Part shown: piece by piece, positions 1-64,000 of the stretch
Layout of the letters: each line of letters opens with the position of its first letter
How positions within the stretch are numbered: the stretch's first letter is position 1
NCBI GenBank assembly: GCA_016124845.1
Contig: WGMW01000004.1
Span: forward strand, 4,242-68,241
Direction: 5' to 3'
Source of the DNA: Flavobacteriales bacterium
GTDB lineage: Bacteria > Bacteroidota > Bacteroidia > UBA10329
DNA length: 64,000 nt
Notes under the pieces: generated by a model
Database searches by the model: none
Seen by the model: the letters and a program-made list of their open reading frames with translations, nothing else
Told to the model about the DNA's origin: nothing
Program-made: the position numbers and the translations under genes

Positions 1-979
1 GGGCGTGAGAGACCGGGCTTCCTATGTGCTGAAGCAAGACAAGATCAGATTGGTGCTGACCACCGCTTTGAACAGCGAATCTCCCATTGGGGAACACGTG
101 AAAAAGCATGGCGATGGCGTGAAAGTGACGGCTTTATGGGTTGAGGATGCACGGGCTGCATTTAAGGAAACGACCAAGCGCGGTGCCAAGCCATACATGC
201 AACCAACCGTTGAAAAGGATGAACACGGTGAAGTTGTCCGTGCGGGTATTTACACCTATGGAGAAACGGTTCACATGTTCGTGGAGCGCAAGAATTATAA
301 TGGCACATTCCTTCCTGGTTACAAAGAGTGGAAATCGGATTACAACCCCGCTCCAACTGGCCTGAAGTACATCGACCATATGGTCGGTAACGTTGGTTGG
401 GGAGAAATGAACACATGGGTGAAATGGTACGAGGACGTGATGGGTTTTGTGAACTTCCTATCCTTCGATGACAAGCAAATTCATACCGAATACTCGGCTC
501 TGATGAGTAAGGTGATGAGCAACGGGAATGGCCGAATCAAATTCCCGATCAACGAGCCCGCTGAAGGCAAGAAAAAATCTCAGATCGAAGAATACTTGGA
601 TTTCTACGAAAGCCCAGGCGTGCAGCACTTGGCATTAGCTACGGATGATATTCTTAAGACCGTGGCCGACCTCAGAAGTCGTGGCGTGGAGTTCCTTTCA
701 ACACCTCCAGAAGCGTATTATGATGAAATTCCGAAGCGTTTGGGCAAGCACATGGATATGATGAAGGAAGACATCAACGAATTGGCCAAACTCGGCATCA
801 TGATCGATGCGGATGAGGAAGGCTACCTGCTTCAGATATTCACCAAACCTGTGGAAGACCGACCAACGCTTTTCTATGAGATCATCCAGCGAATGGGTGC
901 TCGCGGTTTCGGTGCAGGAAACTTTAAAGCATTGTTCGAAAGCATTGAGCGCGAGCAGGAATTGCGGGGAACTTTATAG
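1..979 (+). CDS. hppD: 4-hydroxyphenylpyruvate dioxygenase (5' end outside window)
   Basis: IDHMVGNV, GVQHLAL, YLLQIFT and GFGAGNFKALFESIE motifs typical of HPPD. Confidence 0.95.
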   Translation, partial: GVRDRASYVLKQDKIRLVLTTALNSESPIGEHVKKHGDGVKVTALWVEDARAAFKETTKRGAKPYMQPTVEKDEHGEVVRAGIYTYGETVHMFVERKNYNGTFLPGYKEWKSDYNPAPTGLKYIDHMVGNVGWGEMNTWVKWYEDVMGFVNFLSFDDKQIHTEYSALMSKVMSNGNGRIKFPINEPAEGKKKSQIEEYLDFYESPGVQHLALATDDILKTVADLRSRGVEFLSTPPEAYYDEIPKRLGKHMDMMKEDINELAKLGIMIDADEEGYLLQIFTKPVEDRPTLFYEIIQRMGARGFGAGNFKALFESIEREQELRGTL

Positions 980-982
980 CGG

Positions 983-1321
983 GTGAAACGCCTTATTGAA
1001 TTATCTAAATCTTGTACGATTTACTATGCTTCCGTTTCTACGTTTTTATTCTCGATAGTTTGGTGGAAGCACAGCGTTGAAACTGCTATATGGTCCACTG
1101 TTGCAATTTGGCAGATACTACTTACCGTAGACTTAATGCCAAGGCTTGTCTTAAAAAAGTTGAAGTTTCAATGGCAATATGTATTGAAGGGTGCAATATG
1201 GCTTGGCCTCGCAGTTGTTTTAGTGTGGTTTAGTATAAAAGTGTCGCTGATGGTATTGGGTGTAAGCTCAATAATATCCACTTACGCGGTTTATATTACA
1301 AACAAAGCCAGAAATCAATGA
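983..1321 (+). CDS. small hypothetical membrane protein (about 4 TM)
   Basis: 112-aa hydrophobic ORF filling the gap between hppD and the HAD gene, overlapping the latter (ATGA). Confidence 0.6.
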   Translation: MKRLIELSKSCTIYYASVSTFLFSIVWWKHSVETAIWSTVAIWQILLTVDLMPRLVLKKLKFQWQYVLKGAIWLGLAVVLVWFSIKVSLMVLGVSSIISTYAVYITNKARNQ

Positions 1322-1935
1322 ATCATGTTGAAGCTAAGCAAAATCGATCTTTGGCGCTGTTTGATTTTGACGGCACCATTTCCAACAAGGACAGCTTTGT
1401 GGCTTTCATGAAATTCACGCATGGAAAACCCGTGTTTATGATGCGCATGGCCATGGGTTTTCTCACGTTTGCGGGTTGGAAATTGGGTCTGGTGAAAAGT
1501 CATTTTACGAAGGTGAAAGCACTTCGATCCTTCTACAGAGGTTGGACGGAAGAACGGATGGCCGATGCGCGCAAGCGATTTACAGCTGAGGTCATTCCAA
1601 CCATTTTATTCCCGAAGGCAATCGAGAAGATCAACTGGCATAAGGAAAACGGTCATCGAATTATTGTGGTAACCGCAAGTTGCGATGCTTGGCTGAGCGA
1701 TTGGGCACACGAAATGGGATTGGAAATCCTATGCACCGAAATGGAACTGGAAAACGGCATTTACACGGGCAATCTCTCTAAACCGAACTGCCGTGGCCGA
1801 GAAAAAGTGAACCGCATCAACCAACATCTGAATTTGGAAGATTATTCAGCGATCTACGCTTACGGCAACGATCATGGCGACAATCAGATGCTTTCGATTG
1901 CCACGCATCCGCACATGCGAGAGTTTGAGAAATAA
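1318..1935 (+). CDS. HAD-IB family hydrolase
   Basis: ALFDFDGT motif I, VVTAS motif II, AYGNDHGD motif IV. Confidence 0.9.
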   Translation: MNHVEAKQNRSLALFDFDGTISNKDSFVAFMKFTHGKPVFMMRMAMGFLTFAGWKLGLVKSHFTKVKALRSFYRGWTEERMADARKRFTAEVIPTILFPKAIEKINWHKENGHRIIVVTASCDAWLSDWAHEMGLEILCTEMELENGIYTGNLSKPNCRGREKVNRINQHLNLEDYSAIYAYGNDHGDNQMLSIATHPHMREFEK

Positions 1936-1958
1936 GCCTTTACGATTACCTTGCTTTC

Positions 1959-3086
1959 ATGGATCAATTCAAAGAGTTCTTCCGAAAGAATGATGTAAAA
2001 ATTGGTGAAGGGAAGGATTTTGTCAGGATACCTCCGATTCACTATTCATCACTTCATAATGCTGTTCGTAGCTACTACGAGTCGTTCAGGACAAACCAAA
2101 GTATGATGCCATACATTTCAGACATCCACACTTGGTCGAGAGAAGCACACGCATTCAATTTTAAATCAACCGATGAAATCGTTCAGTCTATTTTAGGATT
2201 CCATCGATTCATCGAACTGTTATTGAAAGACATTCTTAGGCGGGTCAATCCATTTCTCGTTGTACGACTGGACCAGCATCCAAAGGACGTATTTGCTTTT
2301 CTTGACCAAACCGCAGACCCAGACACAATCAGAACTGTTGAATTTCAGGAAACACTAAGAAGGTTCAAACAGGCATTTTTACACTATGACTCAACATCTG
2401 AAGTTTACCAGAACGTGTTGAAACGATATAAATTCATCCTGTCAAAGGAGAATCAAGAAACGATTTCTGTCCTAACAGAATGGCGAAACCGAATTATGCA
2501 CAACGGGAACACACTTCCAAACTTCATTTCATTCGAGTATTTGGTTTCGCAAAGATTGTTCCCAATGCTTCAAAGCCTTCTGAAGGCTGAAAAGGACATG
2601 TTGAAGAATTGGCGACCGTTGTACTTCGAAACCCATACCGGTCTTAACCTATTGGAGGAAATTCTTTCCGTAAGGTTTTCTTTTACGGACTTTTCAAATG
2701 AAACCAAGACCAAAACAATAATAAAGGCGCTACTAAAACTTGGCCATCTAAAGGAGTTGGGACGTGCCGCTGACAACCATGATTTTGGTAAGCGAAATGG
2801 TATTTCATACTATGAACCTCAATCTGGCAACCCGAATATCAGAACTGAACGATTTGTCGAATCAGAAACTCAGTTACCTGATTTCTTTAGTCGCCACAAT
2901 TGTATTTGCTGTGGAGCGAAAACTTTAATCGTTTATCGGAGCATCGTTGAGCTTCCCGACCCAACAAAAGCCATCCCCATTAGCTGGTTGAAGTGTTATA
3001 ATTGTGACTATTCGATTTCGCGAGGACATGTCGGAGACCCATTTGACTTTGGACTTTCCGAAAAGAGACTGTTCCCCGATTATTAA
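1959..3086 (+). CDS. hypothetical protein with HEPN-like Rx4H motif and C-terminal Zn-ribbon
   Basis: FIELLLKDIL helix, WRNRIMH motif, CICC...CYNC cysteine pairs. Confidence 0.6.
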   Translation: MDQFKEFFRKNDVKIGEGKDFVRIPPIHYSSLHNAVRSYYESFRTNQSMMPYISDIHTWSREAHAFNFKSTDEIVQSILGFHRFIELLLKDILRRVNPFLVVRLDQHPKDVFAFLDQTADPDTIRTVEFQETLRRFKQAFLHYDSTSEVYQNVLKRYKFILSKENQETISVLTEWRNRIMHNGNTLPNFISFEYLVSQRLFPMLQSLLKAEKDMLKNWRPLYFETHTGLNLLEEILSVRFSFTDFSNETKTKTIIKALLKLGHLKELGRAADNHDFGKRNGISYYEPQSGNPNIRTERFVESETQLPDFFSRHNCICCGAKTLIVYRSIVELPDPTKAIPISWLKCYNCDYSISRGHVGDPFDFGLSEKRLFPDY

Positions 3087-3781
3087 AACACCCTCTTCGG
3101 CTTCCCAGCCACAAAATCTTTCAGGTAATAGGGTTCAAAGTAGGCGACATCTTCAAACTGTTTGGCTGCAAACTTTCCTTCCGCCAAACCGATCATTCCT
3201 CTTGCACTTGGGTTGAAATCATCCAAGAAGATGGCATTCGGGTGGTTGATGAACTCTTTGCATTTGCCCGCGCCATCACCCAAAAACGCCACGTTGCCTT
3301 TTTCCAATTCTTCGGCAAAACTGGCTTCATCAATGATCTCTGCGGAAACAGGTTGAAGCTCTTTCAGCGAAGCATCGAACATTTGAGTGTAAACTTCCAT
3401 CCTGCGCGCATCGATCATCGGACAGAAAAAGGAGATATCGGTCAGTTGTTCTGAAAATTCTGTCATTGCCCAATGAGTCATGGATTCCAACGAACCGACC
3501 GAAAGCAACGGAATTCCCAGCCCATAACACAACCCTTTTGCAGCAGAAACACCGATGCGCAAACCTGTGTAGGAACCAGGGCCTTTCGAGACGCAGACCG
3601 CATCCAGATCGGAAGGTTTCAAACCTGCCTTTTTGATGGTCTCATCGATAAAAACCACCAGTTTTTCGGAATGGGAATAGGTTTGATCGTGCGTCTCTTT
3701 CAGCGCAAGCGTTTCGCCATTGCGCGACACAGCGACCGAACATGTGAGCGTGGCACTTTCAATATGAAGAATGGTTGGCAA
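3083..3781 (-). CDS. tsaB: tRNA threonylcarbamoyladenosine biosynthesis protein TsaB
   Basis: HIESAT, HSEKL, GPGSYTGLRIG, IDARRMEVY. Confidence 0.95.
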   Translation of the reverse strand: MPTILHIESATLTCSVAVSRNGETLALKETHDQTYSHSEKLVVFIDETIKKAGLKPSDLDAVCVSKGPGSYTGLRIGVSAAKGLCYGLGIPLLSVGSLESMTHWAMTEFSEQLTDISFFCPMIDARRMEVYTQMFDASLKELQPVSAEIIDEASFAEELEKGNVAFLGDGAGKCKEFINHPNAIFLDDFNPSARGMIGLAEGKFAAKQFEDVAYFEPYYLKDFVAGKPKRVF

Positions 3782-3792
3782 ACCGCTTGGGT

Positions 3793-5211
3793 TTAGTCAC
3801 CGAAGCCGCCTTCGCCTTCGTTGGATTTGTACAGTTCGTCTTTGGAAACGACCTCAACCTCATCGCCTGGCGCAAGTTTTTTGGAGATGGCACGGTAAGG
3901 AGCGGTCACCACACGGTCTCCGAGCTCAACACCCGAAACAACCTCAATGTACTCGTTGTCCTGAATGCCCGTTTTCACCTGCTTCACCACTACATCGTTC
4001 CCATCCACCACAAATACAAGTTCAATGGCATCTTCTTCCCGTGCAGGTTTATCTATCGCTTCTTCCTCTTCATCATCACCCTCATCCGATGGCGGACCTT
4101 TTCTGCGTTCACGTCTTTCTTCACGGTTTTCCACCTGCTTCTCCAGTTCAGACTTGGTGCGTGTGGTGACCGCCTGAATCGGTACACTCAACACATCTTT
4201 TACCTGTCGCGTTCTGATGTCGACCGTGGCGCTCATACCAGGGCGGAATGGCGACTGATCGGGCTGCTTCTCATTCACGAGATCCGAATAAGAAGTTCTT
4301 AGAATACGGACCTTTACTTCGAAATTGGTGATCTGATCGGTACCCGTTCCATCCGACTTGGCCGAATTGGCAATATTGGTCACAATGCCTTTGAACGTCT
4401 TGTCGAGATACGCATCCACCTCAATATCACAGGTGTCGTTGTAACCCACACGGATGATGTCGTTCTCATTTACTTCTACCACCACTTCCATTTCCGCGAG
4501 GTCGGCAATGGTCATGATCTCCGAACCTTGCATCTGAGAAGTTCCCACCACGCGCTCGCCCTTCTCGAAATTGAGTTTGGAAATGGTTCCATTTACAGGC
4601 GAGTAGATCTCCGTTCGCGTAAGGCTTTTCTGTGCTTCCTGTAGCGATGCTTCGGCACTTTTCACTTGGAAGCGACTGGCCTCCACGCTTTGCTGTGATG
4701 CTTCCACATCGCTTTGCGCCACGTTGTATTCGCTTAGCGAAGCATCATACTCCGATTGCGCCACCACCTTATCCTCAAACAACTGTTTTACCCGCTCATA
4801 ATTGGCTTTGGAATTGGTCAATCGCGCTTCCGATTGCGCCAATCGAGATTGCGCATTTGCCAAGTTGGCACGACTTGTATTCAGAGCAGCTTCCAATCGC
4901 TCCACATTCGATTTCTGAATATCTGGATCGATCTTCACCAACAGCTGTCCTTCTTCCACGCGGTCGCCTTCCTTTACGGGAAGTTCCATGATCTCTCCCG
5001 AAACATCTGGACTGATCTTCACTTCCGATTCGGACTGGATCTTGCCGCTGGCAGAAACTGTTTCGGTGATGTCGCGCTTGGCAACTTCCTCCACGGCCAC
5101 TTTTTCGGCAGATGAACTACCGACAAGACCTTTCTTCTTTAAGATGATGGCAACTACCAGCAGTGCCACAACGGCCACCGCCAGAACGATGAGAATTCGA
5201 TTGTTTTTCAT
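3793..5211 (-). CDS. efflux RND/ABC transporter periplasmic adaptor (MacA/HlyD-like)
   Basis: N-terminal TM anchor, VSASGKI, lipoyl-like VKEGDRVEEGQLL, coiled hairpin, FRPGMSATVDI. Confidence 0.9.
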   Translation of the reverse strand: MKNNRILIVLAVAVVALLVVAIILKKKGLVGSSSAEKVAVEEVAKRDITETVSASGKIQSESEVKISPDVSGEIMELPVKEGDRVEEGQLLVKIDPDIQKSNVERLEAALNTSRANLANAQSRLAQSEARLTNSKANYERVKQLFEDKVVAQSEYDASLSEYNVAQSDVEASQQSVEASRFQVKSAEASLQEAQKSLTRTEIYSPVNGTISKLNFEKGERVVGTSQMQGSEIMTIADLAEMEVVVEVNENDIIRVGYNDTCDIEVDAYLDKTFKGIVTNIANSAKSDGTGTDQITNFEVKVRILRTSYSDLVNEKQPDQSPFRPGMSATVDIRTRQVKDVLSVPIQAVTTRTKSELEKQVENREERRERRKGPPSDEGDDEEEEAIDKPAREEDAIELVFVVDGNDVVVKQVKTGIQDNEYIEVVSGVELGDRVVTAPYRAISKKLAPGDEVEVVSKDELYKSNEGEGGFGD

Positions 5212-6563
5212 TTGGTCTGGTCAAAAGTAATCGGTTTGCCTTGGTAGAAATCCAACACCTTCATTTTGAAAATGTAGTCGTATTTCGCTCGCAGCAGTTC
5301 CGACCTTGTCCGTGTGAGGTTATTGGAAGCCGTATTGAAATCCAGCGCGTTCATCATGCCCACATCATAGCGCTGTTTGGCGTATTCGAATGCCTGTTCG
5401 GTGGCCTTCACGCTCTTGTCGCTGGCATCGAACTGACGCTTGGATGAACTGGCATCATTGTACGCCTGTTGTACCGAGGAATAGAGCTTGTTCTTCTCGT
5501 CCTGCAAAGAGAGCTCTGCATTGATGCGGCTCAACCGCGCCTTGCCCACCGAAGTGCGGCTGCGCAACCCATTGAAGATCGGAACACTAAGCGAGAATCC
5601 GATGTTCTCACCAAGGTTGTTCTGAAGCTGCTTTCCGTACGGATCGGAAACACCCGTAAAAGATTTGGCACTTGAATATCTCGTTCCCAGCGAAGCACTA
5701 CCGCTTATTGTTGGTGTGTACGAAGCAAAAGCGATCTTCTCCCCTTTCTCGGCACTTCTCAATCTGGCCTCCTTTGCCTTGATCTTCGGCCAATTGTCCA
5801 ACGCCTGATCGTAAATGATTCCAACCGTAACTGCATTCAGACCTGTTAAGGGCAGGTCCACCTCTGGCCGCTCAATTCGAAATGGCTCCGAAGCAGGCAG
5901 GTTCAGCATTTGTTTGAGTGTGAGAATGGACGTGTTGAGCGCATTCTCCGCATTGACCACCTGAAGTTCGTTGCTTGCCAACTGCGCTTCCACATCATAG
6001 ACATTTCCCAGCGGCACCGAACCAGCATCCGCCATTTTCCTCGTACGCTCCAATTGCTCTTTTGTCACCTCCAACTGCTGGTAGGCCACATCCAAAAGCT
6101 CCTCGTTGAACATGATCTGCATGAAAGCCGTGGCAATGTTGAGGCTGATGTCGTTGCCCAGGCCATCCAGATCGTAACCTGCGGCCTGCAGATCCACCTG
6201 CGACTGCTTGAACGTGTTCAGCAGACGGAAACCGTTGAAGAGCGTAACGTTACTCTGCGCACCCCAACTGTTGTTGTTGATCTGCTGATTCACATACGTG
6301 TTGGTCACGAAGTCGATGTTCCGACCAAAGTTGATGTTGAAACTGGAACTGGCGTTGAGGTTCGGAAACATCATGGCCAACGCCTGCGACTTGTCCAAGC
6401 GGGCAGACTCCTGCTGTAATACCGACTGTTTGATCTGAATGTTGTGCTCGAACGCGTAACTGATGCAACGCTCCAATGTCCACTCATCCTGCGCCATGGT
6501 GCGGGAAGATGAGAAGAGGAAGAGCACGGTCAGCGTTAGAGCAATGGTTTTGAATGGATTCAT
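5208..6563 (-). CDS. TolC family outer-membrane efflux protein
   Basis: WTLERCISYAFEHN start, TolC repeats. Start set at the ATG at 6563, downstream of a TACTTTTG box at 6583-6590. Confidence 0.9.
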   Translation of the reverse strand: MNPFKTIALTLTVLFLFSSSRTMAQDEWTLERCISYAFEHNIQIKQSVLQQESARLDKSQALAMMFPNLNASSSFNINFGRNIDFVTNTYVNQQINNNSWGAQSNVTLFNGFRLLNTFKQSQVDLQAAGYDLDGLGNDISLNIATAFMQIMFNEELLDVAYQQLEVTKEQLERTRKMADAGSVPLGNVYDVEAQLASNELQVVNAENALNTSILTLKQMLNLPASEPFRIERPEVDLPLTGLNAVTVGIIYDQALDNWPKIKAKEARLRSAEKGEKIAFASYTPTISGSASLGTRYSSAKSFTGVSDPYGKQLQNNLGENIGFSLSVPIFNGLRSRTSVGKARLSRINAELSLQDEKNKLYSSVQQAYNDASSSKRQFDASDKSVKATEQAFEYAKQRYDVGMMNALDFNTASNNLTRTRSELLRAKYDYIFKMKVLDFYQGKPITFDQTK

Positions 6564-6750
6564 ACTCCCTGTTTTCACGCGCCAAAAGTAACCAAATGGG
6601 CTGGCCTTGGTCTGAACTTGCCAGTTATCGATCACAATTAATGTTAAGGTCAGATTGCTGCGTTTTGTTCAAAATGTGCAGGTTCGAACAGGCCGTTAAC
6701 TTAACGTAATAGACCGTTTGGCAGCACCCGCGAGGGGTGGATAACAAACG

Positions 6751-6779
6751 TTTGCAGAATTGAAATTTGCTTATGTTTG
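6751..6779 (+). promoter_or_regulatory. Bacteroidota housekeeping promoter (-33 TTTG / -7 TAnnTTTG) for acpP
   Basis: TTTG at 6751-6754 and TATGTTTG at 6772-6779, 17 nt apart, upstream of the ATG at 6813. Confidence 0.65.
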
Positions 6780-6812
6780 CAGCGATTTTAAACCTACCAA
6801 AAGCAGATAATC

Positions 6813-7049
6813 ATGTCTGATATTGCATCAAGAGTAAAAGCTATTATCGTAGATAAATTGGGTGTTGATGAGAACGAGGTGACACCAGAGGCAAGTTTCA
6901 CAAACGACCTTGGGGCCGATTCGTTGGATACGGTTGAGCTGATCATGGAGTTTGAGAAGGAATTCAATATTGCCATTCCTGACGATCAGGCCGAGAACAT
7001 CGGTACAGTCGGTGAGGCGATCAAATACATAGAGGAGAACGCCAAGTAG
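6813..7049 (+). CDS. acpP: acyl carrier protein
   Basis: [14 protein letters not shown] phosphopantetheine motif. Confidence 0.98.
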
Positions 7050-7075
7050 ATCTCCCTTATTGGGATAAAGAACTT

Positions 7076-7118
7076 ACCCGCTTCCCATCCGCCCGAGGCG
7101 GATTCGGGTAGCGGGTAT
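7076..7118 (+). other. intergenic stem-loop between acpP and fabF
   Basis: TACCCGCT...AGCGGGTA arms with inner ATCCGCC-CGA-GGCGGAT hairpin. Confidence 0.55.
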
Positions 7119-7130
7119 TTAAGTTAATAG

Positions 7131-8384
7131 ATGGAGCTTAAACGAGCGGTAATAACAGGTATGGGTGCGCTTACACCCGTTGGCAATACGCTGGATGCGT
7201 ATTGGCAGAACCTGATCGCTGGGAAAAGTGGTGCCGCTCCCATCACGCATTTCGATGCCTCCAAGTTCAAAACGCAGTTTGCCTGCGAGGTGAAGAACTT
7301 CGATCCCGAAGAACACTTCGACCGTAAGGAAGCCCGCAAACTGGACCCGTTCGCGCAGTATGCGCTGGTAAGCGCCACAGAGGCGTGGGCAGATTCTGGG
7401 TTGGATGAGAACACGATCAACCACGACCGCGCGGGCGTTATCTGGGGTTCGGGCATCGGAGGCTTGAAGACCTTTTATGATGAATGCACCGAGTTTGCCG
7501 CAGGCGATGGTACGCCACGGTTCAACCCGTTCTTCATCCCGAAGATGATCGCGGACATTGCCGCAGGTCACATCTCCATGAAATGGAACTTGCGCGGTCC
7601 GAATTTCACCACGGTTTCGGCCTGCGCATCCTCCACCAATTCGCTGATCGATTCGTTCAATTACATCCGCTTGGGCAAAGCAGACATCTTCGTTACTGGA
7701 GGTTCGGAAGCGGCCGTAACACAAGCTGGTGTTGGCGGATTCAACGCCATGAAAGCGCTCTCGCAACGGAATGATTCGCCTGAAACAGCTTCGCGTCCGT
7801 TTGACCTTGACCGCGATGGTTTTGTTCTGGGAGAAGGTGCTGGCTCGCTCATCGTAGAAGAATTGGAGCATGCGCTTGCACGAGGTGCCAAGATCTATGC
7901 TGAGATTGTTGGTGGCGGCATGAGTGCCGATGCGCACCACATCACCGCTCCGCACCCAGAAGGTTTGGGCGCGATGAACGTGATGCGGGCTGCTTTGGAA
8001 GATGCGGGCATGAACGCAAGTGAGATTGATTACATCAACGTGCACGGAACAAGCACGCCATTGGGCGATATTGCTGAATCAAAAGCCATCATGGAAGTAT
8101 TCGGTGAGCAGGCTTTCAACATGAACATCAGTTCCACCAAATCGATGACAGGGCACTTGCTTGGTGCAGCTGGTGCAATCGAGGCCATTGCTTCGGTGAT
8201 GGCTGTGAAGAACGATATCGTTCCACCGACCATCAACCATTTTACAGATGACCCCGAGTTCAACCCGAAGTTGAATTTCACATTCAATAAGGCGCAAAAG
8301 CGAACCGTGAATGCTGCCCTCAGCAACACGTTCGGGTTTGGAGGCCACAACGCCTCGGTCATCGTCAAGAAGTTCGTTCAGTAA
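7131..8384 (+). CDS. fabF: beta-ketoacyl-ACP synthase II
   Basis: SACASS catalytic Cys, HGTSTPLGD, GHLLGAAG, NTFGFGGHN. Confidence 0.97.
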   Translation: MELKRAVITGMGALTPVGNTLDAYWQNLIAGKSGAAPITHFDASKFKTQFACEVKNFDPEEHFDRKEARKLDPFAQYALVSATEAWADSGLDENTINHDRAGVIWGSGIGGLKTFYDECTEFAAGDGTPRFNPFFIPKMIADIAAGHISMKWNLRGPNFTTVSACASSTNSLIDSFNYIRLGKADIFVTGGSEAAVTQAGVGGFNAMKALSQRNDSPETASRPFDLDRDGFVLGEGAGSLIVEELEHALARGAKIYAEIVGGGMSADAHHITAPHPEGLGAMNVMRAALEDAGMNASEIDYINVHGTSTPLGDIAESKAIMEVFGEQAFNMNISSTKSMTGHLLGAAGAIEAIASVMAVKNDIVPPTINHFTDDPEFNPKLNFTFNKAQKRTVNAALSNTFGFGGHNASVIVKKFVQ

Positions 8385-8394
8385 TCATTCTCCG

Positions 8395-9114
8395 TTGATC
8401 AATTCTCTTCGCAGCTTTTTCGGTCGAGACAAGGAACTGACGAAATCGCTGCGCAATCTGCTTGGATTCACCCCAAGAAACGTATCCGTCTATCGCTTGG
8501 CGCTGATACATAAATCTGCTGGAGAACGATTATCTGATGGCACGCTTGTGAGCAACGAACGCTTGGAGTTTTTGGGCGATGCTGTGCTGAGCGCGGTGGT
8601 GGCCAAGTACCTTTTTCAGCGTTATCCGTTCGAAAACGAAGGCTTCCTGACGGAAACCCGATCGAAAGTGGTGAGCCGAAAGAACCTGAACGGTTTGGCC
8701 CGCAAACTTGGCCTGCCAGAAATGGTGGAAAAAAGCAATGAAAACCACCGTATTAGTTCTTCCCTTGGCGGAGACGCATTGGAAGCATTGGTCGGGGCCA
8801 TCTTCCTCGATCGTGGCTTTCAAGCAGCCGAGAAGTTCATCCTGGACCGAATGATCGATCACTACGTGGACCTCGATAAACTTTTGGTGGAAGACGCCAA
8901 TTTCAAAAGCCGCCTGATAGAATGGTGCCAGAAAGAGAAGCACAAATTCGAATTCGAACTCCTGGAGGGAACTGTTGACGGCCACCGGCCATCATTCACC
9001 ATTCAAGTGAAGGTGGATGGCAAGCCACAGGGAAAAGGAACCGACCGCACCAAGAAGCGCGCTGAACAGGCCGCAGCCAAAGTAGCCTGCGAAAACCTCA
9101 AACTTGGGGTTTAG
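8395..9114 (+). CDS. rnc: ribonuclease III
   Basis: NERLEFLGDAVL signature plus C-terminal dsRBD. Start uncertain (TTG at 8395 chosen). Confidence 0.95.
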   Translation: MINSLRSFFGRDKELTKSLRNLLGFTPRNVSVYRLALIHKSAGERLSDGTLVSNERLEFLGDAVLSAVVAKYLFQRYPFENEGFLTETRSKVVSRKNLNGLARKLGLPEMVEKSNENHRISSSLGGDALEALVGAIFLDRGFQAAEKFILDRMIDHYVDLDKLLVEDANFKSRLIEWCQKEKHKFEFELLEGTVDGHRPSFTIQVKVDGKPQGKGTDRTKKRAEQAAAKVACENLKLGV

Positions 9115-9230
9115 ATTTAAGACCTTCAAGGTTTTAGAAATAGGGGGCCGAAATGCCACTTTTAAGGATGGATTCATCCTCCTTTTCAGTTTCGCTCTTA
9201 TGGAGCTCATGACCGTCAGTAGGCGCATTT

Positions 9231-9327
9231 CTACCATAGTGCCGTTCCTACGGAACTGCGCAAGTCCCAGCGGGACGGAATTATGGTAGCAATAGGTTCC
9301 ATCTGTACATCAAAGTCCCGTAGGGAC
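9231..9327. repeat. REP-like element with three GTYCC-NNN-GGRAC mini-hairpins
   Basis: GTTCC-TAC-GGAAC (9244-9256), GTCCC-AGC-GGGAC (9264-9276), GTCCC-GTA-GGGAC (9315-9327); the first two enclosed by CTACCATA/TATGGTAG. Confidence 0.55.
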
Positions 9328-9464
9328 GACACCTTTTCAGAACAGATTTCTCTTTTCGGACACCCCTGTTTTAGTAACCTTGAAGGTCTCATCCGTCATT
9401 TAACCCAAATGCAATGTGCCGACCAACGAACAATCCGTTCTAATTATACCTTTGGTGGCACACC

Positions 9465-9932
9465 ATGAAACTGCAACTCTCCGATTGGCTGCCTCAGGAA
9501 CCCGACTTTGAACTTATTCATATTTATTGTCACCAGAAGGATTACAGATTGTGTTTTTCCCTGAACGAGCAGTTCAAATGTGAGTTTGCACGCATCCGCG
9601 ATTTTGCGGAGGAGGAAGACAAACCGCATCTTCCGACCTATTCGCGGTTCATGTACGAAGATGAGGTGACGCACAAGGAATACTTCGTCATTTCCAATCA
9701 ACCTTTGGTGCGCGAACTTGTTACGAAAGAAGGCGACCTCTTCCCAACGGAGCAGCCAGCGTTACTGATCCCCGAATTGCCGCGTGTGGATTACTTCTTC
9801 CTTCTTTACGGTCAGTTTGAGGAGGATGAATTGGAAGAGATCGAAGACCAACTGAACCTGATTCCAGCGATCAATGCGGCCAAACGCGTAGATCCGCGAT
9901 CGCTGAAAGCATACATAAACCTGATGCATTGA
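9465..9932 (+). CDS. IPExxxVDY family protein
   Basis: LLIPELPRVDYF motif; usual position upstream of pyk in Bacteroidota; TACCTTTG box at 9447-9454. Confidence 0.9.
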   Translation: MKLQLSDWLPQEPDFELIHIYCHQKDYRLCFSLNEQFKCEFARIRDFAEEEDKPHLPTYSRFMYEDEVTHKEYFVISNQPLVRELVTKEGDLFPTEQPALLIPELPRVDYFFLLYGQFEEDELEEIEDQLNLIPAINAAKRVDPRSLKAYINLMH

Positions 9933-9933
9933 T

Positions 9934-11358
9934 ATGAGTTTCAACAAGACAAAGATCGTAGCCACCATCGGCCCAGCATCCTCTTCAAAAGCAATGCTGA
10001 AGACGATGATCGAAAGCGGAATGAACATCGCTCGATTGAACTTTTCGCATGGGAAATATGAAGACCACTCGAAAGTGATCAAGAACATTCGTGAACTGAA
10101 CGAAGAACTCGGAACACACGTGGGCATGCTGGCCGACCTGCAAGGTCCGAAGATCCGTTTGGGAGAAGTGAAAGATGGCGGAGTGGAAATACGAAGCGGC
10201 CATCAGATCACGATCACCACCAAAAAATGCGAGGGTAACGCCAAGAAGGTTTATCTCACCTATCCCGAATTTCCGAAAGACGTGGCGGAAGGCGATACGA
10301 TTCTCATCAACGATGGAAAACTGGTGCTTCAGGTGACGGGAACGAACCGAAAGGACGAAGTGACCGCATCGGTAGAGCATGGCGGCATGATGGAATCGCG
10401 TAAAGGCGTGAACCTTCCAAACACGAAAATCTCCATGCCTTGCCTTACAGAAAAAGATCTGGCGGATCTTGACTTTGTACTTGAGCACAAATTGGAATGG
10501 GTCGGGCTTTCCTTTGTGCGGAGTGCGGAGGACATTCTGGAACTGAAAAGCATCATCAAAAAGCAAGGTTCAAAGACGCGAGTTGTAGCCAAGATCGAAA
10601 AGCCCGAAGCGGTGAAAGACCTGAACAACATCATCCGCGAAACCGATGCCGTAATGGTAGCGCGTGGCGACCTCGGTGTAGAAATTCCGATGCAAGAAGT
10701 TCCTGTGGTGCAAAAGAAAATCGTGAAGAAATGCCTGAACGAGGCGAAACCTGTGATCATTGCCACGCAGATGATGGAAAGCATGATCACCAACCCCGCA
10801 CCGACACGCGCGGAAGTGAATGATGTGGCCAATTCGGTTCTTGATGGCGCTGATGCGCTGATGCTGAGTGGCGAAACCAGCGTTGGAGACCATCCGGCCA
10901 TGGTCATCAAAGCCATGTACAGCATCATCCGTCACCTCGAAACCAAAGGCGACATCTACTACCGCAAACTCAACCCGATCTCGAGCATCGATCGTACTAT
11001 CACCGATTCCATCTGTCAGGCATCGGTGGAATTGGCCGCGCAATCTGATGCGAAGGGCATCATCACGATGACCAATTCGGGTTACACAGCATTTAAGATC
11101 GCGAGCTATCGGCCAAAGGCCAACATTTTCGTATTCACGGACAACCGCGCCATTCTGGATATGCTCAGTCTGGTGTGGGGCGTGCGCGGCTTCTTCTATG
11201 ACAAATACGTGAGCACCGACCACACCATCGCTGACCTGAAACTTCGGCTCAAACGCGAAGGGTTGGTGAAAGAGGGCGACCTCGTGATCAACATCGCCAG
11301 TATTCCGATCTCGGAACGCGGCCAATCGAACATGATGAAGTTGAGCATGGTGAATTGA
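9934..11358 (+). CDS. pyk: pyruvate kinase
   Basis: KTKIVATIGPAS, RLNFSHG, DLQGPKIR, MVARGDLGVE, ATQMMESM. Confidence 0.98.
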   Translation: MSFNKTKIVATIGPASSSKAMLKTMIESGMNIARLNFSHGKYEDHSKVIKNIRELNEELGTHVGMLADLQGPKIRLGEVKDGGVEIRSGHQITITTKKCEGNAKKVYLTYPEFPKDVAEGDTILINDGKLVLQVTGTNRKDEVTASVEHGGMMESRKGVNLPNTKISMPCLTEKDLADLDFVLEHKLEWVGLSFVRSAEDILELKSIIKKQGSKTRVVAKIEKPEAVKDLNNIIRETDAVMVARGDLGVEIPMQEVPVVQKKIVKKCLNEAKPVIIATQMMESMITNPAPTRAEVNDVANSVLDGADALMLSGETSVGDHPAMVIKAMYSIIRHLETKGDIYYRKLNPISSIDRTITDSICQASVELAAQSDAKGIITMTNSGYTAFKIASYRPKANIFVFTDNRAILDMLSLVWGVRGFFYDKYVSTDHTIADLKLRLKREGLVKEGDLVINIASIPISERGQSNMMKLSMVN

Positions 11359-11377
11359 TATTGGCATTAGGTTAGAT

Positions 11378-11393
11378 ACGCGATGCATCGCGT
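11378..11393. repeat. perfect 16-bp intergenic palindrome
   Basis: ACGCGATGCATCGCGT immediately after pyk. Confidence 0.5.
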
Positions 11394-11444
11394 CACTACG
11401 AGCAATAATCCTTTTCATAGTTTTGGCGATTCAAAACTGAAATC

Positions 11445-12491
11445 ATGGCTATAAACGTTCAATTGCTGGCTGAAATATGTGAAGTTGCTGGCGCACCAGG
11501 TTACGAAAAACGCATCCGAGATATTGTACTTCGTGAAGTAACACCTTTGGTTGATGAGGTGAAAGTTGACAACATGGGCAACGTCACCGCCATCAAAAAA
11601 GGCAAGAAGGACAAGAAAGTGATGATCGGTGCGCACATGGACGAGATCAGTTTCATTGTGACACATATCGAAGAAGGAGGTTTCCTGCGTTTCCACACGC
11701 TCGGTGGTTTCGATCCGAAAACGCTTACGGCTCAGCGCGTAATTGTTCACGGAAAGAAAGACCTAATCGGTGTGATGGGCTCCAAACCCATTCATGTAAT
11801 GACTGCTGAGGAACGCACCAAGCTGCCGAAGACCACCGATTACTTCATCGATATGGGAATGTCGAAAGAGGAAGTGGAGAAATACGTTTCCGTTGGCGAT
11901 GTCGTCACACGCGAGCGCAAACTCATTGAAATGGGCAATTGCGTGAACTGCAAAAGCATCGACAACCGTGTTTCCGTATTCATTCTAATTGAAGCGCTGA
12001 GAACGTTGGGAGATGTGCCGTATGATGTTTACGGAGTCTTTACCGTGCAAGAAGAGATCGGCATCCGAGGTGCGCAGGTTTCATCCTTGCAACATCAGCC
12101 CGATTTCGGTTTCGGGTTGGACACGACCATTGCCTATGATGTTCCTGGAGCACAGGCTCATGAGAAGATCACGGAGCTTGGTAAAGGCACGGGCATCAAG
12201 ATCATGGATGCTTCTACCGTTTGCGATTACCGCATGGTGGAATACATGAAAAAAACTGCCGACAAGCACAAGATCCAATGGCAGCCTGAGGTGCTTACCG
12301 CTGGCGGAACCGATACCGCAGCCATTCAGCGTTACAGCGCGGGTGGTGCCATTTCAGGTGCTATTTCCATCCCCACGCGCCACATTCATCAGGTTATTGA
12401 AATGGCCGACAAAGGCGACATCGAAAAGAGCATTCTTCTTCTTCAGCGTTGTCTGGAAGAGCTGCATACGTTTGATTGGGAGCATCGGTGA
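11445..12491 (+). CDS. M42 family aminopeptidase
   Basis: AHMDEI, IDNRVS, VQEEIGIRGA, GGTD, IPTRHIH. Confidence 0.93.
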   Translation: MAINVQLLAEICEVAGAPGYEKRIRDIVLREVTPLVDEVKVDNMGNVTAIKKGKKDKKVMIGAHMDEISFIVTHIEEGGFLRFHTLGGFDPKTLTAQRVIVHGKKDLIGVMGSKPIHVMTAEERTKLPKTTDYFIDMGMSKEEVEKYVSVGDVVTRERKLIEMGNCVNCKSIDNRVSVFILIEALRTLGDVPYDVYGVFTVQEEIGIRGAQVSSLQHQPDFGFGLDTTIAYDVPGAQAHEKITELGKGTGIKIMDASTVCDYRMVEYMKKTADKHKIQWQPEVLTAGGTDTAAIQRYSAGGAISGAISIPTRHIHQVIEMADKGDIEKSILLLQRCLEELHTFDWEHR

Positions 12492-13213
12492 GTCCAATTC
12501 GAATCATCGGACTGATGCTACTTTGCGGAGCGACTGCTGCGATGGCTCGGTTCGCTGTACCATCACAAGAAACCAAAATTGTAAGCCACGAAGTGGATCC
12601 GAAAAAAGGTTCACTATCGTTGGTTTGGAAAGATGGAAACAATCATGTTTACGGAAATTTCGGAACGCTGATAACGGAACTTGAACACAATGGTCAGGAT
12701 TTGGTGTTCGCAATGAATGGAGGCATGTATATGGCAGACCAAACACCACTTGGTCTCTATATTGAAAATGGGAACACGCTCAGAAATGTGAACAAGGTTC
12801 AAGAAGCACACGGCAATTTTTATCTTCAACCGAACGGCATCTTTTACATCACCAAGGACAATAAGGCTGTTGTTTGCACCACACCAAAATTTGACGTTTC
12901 AAACGTGAAATATGCCACCCAGTCTGGTCCAATGTTGGTGATCGATGGGAAAATCCATCCAAAGTTCACGGAAGTTTCTTCCAATGTGCATATCCGAAAC
13001 GGTGTTGGTATTCTTCCCAATGGGAACGTTCTTTTTGCCATTTCCACGGAAAAGGTCAACCTGTTTGATTTCGCTACTTTCTTCCAATCCAAAGGCTGCA
13101 AAAACGCGCTCTACTTGGACGGGTTTGTATCACGGATGTACCTCCCAGAAAAAGGATGGAATGGACTTGATGGCAATTTCGGTGTCATCATTTCCGAAAT
13201 AAAAGGTAAATAA
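12488..13213 (+). CDS. phosphodiester glycosidase family protein (YigE/DUF2233-like)
   Basis: FAMNGGMY, GNFYLQPNGIF, TQSGPMLV, NALYLDG; signal peptide. Confidence 0.85.
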   Translation: MSPIRIIGLMLLCGATAAMARFAVPSQETKIVSHEVDPKKGSLSLVWKDGNNHVYGNFGTLITELEHNGQDLVFAMNGGMYMADQTPLGLYIENGNTLRNVNKVQEAHGNFYLQPNGIFYITKDNKAVVCTTPKFDVSNVKYATQSGPMLVIDGKIHPKFTEVSSNVHIRNGVGILPNGNVLFAISTEKVNLFDFATFFQSKGCKNALYLDGFVSRMYLPEKGWNGLDGNFGVIISEIKGK

Positions 13214-13230
13214 TTGTTTACTTTTGTTTG

Positions 13231-13419
13231 GTGAAATGTTCACAGCTTTTACGGATTCTTCAAAAAGACGGCTGGTATGCTGTTTCTCAGAAAGGTTCCC
13301 ACGTGAAACTGCAACATGACACGAAAAGCGGCACTATCATCTTTCCGAACCACGGTAGTCAGGAAATGGGAAAAGGTTTGGAAAAGAAGATACTGAAGGA
13401 TGCTGGAATAAAGTTGTAA
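13231..13419 (+). CDS. hicA: HicA family mRNA interferase toxin
   Basis: DGWYAVSQKGSHVKLQH, PNHG, ILKDAGI. Confidence 0.9.
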   Translation: MKCSQLLRILQKDGWYAVSQKGSHVKLQHDTKSGTIIFPNHGSQEMGKGLEKKILKDAGIKL

Positions 13420-13423
13420 GACC

Positions 13424-13819
13424 ATGGCAAAGAAGAAGATCACATTCGTAGTTGAAAAGACTGATACGGGGTTTTCCGCTTACGCTGATGCTCAATCAGT
13501 GTTCACCACAGGGCGCACCATACCTGAACTGATGAATAACGCCTTGGAGGCGGTGCAACTTTACTTCGAAGACGAAATTGTGGTGATCAAACACGAAGAC
13601 CTTCGGTTCGAATTCGACTTCCAACAGTTCTTTCAATACTATAAGGTCCTGAACGCTAAATTCCTTGCAGAGAAGATCGGTATGAATCCCACGTTGCTTT
13701 CTCAGTATGTGCAGGGACACAAAAAGCCTTCGCGCAAGCAGACAGAGAAAATCCTGAACGGAATTCATCAAATAGGCCAGGAGCTTGCAGACCTCAATCT
13801 TTTCTCCAAAGCCTCTTAA
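13424..13819 (+). CDS. HicB-like antitoxin with C-terminal HTH
   Basis: VVEKTDTGFSAY...TGRTIPELMNN N-domain, LAEKIGMNPTLLSQY HTH, directly after hicA. Confidence 0.85.
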   Translation: MAKKKITFVVEKTDTGFSAYADAQSVFTTGRTIPELMNNALEAVQLYFEDEIVVIKHEDLRFEFDFQQFFQYYKVLNAKFLAEKIGMNPTLLSQYVQGHKKPSRKQTEKILNGIHQIGQELADLNLFSKAS

Positions 13820-13823
13820 AAAC

Positions 13824-14786
13824 CTACCTCCCCCCGATCGTCAAATAAGCGATGTACGCCATGTAGGCCAGCAGCATCAAACCGCCTTGCCATTTCTGCA
13901 AGACCTGTTTCTTGCCGATGAAGAGCAGGATGAACAGCAGCGCACTACAAGCAATGTTGACGATGATGCTGAAGTTGTCCTCTGGGTTGAAATCCATGGG
14001 GCTGATGGTGGCAGAAAGACCCAGCACCCAAAAAGTGTTGAAGATGTTGGAACCGATCACATTGCCGATGGCCAGATCGGTGTTGCCTTTTCTTACTGCC
14101 ACCACGCCAGTTGCCAGTTCAGGAAGCGAGGTTCCAACAGCTACAATGGTGAATCCGATGAACGATTCGGAATACCCGAAGAGTCGCGCCAACGCCACGG
14201 CACCATCCACGATCCATTGTCCGCCAATGACCAGTCCCGTCAATCCTACGAGCAGCATGCCGATGGATTTCCACATGGGGCGTGCATCATGCGTTTCTGG
14301 AAGTTCTTCGGTAAGATTGTTCTTCCCCAAACGGAACGTGTAGAACATGAACAACAGAAACAGCGCGATGAGTACCAGCCCATCTGCGCGGCTTACCATA
14401 TCACTCGCATAATTGCCAGATATCTGGTCGTTGACCATGTAACCTAAAATCAGCGCAGCAAAGAGGCTGAATGGAATCTCGCGCCAGACCGTATTCCGTT
14501 GCACGGAAAGGTCACGGATCATGGCGCTTACGCCCAGAATAAGCAGGATATTGGCAATGTTGCTTCCAACGATATTGCCAATGGCCAACCCGTTGTTTCC
14601 ACTCACCGATGCAATAACGTTGACCGCCAGTTCGGGTGCAGATGTGCCGAACGCCACCACCGTCAGCCCGATAACGATCTCAGGAATTCGGAATTTCCGT
14701 GCGATGTCGGCCGCACCTTCAATGAGCCAATCAGCGCCCTTTATCAGCAGCACAAACCCAACGGCAAACAGGAAGTAGACGAGCAT
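13824..14786 (-). CDS. calcium/sodium antiporter (YrbG family)
   Basis: duplicated GTSAPEL / GTSLPEL and GNIVGSN / GNVIGSN alpha repeats. Confidence 0.93.
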   Translation of the reverse strand: MLVYFLFAVGFVLLIKGADWLIEGAADIARKFRIPEIVIGLTVVAFGTSAPELAVNVIASVSGNNGLAIGNIVGSNIANILLILGVSAMIRDLSVQRNTVWREIPFSLFAALILGYMVNDQISGNYASDMVSRADGLVLIALFLLFMFYTFRLGKNNLTEELPETHDARPMWKSIGMLLVGLTGLVIGGQWIVDGAVALARLFGYSESFIGFTIVAVGTSLPELATGVVAVRKGNTDLAIGNVIGSNIFNTFWVLGLSATISPMDFNPEDNFSIIVNIACSALLFILLFIGKKQVLQKWQGGLMLLAYMAYIAYLTIGGR

Positions 14787-14823
14787 GCGGCAAAGATAGA
14801 TTTAGGATTGATGCAGCGTGAGA

Positions 14824-14902
14824 TGTCATTCCGACCGAAGCGGAGGAATCTATTTCTTCCAGCCAAAGATTTCTCCGCTCACTTCGGTCGGTCGAAATGA
14901 CA
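14824..14902. repeat. palindromic intergenic repeat (TGTCATT...AATGACA family), copy 1
   Basis: imperfect inverted repeat; 3' arm 14866-14902 matches 27682-27718 at 35 of 37 nt. Confidence 0.75.
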
Positions 14903-14908
14903 CGGAAA

Positions 14909-15757
14909 TCACCGCGCGTGCTTCCAACGATTATGCGTCCAAAGCCAATTCTCAGGCTGCCGCGAGATGCTTTCTTCTAAAAAACGAACGTACGCTTCGG
15001 TTATCTCGCCTTCGCTGGTTTTGCTGCCATCCTCAAACGCCAGTTTCGAAACGCTTTTGTAGTGTCCGCGCTTTATGCGCACCATCTCATCAAACACCAC
15101 GGCATGGCCTTTCCGTCTGGCAAGGATCTCCAGCCCTTTGTGAAAAGGCACTTCGCGGCCGAAGAAATCCGTCCAATATGCACGTCTTCTATCTGATGGA
15201 TTCTGATCGGCCAGAAAAACGGTCATCGAAGGCTTTTCGGGGTCGGTCATCATGGCTTTGAGGTCGTTTGCAGGAATGAGTTCCGTACCGTATTTCAAGC
15301 GGTAATCGTTTACCAATCGCTCCATCGCCTTGTTGTTCACCATCATGTAAATGATACGGATGTGGAACTGCGTGTGGTGGTTCAGGATCCAATTTCCCCA
15401 CTCCCAATTGAACTGATGCGAAGTGGCCTGAAGCACATGTCTTCCATCTGCATAAAGCTTATCGTACACGGATGTATCAACCTCAAACCGCTCCGAAATC
15501 TCTTCAGGCGAAGCCTTGAGCAACTTGATGGTTTCCAGCACCTGATCACAGAAATTCCTGTAAAACTGGATACTGATGTCGTAAAGTTCTTCCGTTTTCT
15601 TCTCAGGAAAAGCGGCCGTGAGATTGCGCATCACCAACTTTCTACGATACCAGATGACGTGATAAAGCACGAAAAAGAACAGGTCCGAGACCACATACAG
15701 CGCCCACCACGGCAAGCGGGCAATGCCACCCAAAAAGAATTTGAGAAAACCGTACAT
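14909..15757 (-). CDS. lysophospholipid / lipid A acyltransferase (LpxL-like)
   Basis: SHQFNWEW (Hx4E), FLADQ, FFGREV, PENWLWTHNRWK. Confidence 0.9.
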   Translation of the reverse strand: MYGFLKFFLGGIARLPWWALYVVSDLFFFVLYHVIWYRRKLVMRNLTAAFPEKKTEELYDISIQFYRNFCDQVLETIKLLKASPEEISERFEVDTSVYDKLYADGRHVLQATSHQFNWEWGNWILNHHTQFHIRIIYMMVNNKAMERLVNDYRLKYGTELIPANDLKAMMTDPEKPSMTVFLADQNPSDRRRAYWTDFFGREVPFHKGLEILARRKGHAVVFDEMVRIKRGHYKSVSKLAFEDGSKTSEGEITEAYVRFLEESISRQPENWLWTHNRWKHAR

Positions 15758-15820
15758 GCTGCAAAGATGCTCACTCCCAAGAAAAGACCATATAACACCG
15801 CAATGTTCGTATATTGAACC

Positions 15821-17086
15821 ATGCTTCGCGGAATCGGAATGTCTGTCCTGCTCTCGTGGATCTGTTTGAATTCGTACGCTCAATTGCCGCATCCCAACGA
15901 CACGTTGGAGAATGGCAAAAAAGTGCCGTTCAATCAGTTCATGGGAAGGTTTTCCGTGTTCAATGATCTTGGAGGAGCTGCTTACTACTATTCGCTAAAT
16001 GTTGGCTATAGCGTGTTCAAGTCCGATCTGGCGTCAATTGACATAACCTTAGGAGCAAATAGGGTTCAATACGGTCAGTACGGTTGGAAAGAAGGGGTGG
16101 TAAATGGTTTTTTCATTCCGGTTGGAATCAGCTCCTACATTGGGAGACGTAAAAGTCGATTCAACTTACGAGCAGGTTATTCCCCACAGGTTTTTTCCCA
16201 ACTATTAAGCACTAAAAAATTAGATGATTGCAGCGGTTGTTCTCTCGTAGAGCAACGGTTCTTTTTCTCCGTTGGATATACCTACCAAAACCCTTATGGC
16301 TTCTTTTTGGGTGTCAATGCCAACTTGCTACTTCAGATATGGTCACAGGCTGAGCGAGATTTCTTTCCGGGCAAAGTCGGTTATCAACCATGGCCCGGAT
16401 TGGTTCTTGGCTATCGGCTTCCTTCCAAACAGCGACATAATGAATGGCGAGAACGGGGATTTAAGAAGCGGGTTCTTCGACTCGAAGACAAGAAAGAAAA
16501 ACAGCAAGAAGCGTATAATGATATCGATCGGGTTTTCTATAAAGATGAACCTCTTGAGGTTGACTCTGCCGACATGAAGGAAATTGAGGCCAAACTTGCC
16601 AAACTGAAACGCCAACACGAACGCTACCTGAAAGAAGAACAGCGACTGAACGGAAGAAGTCTTGTGTATGCGGAGTTTTTCGGTGCCACAGGAATTGCTT
16701 CTGTCAATTACACCTACACGCATCCCATTGCAAGGTCGAAAATCTTTATGATGGAATATCGCGGAGGTTTCGGGGCAGACCGCCACAATTTGCAGTTGCC
16801 CGTACATGTTGGTTTCAAAGCCATGAAGAACTATCGAGGCACAGGGGTTTTTCTGGGCGTGGTTCCACAATACAACCCGAGAACAGGCTCGTTCGGGGCT
16901 GTGTATTTTCTCGAACACAATGTCGAATTCCACTTCGCGTACGGAATAACAGGTGGCGTGGCCTTCTACCTTTTCTATGACCCTTCTTACTACAAGAACC
17001 AATGGAACTTTTCTCCGTACGGTGGCTTCTTCCTCGGTTATCGTCTGCCGCAGATGAAGCGGGACAAAACAAAAGAAGCACCCTGA
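15821..17086 (+). CDS. hypothetical exported protein with two related beta-strand-rich halves
   Basis: signal peptide; both halves end in LGYRLP; charged helical linker. Confidence 0.7.
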   Translation: MLRGIGMSVLLSWICLNSYAQLPHPNDTLENGKKVPFNQFMGRFSVFNDLGGAAYYYSLNVGYSVFKSDLASIDITLGANRVQYGQYGWKEGVVNGFFIPVGISSYIGRRKSRFNLRAGYSPQVFSQLLSTKKLDDCSGCSLVEQRFFFSVGYTYQNPYGFFLGVNANLLLQIWSQAERDFFPGKVGYQPWPGLVLGYRLPSKQRHNEWRERGFKKRVLRLEDKKEKQQEAYNDIDRVFYKDEPLEVDSADMKEIEAKLAKLKRQHERYLKEEQRLNGRSLVYAEFFGATGIASVNYTYTHPIARSKIFMMEYRGGFGADRHNLQLPVHVGFKAMKNYRGTGVFLGVVPQYNPRTGSFGAVYFLEHNVEFHFAYGITGGVAFYLFYDPSYYKNQWNFSPYGGFFLGYRLPQMKRDKTKEAP

Positions 17087-17119
17087 AAAAGGATGCTTCT
17101 TTCCGGAAATCAAACCGAA

Positions 17120-17419
17120 TCAGTCGGTGGTCTGACAGACCTCTTGTGGAACCGATGACGTAATGGAAATGGTGGCCTGAATTCTGAGTTCAGCCCGATC
17201 TTTCTCTGCCTTTTCGGTCACCTGATGCATGAATCTGCACGATTCCTTCAGTTCAGCGATGCGGTGGGTTGACGCGGAGGTATCTGTCCCTCGCTCAAAT
17301 CCGCTGATCACTTTGATGTTGTGAAAACGGATCTTGTCTTCCAGTACCGTCAGAACAATCTCTTTGGCATCCTGCGGAGAAAACGTGCCGTTTATCAATT
17401 CTATCTGTTGTGTCTGCAT
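17120..17419 (-). CDS. hypothetical protein
   Basis: 99-aa ORF co-oriented with and 12 nt downstream of icd. Confidence 0.7.
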   Translation of the reverse strand: MQTQQIELINGTFSPQDAKEIVLTVLEDKIRFHNIKVISGFERGTDTSASTHRIAELKESCRFMHQVTEKAEKDRAELRIQATISITSSVPQEVCQTTD

Positions 17420-17431
17420 GTCAGTCGTTTT

Positions 17432-18871
17432 TTATTGTCCCTGTCCGAGTGAAAAGGCCGGTTTACCATCGAATTTGTAAAGATTCTCGGTCTTGATCGT
17501 GTCGATGTCATTTACCACAGCGTTACCCAAGATATCCACGATATGTTTCCGTTCTATCGGATGACCATTGGCAGGCGTAAAGCGGCAGCGCCAGTGATCG
17601 GTGCAGAAGGTTTCTTCAAACCCATCTGGCCACACCTTGATGCCCCGGTTGGTGATCATGGAAAGCATCAGGTCGTTGTTGTTCATGCCGTTGCTCAGCT
17701 TCTCGGCCAGTTCATTCGGGTTTCTGCCCGACCAGTGTACGAACACATCAACTCCCACCAGGTCTTTCTTGGCTGCGGGTTTTAATGTTGCCTTCGGTGG
17801 GCTGAACGGTTTTCCTTCTTGGTAAGAAACCGCATCCAGTTTTTGAGGAAGTTGACCCAAGTTGGCGATGACCGCATCTGCAAATTCCTTGGTGCCCACA
17901 CGCTTTTGGCTTACGCCCGCTTCATAAACGTCCTTGGTGTGAATTCCCTGTTCAACCGTGGTCAGCCAAGCGTTGTGCACCTTTTCGGCCACTGCGTTCT
18001 GTCCTATGTGGTTCAGCATCATAATGGCCCCGTGGATCAATCCCGAAGGATTGGCCGCATCCTGCCCTGCCAAGCGCGGTGCCGAACCGTGAATGGCCTC
18101 GAACATGGCGCAGGTTTCGCCAATGTTGGATGAGCCTGCCAACCCGACCGAACCAGCTATCTGCGCGGCCACATCCGAAAGCACATCTCCGTAAAGATTG
18201 GGCATGACGATGACATCGAAATTCTCTGGCGTGTCTGAGAGTTTGGCCGCACCGATGTCCACGATCCAGTGCTCGTTCTCTATTTCCGGATACTCTGGAG
18301 CGATCTCATCGAACACCTTATGGAAGAGGCCGTCCGTCTGCTTCATGATGTTGTCCTTGGTGAAGCACGTCACCTTCTTTCTGCCGTACTGTTTGGCATA
18401 TTCAAATGCGTAGCGGATGATCTTTTCGCAACCGGGTCGGCTGATGAGTTTAAGGCACTGCACCACTTCATCGGTCTGTTGGTGTTCGATGCCCGCGTAG
18501 AGGTCCTCCTCGTTTTCGCGGATGATGACCACATCCATTTTCGGATGTTTGGTGCGCACAAACGGATGCAAACTCCTGCATGGACGAACGTTGGCGTAGA
18601 GCCCCAGCATTTTCCGTGTGGTCACATTCAGGCTCTTGTACCCACCACCCTGTGGCGTAGTGATCGGTGCCTTCAGAAAAACCTTGTTTCTGCGGATACT
18701 TTCCCAGGCTTCCTTGCTAATTCCTGAGGTGTTCCCGGCCAGGTAGACTTGCTCACCCACTTCAATAAAATCGATGTCAAGTTCTGCTCCGGCAGCTTCC
18801 AGAATTCGGAGCGTGGCATCCATGATCTCTGGACCGATGCCGTCTCCTTTTGCAACTGTAATTCGTGTCAT
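17432..18871 (-). CDS. icd: NADP-dependent isocitrate dehydrogenase
   Basis: GDGIGPEI, KAPITTP, RENEEDLY, MPNLYGD, FEAIHGSAP. Confidence 0.93.
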   Translation of the reverse strand: MTRITVAKGDGIGPEIMDATLRILEAAGAELDIDFIEVGEQVYLAGNTSGISKEAWESIRRNKVFLKAPITTPQGGGYKSLNVTTRKMLGLYANVRPCRSLHPFVRTKHPKMDVVIIRENEEDLYAGIEHQQTDEVVQCLKLISRPGCEKIIRYAFEYAKQYGRKKVTCFTKDNIMKQTDGLFHKVFDEIAPEYPEIENEHWIVDIGAAKLSDTPENFDVIVMPNLYGDVLSDVAAQIAGSVGLAGSSNIGETCAMFEAIHGSAPRLAGQDAANPSGLIHGAIMMLNHIGQNAVAEKVHNAWLTTVEQGIHTKDVYEAGVSQKRVGTKEFADAVIANLGQLPQKLDAVSYQEGKPFSPPKATLKPAAKKDLVGVDVFVHWSGRNPNELAEKLSNGMNNNDLMLSMITNRGIKVWPDGFEETFCTDHWRCRFTPANGHPIERKHIVDILGNAVVNDIDTIKTENLYKFDGKPAFSLGQGQ

Positions 18872-18964
18872 GGCTTTTGTTTTTTGAGTTTGACACTGCA
18901 AATTTGAGTCGTCTAAAACATAATTGAAAGTTTATTGTTTTTATCAAAATCATAAGCAATAATT

Positions 18965-19891
18965 ATGAACTTCACTTTACATCAGTTACGTGTCTTTCAG
19001 AAGATCTGTGAAACCGGTAGCATCACCAAAGCTGCCAAGGAACTCTATCTCACGCAGCCTGCGGTCTCCATTCAACTGAAGAATCTGCAGGATCAATTCG
19101 ATATTCCCCTGACCGAGCTGATCGGCCGGAAAATTCACGTCACCGATTTCGGACGGCAAATAGCCGAAGCGGCATCCAACATTCTCAAAGAGGTGGAAAC
19201 GATCAATTATCAGACAATGATCCACAAGGGGCTGCTGGCCGGGAAACTCCGCATATCGGTGGTTTCTACTGGAAAATATGTGATGCCTTATTTCCTGACC
19301 GAATTTCTGCAACAGCATGATGGTGTGGAACTGGCCATGGATGTGACCAATAAATCGCAGGTGGTGGAAAGTTTGGAGAACAACGAGGTCGATTTTGCAC
19401 TGGTGTCCATTTTGCCCGAGCATCTGGAACTGGATTCGGTTTCGCTGATGCCGAACATGCTTTACCTGGTCGGCAGCCAAGTTCCGCCCAACGCAAAAGC
19501 GGACGGTCCGAACAATTTTCAGCTGTTGAACGACATCCAACTCATTTACCGAGAGAACGGCTCTGGTACCCGATTTACCATGGAGAATTTTCTGAAAGCG
19601 AACGGGCTTTCGACCAAAAAGCAACTTGAGCTCACATCAAACGAAGCGGTAAAACAGGCCGTTCTGGCTGGTCTTGGTTATTCCATTATGCCACTCATCG
19701 GAATCAGGAATGAACTGAAAAACGGCACGTTGAAGATCATTCCGGTCAAAGGCCTGCCGCTACAGACCAACTGGCATTTGACCTGGCTCAAGCAGAAACG
19801 ATTGTCACCGGTGGCCACCGCTTTTGTCAATTATCTGGAAACGAACAAAGACGAGATCATCCGATCGAAGTTTGAAGCATTGGCCGTGTAA
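18965..19891 (+). CDS. LysR family transcriptional regulator (CbbR/CmpR-like), divergent from icd
   Basis: TLHQLRVF...AAKELYLTQPAVSIQLK HTH; RENGSGTR; SNEAVKQAV. Confidence 0.93.
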   Translation: MNFTLHQLRVFQKICETGSITKAAKELYLTQPAVSIQLKNLQDQFDIPLTELIGRKIHVTDFGRQIAEAASNILKEVETINYQTMIHKGLLAGKLRISVVSTGKYVMPYFLTEFLQQHDGVELAMDVTNKSQVVESLENNEVDFALVSILPEHLELDSVSLMPNMLYLVGSQVPPNAKADGPNNFQLLNDIQLIYRENGSGTRFTMENFLKANGLSTKKQLELTSNEAVKQAVLAGLGYSIMPLIGIRNELKNGTLKIIPVKGLPLQTNWHLTWLKQKRLSPVATAFVNYLETNKDEIIRSKFEALAV

Positions 19892-19915
19892 CATTTTTCG
19901 TTTTCCTTTAGCATC

Positions 19916-21400
19916 ATGGGAATCCGCTCCATATTGGCCAAACCTTTAGCGTGGTGGACGCACCGCCAAACGGTTGCGTGGAGCAGCAAGCCCGTTGCAA
20001 CACAACAGAAGGTTTTCGCAGAACTCATCTCAAAGGCCAAGGAAACTTCCTTCGGGAAAGACCACGATTTTCTGCGGATCCGGAACCATGAAGATTTTGT
20101 AAAACGCGTTCCTATTCGGGATTATGAGGAATTGAAACCCTATTTCGAACGAACGGCAAGCGGAGAAGAAAATGTGCTGTGGCCAGGAAAACCGCTCTAT
20201 TTGGCCAAAACCAGCGGAACCACTTCGGGCGCTAAGTACATTCCGATAACTCGCGATAGCATTCCGAACCATTTGAACGGAGCCAAGAATGCATTGCTTA
20301 GTTACATCCACGAAACAGGAAATTCGCAGTTTTTGGATGGTAAACTGATATTTCTTTCGGGTTCGCCCGAACTGGAAAAGAAGAACGGCATTCATGTAGG
20401 GCGACTTTCTGGCATCAGCAACCATTTCGTTCCTGATTATCTGCGCACCAATCAAATGCCGAGTTACGAGACCAACTGTATCGAAGATTGGGAAACCAAG
20501 GTCGATGCCGTTGTGGAAGAAACATTGAAAGAACGCATGACGCTCATTTCGGGCATTCCAAGTTGGGTTCAGATGTATTTCGATAAGATTCAAGAACGCA
20601 CAGGAAAGCAAGTGAAAGATGTGTTTCCTGATTTCTCCCTGTTCGTTTACGGAGGCGTGAACTTTGAACCTTATCGCGCCAAAATGGAAGCCAGCATCGG
20701 CAAGAAGATCGACAGCATTGAGCTGTTTCCGGCATCGGAAGGTTTCTTCGCGTATCAGGACAAACAGCATGAAAAAGGCATGCTGCTCATTCTCAATGCG
20801 GGCATTTTCTACGAGTTCGTTCCTGCGGATGAAGTTCACAACGAAAACCCAACACGCCTGACCATTGGCGAAGTGGAACTGGGCAAGAATTACGCGCTTA
20901 TTGTGAGTAATAACGCTGGTCTGTGGGGCTACAATATTGGCGATATGGTTCAGTTCGTAAGCAAAGACCCTTACCGCGTGATCGTTTCAGGCCGCGTAAA
21001 GCATTTTACCTCCGCCTTTGGTGAGCACGTGATTGCCAAGGAAGTGGAAGCTGCGCTGAACAAGGCTTTGACGGAAAACGGTGGCGAGGTGATCGACTTT
21101 CATGTGGCACCACAGGTCAACCCCGCCTCAGGCGGGTTGCCATACCATGAGTGGTTCATCAGCTTCGCGAAGCGCCCTGAAAACATGGAGCAATTCGCTT
21201 CAACTATCGATAAGGAATTACAGGAACAGAACATCTACTACAAAGATCTGATTTCGGGGAATATTCTCCGACCAGCGGTAATTACCGAAGTCGCTGAAGA
21301 TGCGTTCATCAACTACGCACGTTCGCAAGGAAAATTGGGCGGGCAGTTCAAATTGCCACGCTTGGCGAATGATAGAAACGTGGCGGATCAGCTTACTTGA
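19916..21400 (+). CDS. GH3 auxin-responsive-promoter family acyl-adenylate enzyme
   Basis: KTSGTTSGAKYIP, ASEGFF, YNIGDMV, GQFKLPRL. Confidence 0.9.
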   Translation: MGIRSILAKPLAWWTHRQTVAWSSKPVATQQKVFAELISKAKETSFGKDHDFLRIRNHEDFVKRVPIRDYEELKPYFERTASGEENVLWPGKPLYLAKTSGTTSGAKYIPITRDSIPNHLNGAKNALLSYIHETGNSQFLDGKLIFLSGSPELEKKNGIHVGRLSGISNHFVPDYLRTNQMPSYETNCIEDWETKVDAVVEETLKERMTLISGIPSWVQMYFDKIQERTGKQVKDVFPDFSLFVYGGVNFEPYRAKMEASIGKKIDSIELFPASEGFFAYQDKQHEKGMLLILNAGIFYEFVPADEVHNENPTRLTIGEVELGKNYALIVSNNAGLWGYNIGDMVQFVSKDPYRVIVSGRVKHFTSAFGEHVIAKEVEAALNKALTENGGEVIDFHVAPQVNPASGGLPYHEWFISFAKRPENMEQFASTIDKELQEQNIYYKDLISGNILRPAVITEVAEDAFINYARSQGKLGGQFKLPRLANDRNVADQLT

Positions 21401-21419
21401 TCATTCCTATTTTCGGAGT

Positions 21420-22814
21420 ATGAAAACAACCGTCCGAATCCTCGCCTTCCTCGTCCTTCTTTACCTCATCCCGACCGCTTACCTCAATTTCAAAGAACCC
21501 GTGGAGCATTGGGATTGGGACAAGATTGACCTGAGCGACATTTCGTTCCCTGATAATTTCATTTGGGGCGTTTCGTCAGCAGCGCATCAGGTGGAAGGAA
21601 ACCACACCACCAACAATTGGGCGGACTGGGAAAAGCAAGTGGACGAAGATGGAAATCCACGCATAGCGCGAGGTGAAAAATGTGGCCTCGCATGCGACCA
21701 CTGGAACCGCTATCCCGAAGACATCAAACTGATGCAGGAACTGGGCGTTTCAAGCTATCGTTTCTCTGTTTCGTGGAGCAAGATCATGCCTGAAGAAGGC
21801 AAGGTTGATACAGCCGCACTTCAACATTATTCTGATATGGTCGATAGCCTTTTGGCAGCTGGAATTGAGCCGATGATCACGCTGCATCACTTCTGTCACC
21901 CAATGTGGTTCGAGGAAAAAGGAGCGTTCGAAAAGGAGGAGAACATTCAGGATTTCGTGGATTTCTCGGCCATCGTTTTCAAGGCACTTCACGAACGGGT
22001 GAAGTATTGGTGTACGCTCAATGAGCCAGCTGTTTTCGTCATCGCGGCCTACTTCGATGGCAATTTCCCGCCAGGAAAACAAGACCCGAAATTGGCCGCA
22101 GAGGTGTTGAAGAACATGTACCTCGCTCACGTTAAGGTTTATGAGAAATTGAAGAGTATCCCTCGCGGAGAACGCGCCATGATCGGCATTGTGAAGAACA
22201 TGCACCAGATTGACCCGATGAACGATTGGAATCTCTTTGACAGGTTGCTTTCACGAACCGTGAACCAAGGTTTCAACGGCTCGTTCATCGGCACATTCAC
22301 CAAAGGTGTTTACCGTTTCAGTTTCCCAACATTGGTTGATCTGAAAGCAGACATTCCGAACGCGCCTTACACGCTCGATTTCGTTGGATTGAATTACTAC
22401 AGTCACAACGCCATGGATTTCTCACTGAACTTGGATGAAGCGCTGAAAACCCGCATGTACCCCAACGAAACCCCGACCGACATGGATTACACCATGTACC
22501 CCGAAGGTTTTTACCGAGCCATCAAGGAGATTTCGGCTCTCAATCGTCCAATAATTATCACAGAAAATGGCGTGGCCGATGCGGATGATGACATCCGTGG
22601 CGAGTTCATCAGAAAGTATCTCTATGCTGTTTCGAAGGCGATAAAAGATGGGTATAATGTGCGCGGCTATTACTACTGGTCGCTGATGGACAACTTTGAG
22701 TGGGACCTCGGTTATGATGAACGTTTCGGGTTGTACGAAGTGAATTTCGACACGCAGGAACGCACGCTTCGCGAAGGTTCAAAAGAATATCAGCGGATTG
22801 TGAAAGCGAATTAA
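21420..22814 (+). CDS. glycoside hydrolase family 1 with N-terminal membrane anchor
   Basis: FIWGVSSAAHQVEG, TLNEP, ITENG, WSLMDNFEW. Confidence 0.95.
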   Translation: MKTTVRILAFLVLLYLIPTAYLNFKEPVEHWDWDKIDLSDISFPDNFIWGVSSAAHQVEGNHTTNNWADWEKQVDEDGNPRIARGEKCGLACDHWNRYPEDIKLMQELGVSSYRFSVSWSKIMPEEGKVDTAALQHYSDMVDSLLAAGIEPMITLHHFCHPMWFEEKGAFEKEENIQDFVDFSAIVFKALHERVKYWCTLNEPAVFVIAAYFDGNFPPGKQDPKLAAEVLKNMYLAHVKVYEKLKSIPRGERAMIGIVKNMHQIDPMNDWNLFDRLLSRTVNQGFNGSFIGTFTKGVYRFSFPTLVDLKADIPNAPYTLDFVGLNYYSHNAMDFSLNLDEALKTRMYPNETPTDMDYTMYPEGFYRAIKEISALNRPIIITENGVADADDDIRGEFIRKYLYAVSKAIKDGYNVRGYYYWSLMDNFEWDLGYDERFGLYEVNFDTQERTLREGSKEYQRIVKAN

Positions 22815-22817
22815 CCT

Positions 22818-22876
22818 CGTCATGCTGAACTTGTTTCAGCATCTACTGGAGACCCTGAAACAAGTTCAGGGTGACG
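22818..22876. repeat. palindromic intergenic repeat
   Basis: CGTCATGCTGAACTTGTTTCAG ... CTGAAACAAGTTCAGGGTGACG inverted arms. Confidence 0.7.
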
Positions 22877-22906
22877 GACGAGAGACGTTGACTCGTAAAT
22901 TCGACC

Positions 22907-24208
22907 ATGCGAAACCCATTTTTCGTTTTTCCTTTTCTCTTTTTTCTGACCATCGGCAACGCATTTGGTCAATCCCAGCATTGCCTTGCCGACCGCTACG
23001 CGCAAGATGCGCTTTTCGATAGTTCAGAAATTCAGATCACGCCAGATGTGCATTTCGCCACTTCCATGCGTTGGCCAAGTGCAACCATGGACAGTTTGCG
23101 GATGGATATTTACATGCCCGACCCGAACATCGATCCAGTTCAATCGCGACCACTGATCGTGATGACGCATGGCGGTGCGTTTTTAGCTGGCGACCGAACC
23201 GACATGGCCCCTTACGCCATGGAGATGGCAAGGCGCGGTTTCGTTACGGCCACCATCTCGTACCGTTTGGGCTGGAACTGTTCGGCAACCGATGTTTTCG
23301 GTCCGTGCATCAGTTGCCAGTCGGAAGCGTGGCGGTTGAAAGCCGCTGCTTATCGTGCGGTGCAGGACAACCGCGCGGCCATCCGCCATTTGGTGCATAA
23401 TGCCGCAGACCTCGGCATCGATACTTCGTACATTTTCCTGCAAGGCGAAAGTGCGGGCTCCATCACTTCGTTGAAATCCGCGTTTTGGGATCAATCCGAA
23501 GGTGAAGCGTTCTGCACCACCTGTTTGGATGACCTCGGCATGTTGGACACGGCAGGAAACGACCTGACGGAAACATTCACCATCAAAGGCGTGATCAACA
23601 ACTGTGGCGGCATTGCCAACGTGAACCAAGGCGTGATGGACGGACAGGATATTCCCGTGATCGGATTTCATACCGAATGGGATTGCGTGGTGCCATATCA
23701 GAGCGGTTCCGTGCTGAACTGCGCCCCAGCCAATTGCGGTGCGTTTTTCTGGGTCACGGGCTCCGATTACATCCGCGCGCGGCTCAATCAGAATGGCATT
23801 TGCTACAACATGAACCGCTACTTGGCCAACATCAACCATTGCGATTATCCGTTCGGTGCCATCGTGGGAAAATCGAGCTGTTTCCTGAAAAGTATTCTGT
23901 GCGAAAACTGCACGTCATCGGTCACCGATCAGATATGGGATATTCCCGATTGCTCTGCTGGCGGTTTTGTTTCCATTCAAGAAAAGGAAGCCACAAAATG
24001 GGTTCAGTTGAACGGAAACAGATTGATCTTCGAACCTGAAGCCACGATTACTTCCATTCAGGTTTTTGACGTTTCCATGCGATTGTTGATGAGCATTTCT
24101 GCAAACAGCTCCATCGTAGAACTTCCGTCAACGCTGCGCGGATGCATGTTCGTAAGGATCGATGCGGAAAACCGCACCACGGAGATGTTGAAGTGGTGTA
24201 ATTTCTAA
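22907..24208 (+). CDS. secreted alpha/beta hydrolase (esterase-like), probable T9SS cargo
   Basis: signal peptide, HGGAF oxyanion motif, GESAG nucleophile elbow, degenerate C-terminal sorting domain. Confidence 0.85.
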   Translation: MRNPFFVFPFLFFLTIGNAFGQSQHCLADRYAQDALFDSSEIQITPDVHFATSMRWPSATMDSLRMDIYMPDPNIDPVQSRPLIVMTHGGAFLAGDRTDMAPYAMEMARRGFVTATISYRLGWNCSATDVFGPCISCQSEAWRLKAAAYRAVQDNRAAIRHLVHNAADLGIDTSYIFLQGESAGSITSLKSAFWDQSEGEAFCTTCLDDLGMLDTAGNDLTETFTIKGVINNCGGIANVNQGVMDGQDIPVIGFHTEWDCVVPYQSGSVLNCAPANCGAFFWVTGSDYIRARLNQNGICYNMNRYLANINHCDYPFGAIVGKSSCFLKSILCENCTSSVTDQIWDIPDCSAGGFVSIQEKEATKWVQLNGNRLIFEPEATITSIQVFDVSMRLLMSISANSSIVELPSTLRGCMFVRIDAENRTTEMLKWCNF

Positions 24209-24252
24209 CTCTTGCCCATCCTACCAATTGAGGTACTTTTGCGGCTTCGCGA

Positions 24253-25422
24253 ATGAGTGACAACAAGACAGATAAACGGCACATCGCCATCCTTGGCTCC
24301 ACCGGTTCTATTGGAACACAGGCGCTGGAGGTTTTGGAGGCAAATCCTGAGGTTTTTGAGTTAGAGGTGCTAACTGCGCATAGCAGTGCTGAACTTCTGA
24401 TAGAGCAAGCGCTCAAATTCAAACCTAATTGCGTGGTCATTGGCGATGAAAGCCAATTCAAGAAGGTGCAGGACGCACTTTTCGATGAGGGCATCAAGGT
24501 GTATGCTGGCGCGGACAGTCTGGCGCAGGTGGTGCAGATGGAAGACATCGATATTGTGCTTACTGCGTTGGTCGGTTATGCAGGATTGCGCCCTACATTG
24601 GCGGCAATTGACGCAGGAAAACACATCGCGTTAGCCAACAAGGAAACGCTTGTTGTGGCTGGCGAAATCGTAACCGACCTCGCTCGGAAAAAGGGCGTAA
24701 ACATCTATCCTGTCGATAGTGAGCATTCGGCCATTTTCCAATGTTTGGTAGGTGAGTTTCACAATCCGATCGAAAAGATCTATCTGACGGCTTCTGGTGG
24801 TCCGTTCCGTGGACAGAAACGTGAACAATTGGCGGCTGTGACCAAAGCTCAGGCCCTCAAACACCCGAATTGGGACATGGGTGCCAAGATCACCATCGAC
24901 AGTGCTTCGATGATGAACAAAGGCTTGGAAGTGATCGAAGCAAAATGGCTGTTCGGGCTGAAGAATGAGCAGATCGATGTGATTGTGCATCCGCAAAGCA
25001 TCATCCACAGCATTGTTCAGTTTGAGGACGGTAGCATGAAAGCGCAGATGGGTTTGCCGGACATGAAGCTTCCGATCCAGTTTGCGCTCGGCTATCCGAA
25101 CCGATTGAAGTCGGATTTTCCTCGTTTCAACTTCTTGAATTACCCGCAACTCACGTTTGAGAAGGCGGACACGGAAACCTTCCGCAACTTGGCATTGGCG
25201 TTTGAGGCGCTGAACCAAGGTGGAAATCAACCCTGCATTCTCAACGCGGCCAATGAAATTGCTGTTGATGCGTTCCTGAAAGACCGCATCGGCTTCCTCG
25301 AAATGTCAGACATCATCGAACAATCGATGCAACGCGTGTCTTTCATAAAAAAACCTAACTATGACGACTATGTGGCAACAGATGCGGAAACTCGCGTGTT
25401 GGCACTCGAAATGATCAACTAA
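24253..25422 (+). CDS. dxr: 1-deoxy-D-xylulose 5-phosphate reductoisomerase
   Basis: LGSTGSIG, LANKETL, PVDSEHSA, HPNWDMGAKITIDSA. Confidence 0.98.
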   Translation: MSDNKTDKRHIAILGSTGSIGTQALEVLEANPEVFELEVLTAHSSAELLIEQALKFKPNCVVIGDESQFKKVQDALFDEGIKVYAGADSLAQVVQMEDIDIVLTALVGYAGLRPTLAAIDAGKHIALANKETLVVAGEIVTDLARKKGVNIYPVDSEHSAIFQCLVGEFHNPIEKIYLTASGGPFRGQKREQLAAVTKAQALKHPNWDMGAKITIDSASMMNKGLEVIEAKWLFGLKNEQIDVIVHPQSIIHSIVQFEDGSMKAQMGLPDMKLPIQFALGYPNRLKSDFPRFNFLNYPQLTFEKADTETFRNLALAFEALNQGGNQPCILNAANEIAVDAFLKDRIGFLEMSDIIEQSMQRVSFIKKPNYDDYVATDAETRVLALEMIN

Positions 25423-26766
25423 ATGGATATACTCATCAAGGCGGGACAGCTCCTGCTCAGTCTCACCATCCTTGTCACACTTCACGAGCTCGGGCACTTC
25501 ATCCCAGCACGGCTTTTCGGCACACGTGTCAAGAAATTCTACCTGTTCTTCGACTTCCTTTTTCCGCTTCCGAACGTGCTCAACTTCTCGCTTTTCAAGA
25601 TAAAGCGTGGCGAAACTGAGTACGGAATCGGTTGGTTCCCAATGGGCGGCTACGTGCAAATTGACGGCATGGTGGACGAAAGCATGGACACAGAAGCGTT
25701 GAAGGAAGAACCAAAGCCATGGGAGTTCCGCAGCAAACCAGCTTGGCAACGATTGATCATCATGCTTGGTGGAGTGACGGTAAATCTGATCCTCGGATTC
25801 CTCATTTACAGCATGGTGCTGTTCACTTGGGGTAAGGAGAAATTGCCGCTTGCCAACATGGATTATGGCGTTTACGCAGACTCTACACTCCACAAATACG
25901 GCATTGCGGATGGTGATAAGATCCTTGGTCTCAATGATACGAGCGTGCATTACTTCGAACAGCTTGGGAAGGCGGTTCTGATCCATGGCGCACGGACCAT
26001 TGAGATTGAGCATAATGGTAAGAAAGAGATGGTCGCACTTCCGGCAGACATCGAGAAAGAACTGCTTGGAAATGGAACCAAAAGTCTGTTCATGCCACGC
26101 TATCCGTTCGAGGTGGACAGCGTCCTACCCGGTGATCTGGCCATGCAGGCAGGGTTCAAAAAAGGCGACCGCATTATTCGTGTTGATACCACTTCAACGC
26201 CTGGTTTCTTTGAGGGATTGAAAGCCATTAAGGCAAATACCGGGAAAGAAATCAACGTAGTTGTACTGCGTGACGGAGAGGAAAAAACACTCACAACCAA
26301 AGTGAGTGATGAAGGCCGCATCGGTATTCAGCTTTGCATGGTGAACGACTTCCTGAAAACGGAAACCTACCGTTACACGTTCTTCGAATCAATTCCTGCC
26401 GGGTTTGTGGAGACGGGAAATGTGCTGAACGGATATGTTTCAAGCCTTAAGCTGCTTTTCTCAAAAGAAGGTGCTTCGCAGATCGGTGGTTTCGGCTCCA
26501 TTGGAAGCATGTTCCCTTCCACTTGGGATTGGCATTCGTTCTGGTCGATGACCGCATTTCTCTCGCTGGTGCTGGCCATCATGAACGTACTTCCGATACC
26601 TGCTTTGGATGGTGGCCACGTGGTATTCCTGCTCTACGAGATGGTGGTGGGCAAAAAGCCGAGCGACAAGTTCATGGAGTACACCCAAACCGTTGGAATG
26701 ATCCTGTTGCTTACCTTGCTGTTGCTCGCCAACGGCAACGACATCTACAAGTTCTTCCTCAAATAG
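25423..26766 (+). CDS. rseP: RIP metalloprotease RseP
   Basis: HELGH, PDZ region, NVLPIPALDGG. Confidence 0.95.
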   Translation: MDILIKAGQLLLSLTILVTLHELGHFIPARLFGTRVKKFYLFFDFLFPLPNVLNFSLFKIKRGETEYGIGWFPMGGYVQIDGMVDESMDTEALKEEPKPWEFRSKPAWQRLIIMLGGVTVNLILGFLIYSMVLFTWGKEKLPLANMDYGVYADSTLHKYGIADGDKILGLNDTSVHYFEQLGKAVLIHGARTIEIEHNGKKEMVALPADIEKELLGNGTKSLFMPRYPFEVDSVLPGDLAMQAGFKKGDRIIRVDTTSTPGFFEGLKAIKANTGKEINVVVLRDGEEKTLTTKVSDEGRIGIQLCMVNDFLKTETYRYTFFESIPAGFVETGNVLNGYVSSLKLLFSKEGASQIGGFGSIGSMFPSTWDWHSFWSMTAFLSLVLAIMNVLPIPALDGGHVVFLLYEMVVGKKPSDKFMEYTQTVGMILLLTLLLLANGNDIYKFFLK

Positions 26767-26771
26767 ACCGA

Positions 26772-27629
26772 ATGCGTTTTCTGGTTCTTGCTTTCCTTCT
26801 CTTTCCGCTGTTCGGGATTTCCCAAACAGACATGTTCGGAGATGAAAAAGTGACAAAAACGGACCAAGACGTTTACGCAGAAGGAACGAAGGAAGAAGCC
26901 AAGATCCTGATCATTCCGTTTGAGGAAAAGCTGTTCTACTGCGACATTATGCGTGACCTGACCGAGGTGAACCAAATGACGCAGCTGGAAATTTTCAATC
27001 GCTTGCGAAATGAGATCCAATTGAGTTTGCAGGCTGCGCTGAAAGACAGCATGGAAACGGCCACGTTCCTGAATACCGACAGCATTACGGATGAAGACCT
27101 CATTGACATTTACGAGGTTCTTGGCTACAAGTATGTTCCCGTTCCGGTTGAAGAGAAAGATGAGAAATCAGGGAAAACAAAAAAGAAAACGGTTCAGCCG
27201 CCAGCACCCCAAAAGGAAGTGGGCATCCGTAACGGACATGTAGTTGCTGAGCGCGATGCAACCGAGCGTTATATGAACGCCCAGCTGAAAAACTACGCTG
27301 TTCTCAATCGGTTTTACTCCAATTATGGACTGAACCGCTTTCTGTTCATCAACCAGATGGATGTGAAAATGGACCTCTCCGATCCCGAAACCGCTTTTAT
27401 TGATCCGAAACGCATGGTAGCCATCCACTACACTATTATGGACAAAGATGGGAAACAGATTAGCGGTGGATTGGCCTCGGAGCATTTCCCAGGAACGGAA
27501 AGCCGCCTCAACTACATCATCGGCAGCACATTCTACAAGCTGTCTACAGAGGTTTTAAAATCGCTGGTCAAAGCGGAGAAGAAGGAAGAAGAAGCGGAGG
27601 AAAATCGCCAATCGAAAACGAAGGACTGA
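26772..27629 (+). CDS. hypothetical exported protein
   Basis: signal peptide MRFLVLAFLLFPLFGISQ; in operon after rseP. Confidence 0.75.
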   Translation: MRFLVLAFLLFPLFGISQTDMFGDEKVTKTDQDVYAEGTKEEAKILIIPFEEKLFYCDIMRDLTEVNQMTQLEIFNRLRNEIQLSLQAALKDSMETATFLNTDSITDEDLIDIYEVLGYKYVPVPVEEKDEKSGKTKKKTVQPPAPQKEVGIRNGHVVAERDATERYMNAQLKNYAVLNRFYSNYGLNRFLFINQMDVKMDLSDPETAFIDPKRMVAIHYTIMDKDGKQISGGLASEHFPGTESRLNYIIGSTFYKLSTEVLKSLVKAEKKEEEAEENRQSKTKD

Positions 27630-27631
27630 TT

Positions 27632-27718
27632 TGTCATGCCGAGCAAAGCTTGCGTAGCCGAGACATCTAACTCTATGGGCTAAGATTTCTCCGCTCCCTT
27701 CGGTCGATCGAAATGACA
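27632..27718. repeat. palindromic intergenic repeat (TGTCAT...ATGACA family), copy 2
   Basis: shares its 37-nt arm with 14866-14902; lies between convergent genes. Confidence 0.75.
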
Positions 27719-27724
27719 GAAGCC

Positions 27725-28336
27725 TTATGGAATCAACACCGTTCCCGTCAGGATCAACACTCCAAGCACAAAACCAACATACACCTGAAGAGGTGTGTGG
27801 GCATTCAGTTTCAAACGTGCAAAACCGACCAATCCGCTCAGAACGGTAAGCGCCATCACCAGCGGCACCACATCCACTTGGTAACGCAGCGCCAAACCGA
27901 TGATCGTTCCCACAATGCCGCCCATGCCGAGCATGTGGATGCTCACTTTCCATTTCAGGTTGATGACAAATGCGATTGCTACCGAAAGCGCGGCACCAAG
28001 GATCAAATCCAAAAACAGGCTCGGAACAGGAACGCGGGAGAAAATGTAGAACGTGCTGAGATGAAAGACGATGATGCTCAGGAATGGCAACGACCGCTCT
28101 TTGGCCGTGTGCATGTGCAACGATTCGATCAACCCGCTGCGCAGAAAGTAATAGAACACGCTCATCGGAAAGATCACCGTGTTCAGTAGCGTGATGATGA
28201 AAATGGATTTCCACACATCCAGCGGAACCGCGTATGTGATGTAGGTGTTGGCGTGATAGAGAATGACCAACGAGTAGATCGGAACGAAAATGGGTTGGAA
28301 AATGATGGACAGCGCCATCGCGAAGTTTCTTTCCAT
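27725..28336 (-). CDS. PAP2-like integral membrane protein
   Basis: about 6 TM; KVSIHM and ARLKLNAHTPLQVYVG motifs. Confidence 0.75.
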   Translation of the reverse strand: MERNFAMALSIIFQPIFVPIYSLVILYHANTYITYAVPLDVWKSIFIITLLNTVIFPMSVFYYFLRSGLIESLHMHTAKERSLPFLSIIVFHLSTFYIFSRVPVPSLFLDLILGAALSVAIAFVINLKWKVSIHMLGMGGIVGTIIGLALRYQVDVVPLVMALTVLSGLVGFARLKLNAHTPLQVYVGFVLGVLILTGTVLIP

Positions 28337-29145
28337 CACAGTTTCAGTTCAAATTCATCAGCATCATCCAACGGGCGGAACTTAGCGCGAAAATCGTCCA
28401 GGTCCGTTTTGGAAAGTGCAATCGTTTCGATGGCCGCTTCTCCCACTTCAAATGAGCAAAGAATCTCGCCTTTCGGGCTTACCACCAACGAACTTCCATC
28501 GTATTCAATTCCTTTTCCGTCCGTACCAACGCGGTTCACACCAACTACATAACATTGGTTTTCGTGCGCCCGCGCCACCAGCAAACTTCTCCATGCTGAA
28601 GAACGCACAGCAGGCCAATTGGCCACGTAGATCAACACGTCATACATGTCCGATTTCAAGTTTCTGCTGAAAACAGGAAAACGCAGATCGTAGCACACCT
28701 GTGGCATCACTCGCCAACCGTTCGGGCCATCTATCAGAACGCGCTGTTTCCCTGCGGTGAAGAACTTGTCTTCATCTGCAAAACTGAACCGATGCCGCTT
28801 GTCATACCATGTAAAACTACGGTCGGGATTTGCCCATAGCATGCGGTTGTAAAACTTCCCACCAGAACCGCCTGTAGTGCATTCTTCACGAATGATGACG
28901 CTGCCAGTGATTGTTGCATCCAATTCGGTGGAAAGGTCACGGACCCAAGCTACAGTTCTGCCATCCATCGGTTCGGCCAATTGACGGACATTCATGGTAA
29001 AACCTGTGGTGAACATTTCGGGCAGCACGATCAGATCGGTCTGGCGTTTGAGCGGACGAAGTTTCTCCTCCCAGAATTTTAGGTTGGCCGCTTTGTCTTC
29101 CCAAACCAGCGGTTGCTGGCAAACGGTTACGCGTAGATCATTCAT
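28336..29145 (-). CDS. nitrilase-family omega-amidase (YafV/MtnU-like)
   Basis: LPEMFTTGF, YDKRH, VCYDLRFP catalytic triad. Confidence 0.9.
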   Translation of the reverse strand: MNDLRVTVCQQPLVWEDKAANLKFWEEKLRPLKRQTDLIVLPEMFTTGFTMNVRQLAEPMDGRTVAWVRDLSTELDATITGSVIIREECTTGGSGGKFYNRMLWANPDRSFTWYDKRHRFSFADEDKFFTAGKQRVLIDGPNGWRVMPQVCYDLRFPVFSRNLKSDMYDVLIYVANWPAVRSSAWRSLLVARAHENQCYVVGVNRVGTDGKGIEYDGSSLVVSPKGEILCSFEVGEAAIETIALSKTDLDDFRAKFRPLDDADEFELKL

Positions 29146-29169
29146 TTGAGGAAAGATTTGATTGAAAAA

Positions 29170-29288
29170 GACCTCCCCCAACCCCTCCTATCAAGGAGGG
29201 GAGCCATGATTCTTCGCAGAGCTCAGATGTACCCACCAATTCTCCCCCATGAAAGGGGGAGTGTCCGCCCGAGGCGGACGAGGGGGTC
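29170..29288. repeat. GC-rich intergenic repeat with nested hairpins
   Basis: CCCCTCCT..AGGAGGGG, CTCCCCC..GGGGGAG and GTCCGCC-CGA-GGCGGAC hairpins. Confidence 0.55.
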
Positions 29289-29307
29289 GTTTCAAACCAT
29301 CGCTGGC

Positions 29308-30462
29308 TCATAATTTAACCAGTTTTTCTGCCGCTTTCTCCAAGGTTTCGTCCTCTTTCGCAAAGCAGAAACGGAGAAAATGGTCGTCATTTTTCTCGTG
29401 ATAGAACACAGAAACGGGAATGGATGCCACCCCGAACTCCTTGGTCATTCGCACCGCGTATTCGGTGTCTTTTTCGTCTGATATTTTGGAATAGTCCAAC
29501 AACTGAAAGTAGGTTCCTTCACTTGGCCTGATCTTGAAACGCGAACCTGAAAGCAGCTGCACAAAACGGTCGCGTTTTTCCTGATAGAAACTACCGAGTT
29601 CCAGATAATGTTCGCGGTCGTTGAGGAACTCGGCCAGCGCGTGTTGCGCAGGCGTGTTCACCGAAAACACATTGAACTGATGCACCTTCCTGAACTCTGT
29701 CATCAGCTCCTTCGGTGCCAACACATGGCCGATCTTCCAACCCGTGTTATGATACGTTTTCCCGAAAGATGAAACGATGATGGAACGCTCCGCCAGCTTC
29801 GGATAGCGCGCCACGCTCTGATGTTCCAACCCATCGAAAATGATGTGCTCATACACCTCATCGCTCAAGATGATGATGTCGGTGTTGTCCGTAAGCTTTT
29901 GCAGCTTGAGCATGTCGGCCGCACTCATCACGCGCCCCGAAGGGTTGTGAGGCGTGTTGATGATGATCATCCGCGTACGCTGATTGATAAGGCGTTTTAC
30001 TTTTTCCCAATCGATCAGTTCGCCCGAAAGGTTCATCTGAATGTACATGGCCTTGCCGCCATGGATCTCGATGGCTGGCACATAGCAATCGTATGCTGGC
30101 TCAAAAATGATGACCTCATCGCCTTCGTTGATGAAGGCCGAGATGGCCGTGTAAATGGCCTGCGTGGCACCAGCCGTAATGTTGATCTCCGTTTCGGGAT
30201 CGTACTTGGCCGAATAGAGCTCTTCCACTTTCTCCGCCAACTTTTCGCGGAGCGAAATCACGCCCTGCATGGGCGAATACTGATTGAACCCTTTCAGCAT
30301 GTACTGATGCGTGAGCTCGACCAATCGTTTCGGGATGCTGAAATCAGGAAATCCTTGCGAGAGATTGATGGCACCTGTTTCGCGCGCCAGACCGCTCATC
30401 ACCGTAAAAATGGTAGTGCCTTGCTGCGGCAATTTCGAACGGACAACGCCAGGGAATTTCAT
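29308..30462 (-). CDS. methionine aminotransferase (YbdL-like, PLP class I)
   Basis: TTIFTVMS, INLSQGFPDF, SDEVYEH, SSFGKTYHNTGWKIG; adjacent to an omega-amidase. Confidence 0.9.
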   Translation of the reverse strand: MKFPGVVRSKLPQQGTTIFTVMSGLARETGAINLSQGFPDFSIPKRLVELTHQYMLKGFNQYSPMQGVISLREKLAEKVEELYSAKYDPETEINITAGATQAIYTAISAFINEGDEVIIFEPAYDCYVPAIEIHGGKAMYIQMNLSGELIDWEKVKRLINQRTRMIIINTPHNPSGRVMSAADMLKLQKLTDNTDIIILSDEVYEHIIFDGLEHQSVARYPKLAERSIIVSSFGKTYHNTGWKIGHVLAPKELMTEFRKVHQFNVFSVNTPAQHALAEFLNDREHYLELGSFYQEKRDRFVQLLSGSRFKIRPSEGTYFQLLDYSKISDEKDTEYAVRMTKEFGVASIPVSVFYHEKNDDHFLRFCFAKEDETLEKAAEKLVKL

Positions 30463-30528
30463 AGGGGCGAAGTTAACGATGTATGATATTCACAATCGAG
30501 ATTAACTTAGAGGAACCATAATCTCGAA

Positions 30529-31547
30529 ATGAAAAAACACGGTTATATACTCCTTTTGGTTCCGCTCTACTTTGGATGCAACGAGGACAACCCGCTTCCA
30601 GATGTCATCTCTTTGGATTCCTTAAAGCAAACTGAGTTTGTGCTTACGATCGAACAACCTGTTGACCTTCAAAAAACGCAGATCTATTGTTCCACTGGGG
30701 AATATGCTTGGAACCAAGTAAAACAGATAATAAATCGACCATTGACAATACCTGAAGCTCATAGTCAGTTGATGTGGTTGAACGAGGCCACCTCTTTTGA
30801 GAATTCAATCTCAGATAATGAAATTGACGTTGCAGCCACGGTTGATGAAACCTTAATTTCTGTAACAGCGGTATTCAAGAAGTCACTACCGTTTGCCAAG
30901 AAGTTCAAGCGCAACCATTCAGAGCTTGTATTCAAAAACACGGTTGTTGAATCGTTGGGGGCTATGGTTATGATGAGGAATTAATAGATCAAGTCCAGAT
31001 TCTTTATTACCTAAATGATAATGACTTTGCGGTAAGGTTAAAGCCGAAATCTTCCGCCCATGAGATACTACTTTTTACCTCCACCGCACCTGAAGTGAAA
31101 TCAATTCGAGATTTGTATTCCTTTTATCAAGCTAAGATTTCAGATAAAGAATCCACACATAAAATGGAACCTTGGAAATTGCTTTTCCTTGAATCAGACC
31201 TGCTTAATATTCCGGTTGTCGAATTCAATTTGGATAAAAACTTCGACAACCTAATCGGAAATCGATTTAGTGCGGACACCGATACATTTCAAATTGACAA
31301 GGCGTATCAAAGAATTGGATTGCGATTGGATGAAGAAGGTGCTGAAGTTGAAAGCGTGGTTGAATATGGAGTTGCCACCGAAGAAGCTCCTGCTCAAATA
31401 GAAAAGCCAACCCCAAAGCATTTAATCTTCGACTCACCATTCTTGCTTGTTATGAAAAGGGTTGATAGCGCAAACCCTTATCTTGTAGTGTGGATTGAGA
31501 ACACTGAACTCTTAAAACCCACAGTTAATGGTGGGAAAGTTGGGTGA
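30529..31547 (+). pseudogene. serpin-like lipoprotein split by a single-base frameshift near 30955
   Basis: lipobox YFGC. Frame 3 is open from about 30956 (GGYGYDEELIDQVQILYY...) into ORF 31095-31547, which has LRLDEEGAEV and FDSPFLLVM serpin-type motifs. Confidence 0.65.
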
Positions 31548-31657
31548 TTTGCATTTGAACACTGCAGGCCGATGGCGTTTCTGCTAATCCTACGTTTTTG
31601 ATCACGCGAATCGCGTAGTTAATGCTGTGGCTTATACCTTTGCACCACATTTCAACC

Positions 31658-32995
31658 ATGCGAATAATCATTGCAGGGGCAGGAGATGTGGGTTTTCACC
31701 TCGCAAAGCTGCTCACACAGGAGAATCAGGACATTGCCCTGATCGATACAGATGCCGATAAACTGAAATATGCGGCCGACCACTTGGATATTTCCACCAT
31801 CCGTGGGAACTCCATCTCTTACACCATTTTGGAGGAGGCGAACGTTTTCAAGGCCGATCTGGTGATCGCGGCCACCAACTCGGAAGAGGCCAACATCAGC
31901 ACGTGCATCATTGCCAAACATCTGGGTGCCAAACGGACCATTGCCCGCGTTCGGAACACGGAGTTTCTACTGAAAAAGGAGAAACTCGACCTGGAAGAAC
32001 TTGGCATTGACGAGATCATCAGCACCGAAACGCTGGCAGCACGCGAGATAAAACGACTGTTGAAAGAAGTAGCGTTCACCGACTCGTATGAGTTCGACCG
32101 CGGATTGCTGAACCTGGCAGGAATCTCCATTGAAGAGACCAGTCCGCTGGCTGGAAAAACGGTTTCGGAAGCCGCTTATCTGAACCCTGAAAATAATTTT
32201 TTGACCGTTGCCATTCTACGTAAGAATGAGACCATCATTCCGCGTGGCGATGTGAGTTTCCACGTGGGCGATCACGTGTATTTCATTGCGCAGCAAGATG
32301 CCATGGAGCATATTCTCTCGCTATCGGGCAAGGAGCGCAGACGCATTAAGAACGTGATGGTGATAGGTGGCAACGAGGTGGGAATGCACACGGCCAAGAA
32401 ACTCAGTCTGAAGTTCAATGTGAAGTTGATAGAAGCGGACAAGGACCGCTGTTTTGAACTGGCCGATCAGCTGCAAGGCACGCTGGTGATCAACGGAGAT
32501 GGAAGCGATGTGGAACTGCTTCAAGAGGAAGGTATCGATCAGATGGATGCGTTCATTGCCGTGACCGATAACTCTGAGACCAACATCATCTCGTGCCTCG
32601 TGGCCAAGAACCACGGTGTACGTAAGACCATTGCGCTGGTGGAGAACATGGATTACATCCACCTTTCGCAGAACATCGGTGTCGACACCATGATCAACAA
32701 AAAACTGATTGCGGCCAATTTCATTTTCCGCCACATTCGTAAGGGCGAAGTGCTTTCGCTCACCAGTCTGCATGGCGTGGATGCGGAAGTTGTGGAGTTC
32801 GAGGTCAGCGAAAAATCGCAGTTGGTTGGCAAAGTGCTCAAGGGCATCAACTTCCCAAAGTCGGCCATTGTGGGCGGTGTCATCCGCCACGGAAAAAGCT
32901 TTACTCCGAACGGAGATTTCGTCTTCGAGCCATTGGATCACGTGGTGGTGGTTTCACGCCCAACCTGCATCCACAAGGTCGAAAGCTATTTTTGA
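31658..32995 (+). CDS. trkA: Trk potassium uptake regulatory subunit
   Basis: two RCK_N (IAGAGDVG, VIGGNEVG) plus RCK_C domains; TACCTTTG box at 31635-31642. Confidence 0.95.
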   Translation: MRIIIAGAGDVGFHLAKLLTQENQDIALIDTDADKLKYAADHLDISTIRGNSISYTILEEANVFKADLVIAATNSEEANISTCIIAKHLGAKRTIARVRNTEFLLKKEKLDLEELGIDEIISTETLAAREIKRLLKEVAFTDSYEFDRGLLNLAGISIEETSPLAGKTVSEAAYLNPENNFLTVAILRKNETIIPRGDVSFHVGDHVYFIAQQDAMEHILSLSGKERRRIKNVMVIGGNEVGMHTAKKLSLKFNVKLIEADKDRCFELADQLQGTLVINGDGSDVELLQEEGIDQMDAFIAVTDNSETNIISCLVAKNHGVRKTIALVENMDYIHLSQNIGVDTMINKKLIAANFIFRHIRKGEVLSLTSLHGVDAEVVEFEVSEKSQLVGKVLKGINFPKSAIVGGVIRHGKSFTPNGDFVFEPLDHVVVVSRPTCIHKVESYF

Positions 32996-33032
32996 TCTGA
33001 TAATTCGCCTGTATTCACAAACAACATGAATA

Positions 33033-33104
33033 AGCCACAGATGCACAGATTTTCACAGAACAAACGCAGATGATCTGTGAAAAAATCAGTGTTCATCCGT
33101 GGCT
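33033..33104. repeat. intergenic inverted repeat with CACAGAT sub-repeats
   Basis: AGCCACAGATGCACAGATTTTCACAGA ... TCTGTGAAAAAATCAGTGTTCATCCGTGGCT. Confidence 0.6.
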
Positions 33105-33229
33105 CAAAAAATATCTATTCCACTATTTACAGTCGTAATTTTTAAAGCTGAAAATTGAAACATGAAGTATAAAATGACCATTTGGTCGGTCCGTTTTTCC
33201 TTTTTCCAGTTTCTAATTTCCTCTTTGAG

Positions 33230-34687
33230 ATGAACAACAACTACCGTGTAGTTCTTCATGTACTGGGTCTGCTGCTGGTCTTCAACGGACTGTTCATGGT
33301 CCTTTGTCTTCCTGCTTCGCTCTATTACAATGCGCACGATCTTGTTCCCATCGGTTTTTCGGCCTGCGCAACGCTTGGTACTGGACTGCTGACGTGGGCC
33401 TTGACCCGCTCTCAGGAGAAACCGAACATCCGCAAGCGCGAAGGTTTCCTTATTGTATCATTCGGTTGGTTGGTAATGTCGCTTTCGGGTACGCTTCCTT
33501 ATGTGATGAGCGGCAGCGTGCCACACTTTACCGATGCGTTCTTCGAAACCATGTCGGGTTACACCACAACGGGCGCGTCCATCATCAACGACCTTGATAT
33601 CATTCCGCGCGACATTCTGCTTTGGCGAAGCATGACGCAGTGGATCGGTGGAATGGGAATTATTGTGCTGGCCGTGGCCATTCTTCCCGTGTTGGGAATT
33701 GGTGGCATGCAGCTTTTTGTGGCCGAATCACCTGGCCTGAAGCCTGATAAATTGGCACCGAAGATCCGCGATACTGCCAAGAGACTGTGGTTGGTCTATT
33801 TGGGATTGACGGTTGCTGAATTCATTGCGCTGAAAGTTGCAGGCATGGGTTGGTTTGATTCGCTGAACCACGCACTGACAACCATGGCCACAGGTGGATT
33901 TTCGACTTACAACAGCAGTGCTGCCGAATTTTCGCCAGCCATTCAATATGTCATCATCGTATTCATGTTCTTGGCAGGAACAAGCTTTACGTTGACCTAT
34001 TTCGGAATAACAGGTCAGATAAAGAAGGTCATTGAAAATGAAGAATTCAGGTACTATGCGGGCATTACCGCTCTCGTATCGATTGCGGCTACCGTTGTGG
34101 TGGCCAACGTGATCGATGAAGGCGTTGAAAAGGCGTTCCGCGATTCGCTGTTTCAGGTCGTTTCTCTTATCACAACCACAGGTTTCGTATCGGCCGATTA
34201 CACCAGTTGGACTCCATTTCTGACCATCGTATTCTTCATGCTGCTGTTCATTGGTGGTTCGGCAGGTTCCACAGCAGGTGGTGTAAAAGTGGTGCGCCAC
34301 ATCATTCTTTTCAAGAACAGTTTCTTGGAACTGAAGCGTCAATTGCACCCTTCTGCCATCATTCCTGTGCGGTTGAACAAACGGGCGGTGGAACAGTCCA
34401 TAACCTACAACGTGGTGGCATTCATCATGATGTACATTCTCATTTTCGCCATTGGCTCCATTATCATCACAACACTTGGAGTTGACCTCGACACCGCCAT
34501 GGGAGCTGTGGCCACATCGCTCGGTAACGTGGGTCCTGGCATCGGCCATGTTGGCCCTACAGATAATTTTTCGTGGCTTTCTTCGGGTGCCAAGTGGTTA
34601 TTGTCCATTCTCATGCTCATCGGTCGTTTGGAACTGTTCACCGTACTTATTCTCTTCACTCCTTATTTTTGGAGGAAGCACGGATGA
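33230..34687 (+). CDS. trkH: Trk potassium uptake membrane subunit
   Basis: SGYTTTGAS, ATGGFS, TTTGF, LGNVGPG pore loops; GRLELF. Confidence 0.95.
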   Translation: MNNNYRVVLHVLGLLLVFNGLFMVLCLPASLYYNAHDLVPIGFSACATLGTGLLTWALTRSQEKPNIRKREGFLIVSFGWLVMSLSGTLPYVMSGSVPHFTDAFFETMSGYTTTGASIINDLDIIPRDILLWRSMTQWIGGMGIIVLAVAILPVLGIGGMQLFVAESPGLKPDKLAPKIRDTAKRLWLVYLGLTVAEFIALKVAGMGWFDSLNHALTTMATGGFSTYNSSAAEFSPAIQYVIIVFMFLAGTSFTLTYFGITGQIKKVIENEEFRYYAGITALVSIAATVVVANVIDEGVEKAFRDSLFQVVSLITTTGFVSADYTSWTPFLTIVFFMLLFIGGSAGSTAGGVKVVRHIILFKNSFLELKRQLHPSAIIPVRLNKRAVEQSITYNVVAFIMMYILIFAIGSIIITTLGVDLDTAMGAVATSLGNVGPGIGHVGPTDNFSWLSSGAKWLLSILMLIGRLELFTVLILFTPYFWRKHG

Positions 34688-35208
34688 GATTCACAACACA
34701 ACTTGCCAAAGACGACAATTCGGACCTGTACCATTGGTTCTTTTCGGTGCCGAACGAGATTGCCGTGCAGTTGATCGAAGGCAACGACCGAAGGGTTGTT
34801 ACCACGGTGAACGGAGCGGTCAAATATCATTGCGCCATTTATGGCGATGGCATGGGCGGGCATCGCATTCTGCTGAACAGCGAACGCGTGAAAAAACTCG
34901 GTCTGGTGCGTGGCGAAACGATTTCCGTTGAACTGGAAAAAGACCGTTCGGAATACGGTGTGCCGATGAGTGAGGAGCTTCGCGAAGTGCTGGATCAGAA
35001 CCCAGAAGCGGACGAGCTTTTCCACAAACTGACCAAAGGCACGCAGCGCACCTTGATCTACTGGAGCGACAATGTGAAGAGTTCGGAGATCAAGATCAGA
35101 CGCGCCATCGTCATGACCGACCATTTGGTGACGCAAAACGGCAAACCCGATTTCAAACTGCTGAACGTGGCGATCAAAGAGGCCAATCAGGCGGCCAAAC
35201 GTGGTTGA
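34684..35208 (+). CDS. DUF1905 / YdeI-OmpD-associated family protein
   Basis: RRVVTTVNG N-domain; EELREVL...FHKLTKGTQR C-domain. Confidence 0.75.
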   Translation: MRFTTQLAKDDNSDLYHWFFSVPNEIAVQLIEGNDRRVVTTVNGAVKYHCAIYGDGMGGHRILLNSERVKKLGLVRGETISVELEKDRSEYGVPMSEELREVLDQNPEADELFHKLTKGTQRTLIYWSDNVKSSEIKIRRAIVMTDHLVTQNGKPDFKLLNVAIKEANQAAKRG

Positions 35209-35264
35209 CCGATTAATGTAGTTGTACTGATAATCAGTAACTTGGTTCATCTAATTCGATTCCC

Positions 35265-35705
35265 ATGAAACAACTCGGCTCCATTTTCATTTGCTTGTGC
35301 TTCGCACAACTTGGTTTTTCTGAACCGCAGGACACATGTAAAATGCTTTCGGAAGACCACATTAAATTGTGGTACAACAAATCGAACAATGAACTCAAGG
35401 AAAACCCACCATTTCAGATTCTGATCCGTGATACCATTGTTGTCGGCATCAGAAATTCAGACATCTCCAAACTGCGCATGTTGGAGTCTTGGGCCCGATC
35501 AGAAAAATGTGTCAGCGAGATCAGAACCGATGTAGAGATCGATAATGAAACCACCAACTACATCCATTTGGAATCGCGATTGCAGGAAGATCGGTTTGAG
35601 TTGGTCATGCTGTTCCTGAATCGCGTTCGGAAAAAATGTGAGCAGCTGGGAATTGACCCCTGTCATGCCCTCATCGGTTTTAAGACCAACCACAGAGACC
35701 TATAA
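35265..35705 (+). CDS. hypothetical exported protein, paralogue 1
   Basis: signal peptide; similar to 35708-36133. Confidence 0.7.
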   Translation: MKQLGSIFICLCFAQLGFSEPQDTCKMLSEDHIKLWYNKSNNELKENPPFQILIRDTIVVGIRNSDISKLRMLESWARSEKCVSEIRTDVEIDNETTNYIHLESRLQEDRFELVMLFLNRVRKKCEQLGIDPCHALIGFKTNHRDL

Positions 35706-35707
35706 AC

Positions 35708-36133
35708 ATGAAACGACTTATTTCCATCTTATTTCTGGTGTCCTTTTCATTTATCGTGAATGGACAATCGTCCAAGAGCACTTGTAGAGCAGATTGGGAA
35801 GAGCAGCTGAGAAAATCGTACGACAATGGCAGCGAAAACCCTTCTGTCCTTGAATCCCTTGAAATTGGAATCTATGGGAAGGATCTTTCCAAATTAGAAG
35901 CACTTGAAAAGTGGGCAAACACCCATAAACTTGAATCAACGCTGCTTACGAATGTTGAGCCTTGGGAGGACAATGCCAGTAATAAACTCGAAATTCAGAC
36001 ACACATCGATGAAGATTCATTCGAAAATGTCTTGGCCTTCCTCAACCCGATAGCTGATCTGTGCGAAGAACAGAACATCAATCTTTGCAAGATGGTCGTG
36101 ATAGAGATGAAATTTGATGTGGACAACGACTAA
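35708..36133 (+). CDS. hypothetical exported protein, paralogue 2
   Basis: signal peptide; similar to 35265-35705. Confidence 0.7.
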   Translation: MKRLISILFLVSFSFIVNGQSSKSTCRADWEEQLRKSYDNGSENPSVLESLEIGIYGKDLSKLEALEKWANTHKLESTLLTNVEPWEDNASNKLEIQTHIDEDSFENVLAFLNPIADLCEEQNINLCKMVVIEMKFDVDND

Positions 36134-36531
36134 TTCTTCTTCAGCACCTGTTTGATGACGACTTTCCCGCCTGCGGAAAGATGAAAATAGTACCGCCCTG
36201 CGGGAAGGTCGCTGCCCAGATACTTCAGCGTATGCGGTCCTTCGGTCATGTATTCGTTGGCCACGGTCTCCACTTCCTGACCGAGAATATCGAACACTTT
36301 CAGCGAAACCTTTCCGCTCTCAGGCAAGGTGAGATTGACCGTGATCTCTCCCGCAAACGGGTTGGGTGCAAACCCCAATTCCAAACTTGGACGCGATGAT
36401 CGGTCCATAGTGGTGGAAGGTTCTCCCCACATCGATTCTTCCTCCGAAACAGCTACCATATTCGTTTGCTGCCCGAACAATTGCGACACCAAAAACGTAA
36501 GCAGCATGGACAGTTGTATACTTTTTCCCAT
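36130..36531 (-). CDS. small T9SS type A sorting-domain protein
   Basis: signal peptide, APNPF, VFDILGQEV, LPAGRYY, C-terminal KQVLKK. Start uncertain. Confidence 0.8.
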   Translation of the reverse strand: MGKSIQLSMLLTFLVSQLFGQQTNMVAVSEEESMWGEPSTTMDRSSRPSLELGFAPNPFAGEITVNLTLPESGKVSLKVFDILGQEVETVANEYMTEGPHTLKYLGSDLPAGRYYFHLSAGGKVVIKQVLKKN

Positions 36532-36576
36532 GACATTGACTTTTCCCATCCTAAAGTTAGCATTGAAGTCAATTAA

Positions 36577-37332
36577 TTGATAGTCACTAACTTGCCTTGC
36601 TTTTCGGTTTTGTTGCGAATCCTTGTAATCATAACGTTTCTGTGCTCGTTGGCAGCAGATGTGGCCTTCGGCCAGATCGCGTGTCCTGCCATGGGATTTA
36701 CGCAGGTAAACGTGAACAAAAAGGACCGTTTGGCAGGTTTCAGTTCGGCCGTGCGCCACAACCGAAAGAAGACACGGATGGGCGATTTCTTTGTGGCCAA
36801 GAAACGTTCGGGTTCAGGGTTCTCCAACAAGGATCCTTTCAGCGTGAAGACAAGCCGCAAGAAGCTTTTCCGCGACTATGACGAGTTTGCAAGCAAAGGC
36901 CGAGGCAAAGGAAATTATTACGACAAGGATGAATTCGCTACGCGGAACAAACGAAAAGGTCGGTTCCGAAGTTTTGATGAGTTTGCCACACGTGAAAGGC
37001 GCAGCAAGCAGTTCCATGATTTTGATGAGTTCGCCTACCGCAGAAAGACCAAACGCGTGAACATCGATTCGCAGTTTGCGGTGCGTTCCACGGAGAAACG
37101 CTTCAACAGCAGCAAGAAGCAGAAAAGCGAATTCCGATCCAAGAAGAAACGCGCCAAACAGGCACGAAGCGAATACACTCCTTTTGCCAGCACGCGTTCG
37201 CCATTTGTGGGCGAAAAGCAGCACCGCGACCCACAGATCGGCCTTTGGGGCGGCTCGGTGGGCAACCGCAGCGGCAAAGACAAACGCCCGATGACCCCGC
37301 TACCCGATCCAGAGAAGAAAAAAGACGATTAA
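36577..37332 (+). CDS. basic hypothetical protein with DxDEFA repeats
   Basis: hydrophobic N-terminus, then about 5-6 imperfect 16-17 aa repeats. Start uncertain. Confidence 0.65.
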   Translation: MIVTNLPCFSVLLRILVIITFLCSLAADVAFGQIACPAMGFTQVNVNKKDRLAGFSSAVRHNRKKTRMGDFFVAKKRSGSGFSNKDPFSVKTSRKKLFRDYDEFASKGRGKGNYYDKDEFATRNKRKGRFRSFDEFATRERRSKQFHDFDEFAYRRKTKRVNIDSQFAVRSTEKRFNSSKKQKSEFRSKKKRAKQARSEYTPFASTRSPFVGEKQHRDPQIGLWGGSVGNRSGKDKRPMTPLPDPEKKKDD

Positions 37333-38291
37333 GGTTTTGCCTTGCCCTTCTTAGCCGTTTTCCCCGCCACCTGCTTCAACATGGTCACTTCATTGTCCCG
37401 TAAGAAACGCCATTTCCCGCGCGGAATGTCCTTTTTGGTGAGGTTGGCAAAGAGTGAGCGGTCGAGCCGAATGACCTTGTAACCGAAATGCTCGAAAAGC
37501 CTTCGCACAATACGGTTTCGGCCTGAATGGAGTTGAATTCCCAGTTCGGTTCCGTTCGGTTGTTCCTGCACATAATTCACAATATCGGGCTGCATGAAGC
37601 CGTCTTCCAACTCCACGCCTTCATTCATGGCGTCCAAGTGTTCCTCGGTCATCGGTTTGTCGAGATACACGTGGTAGATCTTCTTTACGAGGCTTGAAGG
37701 ATGCGTGAGCTTTTTGGCCAGATCGCCATCGTTGGTAAAAAGCAACAATCCTGTTGTATCCTTATCCAATCTTCCAACTGGATAGATGCGCTCCGAACAG
37801 GCATTCTTCACCAGATCCATCACCGTTTTGCGGCCTTTTTCGTCAGATGTGGTGGTAATGAAATTCTTGGGTTTGTTAAGCAGCAGATAACGCAGCTCTT
37901 CGCCTCGCAGCAACTTCCCTTCGTACTTCACTTTATCATCGCGCTGCACGCGATAACCCATTTCTCGAACCACTTTCCCGTTCACCTCGATCTTCCCTGT
38001 GGCAATGAGCTCATCGGCCTCGCGTCTCGAACAAACACCCGCCTTGGCGATGTATTGATTGAGGCGCGGTAGCGGATTGGCACCTTCCACCTCTACGGGA
38101 CGTTTCTTGCCTTTTCCTCCCAAGCGCGGTTTTCCCGCTGGCTTGGAATCGGAGAAACGCTTTTTCGGTCTTTCTCCACCTTCTCCGAACTTCTTGCGGT
38201 CGCCCGATGCGAATGGTTTTCTGTCGCGGCCTTCTTCGTTGGGCCGACCCTGACCGCGTTTGCCGAACGGCTTTTTTCCTTGTTCTCTCAT
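37329..38291 (-). CDS. rRNA pseudouridine synthase (RsuA/RluB family) with S4 domain
   Basis: RLNQYIAKAGVCSRREAD, YPVGRLDKDTTGLLL, GRNRIVRR. Confidence 0.93.
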   Translation of the reverse strand: MREQGKKPFGKRGQGRPNEEGRDRKPFASGDRKKFGEGGERPKKRFSDSKPAGKPRLGGKGKKRPVEVEGANPLPRLNQYIAKAGVCSRREADELIATGKIEVNGKVVREMGYRVQRDDKVKYEGKLLRGEELRYLLLNKPKNFITTTSDEKGRKTVMDLVKNACSERIYPVGRLDKDTTGLLLFTNDGDLAKKLTHPSSLVKKIYHVYLDKPMTEEHLDAMNEGVELEDGFMQPDIVNYVQEQPNGTELGIQLHSGRNRIVRRLFEHFGYKVIRLDRSLFANLTKKDIPRGKWRFLRDNEVTMLKQVAGKTAKKGKAKP

Positions 38292-38309
38292 TGCGTGCGC
38301 AAAGATAGT

Positions 38310-38672
38310 TTAGGCCAGAGGATAGAATGCGTCTTCCATGTGGTCGATGCTGGTTTCTTTGGCGGTGGCCACAATGGAAATGACATCGAATCGGGCTTCC
38401 AGTTCCAGTTCGTGTTGCTGCAAATAATCGTTTGCCGCCTGAATGATGCGTTTCTGCTTAGCCATCGAAACGGCCTCGCTCGGATCACCGAAAAAGTCTG
38501 TGGAGCGCGTTTTCACTTCCACAAAAACAATGGTGTTGCCAATTCGAGCCACAATATCGAGTTCGTTTCGGCCGCTGCGCCAGTTCTCATCCAGAATGGA
38601 ATAGCCTTTTTTCAGAAGTTCCTTCACCGCAAGGTTCTCCCCTTTCTCTCCAAGTTTGTTGTGGTCGGCCAT
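38310..38672 (-). CDS. YraN family endonuclease-like protein
   Basis: GEKGENLA, ELDIVA, VFVEVKTR, RFDVI. Confidence 0.93.
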   Translation of the reverse strand: MADHNKLGEKGENLAVKELLKKGYSILDENWRSGRNELDIVARIGNTIVFVEVKTRSTDFFGDPSEAVSMAKQKRIIQAANDYLQQHELELEARFDVISIVATAKETSIDHMEDAFYPLA

Positions 38673-38769
38673 TTGATTTCAATGAATCTTGAAGGTAAAG
38701 GAAACCTTTGAGACATCAATCACGTAAAGCCGCCCGACCATAAACTGAAAACGCACAAAAACTCTGCTC

Positions 38770-39408
38770 ATGCGAATCGGGAATCTGCTGGCCGCAGGCC
38801 TTCTAACAATCGTCTCACTTGGCGCGTTTGCCCAAGGATTTGAGGGATCGATATACTTCACAAAGTCAAACATGATGGATGTGACGCAGTATGCGTACCA
38901 CGTGAAGGGAAACATGGTTCGGATAGATGAGATCGTAGAGGGAAGCGATAAGTTGGTGGCCACGTTATTGGTAAACTTGGAAACGGGCGATATGACCGCT
39001 TTGAGCCACGAGCGTAATCTGTATATGAACCGCCCAGGCAGCTTAGACAAAGCAAGTGCTTCGGGCTCTGAAGTGATCGAAGGACAACTGAAGCGTTCCA
39101 TACATGGCATGAACTGTTCGCAGTACCGTGTAAAGAACAAGGATGCGGATCGCGAGATCATGTATTGGGTAACGGAAGGCGATTATGCATTCTTCCCAAA
39201 GCTGTTGAAGATCCTGAACCGAAAAGACAATTTCTCCACCTACTACATGGAGATTCCGAACTTGGACAATAAGCTACCGCTGTTGGCTCAAGAAAACACG
39301 CTTTTGCGCGATAAGAAAGGTTTCCTTCAGGTAGATAAGATCGAGAACAAGAAGTTGGACGATGCGCTTTTCAAAATTCCAGAAGGGTTTGAGAAGGTAG
39401 AGCGCTAA
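38770..39408 (+). CDS. exported protein, DUF4412-like
   Basis: signal peptide, FEGSI, IHGMNCSQY, LFKIPEGF ending. Confidence 0.7.
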   Translation: MRIGNLLAAGLLTIVSLGAFAQGFEGSIYFTKSNMMDVTQYAYHVKGNMVRIDEIVEGSDKLVATLLVNLETGDMTALSHERNLYMNRPGSLDKASASGSEVIEGQLKRSIHGMNCSQYRVKNKDADREIMYWVTEGDYAFFPKLLKILNRKDNFSTYYMEIPNLDNKLPLLAQENTLLRDKKGFLQVDKIENKKLDDALFKIPEGFEKVER

Positions 39409-40317
39409 TTACGATACATATTGGAACTGCGAGCCGCTGTCTGTAATTCGGACAGCGGCTTTTTTGCCTAAAACAAGTGCGCGGTTGTCGTCAATATGCC
39501 CTGCGGGGAAATTGAAACAAATGGGATAATCGTATTCTTCCACCGCTGCGCGAATGATCTCTTCAGCCGTTTTACCGAACGGAATCGCATTGTCGTTCAT
39601 GTCGCTCATGCCGCCAATGATCAAACCTTTCAAGTTGTCCAATTTCCCGTTGCGTTTGAGGTTCATCATCATGCGATCAATGTGATAGAGATACTCATCC
39701 AGATCTTCCAAAAACAGAATTTTTCCATCTGTTTTGATGCCTGATTTTGAACCAAGAATGGAATACAGAACCGACAGATTTCCACCAACAATCTCGCCTT
39801 CCATTACACCATTTCGGTTGAGCGGATGCGATGCAAATTCGTAGCTCGGTAAATCACCTTTCAACGAGTTGATGAGTGTGGTGATCTGCACATGGTCTTC
39901 GGGCAGATCTTTCATGCTCAAAGGCATGGAACTGTGCAACGTTGCAACCCCGTAATTCTGGTTGATGTGCGCATGCAGAACAGTGATATCGCTGAATCCG
40001 CACAGCCATTTCGGGTGCTTCACAAACTCCGAGAAATCAAGTTTGTCAATGATTCGTACCGTTCCATAACCACCGCGTGCACAAAGAATGGCGTTGATGT
40101 CGGGGTCATCCAACATGCGCTGCATGTCGGCAGCCCGATCTTCATCACTTCCCGAAAACTGATTCTGCGCCCCGAACATGCGTTGTCCCGTTCGAACCGT
40201 GAAACCTGCATCAGCCAAAACACCAATGGTCGGTTCTACTTCTTCCCAGGTCAGTTTACGTGCTGTTGCAACGATACCGATTGTGCTTCCAGGTTTAAGA
40301 AATGGTGGAATTTTCAT
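39409..40317 (-). CDS. LD-carboxypeptidase (S66 family)
   Basis: ARGGYG, GFSDIT, GGNLS, LFLED, PAGH. Confidence 0.93.
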   Translation of the reverse strand: MKIPPFLKPGSTIGIVATARKLTWEEVEPTIGVLADAGFTVRTGQRMFGAQNQFSGSDEDRAADMQRMLDDPDINAILCARGGYGTVRIIDKLDFSEFVKHPKWLCGFSDITVLHAHINQNYGVATLHSSMPLSMKDLPEDHVQITTLINSLKGDLPSYEFASHPLNRNGVMEGEIVGGNLSVLYSILGSKSGIKTDGKILFLEDLDEYLYHIDRMMMNLKRNGKLDNLKGLIIGGMSDMNDNAIPFGKTAEEIIRAAVEEYDYPICFNFPAGHIDDNRALVLGKKAAVRITDSGSQFQYVS

Positions 40318-40329
40318 GCGACTGCGAAC

Positions 40330-40632
40330 TTAGAAATGTCTTGGCAGATCACGGCTTCCATGCAGCACGCGAACAATTCTGACGTGGTCTGCGAGGATGC
40401 GATAGAACACGACATGCGAGCCCGAAGGAAAACTCCGCAGACCTTTCTTTATCTCATTCCTTTCCCTGCCGAGTTCGGGATTGCCCACCAATTGATAGAA
40501 GACGGTATCAAGTTCCGTCAGATACTCAACGGCCTGATCCGTTCCGAATTCCTCTTCCGTATAGATGAATATTTCTTCCAGGTCTTCATCCGCTGGAAGA
40601 GAAATTTCAAAATGTCCTTTTTTGCTGAACAT
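40330..40632 (-). CDS. parE: ParE family toxin
   Basis: ADEDLEEIFIYT...FG, NPELGR, HVVFYR, RVLHGSRD. Confidence 0.9.
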   Translation of the reverse strand: MFSKKGHFEISLPADEDLEEIFIYTEEEFGTDQAVEYLTELDTVFYQLVGNPELGRERNEIKKGLRSFPSGSHVVFYRILADHVRIVRVLHGSRDLPRHF

Positions 40633-40645
40633 GCTACGAACCTGA

Positions 40646-40867
40646 CTAACGGGTTCGGGTCTTGATAATATCCTTGACACTGCGCTTGCTTGCTGGCCCA
40701 GACCATCCTTTCTCGATTTCCTTTCTCAGATCCTCGATCATACGGTTTCTCAGGGCCTCATGCAGTCTGAGCGCATCGCGCACTACCTCGCTGGCATTCT
40801 GAAAATCGCCCGATTTGATCTGCTCAGCGATGTACTTTTCCTGCTTTTCCGTGAAACTGACGTTCAT
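40646..40867 (-). CDS. parD: ParD family antitoxin (ribbon-helix-helix)
   Basis: MNVSFT...SGDFQNASEVVRDALR; TATCTTTG box on the minus strand at 40893-40900. Confidence 0.9.
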   Translation of the reverse strand: MNVSFTEKQEKYIAEQIKSGDFQNASEVVRDALRLHEALRNRMIEDLRKEIEKGWSGPASKRSVKDIIKTRTR

Positions 40868-41031
40868 AGTTTCCTTCTTTTGAAATACCTCTCAAAGATA
40901 AGCTCGATGTCCGTATTTGACAAATATGGACAGGTGCGCTGTCCACAGAACGAATGAAAGCTCAGCATTAGGACGGGCTCTTCATTCATGCGTACTCGTA
41001 TTGCTATCTTCGCAGGCCAAATTAACAAGCT

Positions 41032-43077
41032 TTGACCGCATACAAACGACATCTGATCACAGCCGCACTGCCATACGCCAACGGCCCCATCCATTTGGGT
41101 CACTTGGCAGGCGCTTACCTGCCATCCGACATTTACGTTCGGTATATGCGTTTGAAGGGTGAAGATGTGCTTTTCGTGTGTGGTTCGGATGAGCACGGAG
41201 CGGCCATTACCATCAAGGCCAAAAAAGAAGGAATTACGCCACAGGAAGTAGTTGACCGCTACGATGCGATCATCCGAAAATCCTTTGCCGATTTTGGAAT
41301 TGATTTCGACATCTATCATCGAACGTCCTCGAAGTTGCATCACGAAACGGCTTCCAACTACTTTTTGGAACTGCTGGAAAAAGATGCGTTCACCGTTCAG
41401 GAAAGCGAGCAGTATTTTGATGAGGAGGCGCAGCAGTTCCTGGCCGACCGATACATCACAGGAACGTGTCCGAAATGTGGCCACGATTCCGCATTTGGTG
41501 ATCAATGCGAGAATTGCGGAAGTGCGTTGAGCCCAACAGAGCTCATCGACCCGAAATCAACACTTAGTGGCAGTAAACCCGTTTTGAAAACCACCAAGCA
41601 CTGGTACTTGCCCATGCAGGACCACGAACAATGGTTGAAGGAATGGATCAACCAGGGAACGCTCGAAGGCAAGCAGCATCACAACCCCAAAGAGTGGAAA
41701 AACCACGTGGTCGGACAGTGCAATTCATGGATCGATGGTGGATTGCAACCGCGCGCCATGACACGCGACCTCGATTGGGGTGTCCGCGTTCCAGTTGAAG
41801 GTGCTGAAGGGAAAGTGCTTTACGTTTGGTTGGATGCACCCATAGGTTACATCAGTGCCACCAAGCAGTGGGCGCTCGACAATGGCAAGAACTGGGAAAC
41901 GTACTGGAAAGACGAGGAAACGCGTTTGGTGCATTTCATCGGCAAGGACAATATTGTTTTCCATTGCATCATCTTCCCCATTTTGCTGAAAGCACATGGC
42001 GAGTTCGTTCTGCCAAATAATGTTCCCGCCAACGAGTTCTTGAATCTGGAAGGACAGAAGCTTTCCACTTCGCGCAACTGGGCAGTTTGGTTGCATGAGT
42101 ACTTGGAGGAATATCCAGACAGGATTGACGCGTTGCGTTATTGTATCACTTCTATTCTTCCAGAAAACAAGGACAGCGAGTTCACGTGGGCTGATTATCA
42201 GGCACGGAACAATAACGAGTTGGTGGCCATTCTGGGCAACTTCGTGAACCGTGCCGTGGTGCTTACGCACAAGTACTTTGAAGGAAAAGTTCCCACTTCT
42301 GACTTCGACCAAGATGTGTTGGATGAAGTGAAAACCCACTACGGTAAGGTTTCGGAGAATTTAGACAAGTTCAATTTTCGTCAGGCATTGAGCGAAGCCA
42401 TGAACGTGTCTCGTATCGGCAATAAATATCTGGCCGATAACGAACCTTGGAAGACAATCAAAATAGACGAAGCTGCGGCTAAAAAGGTCATTGCAACCTC
42501 ACTGGCGATTGCCGAGCATTTAAAGAATTTGATTGCTCCATTCTTGCCAAACACTTCCGAAAAACTTGCTCAAATCCTTAATGTTTCAGCACCGAATTGG
42601 AATGCGGAAAGCACCATCACCGAAGATCATCAATTGAACAAGGCCGAACTGCTTTTCACCAAGTTTGAGGATGAAGAGGTTGAGAAGCAAGTGAATAAGC
42701 TGAAGGAAGCTTCGGCAGCGGCCAAACCAATTGAGCTGGAGCCTGCCAAACCGGAAACCACCTTCGATGTTTTCCAAAAACTCGACATCCGCATAGCGAC
42801 CATACTTGAAGCTGAAAAAGTGGCGAAAACCAAAAAGCTGCTCAAACTGAAAGTGGATACGGGTTCTGATCAACGTACCGTTGTTTCCGGAATTGCAGAA
42901 TTCTACTCGCCCGAAGAAATTATCGGAAAACAGGTCTGTCTGTTGGCCAACCTCGCCCCACGCGACATCAAAGGCATTACCAGCCAAGGCATGATCCTGA
43001 TGGCAGAAAGTCCTGATGGAAAACTGTCTTTTTTGCTTCCGAGCCAAGCGGTAGCCAATGGCTCATCCATAAGTTAG
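41032..43077 (+). CDS. metG: methionine--tRNA ligase
   Basis: [13 protein letters not shown], Zn knuckles, KLSTS, C-terminal tRNA-binding domain; TTG start. Confidence 0.97.
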
Positions 43078-43106
43078 AAGGGGTTATTTTTGCCCCGCCT
43101 TTCGGC

Positions 43107-43151
43107 AATGGCCTCGTAGTTCAATGGATAGAATAGAAGTTTCCTAAACTT
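43107..43151 (+). repeat. left attachment site: 5' fragment of tRNA-Arg(CCT)
   Basis: 45-bp direct repeat of 49675-49719 with one mismatch; the tRNA sequence stops after the anticodon arm; TATTTTTG box at 43085-43092 upstream. Confidence 0.9.
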
Positions 43152-43261
43152 GGTCAATATAACACATTGATTTTCAAATAAGTAAGCAAGTTTTTATCGA
43201 GCTTATTGTCAAACATTTAAGGTACCGCTCTTTTATGTTTACGCAGCTAGAAAATAATTGA

Positions 43262-43290
43262 AATCGGATCACGCATAGCGTGATCCGATT
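43262..43290. repeat. hairpin with GATCACGC arms
   Basis: AATCGGATCACGC-ATA-GCGTGATCCGATT, 13-bp stem. Confidence 0.7.
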
Positions 43291-43298
43291 CATCACAT

Positions 43299-43784
43299 TT
43301 ACTCTTCAATGACAATGACATCATTGAATGTTGTACTGAATTGCTCAACCTGATGGGTTGGAACTATGACCACGATTCTTTCAGCGCCTAGCGCATGAGC
43401 AACACTCAATCGATGTTTGCCGTCATGAACCCAAATCTTGTTAGGCATTGGATGGGCTTGGAAATGCTTGTCTCTAAACAGCACCATAGGTGGTGTTAGT
43501 GGAACAGCCTCTTCCCATTCCAAAAGAATCTCGCATAGGGTTTCTCGGATTTGGTCACGTCTAAAAAGATGTGGTTCCCTCACGATTGGGGCGTACAATT
43601 CATCAAAGTGCTGTACCAAGTCGTCCATTGGAACTTCAATTATTGATAGCCCTTCTGGAATGATTCGTTGTACAGGTGCGTTGATGTGTTCATCGATGTC
43701 ATCAATGTCATTGAACGACCTGTGAAAAATTGGTTCAACCTGAGCAAAATGCCCATGGTTAAATAGTCTAATTACTTCTTCCAT
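43299..43784 (-). CDS. ParB/Srx-like domain protein
   Basis: LTPPMV...IWVHDGKHRLSVAHALG (DGxHR motif). Confidence 0.6.
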   Translation of the reverse strand: MEEVIRLFNHGHFAQVEPIFHRSFNDIDDIDEHINAPVQRIIPEGLSIIEVPMDDLVQHFDELYAPIVREPHLFRRDQIRETLCEILLEWEEAVPLTPPMVLFRDKHFQAHPMPNKIWVHDGKHRLSVAHALGAERIVVIVPTHQVEQFSTTFNDVIVIEE

Positions 43785-44119
43785 TGCTTTGAAGATTTCG
43801 TTTATAAAGTATCTCGGAACCAGTGTCCCTTGATACTATTAGAAGGAAATGTCAAAATGTTTCACCTATGCTGAAGAAATTCAAGAAGCCCCATTCCGCT
43901 TGACAGGAACTCCCAAGCGCAAAAAACCAATACAATCGCTAAAACCACCAAGCTGTAAACGAGAATTGCCTTACCTAGTTCGTCCTGTTGACCGTCATTC
44001 ATTGGGTTAAACCGTATCAAACGTGCTGGTGTATCAAAAAATCCTTGAGACAGGAAAGATACAGCGAGCTAGAGCGTATCTCGTTTATTCTTTTGAAACT
44101 CCTGATACACCTTTTAACC

Positions 44120-44497
44120 TTACTCTATACCTTTTCGAAATCTTGCTAACGCGTACCCGATTATACTTCCAAATAATGTTCCTAGCGTACAGTCGGTAAT
44201 GTTCTCGGTATATCCAAGAATGCATATTGGTATTACCACAGCCAGAATAGTTGCTAAATCGAACGCGTACTTCCACCACTTGGGATTAAACAGGTCGGCA
44301 AGGGATTTGCCTATTTGTCCGAATACAGGTGTGACCTTTTCTATTATCTCGGCAAGCTGTAGTTGTTTGGCTTGTTCCTCAAGTACTGAGGTCATTTGAG
44401 TAACCTGCTGCTTCAGTCCTTGATTCTCTTTGGTTAACTGTTCAATGATGTCTTCTGGTCGTGCTTCTGGTTGATGTTCCTGTTCTTCTTTGCTCAT
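44120..44497 (-). CDS. hypothetical coiled-coil plus 2-TM protein
   Basis: heptad N-half, two hydrophobic helices at the C-end. Confidence 0.65.
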   Translation of the reverse strand: MSKEEQEHQPEARPEDIIEQLTKENQGLKQQVTQMTSVLEEQAKQLQLAEIIEKVTPVFGQIGKSLADLFNPKWWKYAFDLATILAVVIPICILGYTENITDCTLGTLFGSIIGYALARFRKGIE

Positions 44498-44603
44498 GGT
44501 GGGGAGAATTATTTAGAAGTCCGTGATTGCAACCATCGTGCCACTAAGAAGCCAAGAATACAATAGTTTTTGAATTTGTAATAAAATTAGTTACATTAGT
44601 ACC

Positions 44604-45242
44604 ATGAAAGAAAAAGCAATAATCATATCAAGGTGTTCTACTAATGAGAACCGTCAGGATGTAACCCGTCAGTCAGAGGAACTACGGTCTAAGTATGGGC
44701 AATCGTATACTCTGGTCAAAGAATTCAGCTACTACCAATCAGGTACTAAGAATGACCAGGTGAATGATGAGATATTGGAATACGCCATTGCCAATGATGT
44801 TAAGCATATCATCGCACTCGAAATTTCACGGATTTCTCGTAAGATTTCATCGTTTGCCCTCTTCCTAGAAAATTGCAATTCTCGCCACATCAACATAATC
44901 ATAGATAACTTCGGTATGCACACCTTGCTTCCAGATGGAACGCAGAACGCCTTAATTCAGAGTACGCTTAGTATCGCGAGTGCCTTTAGTTCAATGGAGC
45001 TATCGTTGATAAAATCGAGATTGGACAGTGGACGGGAAAAATATATCCGTGATGGTGGTAAACTGGGGCGTAAGGTAGGTTCGACCGAAAGCGATGCCAC
45101 AACCCTCCAAAAACATTCGGACGTGGTAAAATACTTGAGACAACGGCAATCGGTTCGCATCACTATGAAACTCACAGGAAAAAGTAGTGGTACGGTTCAG
45201 AAGGTAAAACGAATTCTTTCAAGCACGAAGAAAGCCGCGTAA
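44604..45242 (+). CDS. small serine recombinase (resolvase/invertase)
   Basis: IISRCST...QDVTRQ, EISRISR, E..LIKSRLDSG, GGKLGRK, C-terminal HTH. Confidence 0.92.
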   Translation: MKEKAIIISRCSTNENRQDVTRQSEELRSKYGQSYTLVKEFSYYQSGTKNDQVNDEILEYAIANDVKHIIALEISRISRKISSFALFLENCNSRHINIIIDNFGMHTLLPDGTQNALIQSTLSIASAFSSMELSLIKSRLDSGREKYIRDGGKLGRKVGSTESDATTLQKHSDVVKYLRQRQSVRITMKLTGKSSGTVQKVKRILSSTKKAA

Positions 45243-45258
45243 TTCACGCGGCTTTCTT
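45228..45258. repeat. GCCGCGT-N5-ACGCGGC hairpin, family copy 1
   Basis: AAGAAAGCCGCGT-AATTC-ACGCGGCTTTCTT overlapping the resolvase stop codon. Confidence 0.8.
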
Positions 45259-45277
45259 ATAAGCCAAATGCTTCTGT

Positions 45278-45712
45278 TCACTTGGAACGCCTAGATTCCA
45301 CTCCCTCCTTAAATCCCTTGCAATAGCAGGGCGTTGGATTTATAAGTGAGTTGGCTGATTGATTGTGTCTCTGAACATAACTATGACAGCAACTGCTACA
45401 GTCACTACCCATATCAGAAACCATCTGACCAGCCGCAAAGCCTCGGTCATAGTCTGCTGGTCTACTACTACAATCTATGGCTTTTGGGGAATCACCACCA
45501 GTCAATTCAGCAAACCCAATCACCACCACAAGTGTTAAACACAACGTTATATACATGGAAGCCAGTAGTATCGACATCCTTCCCTTAGTAAATGCCTCCC
45601 ATACACCTACTTTCGCTATGTGCCCTTGATTCTCTCTATAGAACTTCTGAAGCAAATAAATGCTGTAAAGCAGCAGCAGAAGAAAGATTCCATTTATCAC
45701 CCAAACCATCAT
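45278..45712 (-). CDS. hypothetical 2-TM protein with Cys-rich C-terminal domain
   Basis: two hydrophobic segments; CSS, CSSCC, CYC. Confidence 0.65.
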   Translation of the reverse strand: MMVWVINGIFLLLLLYSIYLLQKFYRENQGHIAKVGVWEAFTKGRMSILLASMYITLCLTLVVVIGFAELTGGDSPKAIDCSSRPADYDRGFAAGQMVSDMGSDCSSCCHSYVQRHNQSANSLINPTPCYCKGFKEGVESRRSK

Positions 45713-45737
45713 TAAATCTAAGGATTACAATTGGAGG

Positions 45738-45763
45738 GAAAGCCGCGTGATCACGCGGCTTTC
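45738..45763. repeat. perfect 26-bp palindrome, family copy 2
   Basis: GAAAGCCGCGTGATCACGCGGCTTTC. Confidence 0.85.
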
Positions 45764-45778
45764 TCCATTAATATTTGT

Positions 45779-46021
45779 TCAATCACATGAACAGGTGGTT
45801 TGTGCATCACCAAGTTCGTTTTCCACCCAGTCTGTCCATTCTTCGGCATCATCAAACAGTGGGTTATTATCGGAAATGTCTTCCCAGCAAACGCCTTGTT
45901 CATAATTGGCGTAAATCGGAGTGTTCACATCTGAACATTGACAACATGGGTTTGAATTCTGACTGCATGATACAAGCAGAAGTGAGACAACCAGTAGAGG
46001 TAATGCATTGATTCTTTTCAT
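45779..46021 (-). CDS. small acidic Cys-rich lipoprotein
   Basis: MKR..LLLVSC lipobox, six further Cys. Confidence 0.65.
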   Translation of the reverse strand: MKRINALPLLVVSLLLVSCSQNSNPCCQCSDVNTPIYANYEQGVCWEDISDNNPLFDDAEEWTDWVENELGDAQTTCSCD

Positions 46022-46118
46022 GTGTTGTGATTTGGATTAATAGTTCCCCGTAAACATATAAAAATAGGTTCACATGTGAACCTATTGGGTCGAGGTCTCA
46101 TTTGCACCTTTCCAGTTC

Positions 46119-46346
46119 ATGGAATCTGAACGGGAAGTAACATTTCGAACGGCATTTGGGGAGCGTGTGAGACGTTTACGAATTGAAAAGGGGCTAAGCC
46201 AATACCAACTGGCGGACATTAGCAATCTGGACAGGTCAACCATCAAAAGAGTGGAAGCTGGCACAATAAACACCACTTTGGAAACCGCAAAGGCTATTGC
46301 CGAGGCTCTCGGAATGACACTAAGCGAGTTGGTTGACCTTGGTTAA
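46119..46346 (+). CDS. XRE family HTH regulator
   Basis: FGERVRRLRIEKGLSQYQLA...IKRVEAG. Confidence 0.9.
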   Translation: MESEREVTFRTAFGERVRRLRIEKGLSQYQLADISNLDRSTIKRVEAGTINTTLETAKAIAEALGMTLSELVDLG

Positions 46347-46375
46347 TTGCATGGTATAAATCATTATCGGTATGA

Positions 46376-46409
46376 AGGAAAGAGCCGCGTGATCACGCGG
46401 CTCTTTCCT
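46376..46409. repeat. perfect 34-bp palindrome, family copy 3
   Basis: AGGAAAGAGCCGCGTGATCACGCGGCTCTTTCCT. Confidence 0.85.
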
Positions 46410-46413
46410 CTTA

Positions 46414-46566
46414 TTAAATCTCTAGTTGTTGCTGAATCTGTCCTATTTCTTTCCGCAGCTTTAGAATCATCAACTGTTTGCGGTATCGTTCTTTCTTAGC
46501 TAAATCGGTTTCCACCTCCACTTTTTTCTCGGCAACCGCTATTCTGCTGTCTATGTCATCTGTCAT
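46414..46566 (-). CDS. 50-aa coiled-coil protein (below the ORF-track cut-off)
   Basis: hand translation MTDDIDSRIAVAEKKVEVETDLAKKERYRKQLMILKLRKEIGQIQQQLEI. Confidence 0.5.
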   Translation of the reverse strand: MTDDIDSRIAVAEKKVEVETDLAKKERYRKQLMILKLRKEIGQIQQQLEI

Positions 46567-46759
46567 ATCACTTCCTCTTCAATTGTCCTCCACGATGCGG
46601 AGGTTATTCGTCAAATTCATCATAGCGAACACGTGTTCATATCTCCCCTTTTTGGTACAGATTTTCCAAAAAATTTGCGAGGCACATGACCCGTGTTTTG
46701 TACATGATTTACATTCATCACCGATGAGTTAGGTTACGTAGTCCCCGGTCCCCTCCCCG

Positions 46760-46963
46760 TCAATCGTAGGCAGGGGGGTGTAGTGTAAACTCAATTTGTT
46801 GGTAAAGCTCACGTAAAACTTTCTTCCGTTTCTCTGGTATCTGTTTCAACCATGCGTATGACCCTGTGGCAGTTTTTGCCTCTTCCAAGTCCCTGAACAA
46901 CCTTGGATAACCATATTGTAAGACGGCTTGGTCAAATATGTCTAATTCGTAATTCTCACTCAT
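46760..46963 (-). CDS. hypothetical protein coupled to the HUH gene
   Basis: 67 aa; start overlaps the end of 46956-47492. Confidence 0.55.
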   Translation of the reverse strand: MSENYELDIFDQAVLQYGYPRLFRDLEEAKTATGSYAWLKQIPEKRKKVLRELYQQIEFTLHPPAYD

Positions 46964-47492
46964 AATCTTTCGTTTTAATAGTGGTTATGGAGACCCCCGT
47001 TTTGGTGATGTATTCTATCCATCGTTCCAAGTCGTGAACCTCTTGCTGGTAATAGTTCATTTCTGAAAATGCCGTTTTCAATAGTTGTACAAACTGATTT
47101 CGGTCTTCTGCTTTGTAGTAGGCATGAATGTGATTATGCTTGTTTACCAAGCCCTGCTCGATGGTGTAGTGGATTTCCACGTCCTTGTATCCCATTCCTC
47201 TTACTGCGTACCCGATAAGCTCGTGTATGTCACTTTCGCTAATCGGTGTGTTTGGGTCTATCGTTAACGAATAATACCCTGATGACCTTGGCAACTTACG
47301 TTTTCGCTTTCGTTGCCTCTTGAATACAGGTATTAGCATGTCGTGTATTCTCCATCCGTTCATGCCATCCTTGTATAGTACAGTTTCTGGTTTGGTCTCA
47401 GATAATTGTGCTGCAATCTTCCTTACTTGTCTCACACTGAGGTCTGTTTTCTCTGCTACCTCTTGAGTTGTGTATTCTTCCTTTCTAATCAT
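46956..47492 (-). CDS. HTH-fused HUH endonuclease (rolling-circle Rep/relaxase-like)
   Basis: N-terminal YTTQEVAEKTDLSVRQVRK HTH; YSLTIDP, EQG..HNHIHAYY and WIEYITK in motif I-II-III order. Confidence 0.7.
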   Translation of the reverse strand: MIRKEEYTTQEVAEKTDLSVRQVRKIAAQLSETKPETVLYKDGMNGWRIHDMLIPVFKRQRKRKRKLPRSSGYYSLTIDPNTPISESDIHELIGYAVRGMGYKDVEIHYTIEQGLVNKHNHIHAYYKAEDRNQFVQLLKTAFSEMNYYQQEVHDLERWIEYITKTGVSITTIKTKDYE

Positions 47493-47502
47493 TCTTTAAT
47501 CT

Positions 47503-47637
47503 TTAATTAAGTCCATGTCACACCCTAGTCGGAGTATCATTTGACCTCTAGCGTGACTTGGTTATTTATATATAAATAGGACGGTCTTAGTCAAAAGACC
47601 GATGTCGGACTGAAAAAGTCTGCCGAGACTTAATTAA
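47503..47637. other. candidate origin: symmetric multi-hairpin region
   Basis: TTAATTAAGTC / GACTTAATTAA terminal inverted repeat centred on the palindrome TATTTATATATAAATA (47563-47578). Confidence 0.45.
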
Positions 47638-47912
47638 CCGAATATTTCAAGTACAAACCGTAACATTTGGTCAGTCTTGTGGTGACGTTTTGGACGCCTG
47701 AAAATGTGGTTTTAGAGCGTAACCATAATTTTAGATGGATAACCATCAACGCTTCTGATGAATCGGCAACTGGCTTAGGTTACGACTACCAGTTATTCAG
47801 GAGAAACAACAAACCGTTCGGTTCTAAAGCAAACATATCACGGATTTTTGACACTTTCCACAATTTGGATGAATTCGGGTGAAATTTGTTATGGATTGTA
47901 CCGCATTTCTAT

Positions 47913-49571
47913 TCACAAATCGAATTGGTCTCCCAGTGCTTTCAATACACTATCCGTTCGACCATCGTTAAACCCTGTCTTAAGATATGCATCTGTGACA
48001 CCCAATGAAGAATGTGCCATTGCTTTAGAAACATCCATGGTTGAAGCACCAGAATTCATCATAATGTTTGCAAAAGAAGTCCTTGGTAAATGAGTGCTGA
48101 ACGTCCTATCGATTCCAATGTGCTTCTGTAACTGCTTCAGGTGGCGATTGTAAACAATACCAGCTTTGGTGACTTTTAGGTACTGCTGTTCGTCTATGAT
48201 GGAGAAATCGTTCTGCTTACCAACGTTGGCAAAGTCCGAATCTTTAAGCATTCCAAAAACGAATCTAGTGGAGGTTCGTTCGTTTGTTGCGAACTCATTA
48301 ATAACGCCAACGCTATTATCAAAATGAATCCTGTTGAGTTCGGCTATTCGGGTTTTTATTTGCGTGACGAGGCTCTTGTAGAATAGCTCATAGTTCGCAT
48401 AGAGAGAGCTAAAGTCAAACTTGTATAAAGAATACGTGATACGTCCTTCTGATTCAACAAACTTACAAAGACAGCCCAGTTCTGTCTTTAGTTCTTCCAA
48501 TGTCATAGACATGATGACCTTTGCTGAATGCAACCAATACGACTTGTCAATAGCTACGCTAAGTGGCACATTTCCAATCAATTCATCTGGAAACCCATAC
48601 GGTGGTGTCGGTAACATGCCATATTGCATTTGTTGTAAAAGCCGTAGCCGTTCTTGTTGGAGTGCACTAACATCAGCCTGAGCCTCTATCGGAGCATTTA
48701 CATCCACTTCAAGCCCCAGCAGCCGCTTTAATAAATCCAAAATGATGTCCGTAATAGCAATATCGACAATCGCATTGGTTTTGAACATATTATAGACGAT
48801 TCTACCATTATGAAGATTTCCATACCTCAGAGTAACGAGGTCTGACACCCTCATTCCACCTGTGAAGAACTGAAATAGAAATAGGTCGCGAGCCTTAGAT
48901 AAGCGAGGAATATCAATTTTAGAATCTATAAGTTTAGTTATGTCATCTCGGTACAAACTTTCCTTCCTTTTCGGTTGTTTACGCCCATAATCATATGAAT
49001 AGAAAGGGTTGTTCCCAACAATCACGCTTTTGTCCTTTTTCGCGTGACCATAGATAACCTGTAATATTTTGAGATAATGAGTGGCAGTATTGGATTCCAT
49101 GCCCCCCTTCTTCATATAGAACCGAAATTGGTCTAAGAAATCTTGGGTCAACTCGGAGAACAACAAATCCGTCTTGCTCTCCGATGCCAAGAACTTCTTT
49201 AGTTTTTTGTACACGGTCTGAAGTTTTATTCGCGTACCCGTTTTATCCTTCAGCTTCGCACTGTTCAAATACCCTTGGTAAAACGCTAGAAATGATGCCT
49301 TACTGTTGGCACCATCGTATGTGTCGAACGACCTACCATCAGCCAACACCACCGAAAGGTGCTGCTCAATAGTGTCGTTGTATCCCTGGTAATCAATTTT
49401 AACCGACTTCTTGACCCTTTGTTTGACCTTATCCCAGTACTTAATGTCTAATGGAGGCAGTTTTAATGACCTTACACTGCTTTTGCGGTTTTCAACTCGC
49501 TGAAGGAACAAGTAGCCAAGAGTGTCATCTTTACTAATTTTGCGAAATATGACCTTGATACTTGAACTCAT
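47913..49571 (-). CDS. tyrosine recombinase/integrase
   Basis: GGMRVSD (R), MFKT (K), THLPRTSFA (HxxR), MAHSS...TDAY (H,Y); TAGCTTTG box on the minus strand at 49596-49603. Confidence 0.93.
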   Translation of the reverse strand: MSSSIKVIFRKISKDDTLGYLFLQRVENRKSSVRSLKLPPLDIKYWDKVKQRVKKSVKIDYQGYNDTIEQHLSVVLADGRSFDTYDGANSKASFLAFYQGYLNSAKLKDKTGTRIKLQTVYKKLKKFLASESKTDLLFSELTQDFLDQFRFYMKKGGMESNTATHYLKILQVIYGHAKKDKSVIVGNNPFYSYDYGRKQPKRKESLYRDDITKLIDSKIDIPRLSKARDLFLFQFFTGGMRVSDLVTLRYGNLHNGRIVYNMFKTNAIVDIAITDIILDLLKRLLGLEVDVNAPIEAQADVSALQQERLRLLQQMQYGMLPTPPYGFPDELIGNVPLSVAIDKSYWLHSAKVIMSMTLEELKTELGCLCKFVESEGRITYSLYKFDFSSLYANYELFYKSLVTQIKTRIAELNRIHFDNSVGVINEFATNERTSTRFVFGMLKDSDFANVGKQNDFSIIDEQQYLKVTKAGIVYNRHLKQLQKHIGIDRTFSTHLPRTSFANIMMNSGASTMDVSKAMAHSSLGVTDAYLKTGFNDGRTDSVLKALGDQFDL

Positions 49572-49677
49572 CAGTTTTGTCGAACAATTGTCAAACAAAG
49601 CTAGTATGTTCTACAAAAAATGAAGAATGTTTGATAATCAATAATCATATAAACTACTGATATTCAGTAGGTATAAT

Positions 49678-49752
49678 GGCTTCGTAGTTCAATGGATAGA
49701 ATAGAAGTTTCCTAAACTTTTGATACAGGTTCGATTCCTGTCGAGGCTACCA
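49678..49752 (+). tRNA. tRNA-Arg(CCT), reconstituted at the right attachment site
   Basis: full cloverleaf: GGCTTCG/CGAGGCT acceptor, TTCCTAA loop, ACAGG-TTCGATT-CCTGT T arm, encoded CCA. Confidence 0.95.
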
Positions 49753-49758
49753 ACCAAT

Positions 49759-51474
49759 CTACATTTTCTCCGCCCACTCCAAACCATCAGGCAATTCGGA
49801 GGACGAAAACTCCAAGTGCAGCACCCTTCTCGGTTTCTGTTTCGCTGAGCGATTGGAAGAGTGAAGCAACAACGGCTTCATCAGCAACACGCCTCCTGCC
49901 GAAATTTCGCAATCGTACGGAATGCTGTTTTCTGTGATGGTTTTTATCTCATCCGTTGATAGAATTTTATTGTGACTTCCCGGCATTACGCGCAAACATC
50001 CATTCTCCCGGTCCGCATCATCTAAATGAACTCGAATGGTGAAGACGTTGCGATTGATCTCGACCGGTGGCAGCACGCTGATGACATCATCGCGCTCGGC
50101 CCAGCCAGTGAATCCTTCAACCTCCGCTTTTTGCTTCACATGAATGGTTCTATCCTGATGCCAACCTACCGACCAATTGGCACTCGGTTGCTTGTTCATG
50201 TAAATGGCTTTTACCAAAAACGCCTTCGGGTCGACAGACGATACCACGCGCTGCAAATTCTTGTTGAACAACATCGGCTTGAGCTCAGGAATGGCCTCGA
50301 GCAAGCCCCGCTTCACATAATTCTGATTGCTCTCCGCGTCAAACGCCTTTTCCAACAATCGGTTCATCTGCTTGATGGCGCGCTGGGAATACACATGATT
50401 CAGAATTCCGAAACCCTTGTGTTTCATCTTTCGCGAAGCACTGATCAACCCCTTTTCATTCAGATCGGTATTATAGAGGTCAATAGCCCCTTCCAATCTA
50501 TCGCGTATGCTTCTTTTGAGTCGCTCCGGTTTAATGACCATCAAGCCATCTCCAAAGGCCAAAAGTTCTTTCTCCAACTCAAAATTGTGCTGAACATGAA
50601 TTCTGAATGTCATGCCGTAATGGTCTCTCTCCAGCAGCTGTTGTGACCAGTGCAACGGTTTCGTCATCACGTATGGCGCATGCGTGTGATTCACGAAAAA
50701 ATCAACCTCCATCGGCTTTAAAGATGGACTGACCGAAACCCCGATCGCATCTCTGAAATAATCTTCGGCATTGAAATCAGGCCTATCCCAATAGACAGCA
50801 TCTGAATACTCGATCTGAATTATTCTGTCCAAGGCTGGAGTCATAAGTTGCGCCTGTCTGCCCTTGGCTCCGATGAGAAACCAACGGTTTCGGAACTCCT
50901 TCAACAGATACGGATGAAACTCGAATGTCTGCGGATGACGTGCCTTGAATGATTGGTACGTAAGCCGAATGACGTGCTTTTTGATGATGGCCTGATACAG
51001 CGGCTCCAAGAAATCCAACCCTTTCAGGTTCTCATTCTTTTCCATATCGATCACCGGTTTCTGATGCGTTTTCTGCGCGTAAACGTGGTCTTCGAGCTTC
51101 TGCACCATCGCATCCAATTCCTTGAAGTGCGAAAACCCTTTGAACTCCTTCAGAAACTCCACGGTCTCCATCAAACGACCAAGGTCTTGGTCAGTAATTG
51201 GAATGTTGGTGATACTGTAATCGCGGTCTTCGTAGGTGTAATACTTCTTATCGGTGACAACAATGGGCGCATTGTACCCCAACTTATCGCTGCGCATCAT
51301 CTGAATATCACCCTGCACCGTTCTCCGGCTCACGCCTTTGTCAATGCCTTCATATTCATACAACGCATCCGAAACGGCATCAATCAGATCTTCCAATGTC
51401 CATTGGCGATAATGGTTCTGCAAACACTTATCAATGGTCTTGTAGCGAATAAGCGCGTTCCGATTTACAGGCAT
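49759..51474 (-). CDS. WYL-domain transcriptional regulator fused to a PhyH-like Fe(II)/2OG dioxygenase domain
   Basis: wHTH (VSRRTVQGDI), WYL (HPYLLKEFRNRWFLIG, ALDRI), then WHQD...RVMPGSH...LLHSS...RRVLHLE in one frame. Confidence 0.88.
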   Translation of the reverse strand: MPVNRNALIRYKTIDKCLQNHYRQWTLEDLIDAVSDALYEYEGIDKGVSRRTVQGDIQMMRSDKLGYNAPIVVTDKKYYTYEDRDYSITNIPITDQDLGRLMETVEFLKEFKGFSHFKELDAMVQKLEDHVYAQKTHQKPVIDMEKNENLKGLDFLEPLYQAIIKKHVIRLTYQSFKARHPQTFEFHPYLLKEFRNRWFLIGAKGRQAQLMTPALDRIIQIEYSDAVYWDRPDFNAEDYFRDAIGVSVSPSLKPMEVDFFVNHTHAPYVMTKPLHWSQQLLERDHYGMTFRIHVQHNFELEKELLAFGDGLMVIKPERLKRSIRDRLEGAIDLYNTDLNEKGLISASRKMKHKGFGILNHVYSQRAIKQMNRLLEKAFDAESNQNYVKRGLLEAIPELKPMLFNKNLQRVVSSVDPKAFLVKAIYMNKQPSANWSVGWHQDRTIHVKQKAEVEGFTGWAERDDVISVLPPVEINRNVFTIRVHLDDADRENGCLRVMPGSHNKILSTDEIKTITENSIPYDCEISAGGVLLMKPLLLHSSNRSAKQKPRRVLHLEFSSSELPDGLEWAEKM

Positions 51475-51495
51475 TTTGAACTTAATTTTTGAAAA

Positions 51496-51551
51496 AGTAG
51501 AAATTATTTTCTACTGCGCAAAAAGACTGCGCAGTGGGTCAGAAATCTTTG
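51496..51551. promoter_or_regulatory. candidate WYL operator and divergent promoter region
   Basis: ACTGCGCA-N7-TGCGCAGT (51513-51535), AGTAGAAA-N4-TTTCTACT (51496-51515), near-consensus AATCTTTG (51544-51551). Confidence 0.6.
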
Positions 51552-51615
51552 TCCAGTTCATTGAAATAAGGCCCTGGCGCAGAAGAGTGAAGAGGTTGCG
51601 TCAGGGCCACATTAA

Positions 51616-51691
51616 GGAGCAGTGGCAGAGATGGTCAATGCGTCCCGCTGAAAACGGGAAGATAGAGGTTCAATTCCTTTCTACTCCACCA
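51616..51691 (+). tRNA. tRNA-Phe(GAA)
   Basis: cloverleaf with TCCCG-CTGAAAA-CGGGA arm, one C:A mismatch in the acceptor, encoded CCA. Confidence 0.85.
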
Positions 51692-51695
51692 AATT

Positions 51696-51777
51696 GGGAA
51701 TGCGCCAGCGTTGGAGAGCTGGGCCGGACTGTAAATCCGGTGTGCAAACTGAATAGGTTCGAATCCTTTCATTCCCA
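51696..51777 (+). tRNA. tRNA-Tyr(GTA), atypical
   Basis: GGGAATG/CATTCCC acceptor, CCGGA-CTGTAAA-TCCGG arm, 5-bp D stem, C at position 8, no encoded CCA. Confidence 0.8.
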
Positions 51778-51796
51778 CGGTTCTTTGAAAATATTG

Positions 51797-52389
51797 TGCT
51801 TAGCACGCAAGGCCTTTCCCCGAAAGGGAAAGACGGAAAGCAACAGAAGTGACGGCCCGGGCACGGGTTTCTGTATGGCTCTGCAGTCTGATTCCAGTTG
51901 GAAGTTCAGATACTGCCCGATCCAATGTCCGTTTTCCGCCACGTTGTTGATGGGGGTTCGAATCCCTCATTCCGAAATACGGAATTAGTTCAATGGTAGA
52001 ATGGCAACTCCAAAAGCGCAGGTTCGAATCCTGCCACCGAGAGATCGGTGTAGCTCAGCTGGCCAGAGCACTGGACGTTTAATCCAGGTTGAGATAGACT
52101 CATAATCTATCATCGAGAAGCGGTCACTTCTAAAAATGACCACCCGAGAAGATCGTGCTGAGTTGGTCGGTTCCGAAACTGCTTGCAGTTGACGAACAGT
52201 CTGAAAAAGGCTCTGAAGCTTCAGGATACCGCTTGAGGAATTCAGGCCACTTTCTGTTGAGGGAGATGAATGGAGAATGCGAAATGTCGCGTTCAAAAAT
52301 CCATCCGAATCTGTAGAAACTGGTCCGAATGCAACATGCTCAATGCAGCTTCCGCCTTTGCCAGATGATCGGCTCAGCAAGGTCTTCTC
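51797..52389 (+). ncRNA. candidate large structured ncRNA with two circularly permuted tRNA-like modules
   Basis: near-continuous hand-identified helices; T-arm/capped acceptor/D-arm modules at 51943-52008 and 52018-52087; long closing helix 52146-52169/52366-52389. Boundaries inferred. Confidence 0.7.
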
Positions 52390-52429
52390 TTTTAAGAGAA
52401 ATATGAATGATGAATAAATAATAGAAACG

Positions 52430-53521
52430 ATGAAACGAGTAAGAATTAACATCGGAAAAGTTGGTTTGGTATTCAGGTATGGCGATTTCACACGCGTTAT
52501 TACCGAAGGTGTACATTGGATCGGTCTGTTTGACGAGGTCAAACTTTACGACCAGACCCAGCCTTTCTACTCCACCATCAACCTGAACATTCTTTTGCGA
52601 AACACCGAACTGGTCAGCATGCTTGAAGTGGTGGAAGTGAAAGAATCGCAGATAGCACTTCAGTTTGAGAAGGACGTTTTCAAAGGTGTGCTTACCGCAG
52701 GTTCGTACGCTTTCTGGAAAGGCGTGATCGATCATCGTTTTCAGTTGATCGACCTCTCGAACTACGAAATCGCAGCGGATGTTGAGAAAGACATCTTGAC
52801 CAAACCTGAAGTATTGCGTTACGTGAGGGTTTTTGTGGTCGAGTCGTTTGAGAAAGGTCTGATGTTCGTGAATGGTGAGTTCAAGAAAGAAATGAAGGCG
52901 GGTGTGTACTACTTCTGGAAGAACACCGATGCCATCAGCTTTCAGAAAGTTGATCTGCGACAGCAGCAAATGGAGATCCCAGGTCAGGAAATTCTGACCA
53001 AGGACAAGGCTGCCTTGCGAGTGAACTTCAACGTGAAGTACAAGGTGACCGATGCACAGAAGGCGCTTGTTGAGAACAAGGACTTCGAGAAGCAACTGTA
53101 CGTAGCCGTGCAAATGGCATTGCGTGAATTTGTTGGAGGCCTGGATCTGGACGAGCTGCTTGAACGCAAGGAATCCGTGAGCGACTTCGTGCTGAAAGAG
53201 GTGAAAGCCCGAGCGGTGGTGCTTGGTATCGAGATCGCAGATTGCGGTATCAAGGACATCATCCTGCCTGGCGAAGTGAAGGACATTATGAACCGTGTTC
53301 TCATTGCGCAGAAACAGGCACAGGCCAACATCATCACCCGAAGGGAAGAAACAGCCTCTACCAGAAGCTTGCTGAACACCGCCAAGCTGATGGAAGACAA
53401 CGAGATGCTGTACAAGCTGAAGGAGATGGAATACGTTGAGAAGATCGCGGATAAGATCAATAGTATCACCCTCTCTGGAGGTGGTCAGGTTGTCAACCAA
53501 CTGAAGGAGATCTTTACCTGA
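52430..53521 (+). CDS. SPFH/band-7 (slipin-like) protein
   Basis: repeated N-terminal beta units, GQEILTKDK, ALREFVG, IKDIILPG, RREETASTRSLLNTAKLM. Confidence 0.9.
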   Translation: MKRVRINIGKVGLVFRYGDFTRVITEGVHWIGLFDEVKLYDQTQPFYSTINLNILLRNTELVSMLEVVEVKESQIALQFEKDVFKGVLTAGSYAFWKGVIDHRFQLIDLSNYEIAADVEKDILTKPEVLRYVRVFVVESFEKGLMFVNGEFKKEMKAGVYYFWKNTDAISFQKVDLRQQQMEIPGQEILTKDKAALRVNFNVKYKVTDAQKALVENKDFEKQLYVAVQMALREFVGGLDLDELLERKESVSDFVLKEVKARAVVLGIEIADCGIKDIILPGEVKDIMNRVLIAQKQAQANIITRREETASTRSLLNTAKLMEDNEMLYKLKEMEYVEKIADKINSITLSGGGQVVNQLKEIFT

Positions 53522-53534
53522 TCTCCTTCACCAT

Positions 53535-53611
53535 GGTGCCGTAGCTCAATTGGCCAGAGCACCCGACTGTCTCTCGGGCGGTTGAGGGTTCGAGTCCCTT
53601 CGGCACCGCCA
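53535..53611 (+). tRNA. tRNA-Asp(GTC)
   Basis: GGTGCCG/CGGCACC acceptor, CCCGA-CTGTCTC-TCGGG arm (T at 37), G discriminator, encoded CCA. Confidence 0.9.
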
Positions 53612-53613
53612 AT

Positions 53614-53686
53614 CAATCCATAGGTTCAATCGGTAGACTATCCGACTTTTAATCGGAGGGTGCAGGTTCGAATCCTGCTGGGTTGA
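53614..53686 (+). tRNA. tRNA-Lys(TTT)
   Basis: CAATCCA/TGGGTTG acceptor, TCCGA-CTTTTAA-TCGGA arm, GCAGG-TTCGAAT-CCTGC T arm, no encoded CCA. Confidence 0.85.
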
Positions 53687-53771
53687 CAAAAGCCGTAATC
53701 CTGCCGTATCGACCAAATTGGTTGAATCCTACATGAATCGCATAAGATTGAGACTATTTACTTTGCGGTCG

Positions 53772-54479
53772 ATGAGCGCAGCGGTTCAACTTGATGCAGA
53801 AAAGATCATTGCAACGATCGATCGGCTTGAAAAGCGGATAGCAGACCGATTTCCTGATTCGGGTCTGAGGAAGATCTGTGGGGAATTTCTGGAGATTGCC
53901 AGTCACAGCAAACAGAATATCGAATGGATAGGTGCTCCGAATATTCCGCTTCGCCTGTTTTCTGCCATGGCCATTCTCATTGGCCTGAGCGGATTGATCT
54001 ACAGCATCACTTATATCGACCTGCGAATTGACAACACCACCTTGGGGAACATGGTAACGATCTCTGAGGCCGTATTCAACGACCTTGTTCTTATCGGTGC
54101 GGCCGTCTTCTTCGTTGTGAGTATCGAGTCGCGGGTCAAACGCAACCGCGCACTCAAATCGTTGAATGAACTGCGTGTGATCGCCCATGTGATCGACATG
54201 CTTCAGCTGACAAAGGACCCGAACCATTCCATGACCGGACGCGAAGACACGGTCAATTCACCGAAACGCACATTGTCGAAAGTGGAGCTGCAACGCTATC
54301 TCGATTATTGCTCTGAGGCAACTGCGCTCATTGCCAAGGTGGCCGCTCTGTATTCGCAGAGTTTGCCGGATGAAGTGGTGGTTGGCGCGGTCAATGAGAT
54401 CGAGGTGCTCAGCACAGGATTGAGCCGTAAGATCTGGCAGAAGATCATCATTCTGAACACACGCCAGACCGAAGTGTGA
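53772..54479 (+). CDS. hypothetical 2-TM protein
   Basis: two central hydrophobic helices; long ORF with host-like composition. Start uncertain. Confidence 0.75.
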   Translation: MSAAVQLDAEKIIATIDRLEKRIADRFPDSGLRKICGEFLEIASHSKQNIEWIGAPNIPLRLFSAMAILIGLSGLIYSITYIDLRIDNTTLGNMVTISEAVFNDLVLIGAAVFFVVSIESRVKRNRALKSLNELRVIAHVIDMLQLTKDPNHSMTGREDTVNSPKRTLSKVELQRYLDYCSEATALIAKVAALYSQSLPDEVVVGAVNEIEVLSTGLSRKIWQKIIILNTRQTEV

Positions 54480-54500
54480 GAATCATTTTATATTGAGCGC

Positions 54501-55316
54501 ATGAAAGCATACGAGAACAATCTGGATGTTTTCGCTTCCGTTTTCAAGCGATCGCTGAAACATCATTTCAGGTTTGAGGGATTGAAACTGAATAAAATGA
54601 TGGTGGTGGCAGATGAAAAGCAATTGGATCAATTGGACGCATTTGCCGAAACGTATTGCGATGCGCGACCACAGTTCGTTTATGATGAACAATTCGATTG
54701 GAACCGGCTGAAAAACTTCATCGGTCAGGAGAAACCAGATGTCATTCTTATTCAGCGTTTTCTCGGAATCCATGCGGAAGGATTGCGGTTCAGTATCGGC
54801 CCGATACTGGAAAGCATTACGCAGGAACTGAACATTCCTGTGCTGATTCTTCCCAAGGACCGTTCGGAGTTCAGGATCCGGACCATCGGCATTGGCTTCG
54901 ACCACCAGATAGACAACAGCAATTTGGTGAACAGGGCCTTGCTGATGAGCAAATTTGCCACCGCGCTGCAACTCATTCACATCGAAGATGAAAGCATCTT
55001 CAACTATTACATGGATGCCATTGCCAAAATACCGGGCATCAACACGGAGTATGCTTCCAAGAATATCAGAGAGACCATTCTTGACCTTTCTGGCGATTTC
55101 TTTTCGGATGTGAAGGAAAAGTTGGCAACCGAAAACCTGCAGGTCACCGCCCGCTGCTCTTTCGGAAATGTGGCCGCAACGTATGATCGGTTGGTGTCTG
55201 AGAACAACATCGACCTGCTTGTTTTTGAGGCCGAGGACGATTCGAAACTTGCCATGCACAGCTTGGGACAGTCACTTACCATTCAATTTCCAGAAAAAGC
55301 CGTACTGCTGGTATGA
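54501..55316 (+). CDS. universal-stress-protein-like (tandem USP fold)
   Basis: LNIPVLILP, IGIGFD, LQLIHI, IDLLVF, terminal AVLLV pattern. Confidence 0.65.
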   Translation: MKAYENNLDVFASVFKRSLKHHFRFEGLKLNKMMVVADEKQLDQLDAFAETYCDARPQFVYDEQFDWNRLKNFIGQEKPDVILIQRFLGIHAEGLRFSIGPILESITQELNIPVLILPKDRSEFRIRTIGIGFDHQIDNSNLVNRALLMSKFATALQLIHIEDESIFNYYMDAIAKIPGINTEYASKNIRETILDLSGDFFSDVKEKLATENLQVTARCSFGNVAATYDRLVSENNIDLLVFEAEDDSKLAMHSLGQSLTIQFPEKAVLLV

Positions 55317-56686
55317 TGCTGAGTGCTGAAATAACCCACGTTTCTACAGGTGTTACCTTGATCTTCCTCGGTCTTCTGGTCCTGATGATCCTTGCGTTGG
55401 CCTTGGAAACCAAACTGCATGCACACAAATCGGTGATAACGGGTGTTACCGCTGGCATTGCGTTGCTGTTGGGCCAGTCGCTCGGAATCTTTGACGGGGT
55501 TGAAGCGCATAGCGGTCACATGAAATTCTATGTGGAGTTCATCGATTGGGGCGTGATCGCCATCATTCTCGGTTCAAGCATCTTCATCGATATCACTTCA
55601 AAAAGCGGCATCTTCTCGTGGTTGGCCATCAAACTCACCAAAATGACCAAGGGCGACCCGTTCCGATTATTGGTCTATTATTCTTTTCTCACGGTGGTGT
55701 TTTCAGCTTTGCTGAACAACGTAACGGCCATGCTCATTATCGGTTCGCTTACCGTGGTATCGCTTACCAACCTGAGGCGAAAGGACCTACTTCTCGGTTT
55801 TTTGCTTTGCGAAGGACTTCTGACCAACGTTGGAGGACTGCTTACGCTTATCAGTTCGGTTCCCAACATTATTGTGGGGAACACCGCTGGCATTTCGTTC
55901 GTCACATTTTTCATGATCTCTGCACCGTATGTGCTGTTGGCAACGGTTGCCACCATTCTTTTGGCCAGTAGACTTTTCGGTATCAACCGCCTAAAAACGG
56001 AAAAGGAGAAGAATGAAGCTGAGAAGCTGATCAACGATTTTGACGAGAAGGAAGGCGTTGATTCGGAATCGTTTTTCATTATCGGCTGGATCGCATTCCT
56101 GTCGTTCATCCTCGTGCTTGCCACTACCGATATCATTCCCTACATCAACCAGCTTGGAATCGGTTTCGTGGCCATGGCCTTTGGAGTGATGATGTTGCTG
56201 AAGGTGAAGAACCGAACGGAGGCCACATATCAGGTTTTGGACTGGGACCTGCTGTTCTTCTTTGCATTTCTGTTCGTGGTCATTGGTGCCATGGAACACG
56301 CACAGGTTCTTGGACTTATCGGTGGCTTTGTGGTGAAACTGATGTCGCTGGGAGATGTGGGAGGCCCACTTGCGTTGCTTTGGGCAAGCGCGCTTGCAAG
56401 TTCGGTCACCGATAATATTCCGCTTGCGGCCATGCTGGCCAAAACCATGTCATCGCTACCCGAATTTGCGCAGGGTTTCTGGTGGTCGGTGATCTACGGT
56501 GCAAATCTTGGCGGAAATATCACACCTATAGGTAGTGCATCAACCGTGGTGGCGGTCACCATCATCCAAAAAAACAACTTGAACCTTTCTTTTGTGGGCT
56601 TCATAGTAAAGGCCGTTCCATTTGCGCTGGTGCAACTTTTTCTTGCCAGCGTTTACGTCTATCTTATTGGAATTCAGGTGGGATAG
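55313..56686 (+). CDS. ArsB/NhaD (IT superfamily) permease
   Basis: FSALLNNVTAML, NVGGLLTLISSVPN, SSVTDNIP, GANLGGNITPIGSAS. Confidence 0.88.
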   Translation: MMLSAEITHVSTGVTLIFLGLLVLMILALALETKLHAHKSVITGVTAGIALLLGQSLGIFDGVEAHSGHMKFYVEFIDWGVIAIILGSSIFIDITSKSGIFSWLAIKLTKMTKGDPFRLLVYYSFLTVVFSALLNNVTAMLIIGSLTVVSLTNLRRKDLLLGFLLCEGLLTNVGGLLTLISSVPNIIVGNTAGISFVTFFMISAPYVLLATVATILLASRLFGINRLKTEKEKNEAEKLINDFDEKEGVDSESFFIIGWIAFLSFILVLATTDIIPYINQLGIGFVAMAFGVMMLLKVKNRTEATYQVLDWDLLFFFAFLFVVIGAMEHAQVLGLIGGFVVKLMSLGDVGGPLALLWASALASSVTDNIPLAAMLAKTMSSLPEFAQGFWWSVIYGANLGGNITPIGSASTVVAVTIIQKNNLNLSFVGFIVKAVPFALVQLFLASVYVYLIGIQVG

Positions 56687-56804
56687 AGGTGTTACAACAA
56701 AGCAAACGGAAATAATAACCGTATTGTCACAGACCTATCGTACCACTTTACCTCCAATCCATTAGATTTGGACAACAAACAATCGCAAAATCAAAACATA
56801 GGAC

Positions 56805-58175
56805 ATGTCCGACTCATTCGATCTTTTAGACCAGCTTGGAGATTCTAAGAAAGTGGAGAACCTCAAGGCCAAAATTCAAAAGCAAAAAACATCAGACGTA
56901 GTATCAAAACTCGATCAGATTGAATCTCAGATAGACCGCGCGGTCTCGGAACAGCGCGACCCGGAAGAGATCGTTTCCGGCATCATCGAATCGAATTTCG
57001 AAACCCTGAACGGAGATGTGAATCAGACCGAACAGGACTTGCAGGAACTGATGCTTCATTTGCGTGGCATGTTGGATTCATGCGGTGGCGAATTCTCCAA
57101 ACTTCAGGAATTGAACCCAGAGGAACTCGGATGGATAGAACAGGCCAAAAAGAAGCTGGCCGATGCCGAAAATGAGCTTGCGGGTGCCAAAGGAATGAGC
57201 AACGCTTGGAATATCCTTTTCGGCTACAAGAACAGCCAGATCTCTAAAAAGGAGCAGGAACTGACACAGAGCCAGACCAACCTGAAGGATACGGAAGCAC
57301 GCGCCAACAAAAGCTACCGCGACCGTTTGAAGAATGCAGACATTGGTGAGTCGTTGAACCGGGTGATCAGCCAAGTTCAAGGAATGGTGGGCATTATTGA
57401 GGATATGATCCTTGATGTTGAGAAGCAGATCGATGCGCTTAAAAACCGCAAGGAGCTTGCTTTTGAAACAAAGGAGAAAGCTGCGGTGGTGATGCGTGAT
57501 AAGAAAAAGGAGCTCGAAGACATTGAGGCGCAACTGAAAAATGCCGAAAATGAACTTACAGAACTGCCTAACAACAGCCCTGAATACACCGAGCAGGAGA
57601 AAAAGATCGCTGATCTGCGCGAGAAGCGCGCAACGGCCAAAGGCAGTTACAATATCGCTTTGGGCATCTTTCAAAGTAAGGAGCGTTTCGTAGATCAGAT
57701 CGTGATCCATTTGGAAGCGCAGACCACTACCAAAAACAACCTGAAGCAGTTGATCGGTCAGTTGAAGAGTGATACGGAAGAACGTGTCACCACCTACGAA
57801 TCCGGTCTTCAGCTGATTCAAACAGCCACCGCGCAAGAGGCCGCCTCGCTCTACGAAGAAGCAGGTGTGAAGACGGATCAGAAAATAACCGAGATAGCAG
57901 CGAAGGTGCTGGTAGGTTCAGAAAAAGACCGCGTGGAACGCGTGAAGAAACACCCGGAGCGTATGACCGAGCTGCATAAAGTGCTTGTGGCCATGGCTGA
58001 AGCAACTGCCAAGTACAAGCAGGAAGATGCCAAGATCATGGAGCAGCACAGCAAGAAATTCGGTATCGATGTAAAGGAAACGTTCTCGCACCGTTACGAA
58101 AAGTCGGCCGATGCGCCTGCAGCGGCTCCCTCAGAGCCAAGCAAGGACAAATCTGTGAACGACCTCATGGAGTGA
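56805..58175 (+). CDS. long coiled-coil protein, first gene of the AAA operon
   Basis: heptad-rich throughout, short hydrophobic WNILFG patch; TAGATTTG box at 56763-56770. Confidence 0.8.
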   Translation: MSDSFDLLDQLGDSKKVENLKAKIQKQKTSDVVSKLDQIESQIDRAVSEQRDPEEIVSGIIESNFETLNGDVNQTEQDLQELMLHLRGMLDSCGGEFSKLQELNPEELGWIEQAKKKLADAENELAGAKGMSNAWNILFGYKNSQISKKEQELTQSQTNLKDTEARANKSYRDRLKNADIGESLNRVISQVQGMVGIIEDMILDVEKQIDALKNRKELAFETKEKAAVVMRDKKKELEDIEAQLKNAENELTELPNNSPEYTEQEKKIADLREKRATAKGSYNIALGIFQSKERFVDQIVIHLEAQTTTKNNLKQLIGQLKSDTEERVTTYESGLQLIQTATAQEAASLYEEAGVKTDQKITEIAAKVLVGSEKDRVERVKKHPERMTELHKVLVAMAEATAKYKQEDAKIMEQHSKKFGIDVKETFSHRYEKSADAPAAAPSEPSKDKSVNDLME

Positions 58176-58193
58176 TCGGCCTGACCGTATTTC

Positions 58194-59285
58194 ATGAAAA
58201 CCTCTGAAGTAGCCGAACATTTTACACCCCTCGATAGAAGCGTGCTCGAAGGTGAGCACCCTTACTACGAGTACTTCAAGTACCTGAAATTTGCGTTGGA
58301 GCAGTTCATCAACTCGGTTGACAACTACCAAGGAGATGAACCCTACGAGGCCGCGATCATCAAAGATTTCTCACAGAAGTTCCTGAATTCCATCGAGGTG
58401 CTTTCGCTGAAGTACGCATTCAATGAAACACACCCGATGTTGATCGACCTGACGGAATCAGGGTTTCCGAATCACATGGAGTTCAAGCGGCTGGAGGACG
58501 ACCTGCAGCGCAAAGCGGATGAGCTGAAAGAAGGACCATCGGTGGAAACACTCAAAACGTTGATCCTGGATCAGATGATCCGAAGCAAGACCGAGCCCGT
58601 ACGGTTGTTGAAACAGATCAGCAAGCGTTCGTATTTTGAGATGATCGATGGACGGAAACTTTTCAAGGAATTCGTTTCGGGGCCGTTGAAGCTCATCTCG
58701 AAGGGAAATGACTTCAACTGGCGCTATCTGTACAGTTGGGGTTCGTTCGATAGTGTCACCAATCGGCCGTACATCTACATTCTCGTGTTCGACCATCATC
58801 GCGAAGATGCAGAAGCGGAAAAAGCCCTCCACAGCTTCGGTTTTGTGGACAGCATCCGGAAGACCACGCACAACACCGCACCGCTAAAGGTGATGATCTC
58901 GGATATTGACGCATTGAGCGAACTCATTATGCCCAAGGTGCTGAAGCGCATTGCCATTGGCCCGATCTACGGAGCCTATGCACAGGATGAGCATCCGTTC
59001 ACAACCATGCTCAAAAAGCGGTTCGATTACAAGGATTTCATCTTCCGCTACGATGCGGAGGTCATTTTCTCCATCGGTCAATCTCGCAAAGAGAGTTTTC
59101 TCTCCAAAGGGGAACTGCGGCAGATATTCTATATCGATGAATCGAACAAGGAGTGCATGGAAAAGATGATCTCTCGCCTCAACAAATACAGCATTACCAG
59201 CCATGCGGTGTGGCAACATCTGAGCGAATATCATCCCGAAGCACTGAATGAACTGGTAGTGCAGCCATACATATATCATCATTGA
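58194..59285 (+). CDS. hypothetical soluble protein
   Basis: 363-aa ORF; stop overlaps the ATPase start (TGATG). Confidence 0.8.
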   Translation: MKTSEVAEHFTPLDRSVLEGEHPYYEYFKYLKFALEQFINSVDNYQGDEPYEAAIIKDFSQKFLNSIEVLSLKYAFNETHPMLIDLTESGFPNHMEFKRLEDDLQRKADELKEGPSVETLKTLILDQMIRSKTEPVRLLKQISKRSYFEMIDGRKLFKEFVSGPLKLISKGNDFNWRYLYSWGSFDSVTNRPYIYILVFDHHREDAEAEKALHSFGFVDSIRKTTHNTAPLKVMISDIDALSELIMPKVLKRIAIGPIYGAYAQDEHPFTTMLKKRFDYKDFIFRYDAEVIFSIGQSRKESFLSKGELRQIFYIDESNKECMEKMISRLNKYSITSHAVWQHLSEYHPEALNELVVQPYIYHH

Positions 59286-61246
59286 TGGAGAAAACAGACT
59301 CATCCTTACTGATCATTAAAGAAGAATACCTTGAAGAGTTCAAGGAGGAAGTAACCGGTTATTTGAAAACCGTTGGTTGGGTGGCCGATGTCAATAAGAC
59401 CAAAAGCGATATCGATCTTTCCTTTCTCATTCAGGCTGGTAAAGCTCTGAACCTGAACGAGACGGATGAACTTTCCATCATCCGCAACGCGGTTCGCATC
59501 AGCAACGACCGCGTCATTCTTTCCACTACGTCAAGCGTCATCCTCAATGCCCTGAAAAAGGGCTATTGTCTTGGAAAATATGTGGGCGATCAGTACAGCC
59601 GTGCCTGTGGTTTGGAACTTCTCATCCAAAAGAACAAGGACGGAAGTTTGCATCAGTCCGAACTGCCCGAATTTCACGATAAGTCGCAGACACAGGCGGC
59701 CGTGGTGTTGATGGTCGCTTCGAGTTACGTGCAATTTGCGCTTCGCGATCATCTGGCCGATGAAACGTCTTCCATCAACATCGATTTCAACGGAATTCCG
59801 GAAGTGAACCTGAACCGTCCGTCAAAGGCCATTCAGTGTTCGTTGTATTACTACGCGGCCTACCTCGAACGTTCGGGTGTGGTGAACGGTGATCTGGACT
59901 TCCTCAAGATCACCGAACTCTATTTCCAGCGATTGAGCGAAGAGGTGAAACTTCGCAAAGACGGCTTCAAATACGTGGAGCCGTTCATAGAGAACCATTA
60001 CAAATTGGAAAAGACCGATTTTGTGGTTCAAGGCTTCGAAACCATGTCAACAAGTGTGACGGTCGGCATGAGTTTCAACCCCACGCGGATGGAAGACATT
60101 GTGGCCAACAAGCAGGCCAAGCACCTTTTTCAGCGTTATGCCGAACGTCTTCTCTGCTACGATCTGGAAACCAAGCGGAATCCGTTGAACGAGTTGGGCG
60201 GACTGCCGAATGTGACCATGGCAGACGGTAAACCCGGAACGGGAAAAAGTATGCTTATTGCAGCCACCGCAACGTTGCTCAAGGAACGCTGCGACCTGCT
60301 CGGGTACGACTTCCTTTTCTGGCCGCTGCCAGAGAATATCGTTTCCACTTACCAAGGCGGAACGGCCGAGCGGGCCATGGAGTGGTTCAAACCCATTCAA
60401 GACCCAACCAAGATCATTTTTGCGCCCATTGATGATGCGGAGAACAACTTGGAGGAACGTACCCGCCAAGGCGTTTCGGCCGGGGTCCGTGAGTTCATTG
60501 GCGTGTTCCTGAGAAATACCGAAGGAGCTTATGCGGTGAACTATGGCAACCGTCTCATCAGCCTGTTCACCAACATTCCCGATCAGATTGATAAAGCGGT
60601 GCTTTCCCGCATTCAGATGCGTGTAAAAATGGATGGTGCCGGAACAGACAGAGACTTTATTGATCAGGATTACCTGTGGTGGCGGAAGTACGAGAAACTT
60701 GAACAAGGCTTCGTCAACTCGCCTCCGCCAAAAGGCTACGAATACATGGCCGCTCAGAAGCGACCTGAATCGCTGAATGAACTGCTGCATCACAATTATG
60801 AGTTTACCAATGAGGATGTAAAGGCCATTTTTGATGAGACGATGGCCAACGCAGGTTCCACTTCGCACGATTTCTTCGGTGATCTCTATGCCGCCATCCA
60901 ACGGAAATATCCATTCTTCTCATCTCGCGATCTACGAAACATTCAGAAAGCCGTGGATGCGCGTGTGATCGATTTCGATCTTCCCGAAATATGGTGGGAG
61001 AAACCGGAGGATTTCTTCCTGAAGGATTACGACACCAAGGTGGAAATGCTAAAGGTGCTGATGAAGGAAAACCTGAAGGGCTCCAATTTCTCGCAACTTC
61101 GGTTGTACGAGGCGTTGAATTACATCGAAACATCCATCCGCATCAACGAAACGGGCATCAACCGTGAGATAAAGGAAGCGGCCAAGCGACTGTACATACA
61201 GGGCGAGGCGCGCGAAATGGCAAGCAAAGGTCAGATCCATGATTAG
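59285..61246 (+). CDS. AAA family ATPase
   Basis: GKPGTGKS Walker A, IFAPIDDAE Walker B variant, FTNIPDQIDKAVLSR second region of homology. Confidence 0.9.
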   Translation: MEKTDSSLLIIKEEYLEEFKEEVTGYLKTVGWVADVNKTKSDIDLSFLIQAGKALNLNETDELSIIRNAVRISNDRVILSTTSSVILNALKKGYCLGKYVGDQYSRACGLELLIQKNKDGSLHQSELPEFHDKSQTQAAVVLMVASSYVQFALRDHLADETSSINIDFNGIPEVNLNRPSKAIQCSLYYYAAYLERSGVVNGDLDFLKITELYFQRLSEEVKLRKDGFKYVEPFIENHYKLEKTDFVVQGFETMSTSVTVGMSFNPTRMEDIVANKQAKHLFQRYAERLLCYDLETKRNPLNELGGLPNVTMADGKPGTGKSMLIAATATLLKERCDLLGYDFLFWPLPENIVSTYQGGTAERAMEWFKPIQDPTKIIFAPIDDAENNLEERTRQGVSAGVREFIGVFLRNTEGAYAVNYGNRLISLFTNIPDQIDKAVLSRIQMRVKMDGAGTDRDFIDQDYLWWRKYEKLEQGFVNSPPPKGYEYMAAQKRPESLNELLHHNYEFTNEDVKAIFDETMANAGSTSHDFFGDLYAAIQRKYPFFSSRDLRNIQKAVDARVIDFDLPEIWWEKPEDFFLKDYDTKVEMLKVLMKENLKGSNFSQLRLYEALNYIETSIRINETGINREIKEAAKRLYIQGEAREMASKGQIHD

Positions 61247-62507
61247 ACTGATCGAGTCGAAGCTGTTTGGCGACCGCCTTTTTTACATCGACAGTGCGTT
61301 GATGCAGAAGCGCTACAACCGATGTTTGGAGGACATTGGAATTGAACCCACCAAGCTCAAGAATTTCCACGTGGACGGTTGGGGCTGGAGCCCCGAAATA
61401 GCCAAGGAGAAGGACGATCGATTCTACCTGTCTCACGGACTCGCCAATCCGTTTGCCATTATCGTTTCTCCCGATCAGAAAGACTGCCCCGTGTACATGC
61501 CTTACCACACGTTTGATTGGGAGATACACAGACGTGTTTTCGAAAACTATGCGTTGCAGATAGAGGACATCACCTCGCTTAATGCCATTTGGTTCGAATT
61601 GGATCAGAACATCAGCTCCTACCGATCGCCACAGGATCTGTTGATGATGGAGGTGGTGAATCTGAAATTTAATGTGGCCGGGGATCTTGCAACTGCTGCA
61701 GCCGAACAGAAAAAACTGGTCGGCACATACCTCACCGAACCCCGTAGTTGGATGAACGCTGAACTTCGCGAACAGATCATTGCAAGTAGCAAGAAACACG
61801 GAGATCTACGCTACCGCAATCTCGATATGCCAGATTTCCCATTTTCAAATCTGTCTTCTTATTACACCTTGGCGTTCAACGGCATGTTCGTGTTCAAAAA
61901 GACCGCGGGCGGCAAACCCATCCTGATCTTCGAAGACAACTCGTCTGAGATGAGCGGGAACGGCAATCACTTGCACATTGAGTTCAATTTGGAGGACAAG
62001 AGCTTCATCCCCTACCTCTACAATTTGGATCTTTTGGACAGCGAAACGGATTGTTTTCTGGATCATATTGAGTTGCTTGAGTTGCAGTTGGAACACATGA
62101 TCGTTTCTGCGGCCATGCAATTGGACGAAACCATTCCGGTGGACAAGATGACGCGCACGCAGCGAAAAGGACTGATCGGAAAATTGGAGAGCGCGTCCTT
62201 GCTGGATGAAAACTATTTCGAACTCGAAATGGTGATCAATAAACTGGTAAATGGCCCGGATAAAGTTCGGATATCGGAAAAGCTGAACCAGTACATGCTG
62301 CAACCACACGTTACAACCACTCCCGAACAGAAAACCGTACTCTGGCACCTGATCTCCAAGGTGCAGAAAAACAACCCGGTGCTACAATTTGCTTTCGATA
62401 AGACCTCGTTCTATCAAGAATACCAAACATGGAAGCCCCCAATGCAGGAATGGGCGATCGGTTGTATATTGAGAAACCGAGGCATTTACGCTAAACTCAT
62501 CAAATAA
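61239..62507 (+). CDS. DUF6638-like protein
   Basis: RYNRCL..IG...T.L..FHVDGWGWSPEIA and YLSHGLAN..AIIVSPDQ resemble that family as recalled; not searched. Confidence 0.6.
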   Translation: MIRLIESKLFGDRLFYIDSALMQKRYNRCLEDIGIEPTKLKNFHVDGWGWSPEIAKEKDDRFYLSHGLANPFAIIVSPDQKDCPVYMPYHTFDWEIHRRVFENYALQIEDITSLNAIWFELDQNISSYRSPQDLLMMEVVNLKFNVAGDLATAAAEQKKLVGTYLTEPRSWMNAELREQIIASSKKHGDLRYRNLDMPDFPFSNLSSYYTLAFNGMFVFKKTAGGKPILIFEDNSSEMSGNGNHLHIEFNLEDKSFIPYLYNLDLLDSETDCFLDHIELLELQLEHMIVSAAMQLDETIPVDKMTRTQRKGLIGKLESASLLDENYFELEMVINKLVNGPDKVRISEKLNQYMLQPHVTTTPEQKTVLWHLISKVQKNNPVLQFAFDKTSFYQEYQTWKPPMQEWAIGCILRNRGIYAKLIK

Positions 62508-63031
62508 TGGATACGCTCCTTGCATTTTTCATTGGTCTTGCCGCTGGCATCGCCTACTATTTTCTGGATTATAAAAGTCTGACCAACAGCTATCGAAGTT
62601 GGTACAAACTGACGCACAAAGACCCGTTGCCAAATGATGTGGAGCAAGGGTTTGTGTATGCGCAGCCTTTCTCCGGCAAGCTCTATAGTGCCGTTTTCAT
62701 TGCCATGATCATCACAGTAATCATCATTCTGACAGGAAGCGCAAATATTCTCATCCAGTTGCTTTATGGTGTTTTCATCATGGTCGGACTGATGGTGTCG
62801 TTTTACCTCGCTCCGCTCATTTTCCGACATGCGCCTTCCAATGTCTCCAAGCTGAAAAAGCACTTGGATAGAATTGATGAGATGGAAGCGGACCTCAAGA
62901 CCGATAAATTGGAAGAGAAACCTCAGCCGGTCGAACCTGCAAAACCAGAATTGGAGGAAGGGAAAAAACCGGGTGAAGACAAGAAGGATGACGACTGGCG
63001 CAAGGGCATTAAAGATTATTTGAATGGCTGA
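62507..63031 (+). CDS. hypothetical 3-TM protein with charged C-terminal tail
   Basis: hydrophobic segments; translationally coupled on both sides. Confidence 0.75.
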   Translation: MDTLLAFFIGLAAGIAYYFLDYKSLTNSYRSWYKLTHKDPLPNDVEQGFVYAQPFSGKLYSAVFIAMIITVIIILTGSANILIQLLYGVFIMVGLMVSFYLAPLIFRHAPSNVSKLKKHLDRIDEMEADLKTDKLEEKPQPVEPAKPELEEGKKPGEDKKDDDWRKGIKDYLNG

Positions 63032-64000
63032 GCAGACTCAAACGCCCGAAGAGGACAAGAACCGTATCTACTGGTTCTTCCATAACCTCAGAACCCGTAT
63101 TGGCGGTGCCATTAAAGGTTGGATGAAACGACATCCGATCTGGGTTGTCATCCTTTTTCTCATTGCTCTCTATACGCTTTTTGTCGACCGAGGGAGTGTT
63201 CAACCGCTTGTACTCTTGGTACGACAATATTTGGCATTGGTGATCCTGATCTTGTTGGTATTCGGCCTGTTCGCACTTTTCATCCGAAAACGGACCTGGA
63301 AACAGGCCATTGTTCCTTCAATTCTCTTTTTGGCATTTTTGGTGTTGAGCTGGTTTGTGGGCCCATACGTTCACAATTACTTCAGTCTTTACATTCATTA
63401 CGCAAAGTTGAACAAGGTGGAGCTGGCCGAAATGCCCATCTCGGGTCACGAACGGATTCAACCTGTCAATTCCATTCGCACGTTGATCAACCAAGAGGCA
63501 TTGAGTGAAACAGAGGATGCCACAAACCCGCGCTTCACCAAAGGAGCAGACGGAAACTACTACTTCACAGCAGCTGTTGGGCCCGCCACTCATTATTGGA
63601 TCCAACGGTTCAGCAAGCACATGTACGAAGTGCTGAATGTTCCGGCAAATCTGCCGTCACCGGTTTTTGACAGTAAGCATCGCTCCAAGGTCAATTTCGA
63701 GATCGGGGAGCAACTTCTTTTCAGCCATAAGACCGAAAATGCGGTCATCAAACGTTTCGGTATCGATGCTTTTCTGAACTGCGAACCGGCTGAACCGCTC
63801 TACCTTCGCGATGATTCTGGCAATTGGGTACAGGTGGTTCCGATCGTTCGTTGGACGGGTTTCTTTTTTCCGCGACCCGTGTTCGGTGGTGTATACATCA
63901 TTCAGCAGGAGGGGGGCGATGACAATTACTTTAAACGCGTTCTTTTAGGAAAGGGAGACTTCATTTCGCCAGAGGAAATTGCACAGCACAGCTATCTTTC
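63024..64000 (+). CDS. hypothetical membrane-anchored protein (runs off the window; absent from the ORF track)
   Basis: hand translation from ATG 63024 (MAEQTQTPEEDK...) stays open to the end; three N-terminal TM segments. Confidence 0.75.
   Translation, partial: MAEQTQTPEEDKNRIYWFFHNLRTRIGGAIKGWMKRHPIWVVILFLIALYTLFVDRGSVQPLVLLVRQYLALVILILLVFGLFALFIRKRTWKQAIVPSILFLAFLVLSWFVGPYVHNYFSLYIHYAKLNKVELAEMPISGHERIQPVNSIRTLINQEALSETEDATNPRFTKGADGNYYFTAAVGPATHYWIQRFSKHMYEVLNVPANLPSPVFDSKHRSKVNFEIGEQLLFSHKTENAVIKRFGIDAFLNCEPAEPLYLRDDSGNWVQVVPIVRWTGFFFPRPVFGGVYIIQQEGGDDNYFKRVLLGKGDFISPEEIAQHSYL

Follow-up and report, generated by a model that had tools for sequence, protein, structure and literature searches.

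A large RNA with permuted tRNA-like units between a candidate WYL-controlled operator and a slipin gene in a Flavobacteriales bacterium

Layout of the locus

The window, which is the whole 64,000-nt stretch of contig WGMW01000004.1 that was analysed, contains a WYL regulator gene and, on the opposite strand, tRNA genes, a large non-coding RNA and a slipin gene. The features are as follows (positions are those of the window).

49759..51474, minus strand: WYL-WCX transcription regulator with fused C-terminal PhyH domain, 571 aa; candidate regulator
51513..51535, no strand assigned: palindromic operator ACTGCGCA-N7-TGCGCAGT, 39-61 nt upstream of the WYL start
51556..51566, plus strand: boxA-like stable-RNA leader motif, first copy; the motif recurs after several housekeeping tRNA genes of the genome
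51616..51691, plus strand: spare tRNA-Phe(GAA), 46/80 aligned positions identical to the housekeeping copy
51696..51778, plus strand: spare tRNA-Tyr(GUA), 58/90 identical to the housekeeping copy
51780..51790, plus strand: second boxA-like motif, where the large-RNA leader begins
51848..51920, plus strand: 5' domain of the RNA, three-way junction; helices 1-3 covary
51943..52007, plus strand: permuted tRNA unit 1, YrlA topology; helices 4-7 covary
52018..52070, plus strand: permuted tRNA unit 2, in which a closed acceptor hairpin stands between T arm and D arm; from sequence and T-stem covariation
52071..52087, plus strand: anticodon stem-loop 1, Lys(UUU)-like; G replaces U33, degenerate in the window
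52093..52111, plus strand: anticodon stem-loop 2, CAU; its loop is that of two housekeeping CAU tRNAs
52122..52141, plus strand: conserved hairpin with a CUU...AAAA loop; folds, with compensatory stems seen by eye in the alignment
52146..52393, plus strand: 3' domain of the RNA, an inverted repeat forming a long outer stem, three-way junction and irregular rod, then a U-run
52430..53521, plus strand: slipin-family SPFH/Band-7 protein, 363 aa (Pfam Band_7 E 1e-30)
53535..53611, plus strand: spare tRNA-Asp(GUC), U37 instead of the housekeeping A37
53614..53687, plus strand: spare tRNA-Lys(UUU), 48/75 identical to the housekeeping copy

A sequence-only reading of this DNA had named the minus-strand WYL gene, the palindromic operator, the four tRNAs, a structured non-coding stretch of about 590 nt and the SPFH gene. 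These parts are borne out by Pfam domains and a 36.4-bit operator site, by the Band_7 match, by the fold described below, and by the finding that each of the four tRNAs is a second, divergent copy of a housekeeping tRNA. Its description included neither the PhyH domain nor the anticodon stem-loops nor the published prediction of the gene/RNA pairing.

The WYL protein comprises the Pfam domains WYL (residues 155-222), WCX (254-330) and PhyH (401-550). The last is a 2OG-Fe(II) dioxygenase-type domain with the motif H439-x-D441 and H538, and it is present in five of ten long WYL homologues tested. The genome holds a second WYL paralogue. The slipin, whose name is taken from annotated homologues, consists of three N-terminal beta repeats, an SPFH2 domain and a coiled coil, and a transmembrane helix is not predicted. 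An ESM Atlas search returned only its own family, and 50,697 phage records gave zero matches at E 1e-10. The protein was also not found in 21 genomes of the same genus, in which a DNA search returned only tRNA-sized bits.

Of the four spare tRNAs, Phe, Tyr and Lys carry the loops of their housekeeping counterparts; only tRNA-Asp differs, and its U37 recurs among the Asp tRNAs of the homologous cassettes (21 of 23). In a close relative, tRNA-Tyr is swapped for another sequence (contig joint 51691-51779, metatranscriptome run X1). The boxA-like motifs would presumably act in antitermination. A scan for sigma-70 promoters and terminators gave scores no better than chance. Protein-coding readings of the ORFs 51476-51988 (plus strand) and 51985-52542 (minus strand) were rejected, as these overlap the tRNAs and the covarying helices, and a conserved ORF cluster was not found at the position of the RNA. 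A link to the integrase element at 43107-49719 was likewise rejected, the module lying outside its direct repeats and having a host-like GC content.

Structure and distribution of the large RNA

The non-coding gap corresponds to an RNA of about 560 nt that is conserved in Bacteroidota and is located directly upstream of the slipin gene in dozens of relatives. Positions 51780-52400 fold with -218 kcal/mol (z = -7.0), which is matched by 0 of 20 shuffles. In the 5' third, 93% of cells are paired, as counted with the anticodon-like stem in its proper register (in the covariance model R1, this stem is one column out); slid controls give 42-47%, and 0/500 shuffles reach the observed value. Covariation is seen in 30 of 36 pairs, and the strongest covarying column pairs are canonical in 22/23 cases versus 3% background. 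In the 5' domain, a hairpin loop of 9 nt is conserved and one stem is interrupted by a 2-nt RU bulge (AU in 40/45, GU in 5/45 sequences).

In unit 1, an open anticodon-like stem is followed by the T arm, a closed acceptor hairpin and the D arm. The tertiary bases U8, A14, T54, T55, C56 and A58 are kept in 45/45 sequences and the Levitt pair in 44/45, so that these covarying permuted units support the earlier suggestion of a tRNA mimic. There are usually two such YrlA-type elbows per RNA; at unit 2 of the window, a weak YrlA match covers 52006-52079 (37 bits). It might be argued that the RNA is a tRNA pseudogene array in decay or a functionless tRNA precursor, since it sits among tRNA genes, tRNA scanners weakly call parts of it, and the permuted units likely arose by tandem tRNA duplication. 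This is disfavoured by the closed acceptor hairpin, in which 98.9% of cells are paired and 4/4 pairs show changes on both sides, by the covariation of the non-tRNA 5' domain at a mean identity of about 47%, and by the occurrence of the RNA as a single copy per genome, tied to slipin; we consider it very improbable.

Stem-loop 1 is found as an intact Lys version in eight homologous RNAs. The 3' domain adopts the same overall fold in 12/12 sequences folded singly, with covariation that is weaker in a region of poor alignment, and the U-run behind it likely marks the 3' end of the RNA. Its position, always directly upstream of slipin and on the same strand, would also suit a sensor or cis-regulator, i.e., an mRNA leader in which cleavage of a loop would free slipin expression or would release a WYL-activating fragment in a positive feedback; the analogous regulator of Salmonella, RtcR, has tRNA fragments as its ligand (PMC7790460). 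The flanking genuine tRNAs and the terminal long stem with its U-run, however, fit release as a separate RNA, and homologues differ by over 200 nt in the gap between RNA and slipin start; such a leader is rather unlikely.

A single-sequence search found the RNA at 48 of 80 slipin loci, and 13 of 14 held-out loci scored at least 70 bits. Loci outside Bacteroidota gave R1 scores of 30-42 bits; tRNA clusters give 26-36 bits, and these loci were therefore excluded from the hits. Normal-order tRNA-like units precede slipin in Photobacterium and Burkholderia. The large-RNA families GOLLD, ROOL, OLE and tmRNA in Rfam do not match the RNA (gathering threshold and E<=10), nor was a b7a-tRNA-like family matched; neither Rfam nor the literature searched yielded a large modular RNA whose anticodon loops are swappable. 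Metatranscriptome contigs from four runs contain pieces of the RNA, slipin and WYL genes of near relatives, one piece spanning the 3' end of the RNA into slipin and another crossing the operator. They were left out of the evidence because the runs had been picked for holding this stretch, the operator was crossed, and neither strand nor level is given.

Shared operator, RNA ligases and related systems

With a matrix trained solely on other genomes, the operator of the window is the top site genome-wide at 36.4 bits; three shuffled genomes gave maxima of 13-22 bits. Near-identical copies, each differing from it by 1 base in 22 and also among the top genome-wide sites, precede rtcB (contig position C61:86599) and a bpMoxR operon (C61:79774). 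As in WYL-type regulator systems, WYL and WCX domains are accompanied by a palindrome, here at three sites of the genome. Upstream of slipin, the operator was found in 62/80 loci (18/80 are without it), a count obtained with a matrix trained on 35 of those sites; 9 of the 14 loci held out have it as well. A divergent WYL gene lies within 5 kb of slipin in 30/80 homologous loci, and 50/80 are without an adjacent one. The candidate WYL protein would control the operator-bearing genes, including rtcB, in response to tRNA damage, and the large RNA is likely switched on together with the spare tRNAs and the distant rtcB.

This rtcB is located 29 kb downstream on the same contig, 18.4 kb beyond the window end. 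The sequence-only reading was correct in stating that the window is without rtcB and a TROVE gene, but its title, which spoke of no RNA ligase, was wrong; the missing ligase is a window artefact, because the genome encodes rtcB behind a near-identical copy of the same operator. From the search of the remaining genome that it had proposed, rtcB and the operator (three sites) emerged; a TROVE/Ro60 gene is not found in the genome (98.9% complete) and occurs at 1/80 homologous slipin loci. The proposed neighbourhood survey showed that SPFH homologues do co-occur with the RNA, the operator and RNA-repair genes. A same-strand rtcB lies within 5 kb in 42 of the 80 slipin loci, 29 having both rtcB and a divergent WYL gene. 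Any RNA ligase is seen in 54/80, with none in the stretch examined in 26/80, and the ligase families that partner slipin vary among loci. In Citrobacter, rtcR precedes a slipin gene.

A theme of Band-7 protein, tRNA-like RNA and RtcB, with a vault analogy, was predicted by Burroughs and Aravind in 2016; in papers citing that work, YrlA is described as an occasional neighbour of the Band-7 gene and the Band-7 proteins as MVP homologues (10.1101/312249, PMC13404743). This RNA-repair arm has rested on bioinformatic prediction from 2016 onwards, and 10.1101/312249 describes its RNA as unvalidated. As in the Band-7/RtcB/b7a-tRNA system, which according to the citing papers usually includes RtcB, a tRNA-like ncRNA adjoins a Band-7 gene here; unlike in that system, rtcB is not adjacent, though it retains the operator. 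Compared by the description that citing papers give, b7a-tRNA strongly resembles authentic tRNA, whereas the RNA of about 560 nt has permuted, usually doubled tRNA units, then extra anticodon stem-loops, and two non-tRNA flanking domains. The order T arm, closed acceptor stem, D arm, the D/T-loop invariants and the tRNA tertiary bases are shared with YrlA (Rfam RF02553; PMC4201824; 10.1101/312249), which is without anticodon loops; the present RNA has them and is four times longer. A Ro60 gene, which for a YrlA would be expected within about 4 kb, was likewise not found. The RF02553 match in the window (37.1 bits) is below the 69-bit gathering score, and 9/11 other slipin loci give 31-42 bits. 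The Ro60-binding motif GNCGAAN(0-1)G is absent in the window and present in 15/80 homologues versus 12.8 by chance.

In the Anabaena TrcR regulon, one repressor is common to a spare trn operon, rtcB (all3526) and slipin (alr0740), which are dispersed and induced upon translation stress (PMC10272220); regulator family and operator are different there, and a large tRNA-mimic RNA is unmentioned in the accessible part of that paper. The rsr-yrlBA-rtcBA operon of Salmonella under RtcR (PMC7790460) follows the same logic of regulator, ring protein, tRNA-mimic RNA and RtcB, albeit with a CARF/sigma-54 regulator and a Ro60 ring in place of WYL and SPFH, and with a YrlA that escapes cleavage. The slipin resembles the protein of the eukaryotic vault (MVP and vault RNA) in its succession of beta repeats, SPFH domain and long helix. 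Foldseek aligns the slipin with MVP at E ~1e-9 over 394-471 columns, stomatin being a better match (E 7e-15). Taken by themselves, the N-terminal repeats are closer to the SPFH1 subdomain (Z 3.2-4.0, rmsd 1.3-1.8 A over 42 residues) than to the MVP R1 repeat (Z 2.3, Foldseek E 0.4). The locus belongs to a known kind of RNA-repair locus, the large modular RNA with swappable loops being its apparently new part, for which a bait function would be plausible.

Anticodon stem-loops and their possible role

With a filter that demands a purine at position 37, 61 anticodon stem-loops were found in 55 non-redundant RNAs versus 1.7 expected from shuffles; 56 remain after removal of the closed-acceptor hairpins, spread over 42/55 RNAs, and 13/55 have none that passes. 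Their anticodons number at least 15, with Lys UUU, Phe GAA, Leu CAA and Asn GUU making up the bulk. Across loci, position 37 of the RNA loops retains the base of the housekeeping tRNA, whereas co-encoded spare tRNAs are often altered there. For the G37 anticodons Leu UAG, Pro UGG and Arg ACG, G37 is found in 7/7 RNA loops and 7/31 co-encoded tRNAs, with related Flavobacterium loci counted repeatedly and a single genome serving as housekeeping reference. Many anticodon nucleases require modified bases, and the loops of the RNA may or may not receive tRNA-type modifications.

One explanation would be a repair scaffold, in which the elbows tether RtcB or healing enzymes (RlaP, Thg1, Rnl2, exonuclease) to a slipin ring, as proposed for Y RNAs and b7a-tRNA, and in which the anticodon loops are remnants of the tRNA genes that gave rise to the units. 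It accords with the invariance of the elbow bases, whereas loop number and identity vary, and with partner enzymes differing by ligase family, and has already been proposed for the Band-7/RNA gene pair in 10.1101/312249. Leftover loops would be expected to decay, yet 28/56 stem-loops are identical to a housekeeping loop at all 7 bases and have stems of at least 5 pairs, and in several RNAs there are additional loops with no D or T arm attached. We regard the scaffold as possible, albeit on the doubtful side.

The reading preferred here, for which we would claim a little short of an even chance, is that the locus is an arm of a WYL-controlled tRNA-damage response and that the RNA, held by slipin, plausibly acts as bait for tRNA-cutting enzymes. 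The WYL protein would sense a nucleic-acid fragment, bind the three operators and activate them; a single transcript would be processed into tRNAs, large RNA and slipin mRNA, and a soluble slipin ring would hold the RNA by its non-tRNA 5' and 3' domains, in the role of Ro60 for Y RNAs. Anticodon nucleases would recognise and cut the elbows bearing housekeeping-type loops and, with the RNA being unchargeable, cleavage would therefore be diverted from the real tRNAs. RtcB would reseal both bait RNA and real tRNAs, and translation would be sustained by spare tRNAs whose loops or stems are altered. In Salmonella, SOS nucleases cleave the loops of Tyr, Phe, Trp, Cys, fMet and Leu(UAG) tRNAs, and the loop-less YrlA is spared (PMC7790460); for phage tRNAs, anticodon-loop changes have been proposed as nuclease resistance (PMC10264068).

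A more speculative form of the bait reading, which we hold only tentatively, is an "anticodon decoy array". Stem-loops captured from tRNA genes would be presented on unchargeable elbows in a vault-like soluble slipin ring and resealed by RtcB; the loop set of a strain would record and block the nucleases met, with loop-altered spare tRNAs sustaining translation. If the swappable loops were indeed bait, this would amount to a reprogrammable RNA-based defence against tRNA nucleases. The Band-7/ncRNA arm now has a defined RNA with a structure backed by covariation, as well as an operator and cultured carriers, so that the role of Y-type tRNA mimics can be tested directly, as can the question whether the vault RNP has a bacterial forerunner. 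The cultured carriers include Chryseolinea serpens, Ohtaekwangia kribbensis and Marinifilum fragile.

Anatomy of the locus

All parts claimed by the sequence-only reading were recovered in place, in the order WYL gene, palindrome, tRNA-Phe, tRNA-Tyr, a gene-free stretch of about 640 nt, SPFH gene, tRNA-Asp and tRNA-Lys. The main features are as follows.

49759-51474, minus strand: WYL gene (Pfam: WYL, WCX and a fused PhyH domain)
51513-51535: palindrome (operator) upstream of tRNA-Phe, seen in the sequence
52430-53521: SPFH gene between the RNA and tRNA-Asp (gene calling and Pfam)

The gene-free gap folds far better than its shuffles (z = -7.0). The genome encodes, at other places, a housekeeping version of each of the four locus tRNAs, to which the spare copy is only 58-73% identical. 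The PhyH-type dioxygenase domain at the C-terminus of the WYL protein (49759-50300) has an intact HxD...H motif and could serve as a second sensor or repair enzyme; the fusion is present in five of ten long homologues, the remaining five carrying a shorter extension without Pfam match.

The SPFH protein, of a kind named "slipin family" at NCBI, is predicted by AlphaFold2 (pLDDT 83.9) to begin with three beta repeats, followed by an SPFH2 domain and a coiled coil. Given this fold, and since no hydrophobic 19-mer scores above 1.46, the protein would, judging from its family, form a soluble ring. Its best structural match is stomatin; the major vault protein MVP is matched at E about 1e-9. Taken alone, the beta repeats are weakly similar to the SPFH1 subdomain, so that a specific link to vaults is no more than possible.

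Probable membership in an RNA-repair regulon

Very probably the locus is part of an RNA-repair regulon and its structured RNA is functional; this is far safer than any single role proposed for it. The module had been described as lacking an RNA ligase, which is wrong for the genome: rtcB starts at C61:86662 (C61 being the contig that contains the window, at 4242-68241), 29 kb downstream of the SPFH gene and directly behind a copy of the operator. The suggested genome search for rtcB and the operator succeeded, a further operator copy preceding the bpMoxR operon (MoxR-vWA-beta-propeller genes, at C61:79868); at both sites one base in 22 differs. With a matrix trained on 35 sites, all from other genomes, the window, rtcB and bpMoxR sites are the genome-wide top three (36.4, 27.2 and 25.3 bits); the next-best score is 22.4 bits, and the maxima in three shuffled genomes are 21.7, 13.3 and 17.0. 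No TROVE gene was found in this 98.9% complete genome.

The genes separating the window from rtcB include an NrtR/NAD-salvage set; at C61:68879-79732 they encode NrtR, a PRPP synthetase-like protein, NAMPT, a Macro domain, a metallo-beta-lactamase fold, the RNA 2'-phosphotransferase Tpt1/KptA and a VIT protein, and the matrix scan gave no operator above threshold there. The bpMoxR ternary conflict system (bpX4, MoxR, bpX2, bpX0/1, bpX3; C61:79774-86572), which has its copy of this operator, runs into rtcB; it adjoins slipin in about five Flavobacterium loci.

Among 80 homologous loci, which hold the best-matching of 296 SPFH relatives, the commonest order is divergent WYL, operator, RNA, SPFH, rtcB. 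On the basis of 71 of 112 neighbour representatives, picked by eye, rtcB lies no more than 5 kb away and on the same strand in 42/80, a divergent WYL gene occurs in 30/80 (29/80 together with rtcB), any RNA ligase (RtcB, RLIG1-like, Rnl2-like) in 54/80 and a TROVE gene in one; RlaP, Thg1, RF-1-type, exonuclease and bpMoxR genes recur. An operator of at least 15 bits is found within 2.5 kb upstream in 62/80 loci, a partly circular count, and the pattern in 9/14 held-out loci. The homologues suggest that the organism belongs to Bacteroidota. The distribution is patchy (14 of 400 random genomes of the phylum; 0/21 other genomes of the genus).

The module is probably a variant of a known RNA-repair system. 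An association of Band-7, b7a-tRNA and RtcB was predicted in 2016 without experimental validation, as reported in bioRxiv 10.1101/312249, where YrlA, a permuted tRNA-like Y RNA, is said to adjoin Band-7 occasionally; PMC13404743 cites the 2016 work for MVP homologues. The SPFH protein, a tRNA-like RNA and, at 42/80 homologous loci, a nearby rtcB are shared with that system, whereas here rtcB lies 29 kb away. PMC10272220 describes a TrcR regulon that includes rtcB together with a slipin gene and a tRNA operon. YrlA is defined in PMC4201824, where Bacteroidetes terms give no match. No large slipin RNA bearing arrays of anticodon loops turned up in literature searches, which covered titles and abstract openings, or in Rfam; the 2016 supplement may hold part of it.

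Conserved structure of the RNA

In the neighbourhood survey of SPFH homologues, which had been proposed as a check, single-sequence search placed the RNA upstream of SPFH in 48/80 loci; an iterated profile, circular in this respect, finds it in 79/80. The profile matched 14/14 held-out loci and no reversed control, six of these loci having close kin in the training set and one of them being identical. With a covariance model built on the 5' third, 13/14 held-out loci scored at least 70 bits; in 80 random genomes of the phylum, with only 35 candidates scored per genome, the model found three places, two of which are slipin loci; at the third, YrlA-like RNAs adjoin a TROVE gene. Measured from the 5' domain, the median length is 563 nt. 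From 5' to 3', the elements are:

Element 1 (5' end): three-way junction with RU-bulged stem
Element 2: permuted tRNA unit (T arm, closed acceptor hairpin, D arm)
Element 3: second permuted tRNA unit
Element 4: anticodon stem-loops
Element 5: CUU...AAAA hairpin
Element 6: 240-nt 3' domain

Across 45 sequences, 93% of the cells of a 36-pair structure are paired, a value reached in 0/500 shuffles, versus 42-47% in slid controls; 30/36 pairs change on both sides. When column pairs were ranked by covariation without reference to structure, on 57 sequences below 85% identity, 22 of the top 23 were canonical. In the first permuted unit, U8, A14, T54, T55, C56 and A58 are invariant and the Levitt pair covaries (34 G-C, 10 A-U of 45). 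It is most improbable that the RNA represents decaying tRNA genes. Two T loops are present in 57/80 RNAs, one in 17, three in 4 and none in 2. The 3' domain folds alike overall in 12/12 single folds, with weaker covariation support. By eye, the RU-bulged stem can also be recognised in front of the slipin genes of Photobacterium, Burkholderia and Subdoligranulum; the tRNA-like units of the former two are in normal order.

Anticodon loops and a proposed role of the RNA

Central segments of 55 non-redundant RNAs (2/57 being left out for want of a T loop) contain 61 anticodon stem-loops of at least five pairs with a Y-U-NNN-R-N loop, versus 1.7 in dinucleotide shuffles; without closed-acceptor hairpins, 56 remain in 42/55 RNAs, 12 of which have two or three, the shuffle control referring to the 61-loop set only. 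Anticodons vary between homologous RNAs (Lys UUU 8, Phe GAA 7, Leu CAA 7, Asn GUU 6, then CAU, UAG, UGG and GUC). The RNA loops share the position-37 base of this genome's housekeeping tRNA in 49/49 cases, the spare tRNAs of the 80 loci in only 56/120, but the filter shuts out pyrimidines at 37, so that the fair contrast is G versus A: G37 for Leu UAG, Pro UGG and Arg ACG occurs in 7/7 RNA loops versus 7/31 spare tRNAs, these position-37 counts including related loci repeatedly. Spare tRNA-Asp has U37 in 21/23 cases, as in the window, whose spare Phe, Tyr and Lys tRNAs keep the housekeeping loops.

Inducible translation rescue had been proposed earlier. Our tentative reading, held at somewhat below even odds, is that the WYL regulator would govern a tRNA-damage regulon in which slipin would take the place of Ro60 as ring, the RNA would present non-chargeable elbows and housekeeping-type anticodon loops as bait, RtcB might reseal the cut bait, and the spare tRNAs would substitute for cut tRNAs. 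Against bait speak the repeated counting of kin, the thirteen of 55 RNAs that have no loop passing the filter, the G33 in the first anticodon loop of the window RNA, and the unaltered loops of the window's spare tRNA-Phe, tRNA-Tyr and tRNA-Lys. A scaffold for repair enzymes is rather unlikely, and a cis sensor or source of ligand still more so.

As minor observations, spare tRNA-Pro(UGG) has A37 in 13/13 cases and other C-codon spare tRNAs of the homologous loci often do; A37 would presumably also free them from m1G37 methylation. A 6.6-kb integrative element (43107-49719; GC about 41%) in tRNA-Arg(CCU), unrelated to the slipin module, has 45-bp direct repeats equal to the tRNA 5' half, a tyrosine integrase, a resolvase, a weak relaxase match and a 26-bp palindromic element that occurs twice (45741-46409). 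The operon at 56805-63031 (coiled-coil protein, unknown 363-aa protein, AAA ATPase, DUF6638, small membrane protein) looks like a conflict-related module. In another Bacteroidota genome (G034), at least three tandem YrlA-like RNAs lie directly 3' of a TROVE/vWA gene (L144:1200-1700). Slipin-RlaP genes of Citrobacter and E. coli have upstream gaps of 450-530 nt (L129:3546-3995 and L132:3030-3560) that contain a single T loop and match nothing in Rfam, and the Citrobacter locus has a divergent rtcR.
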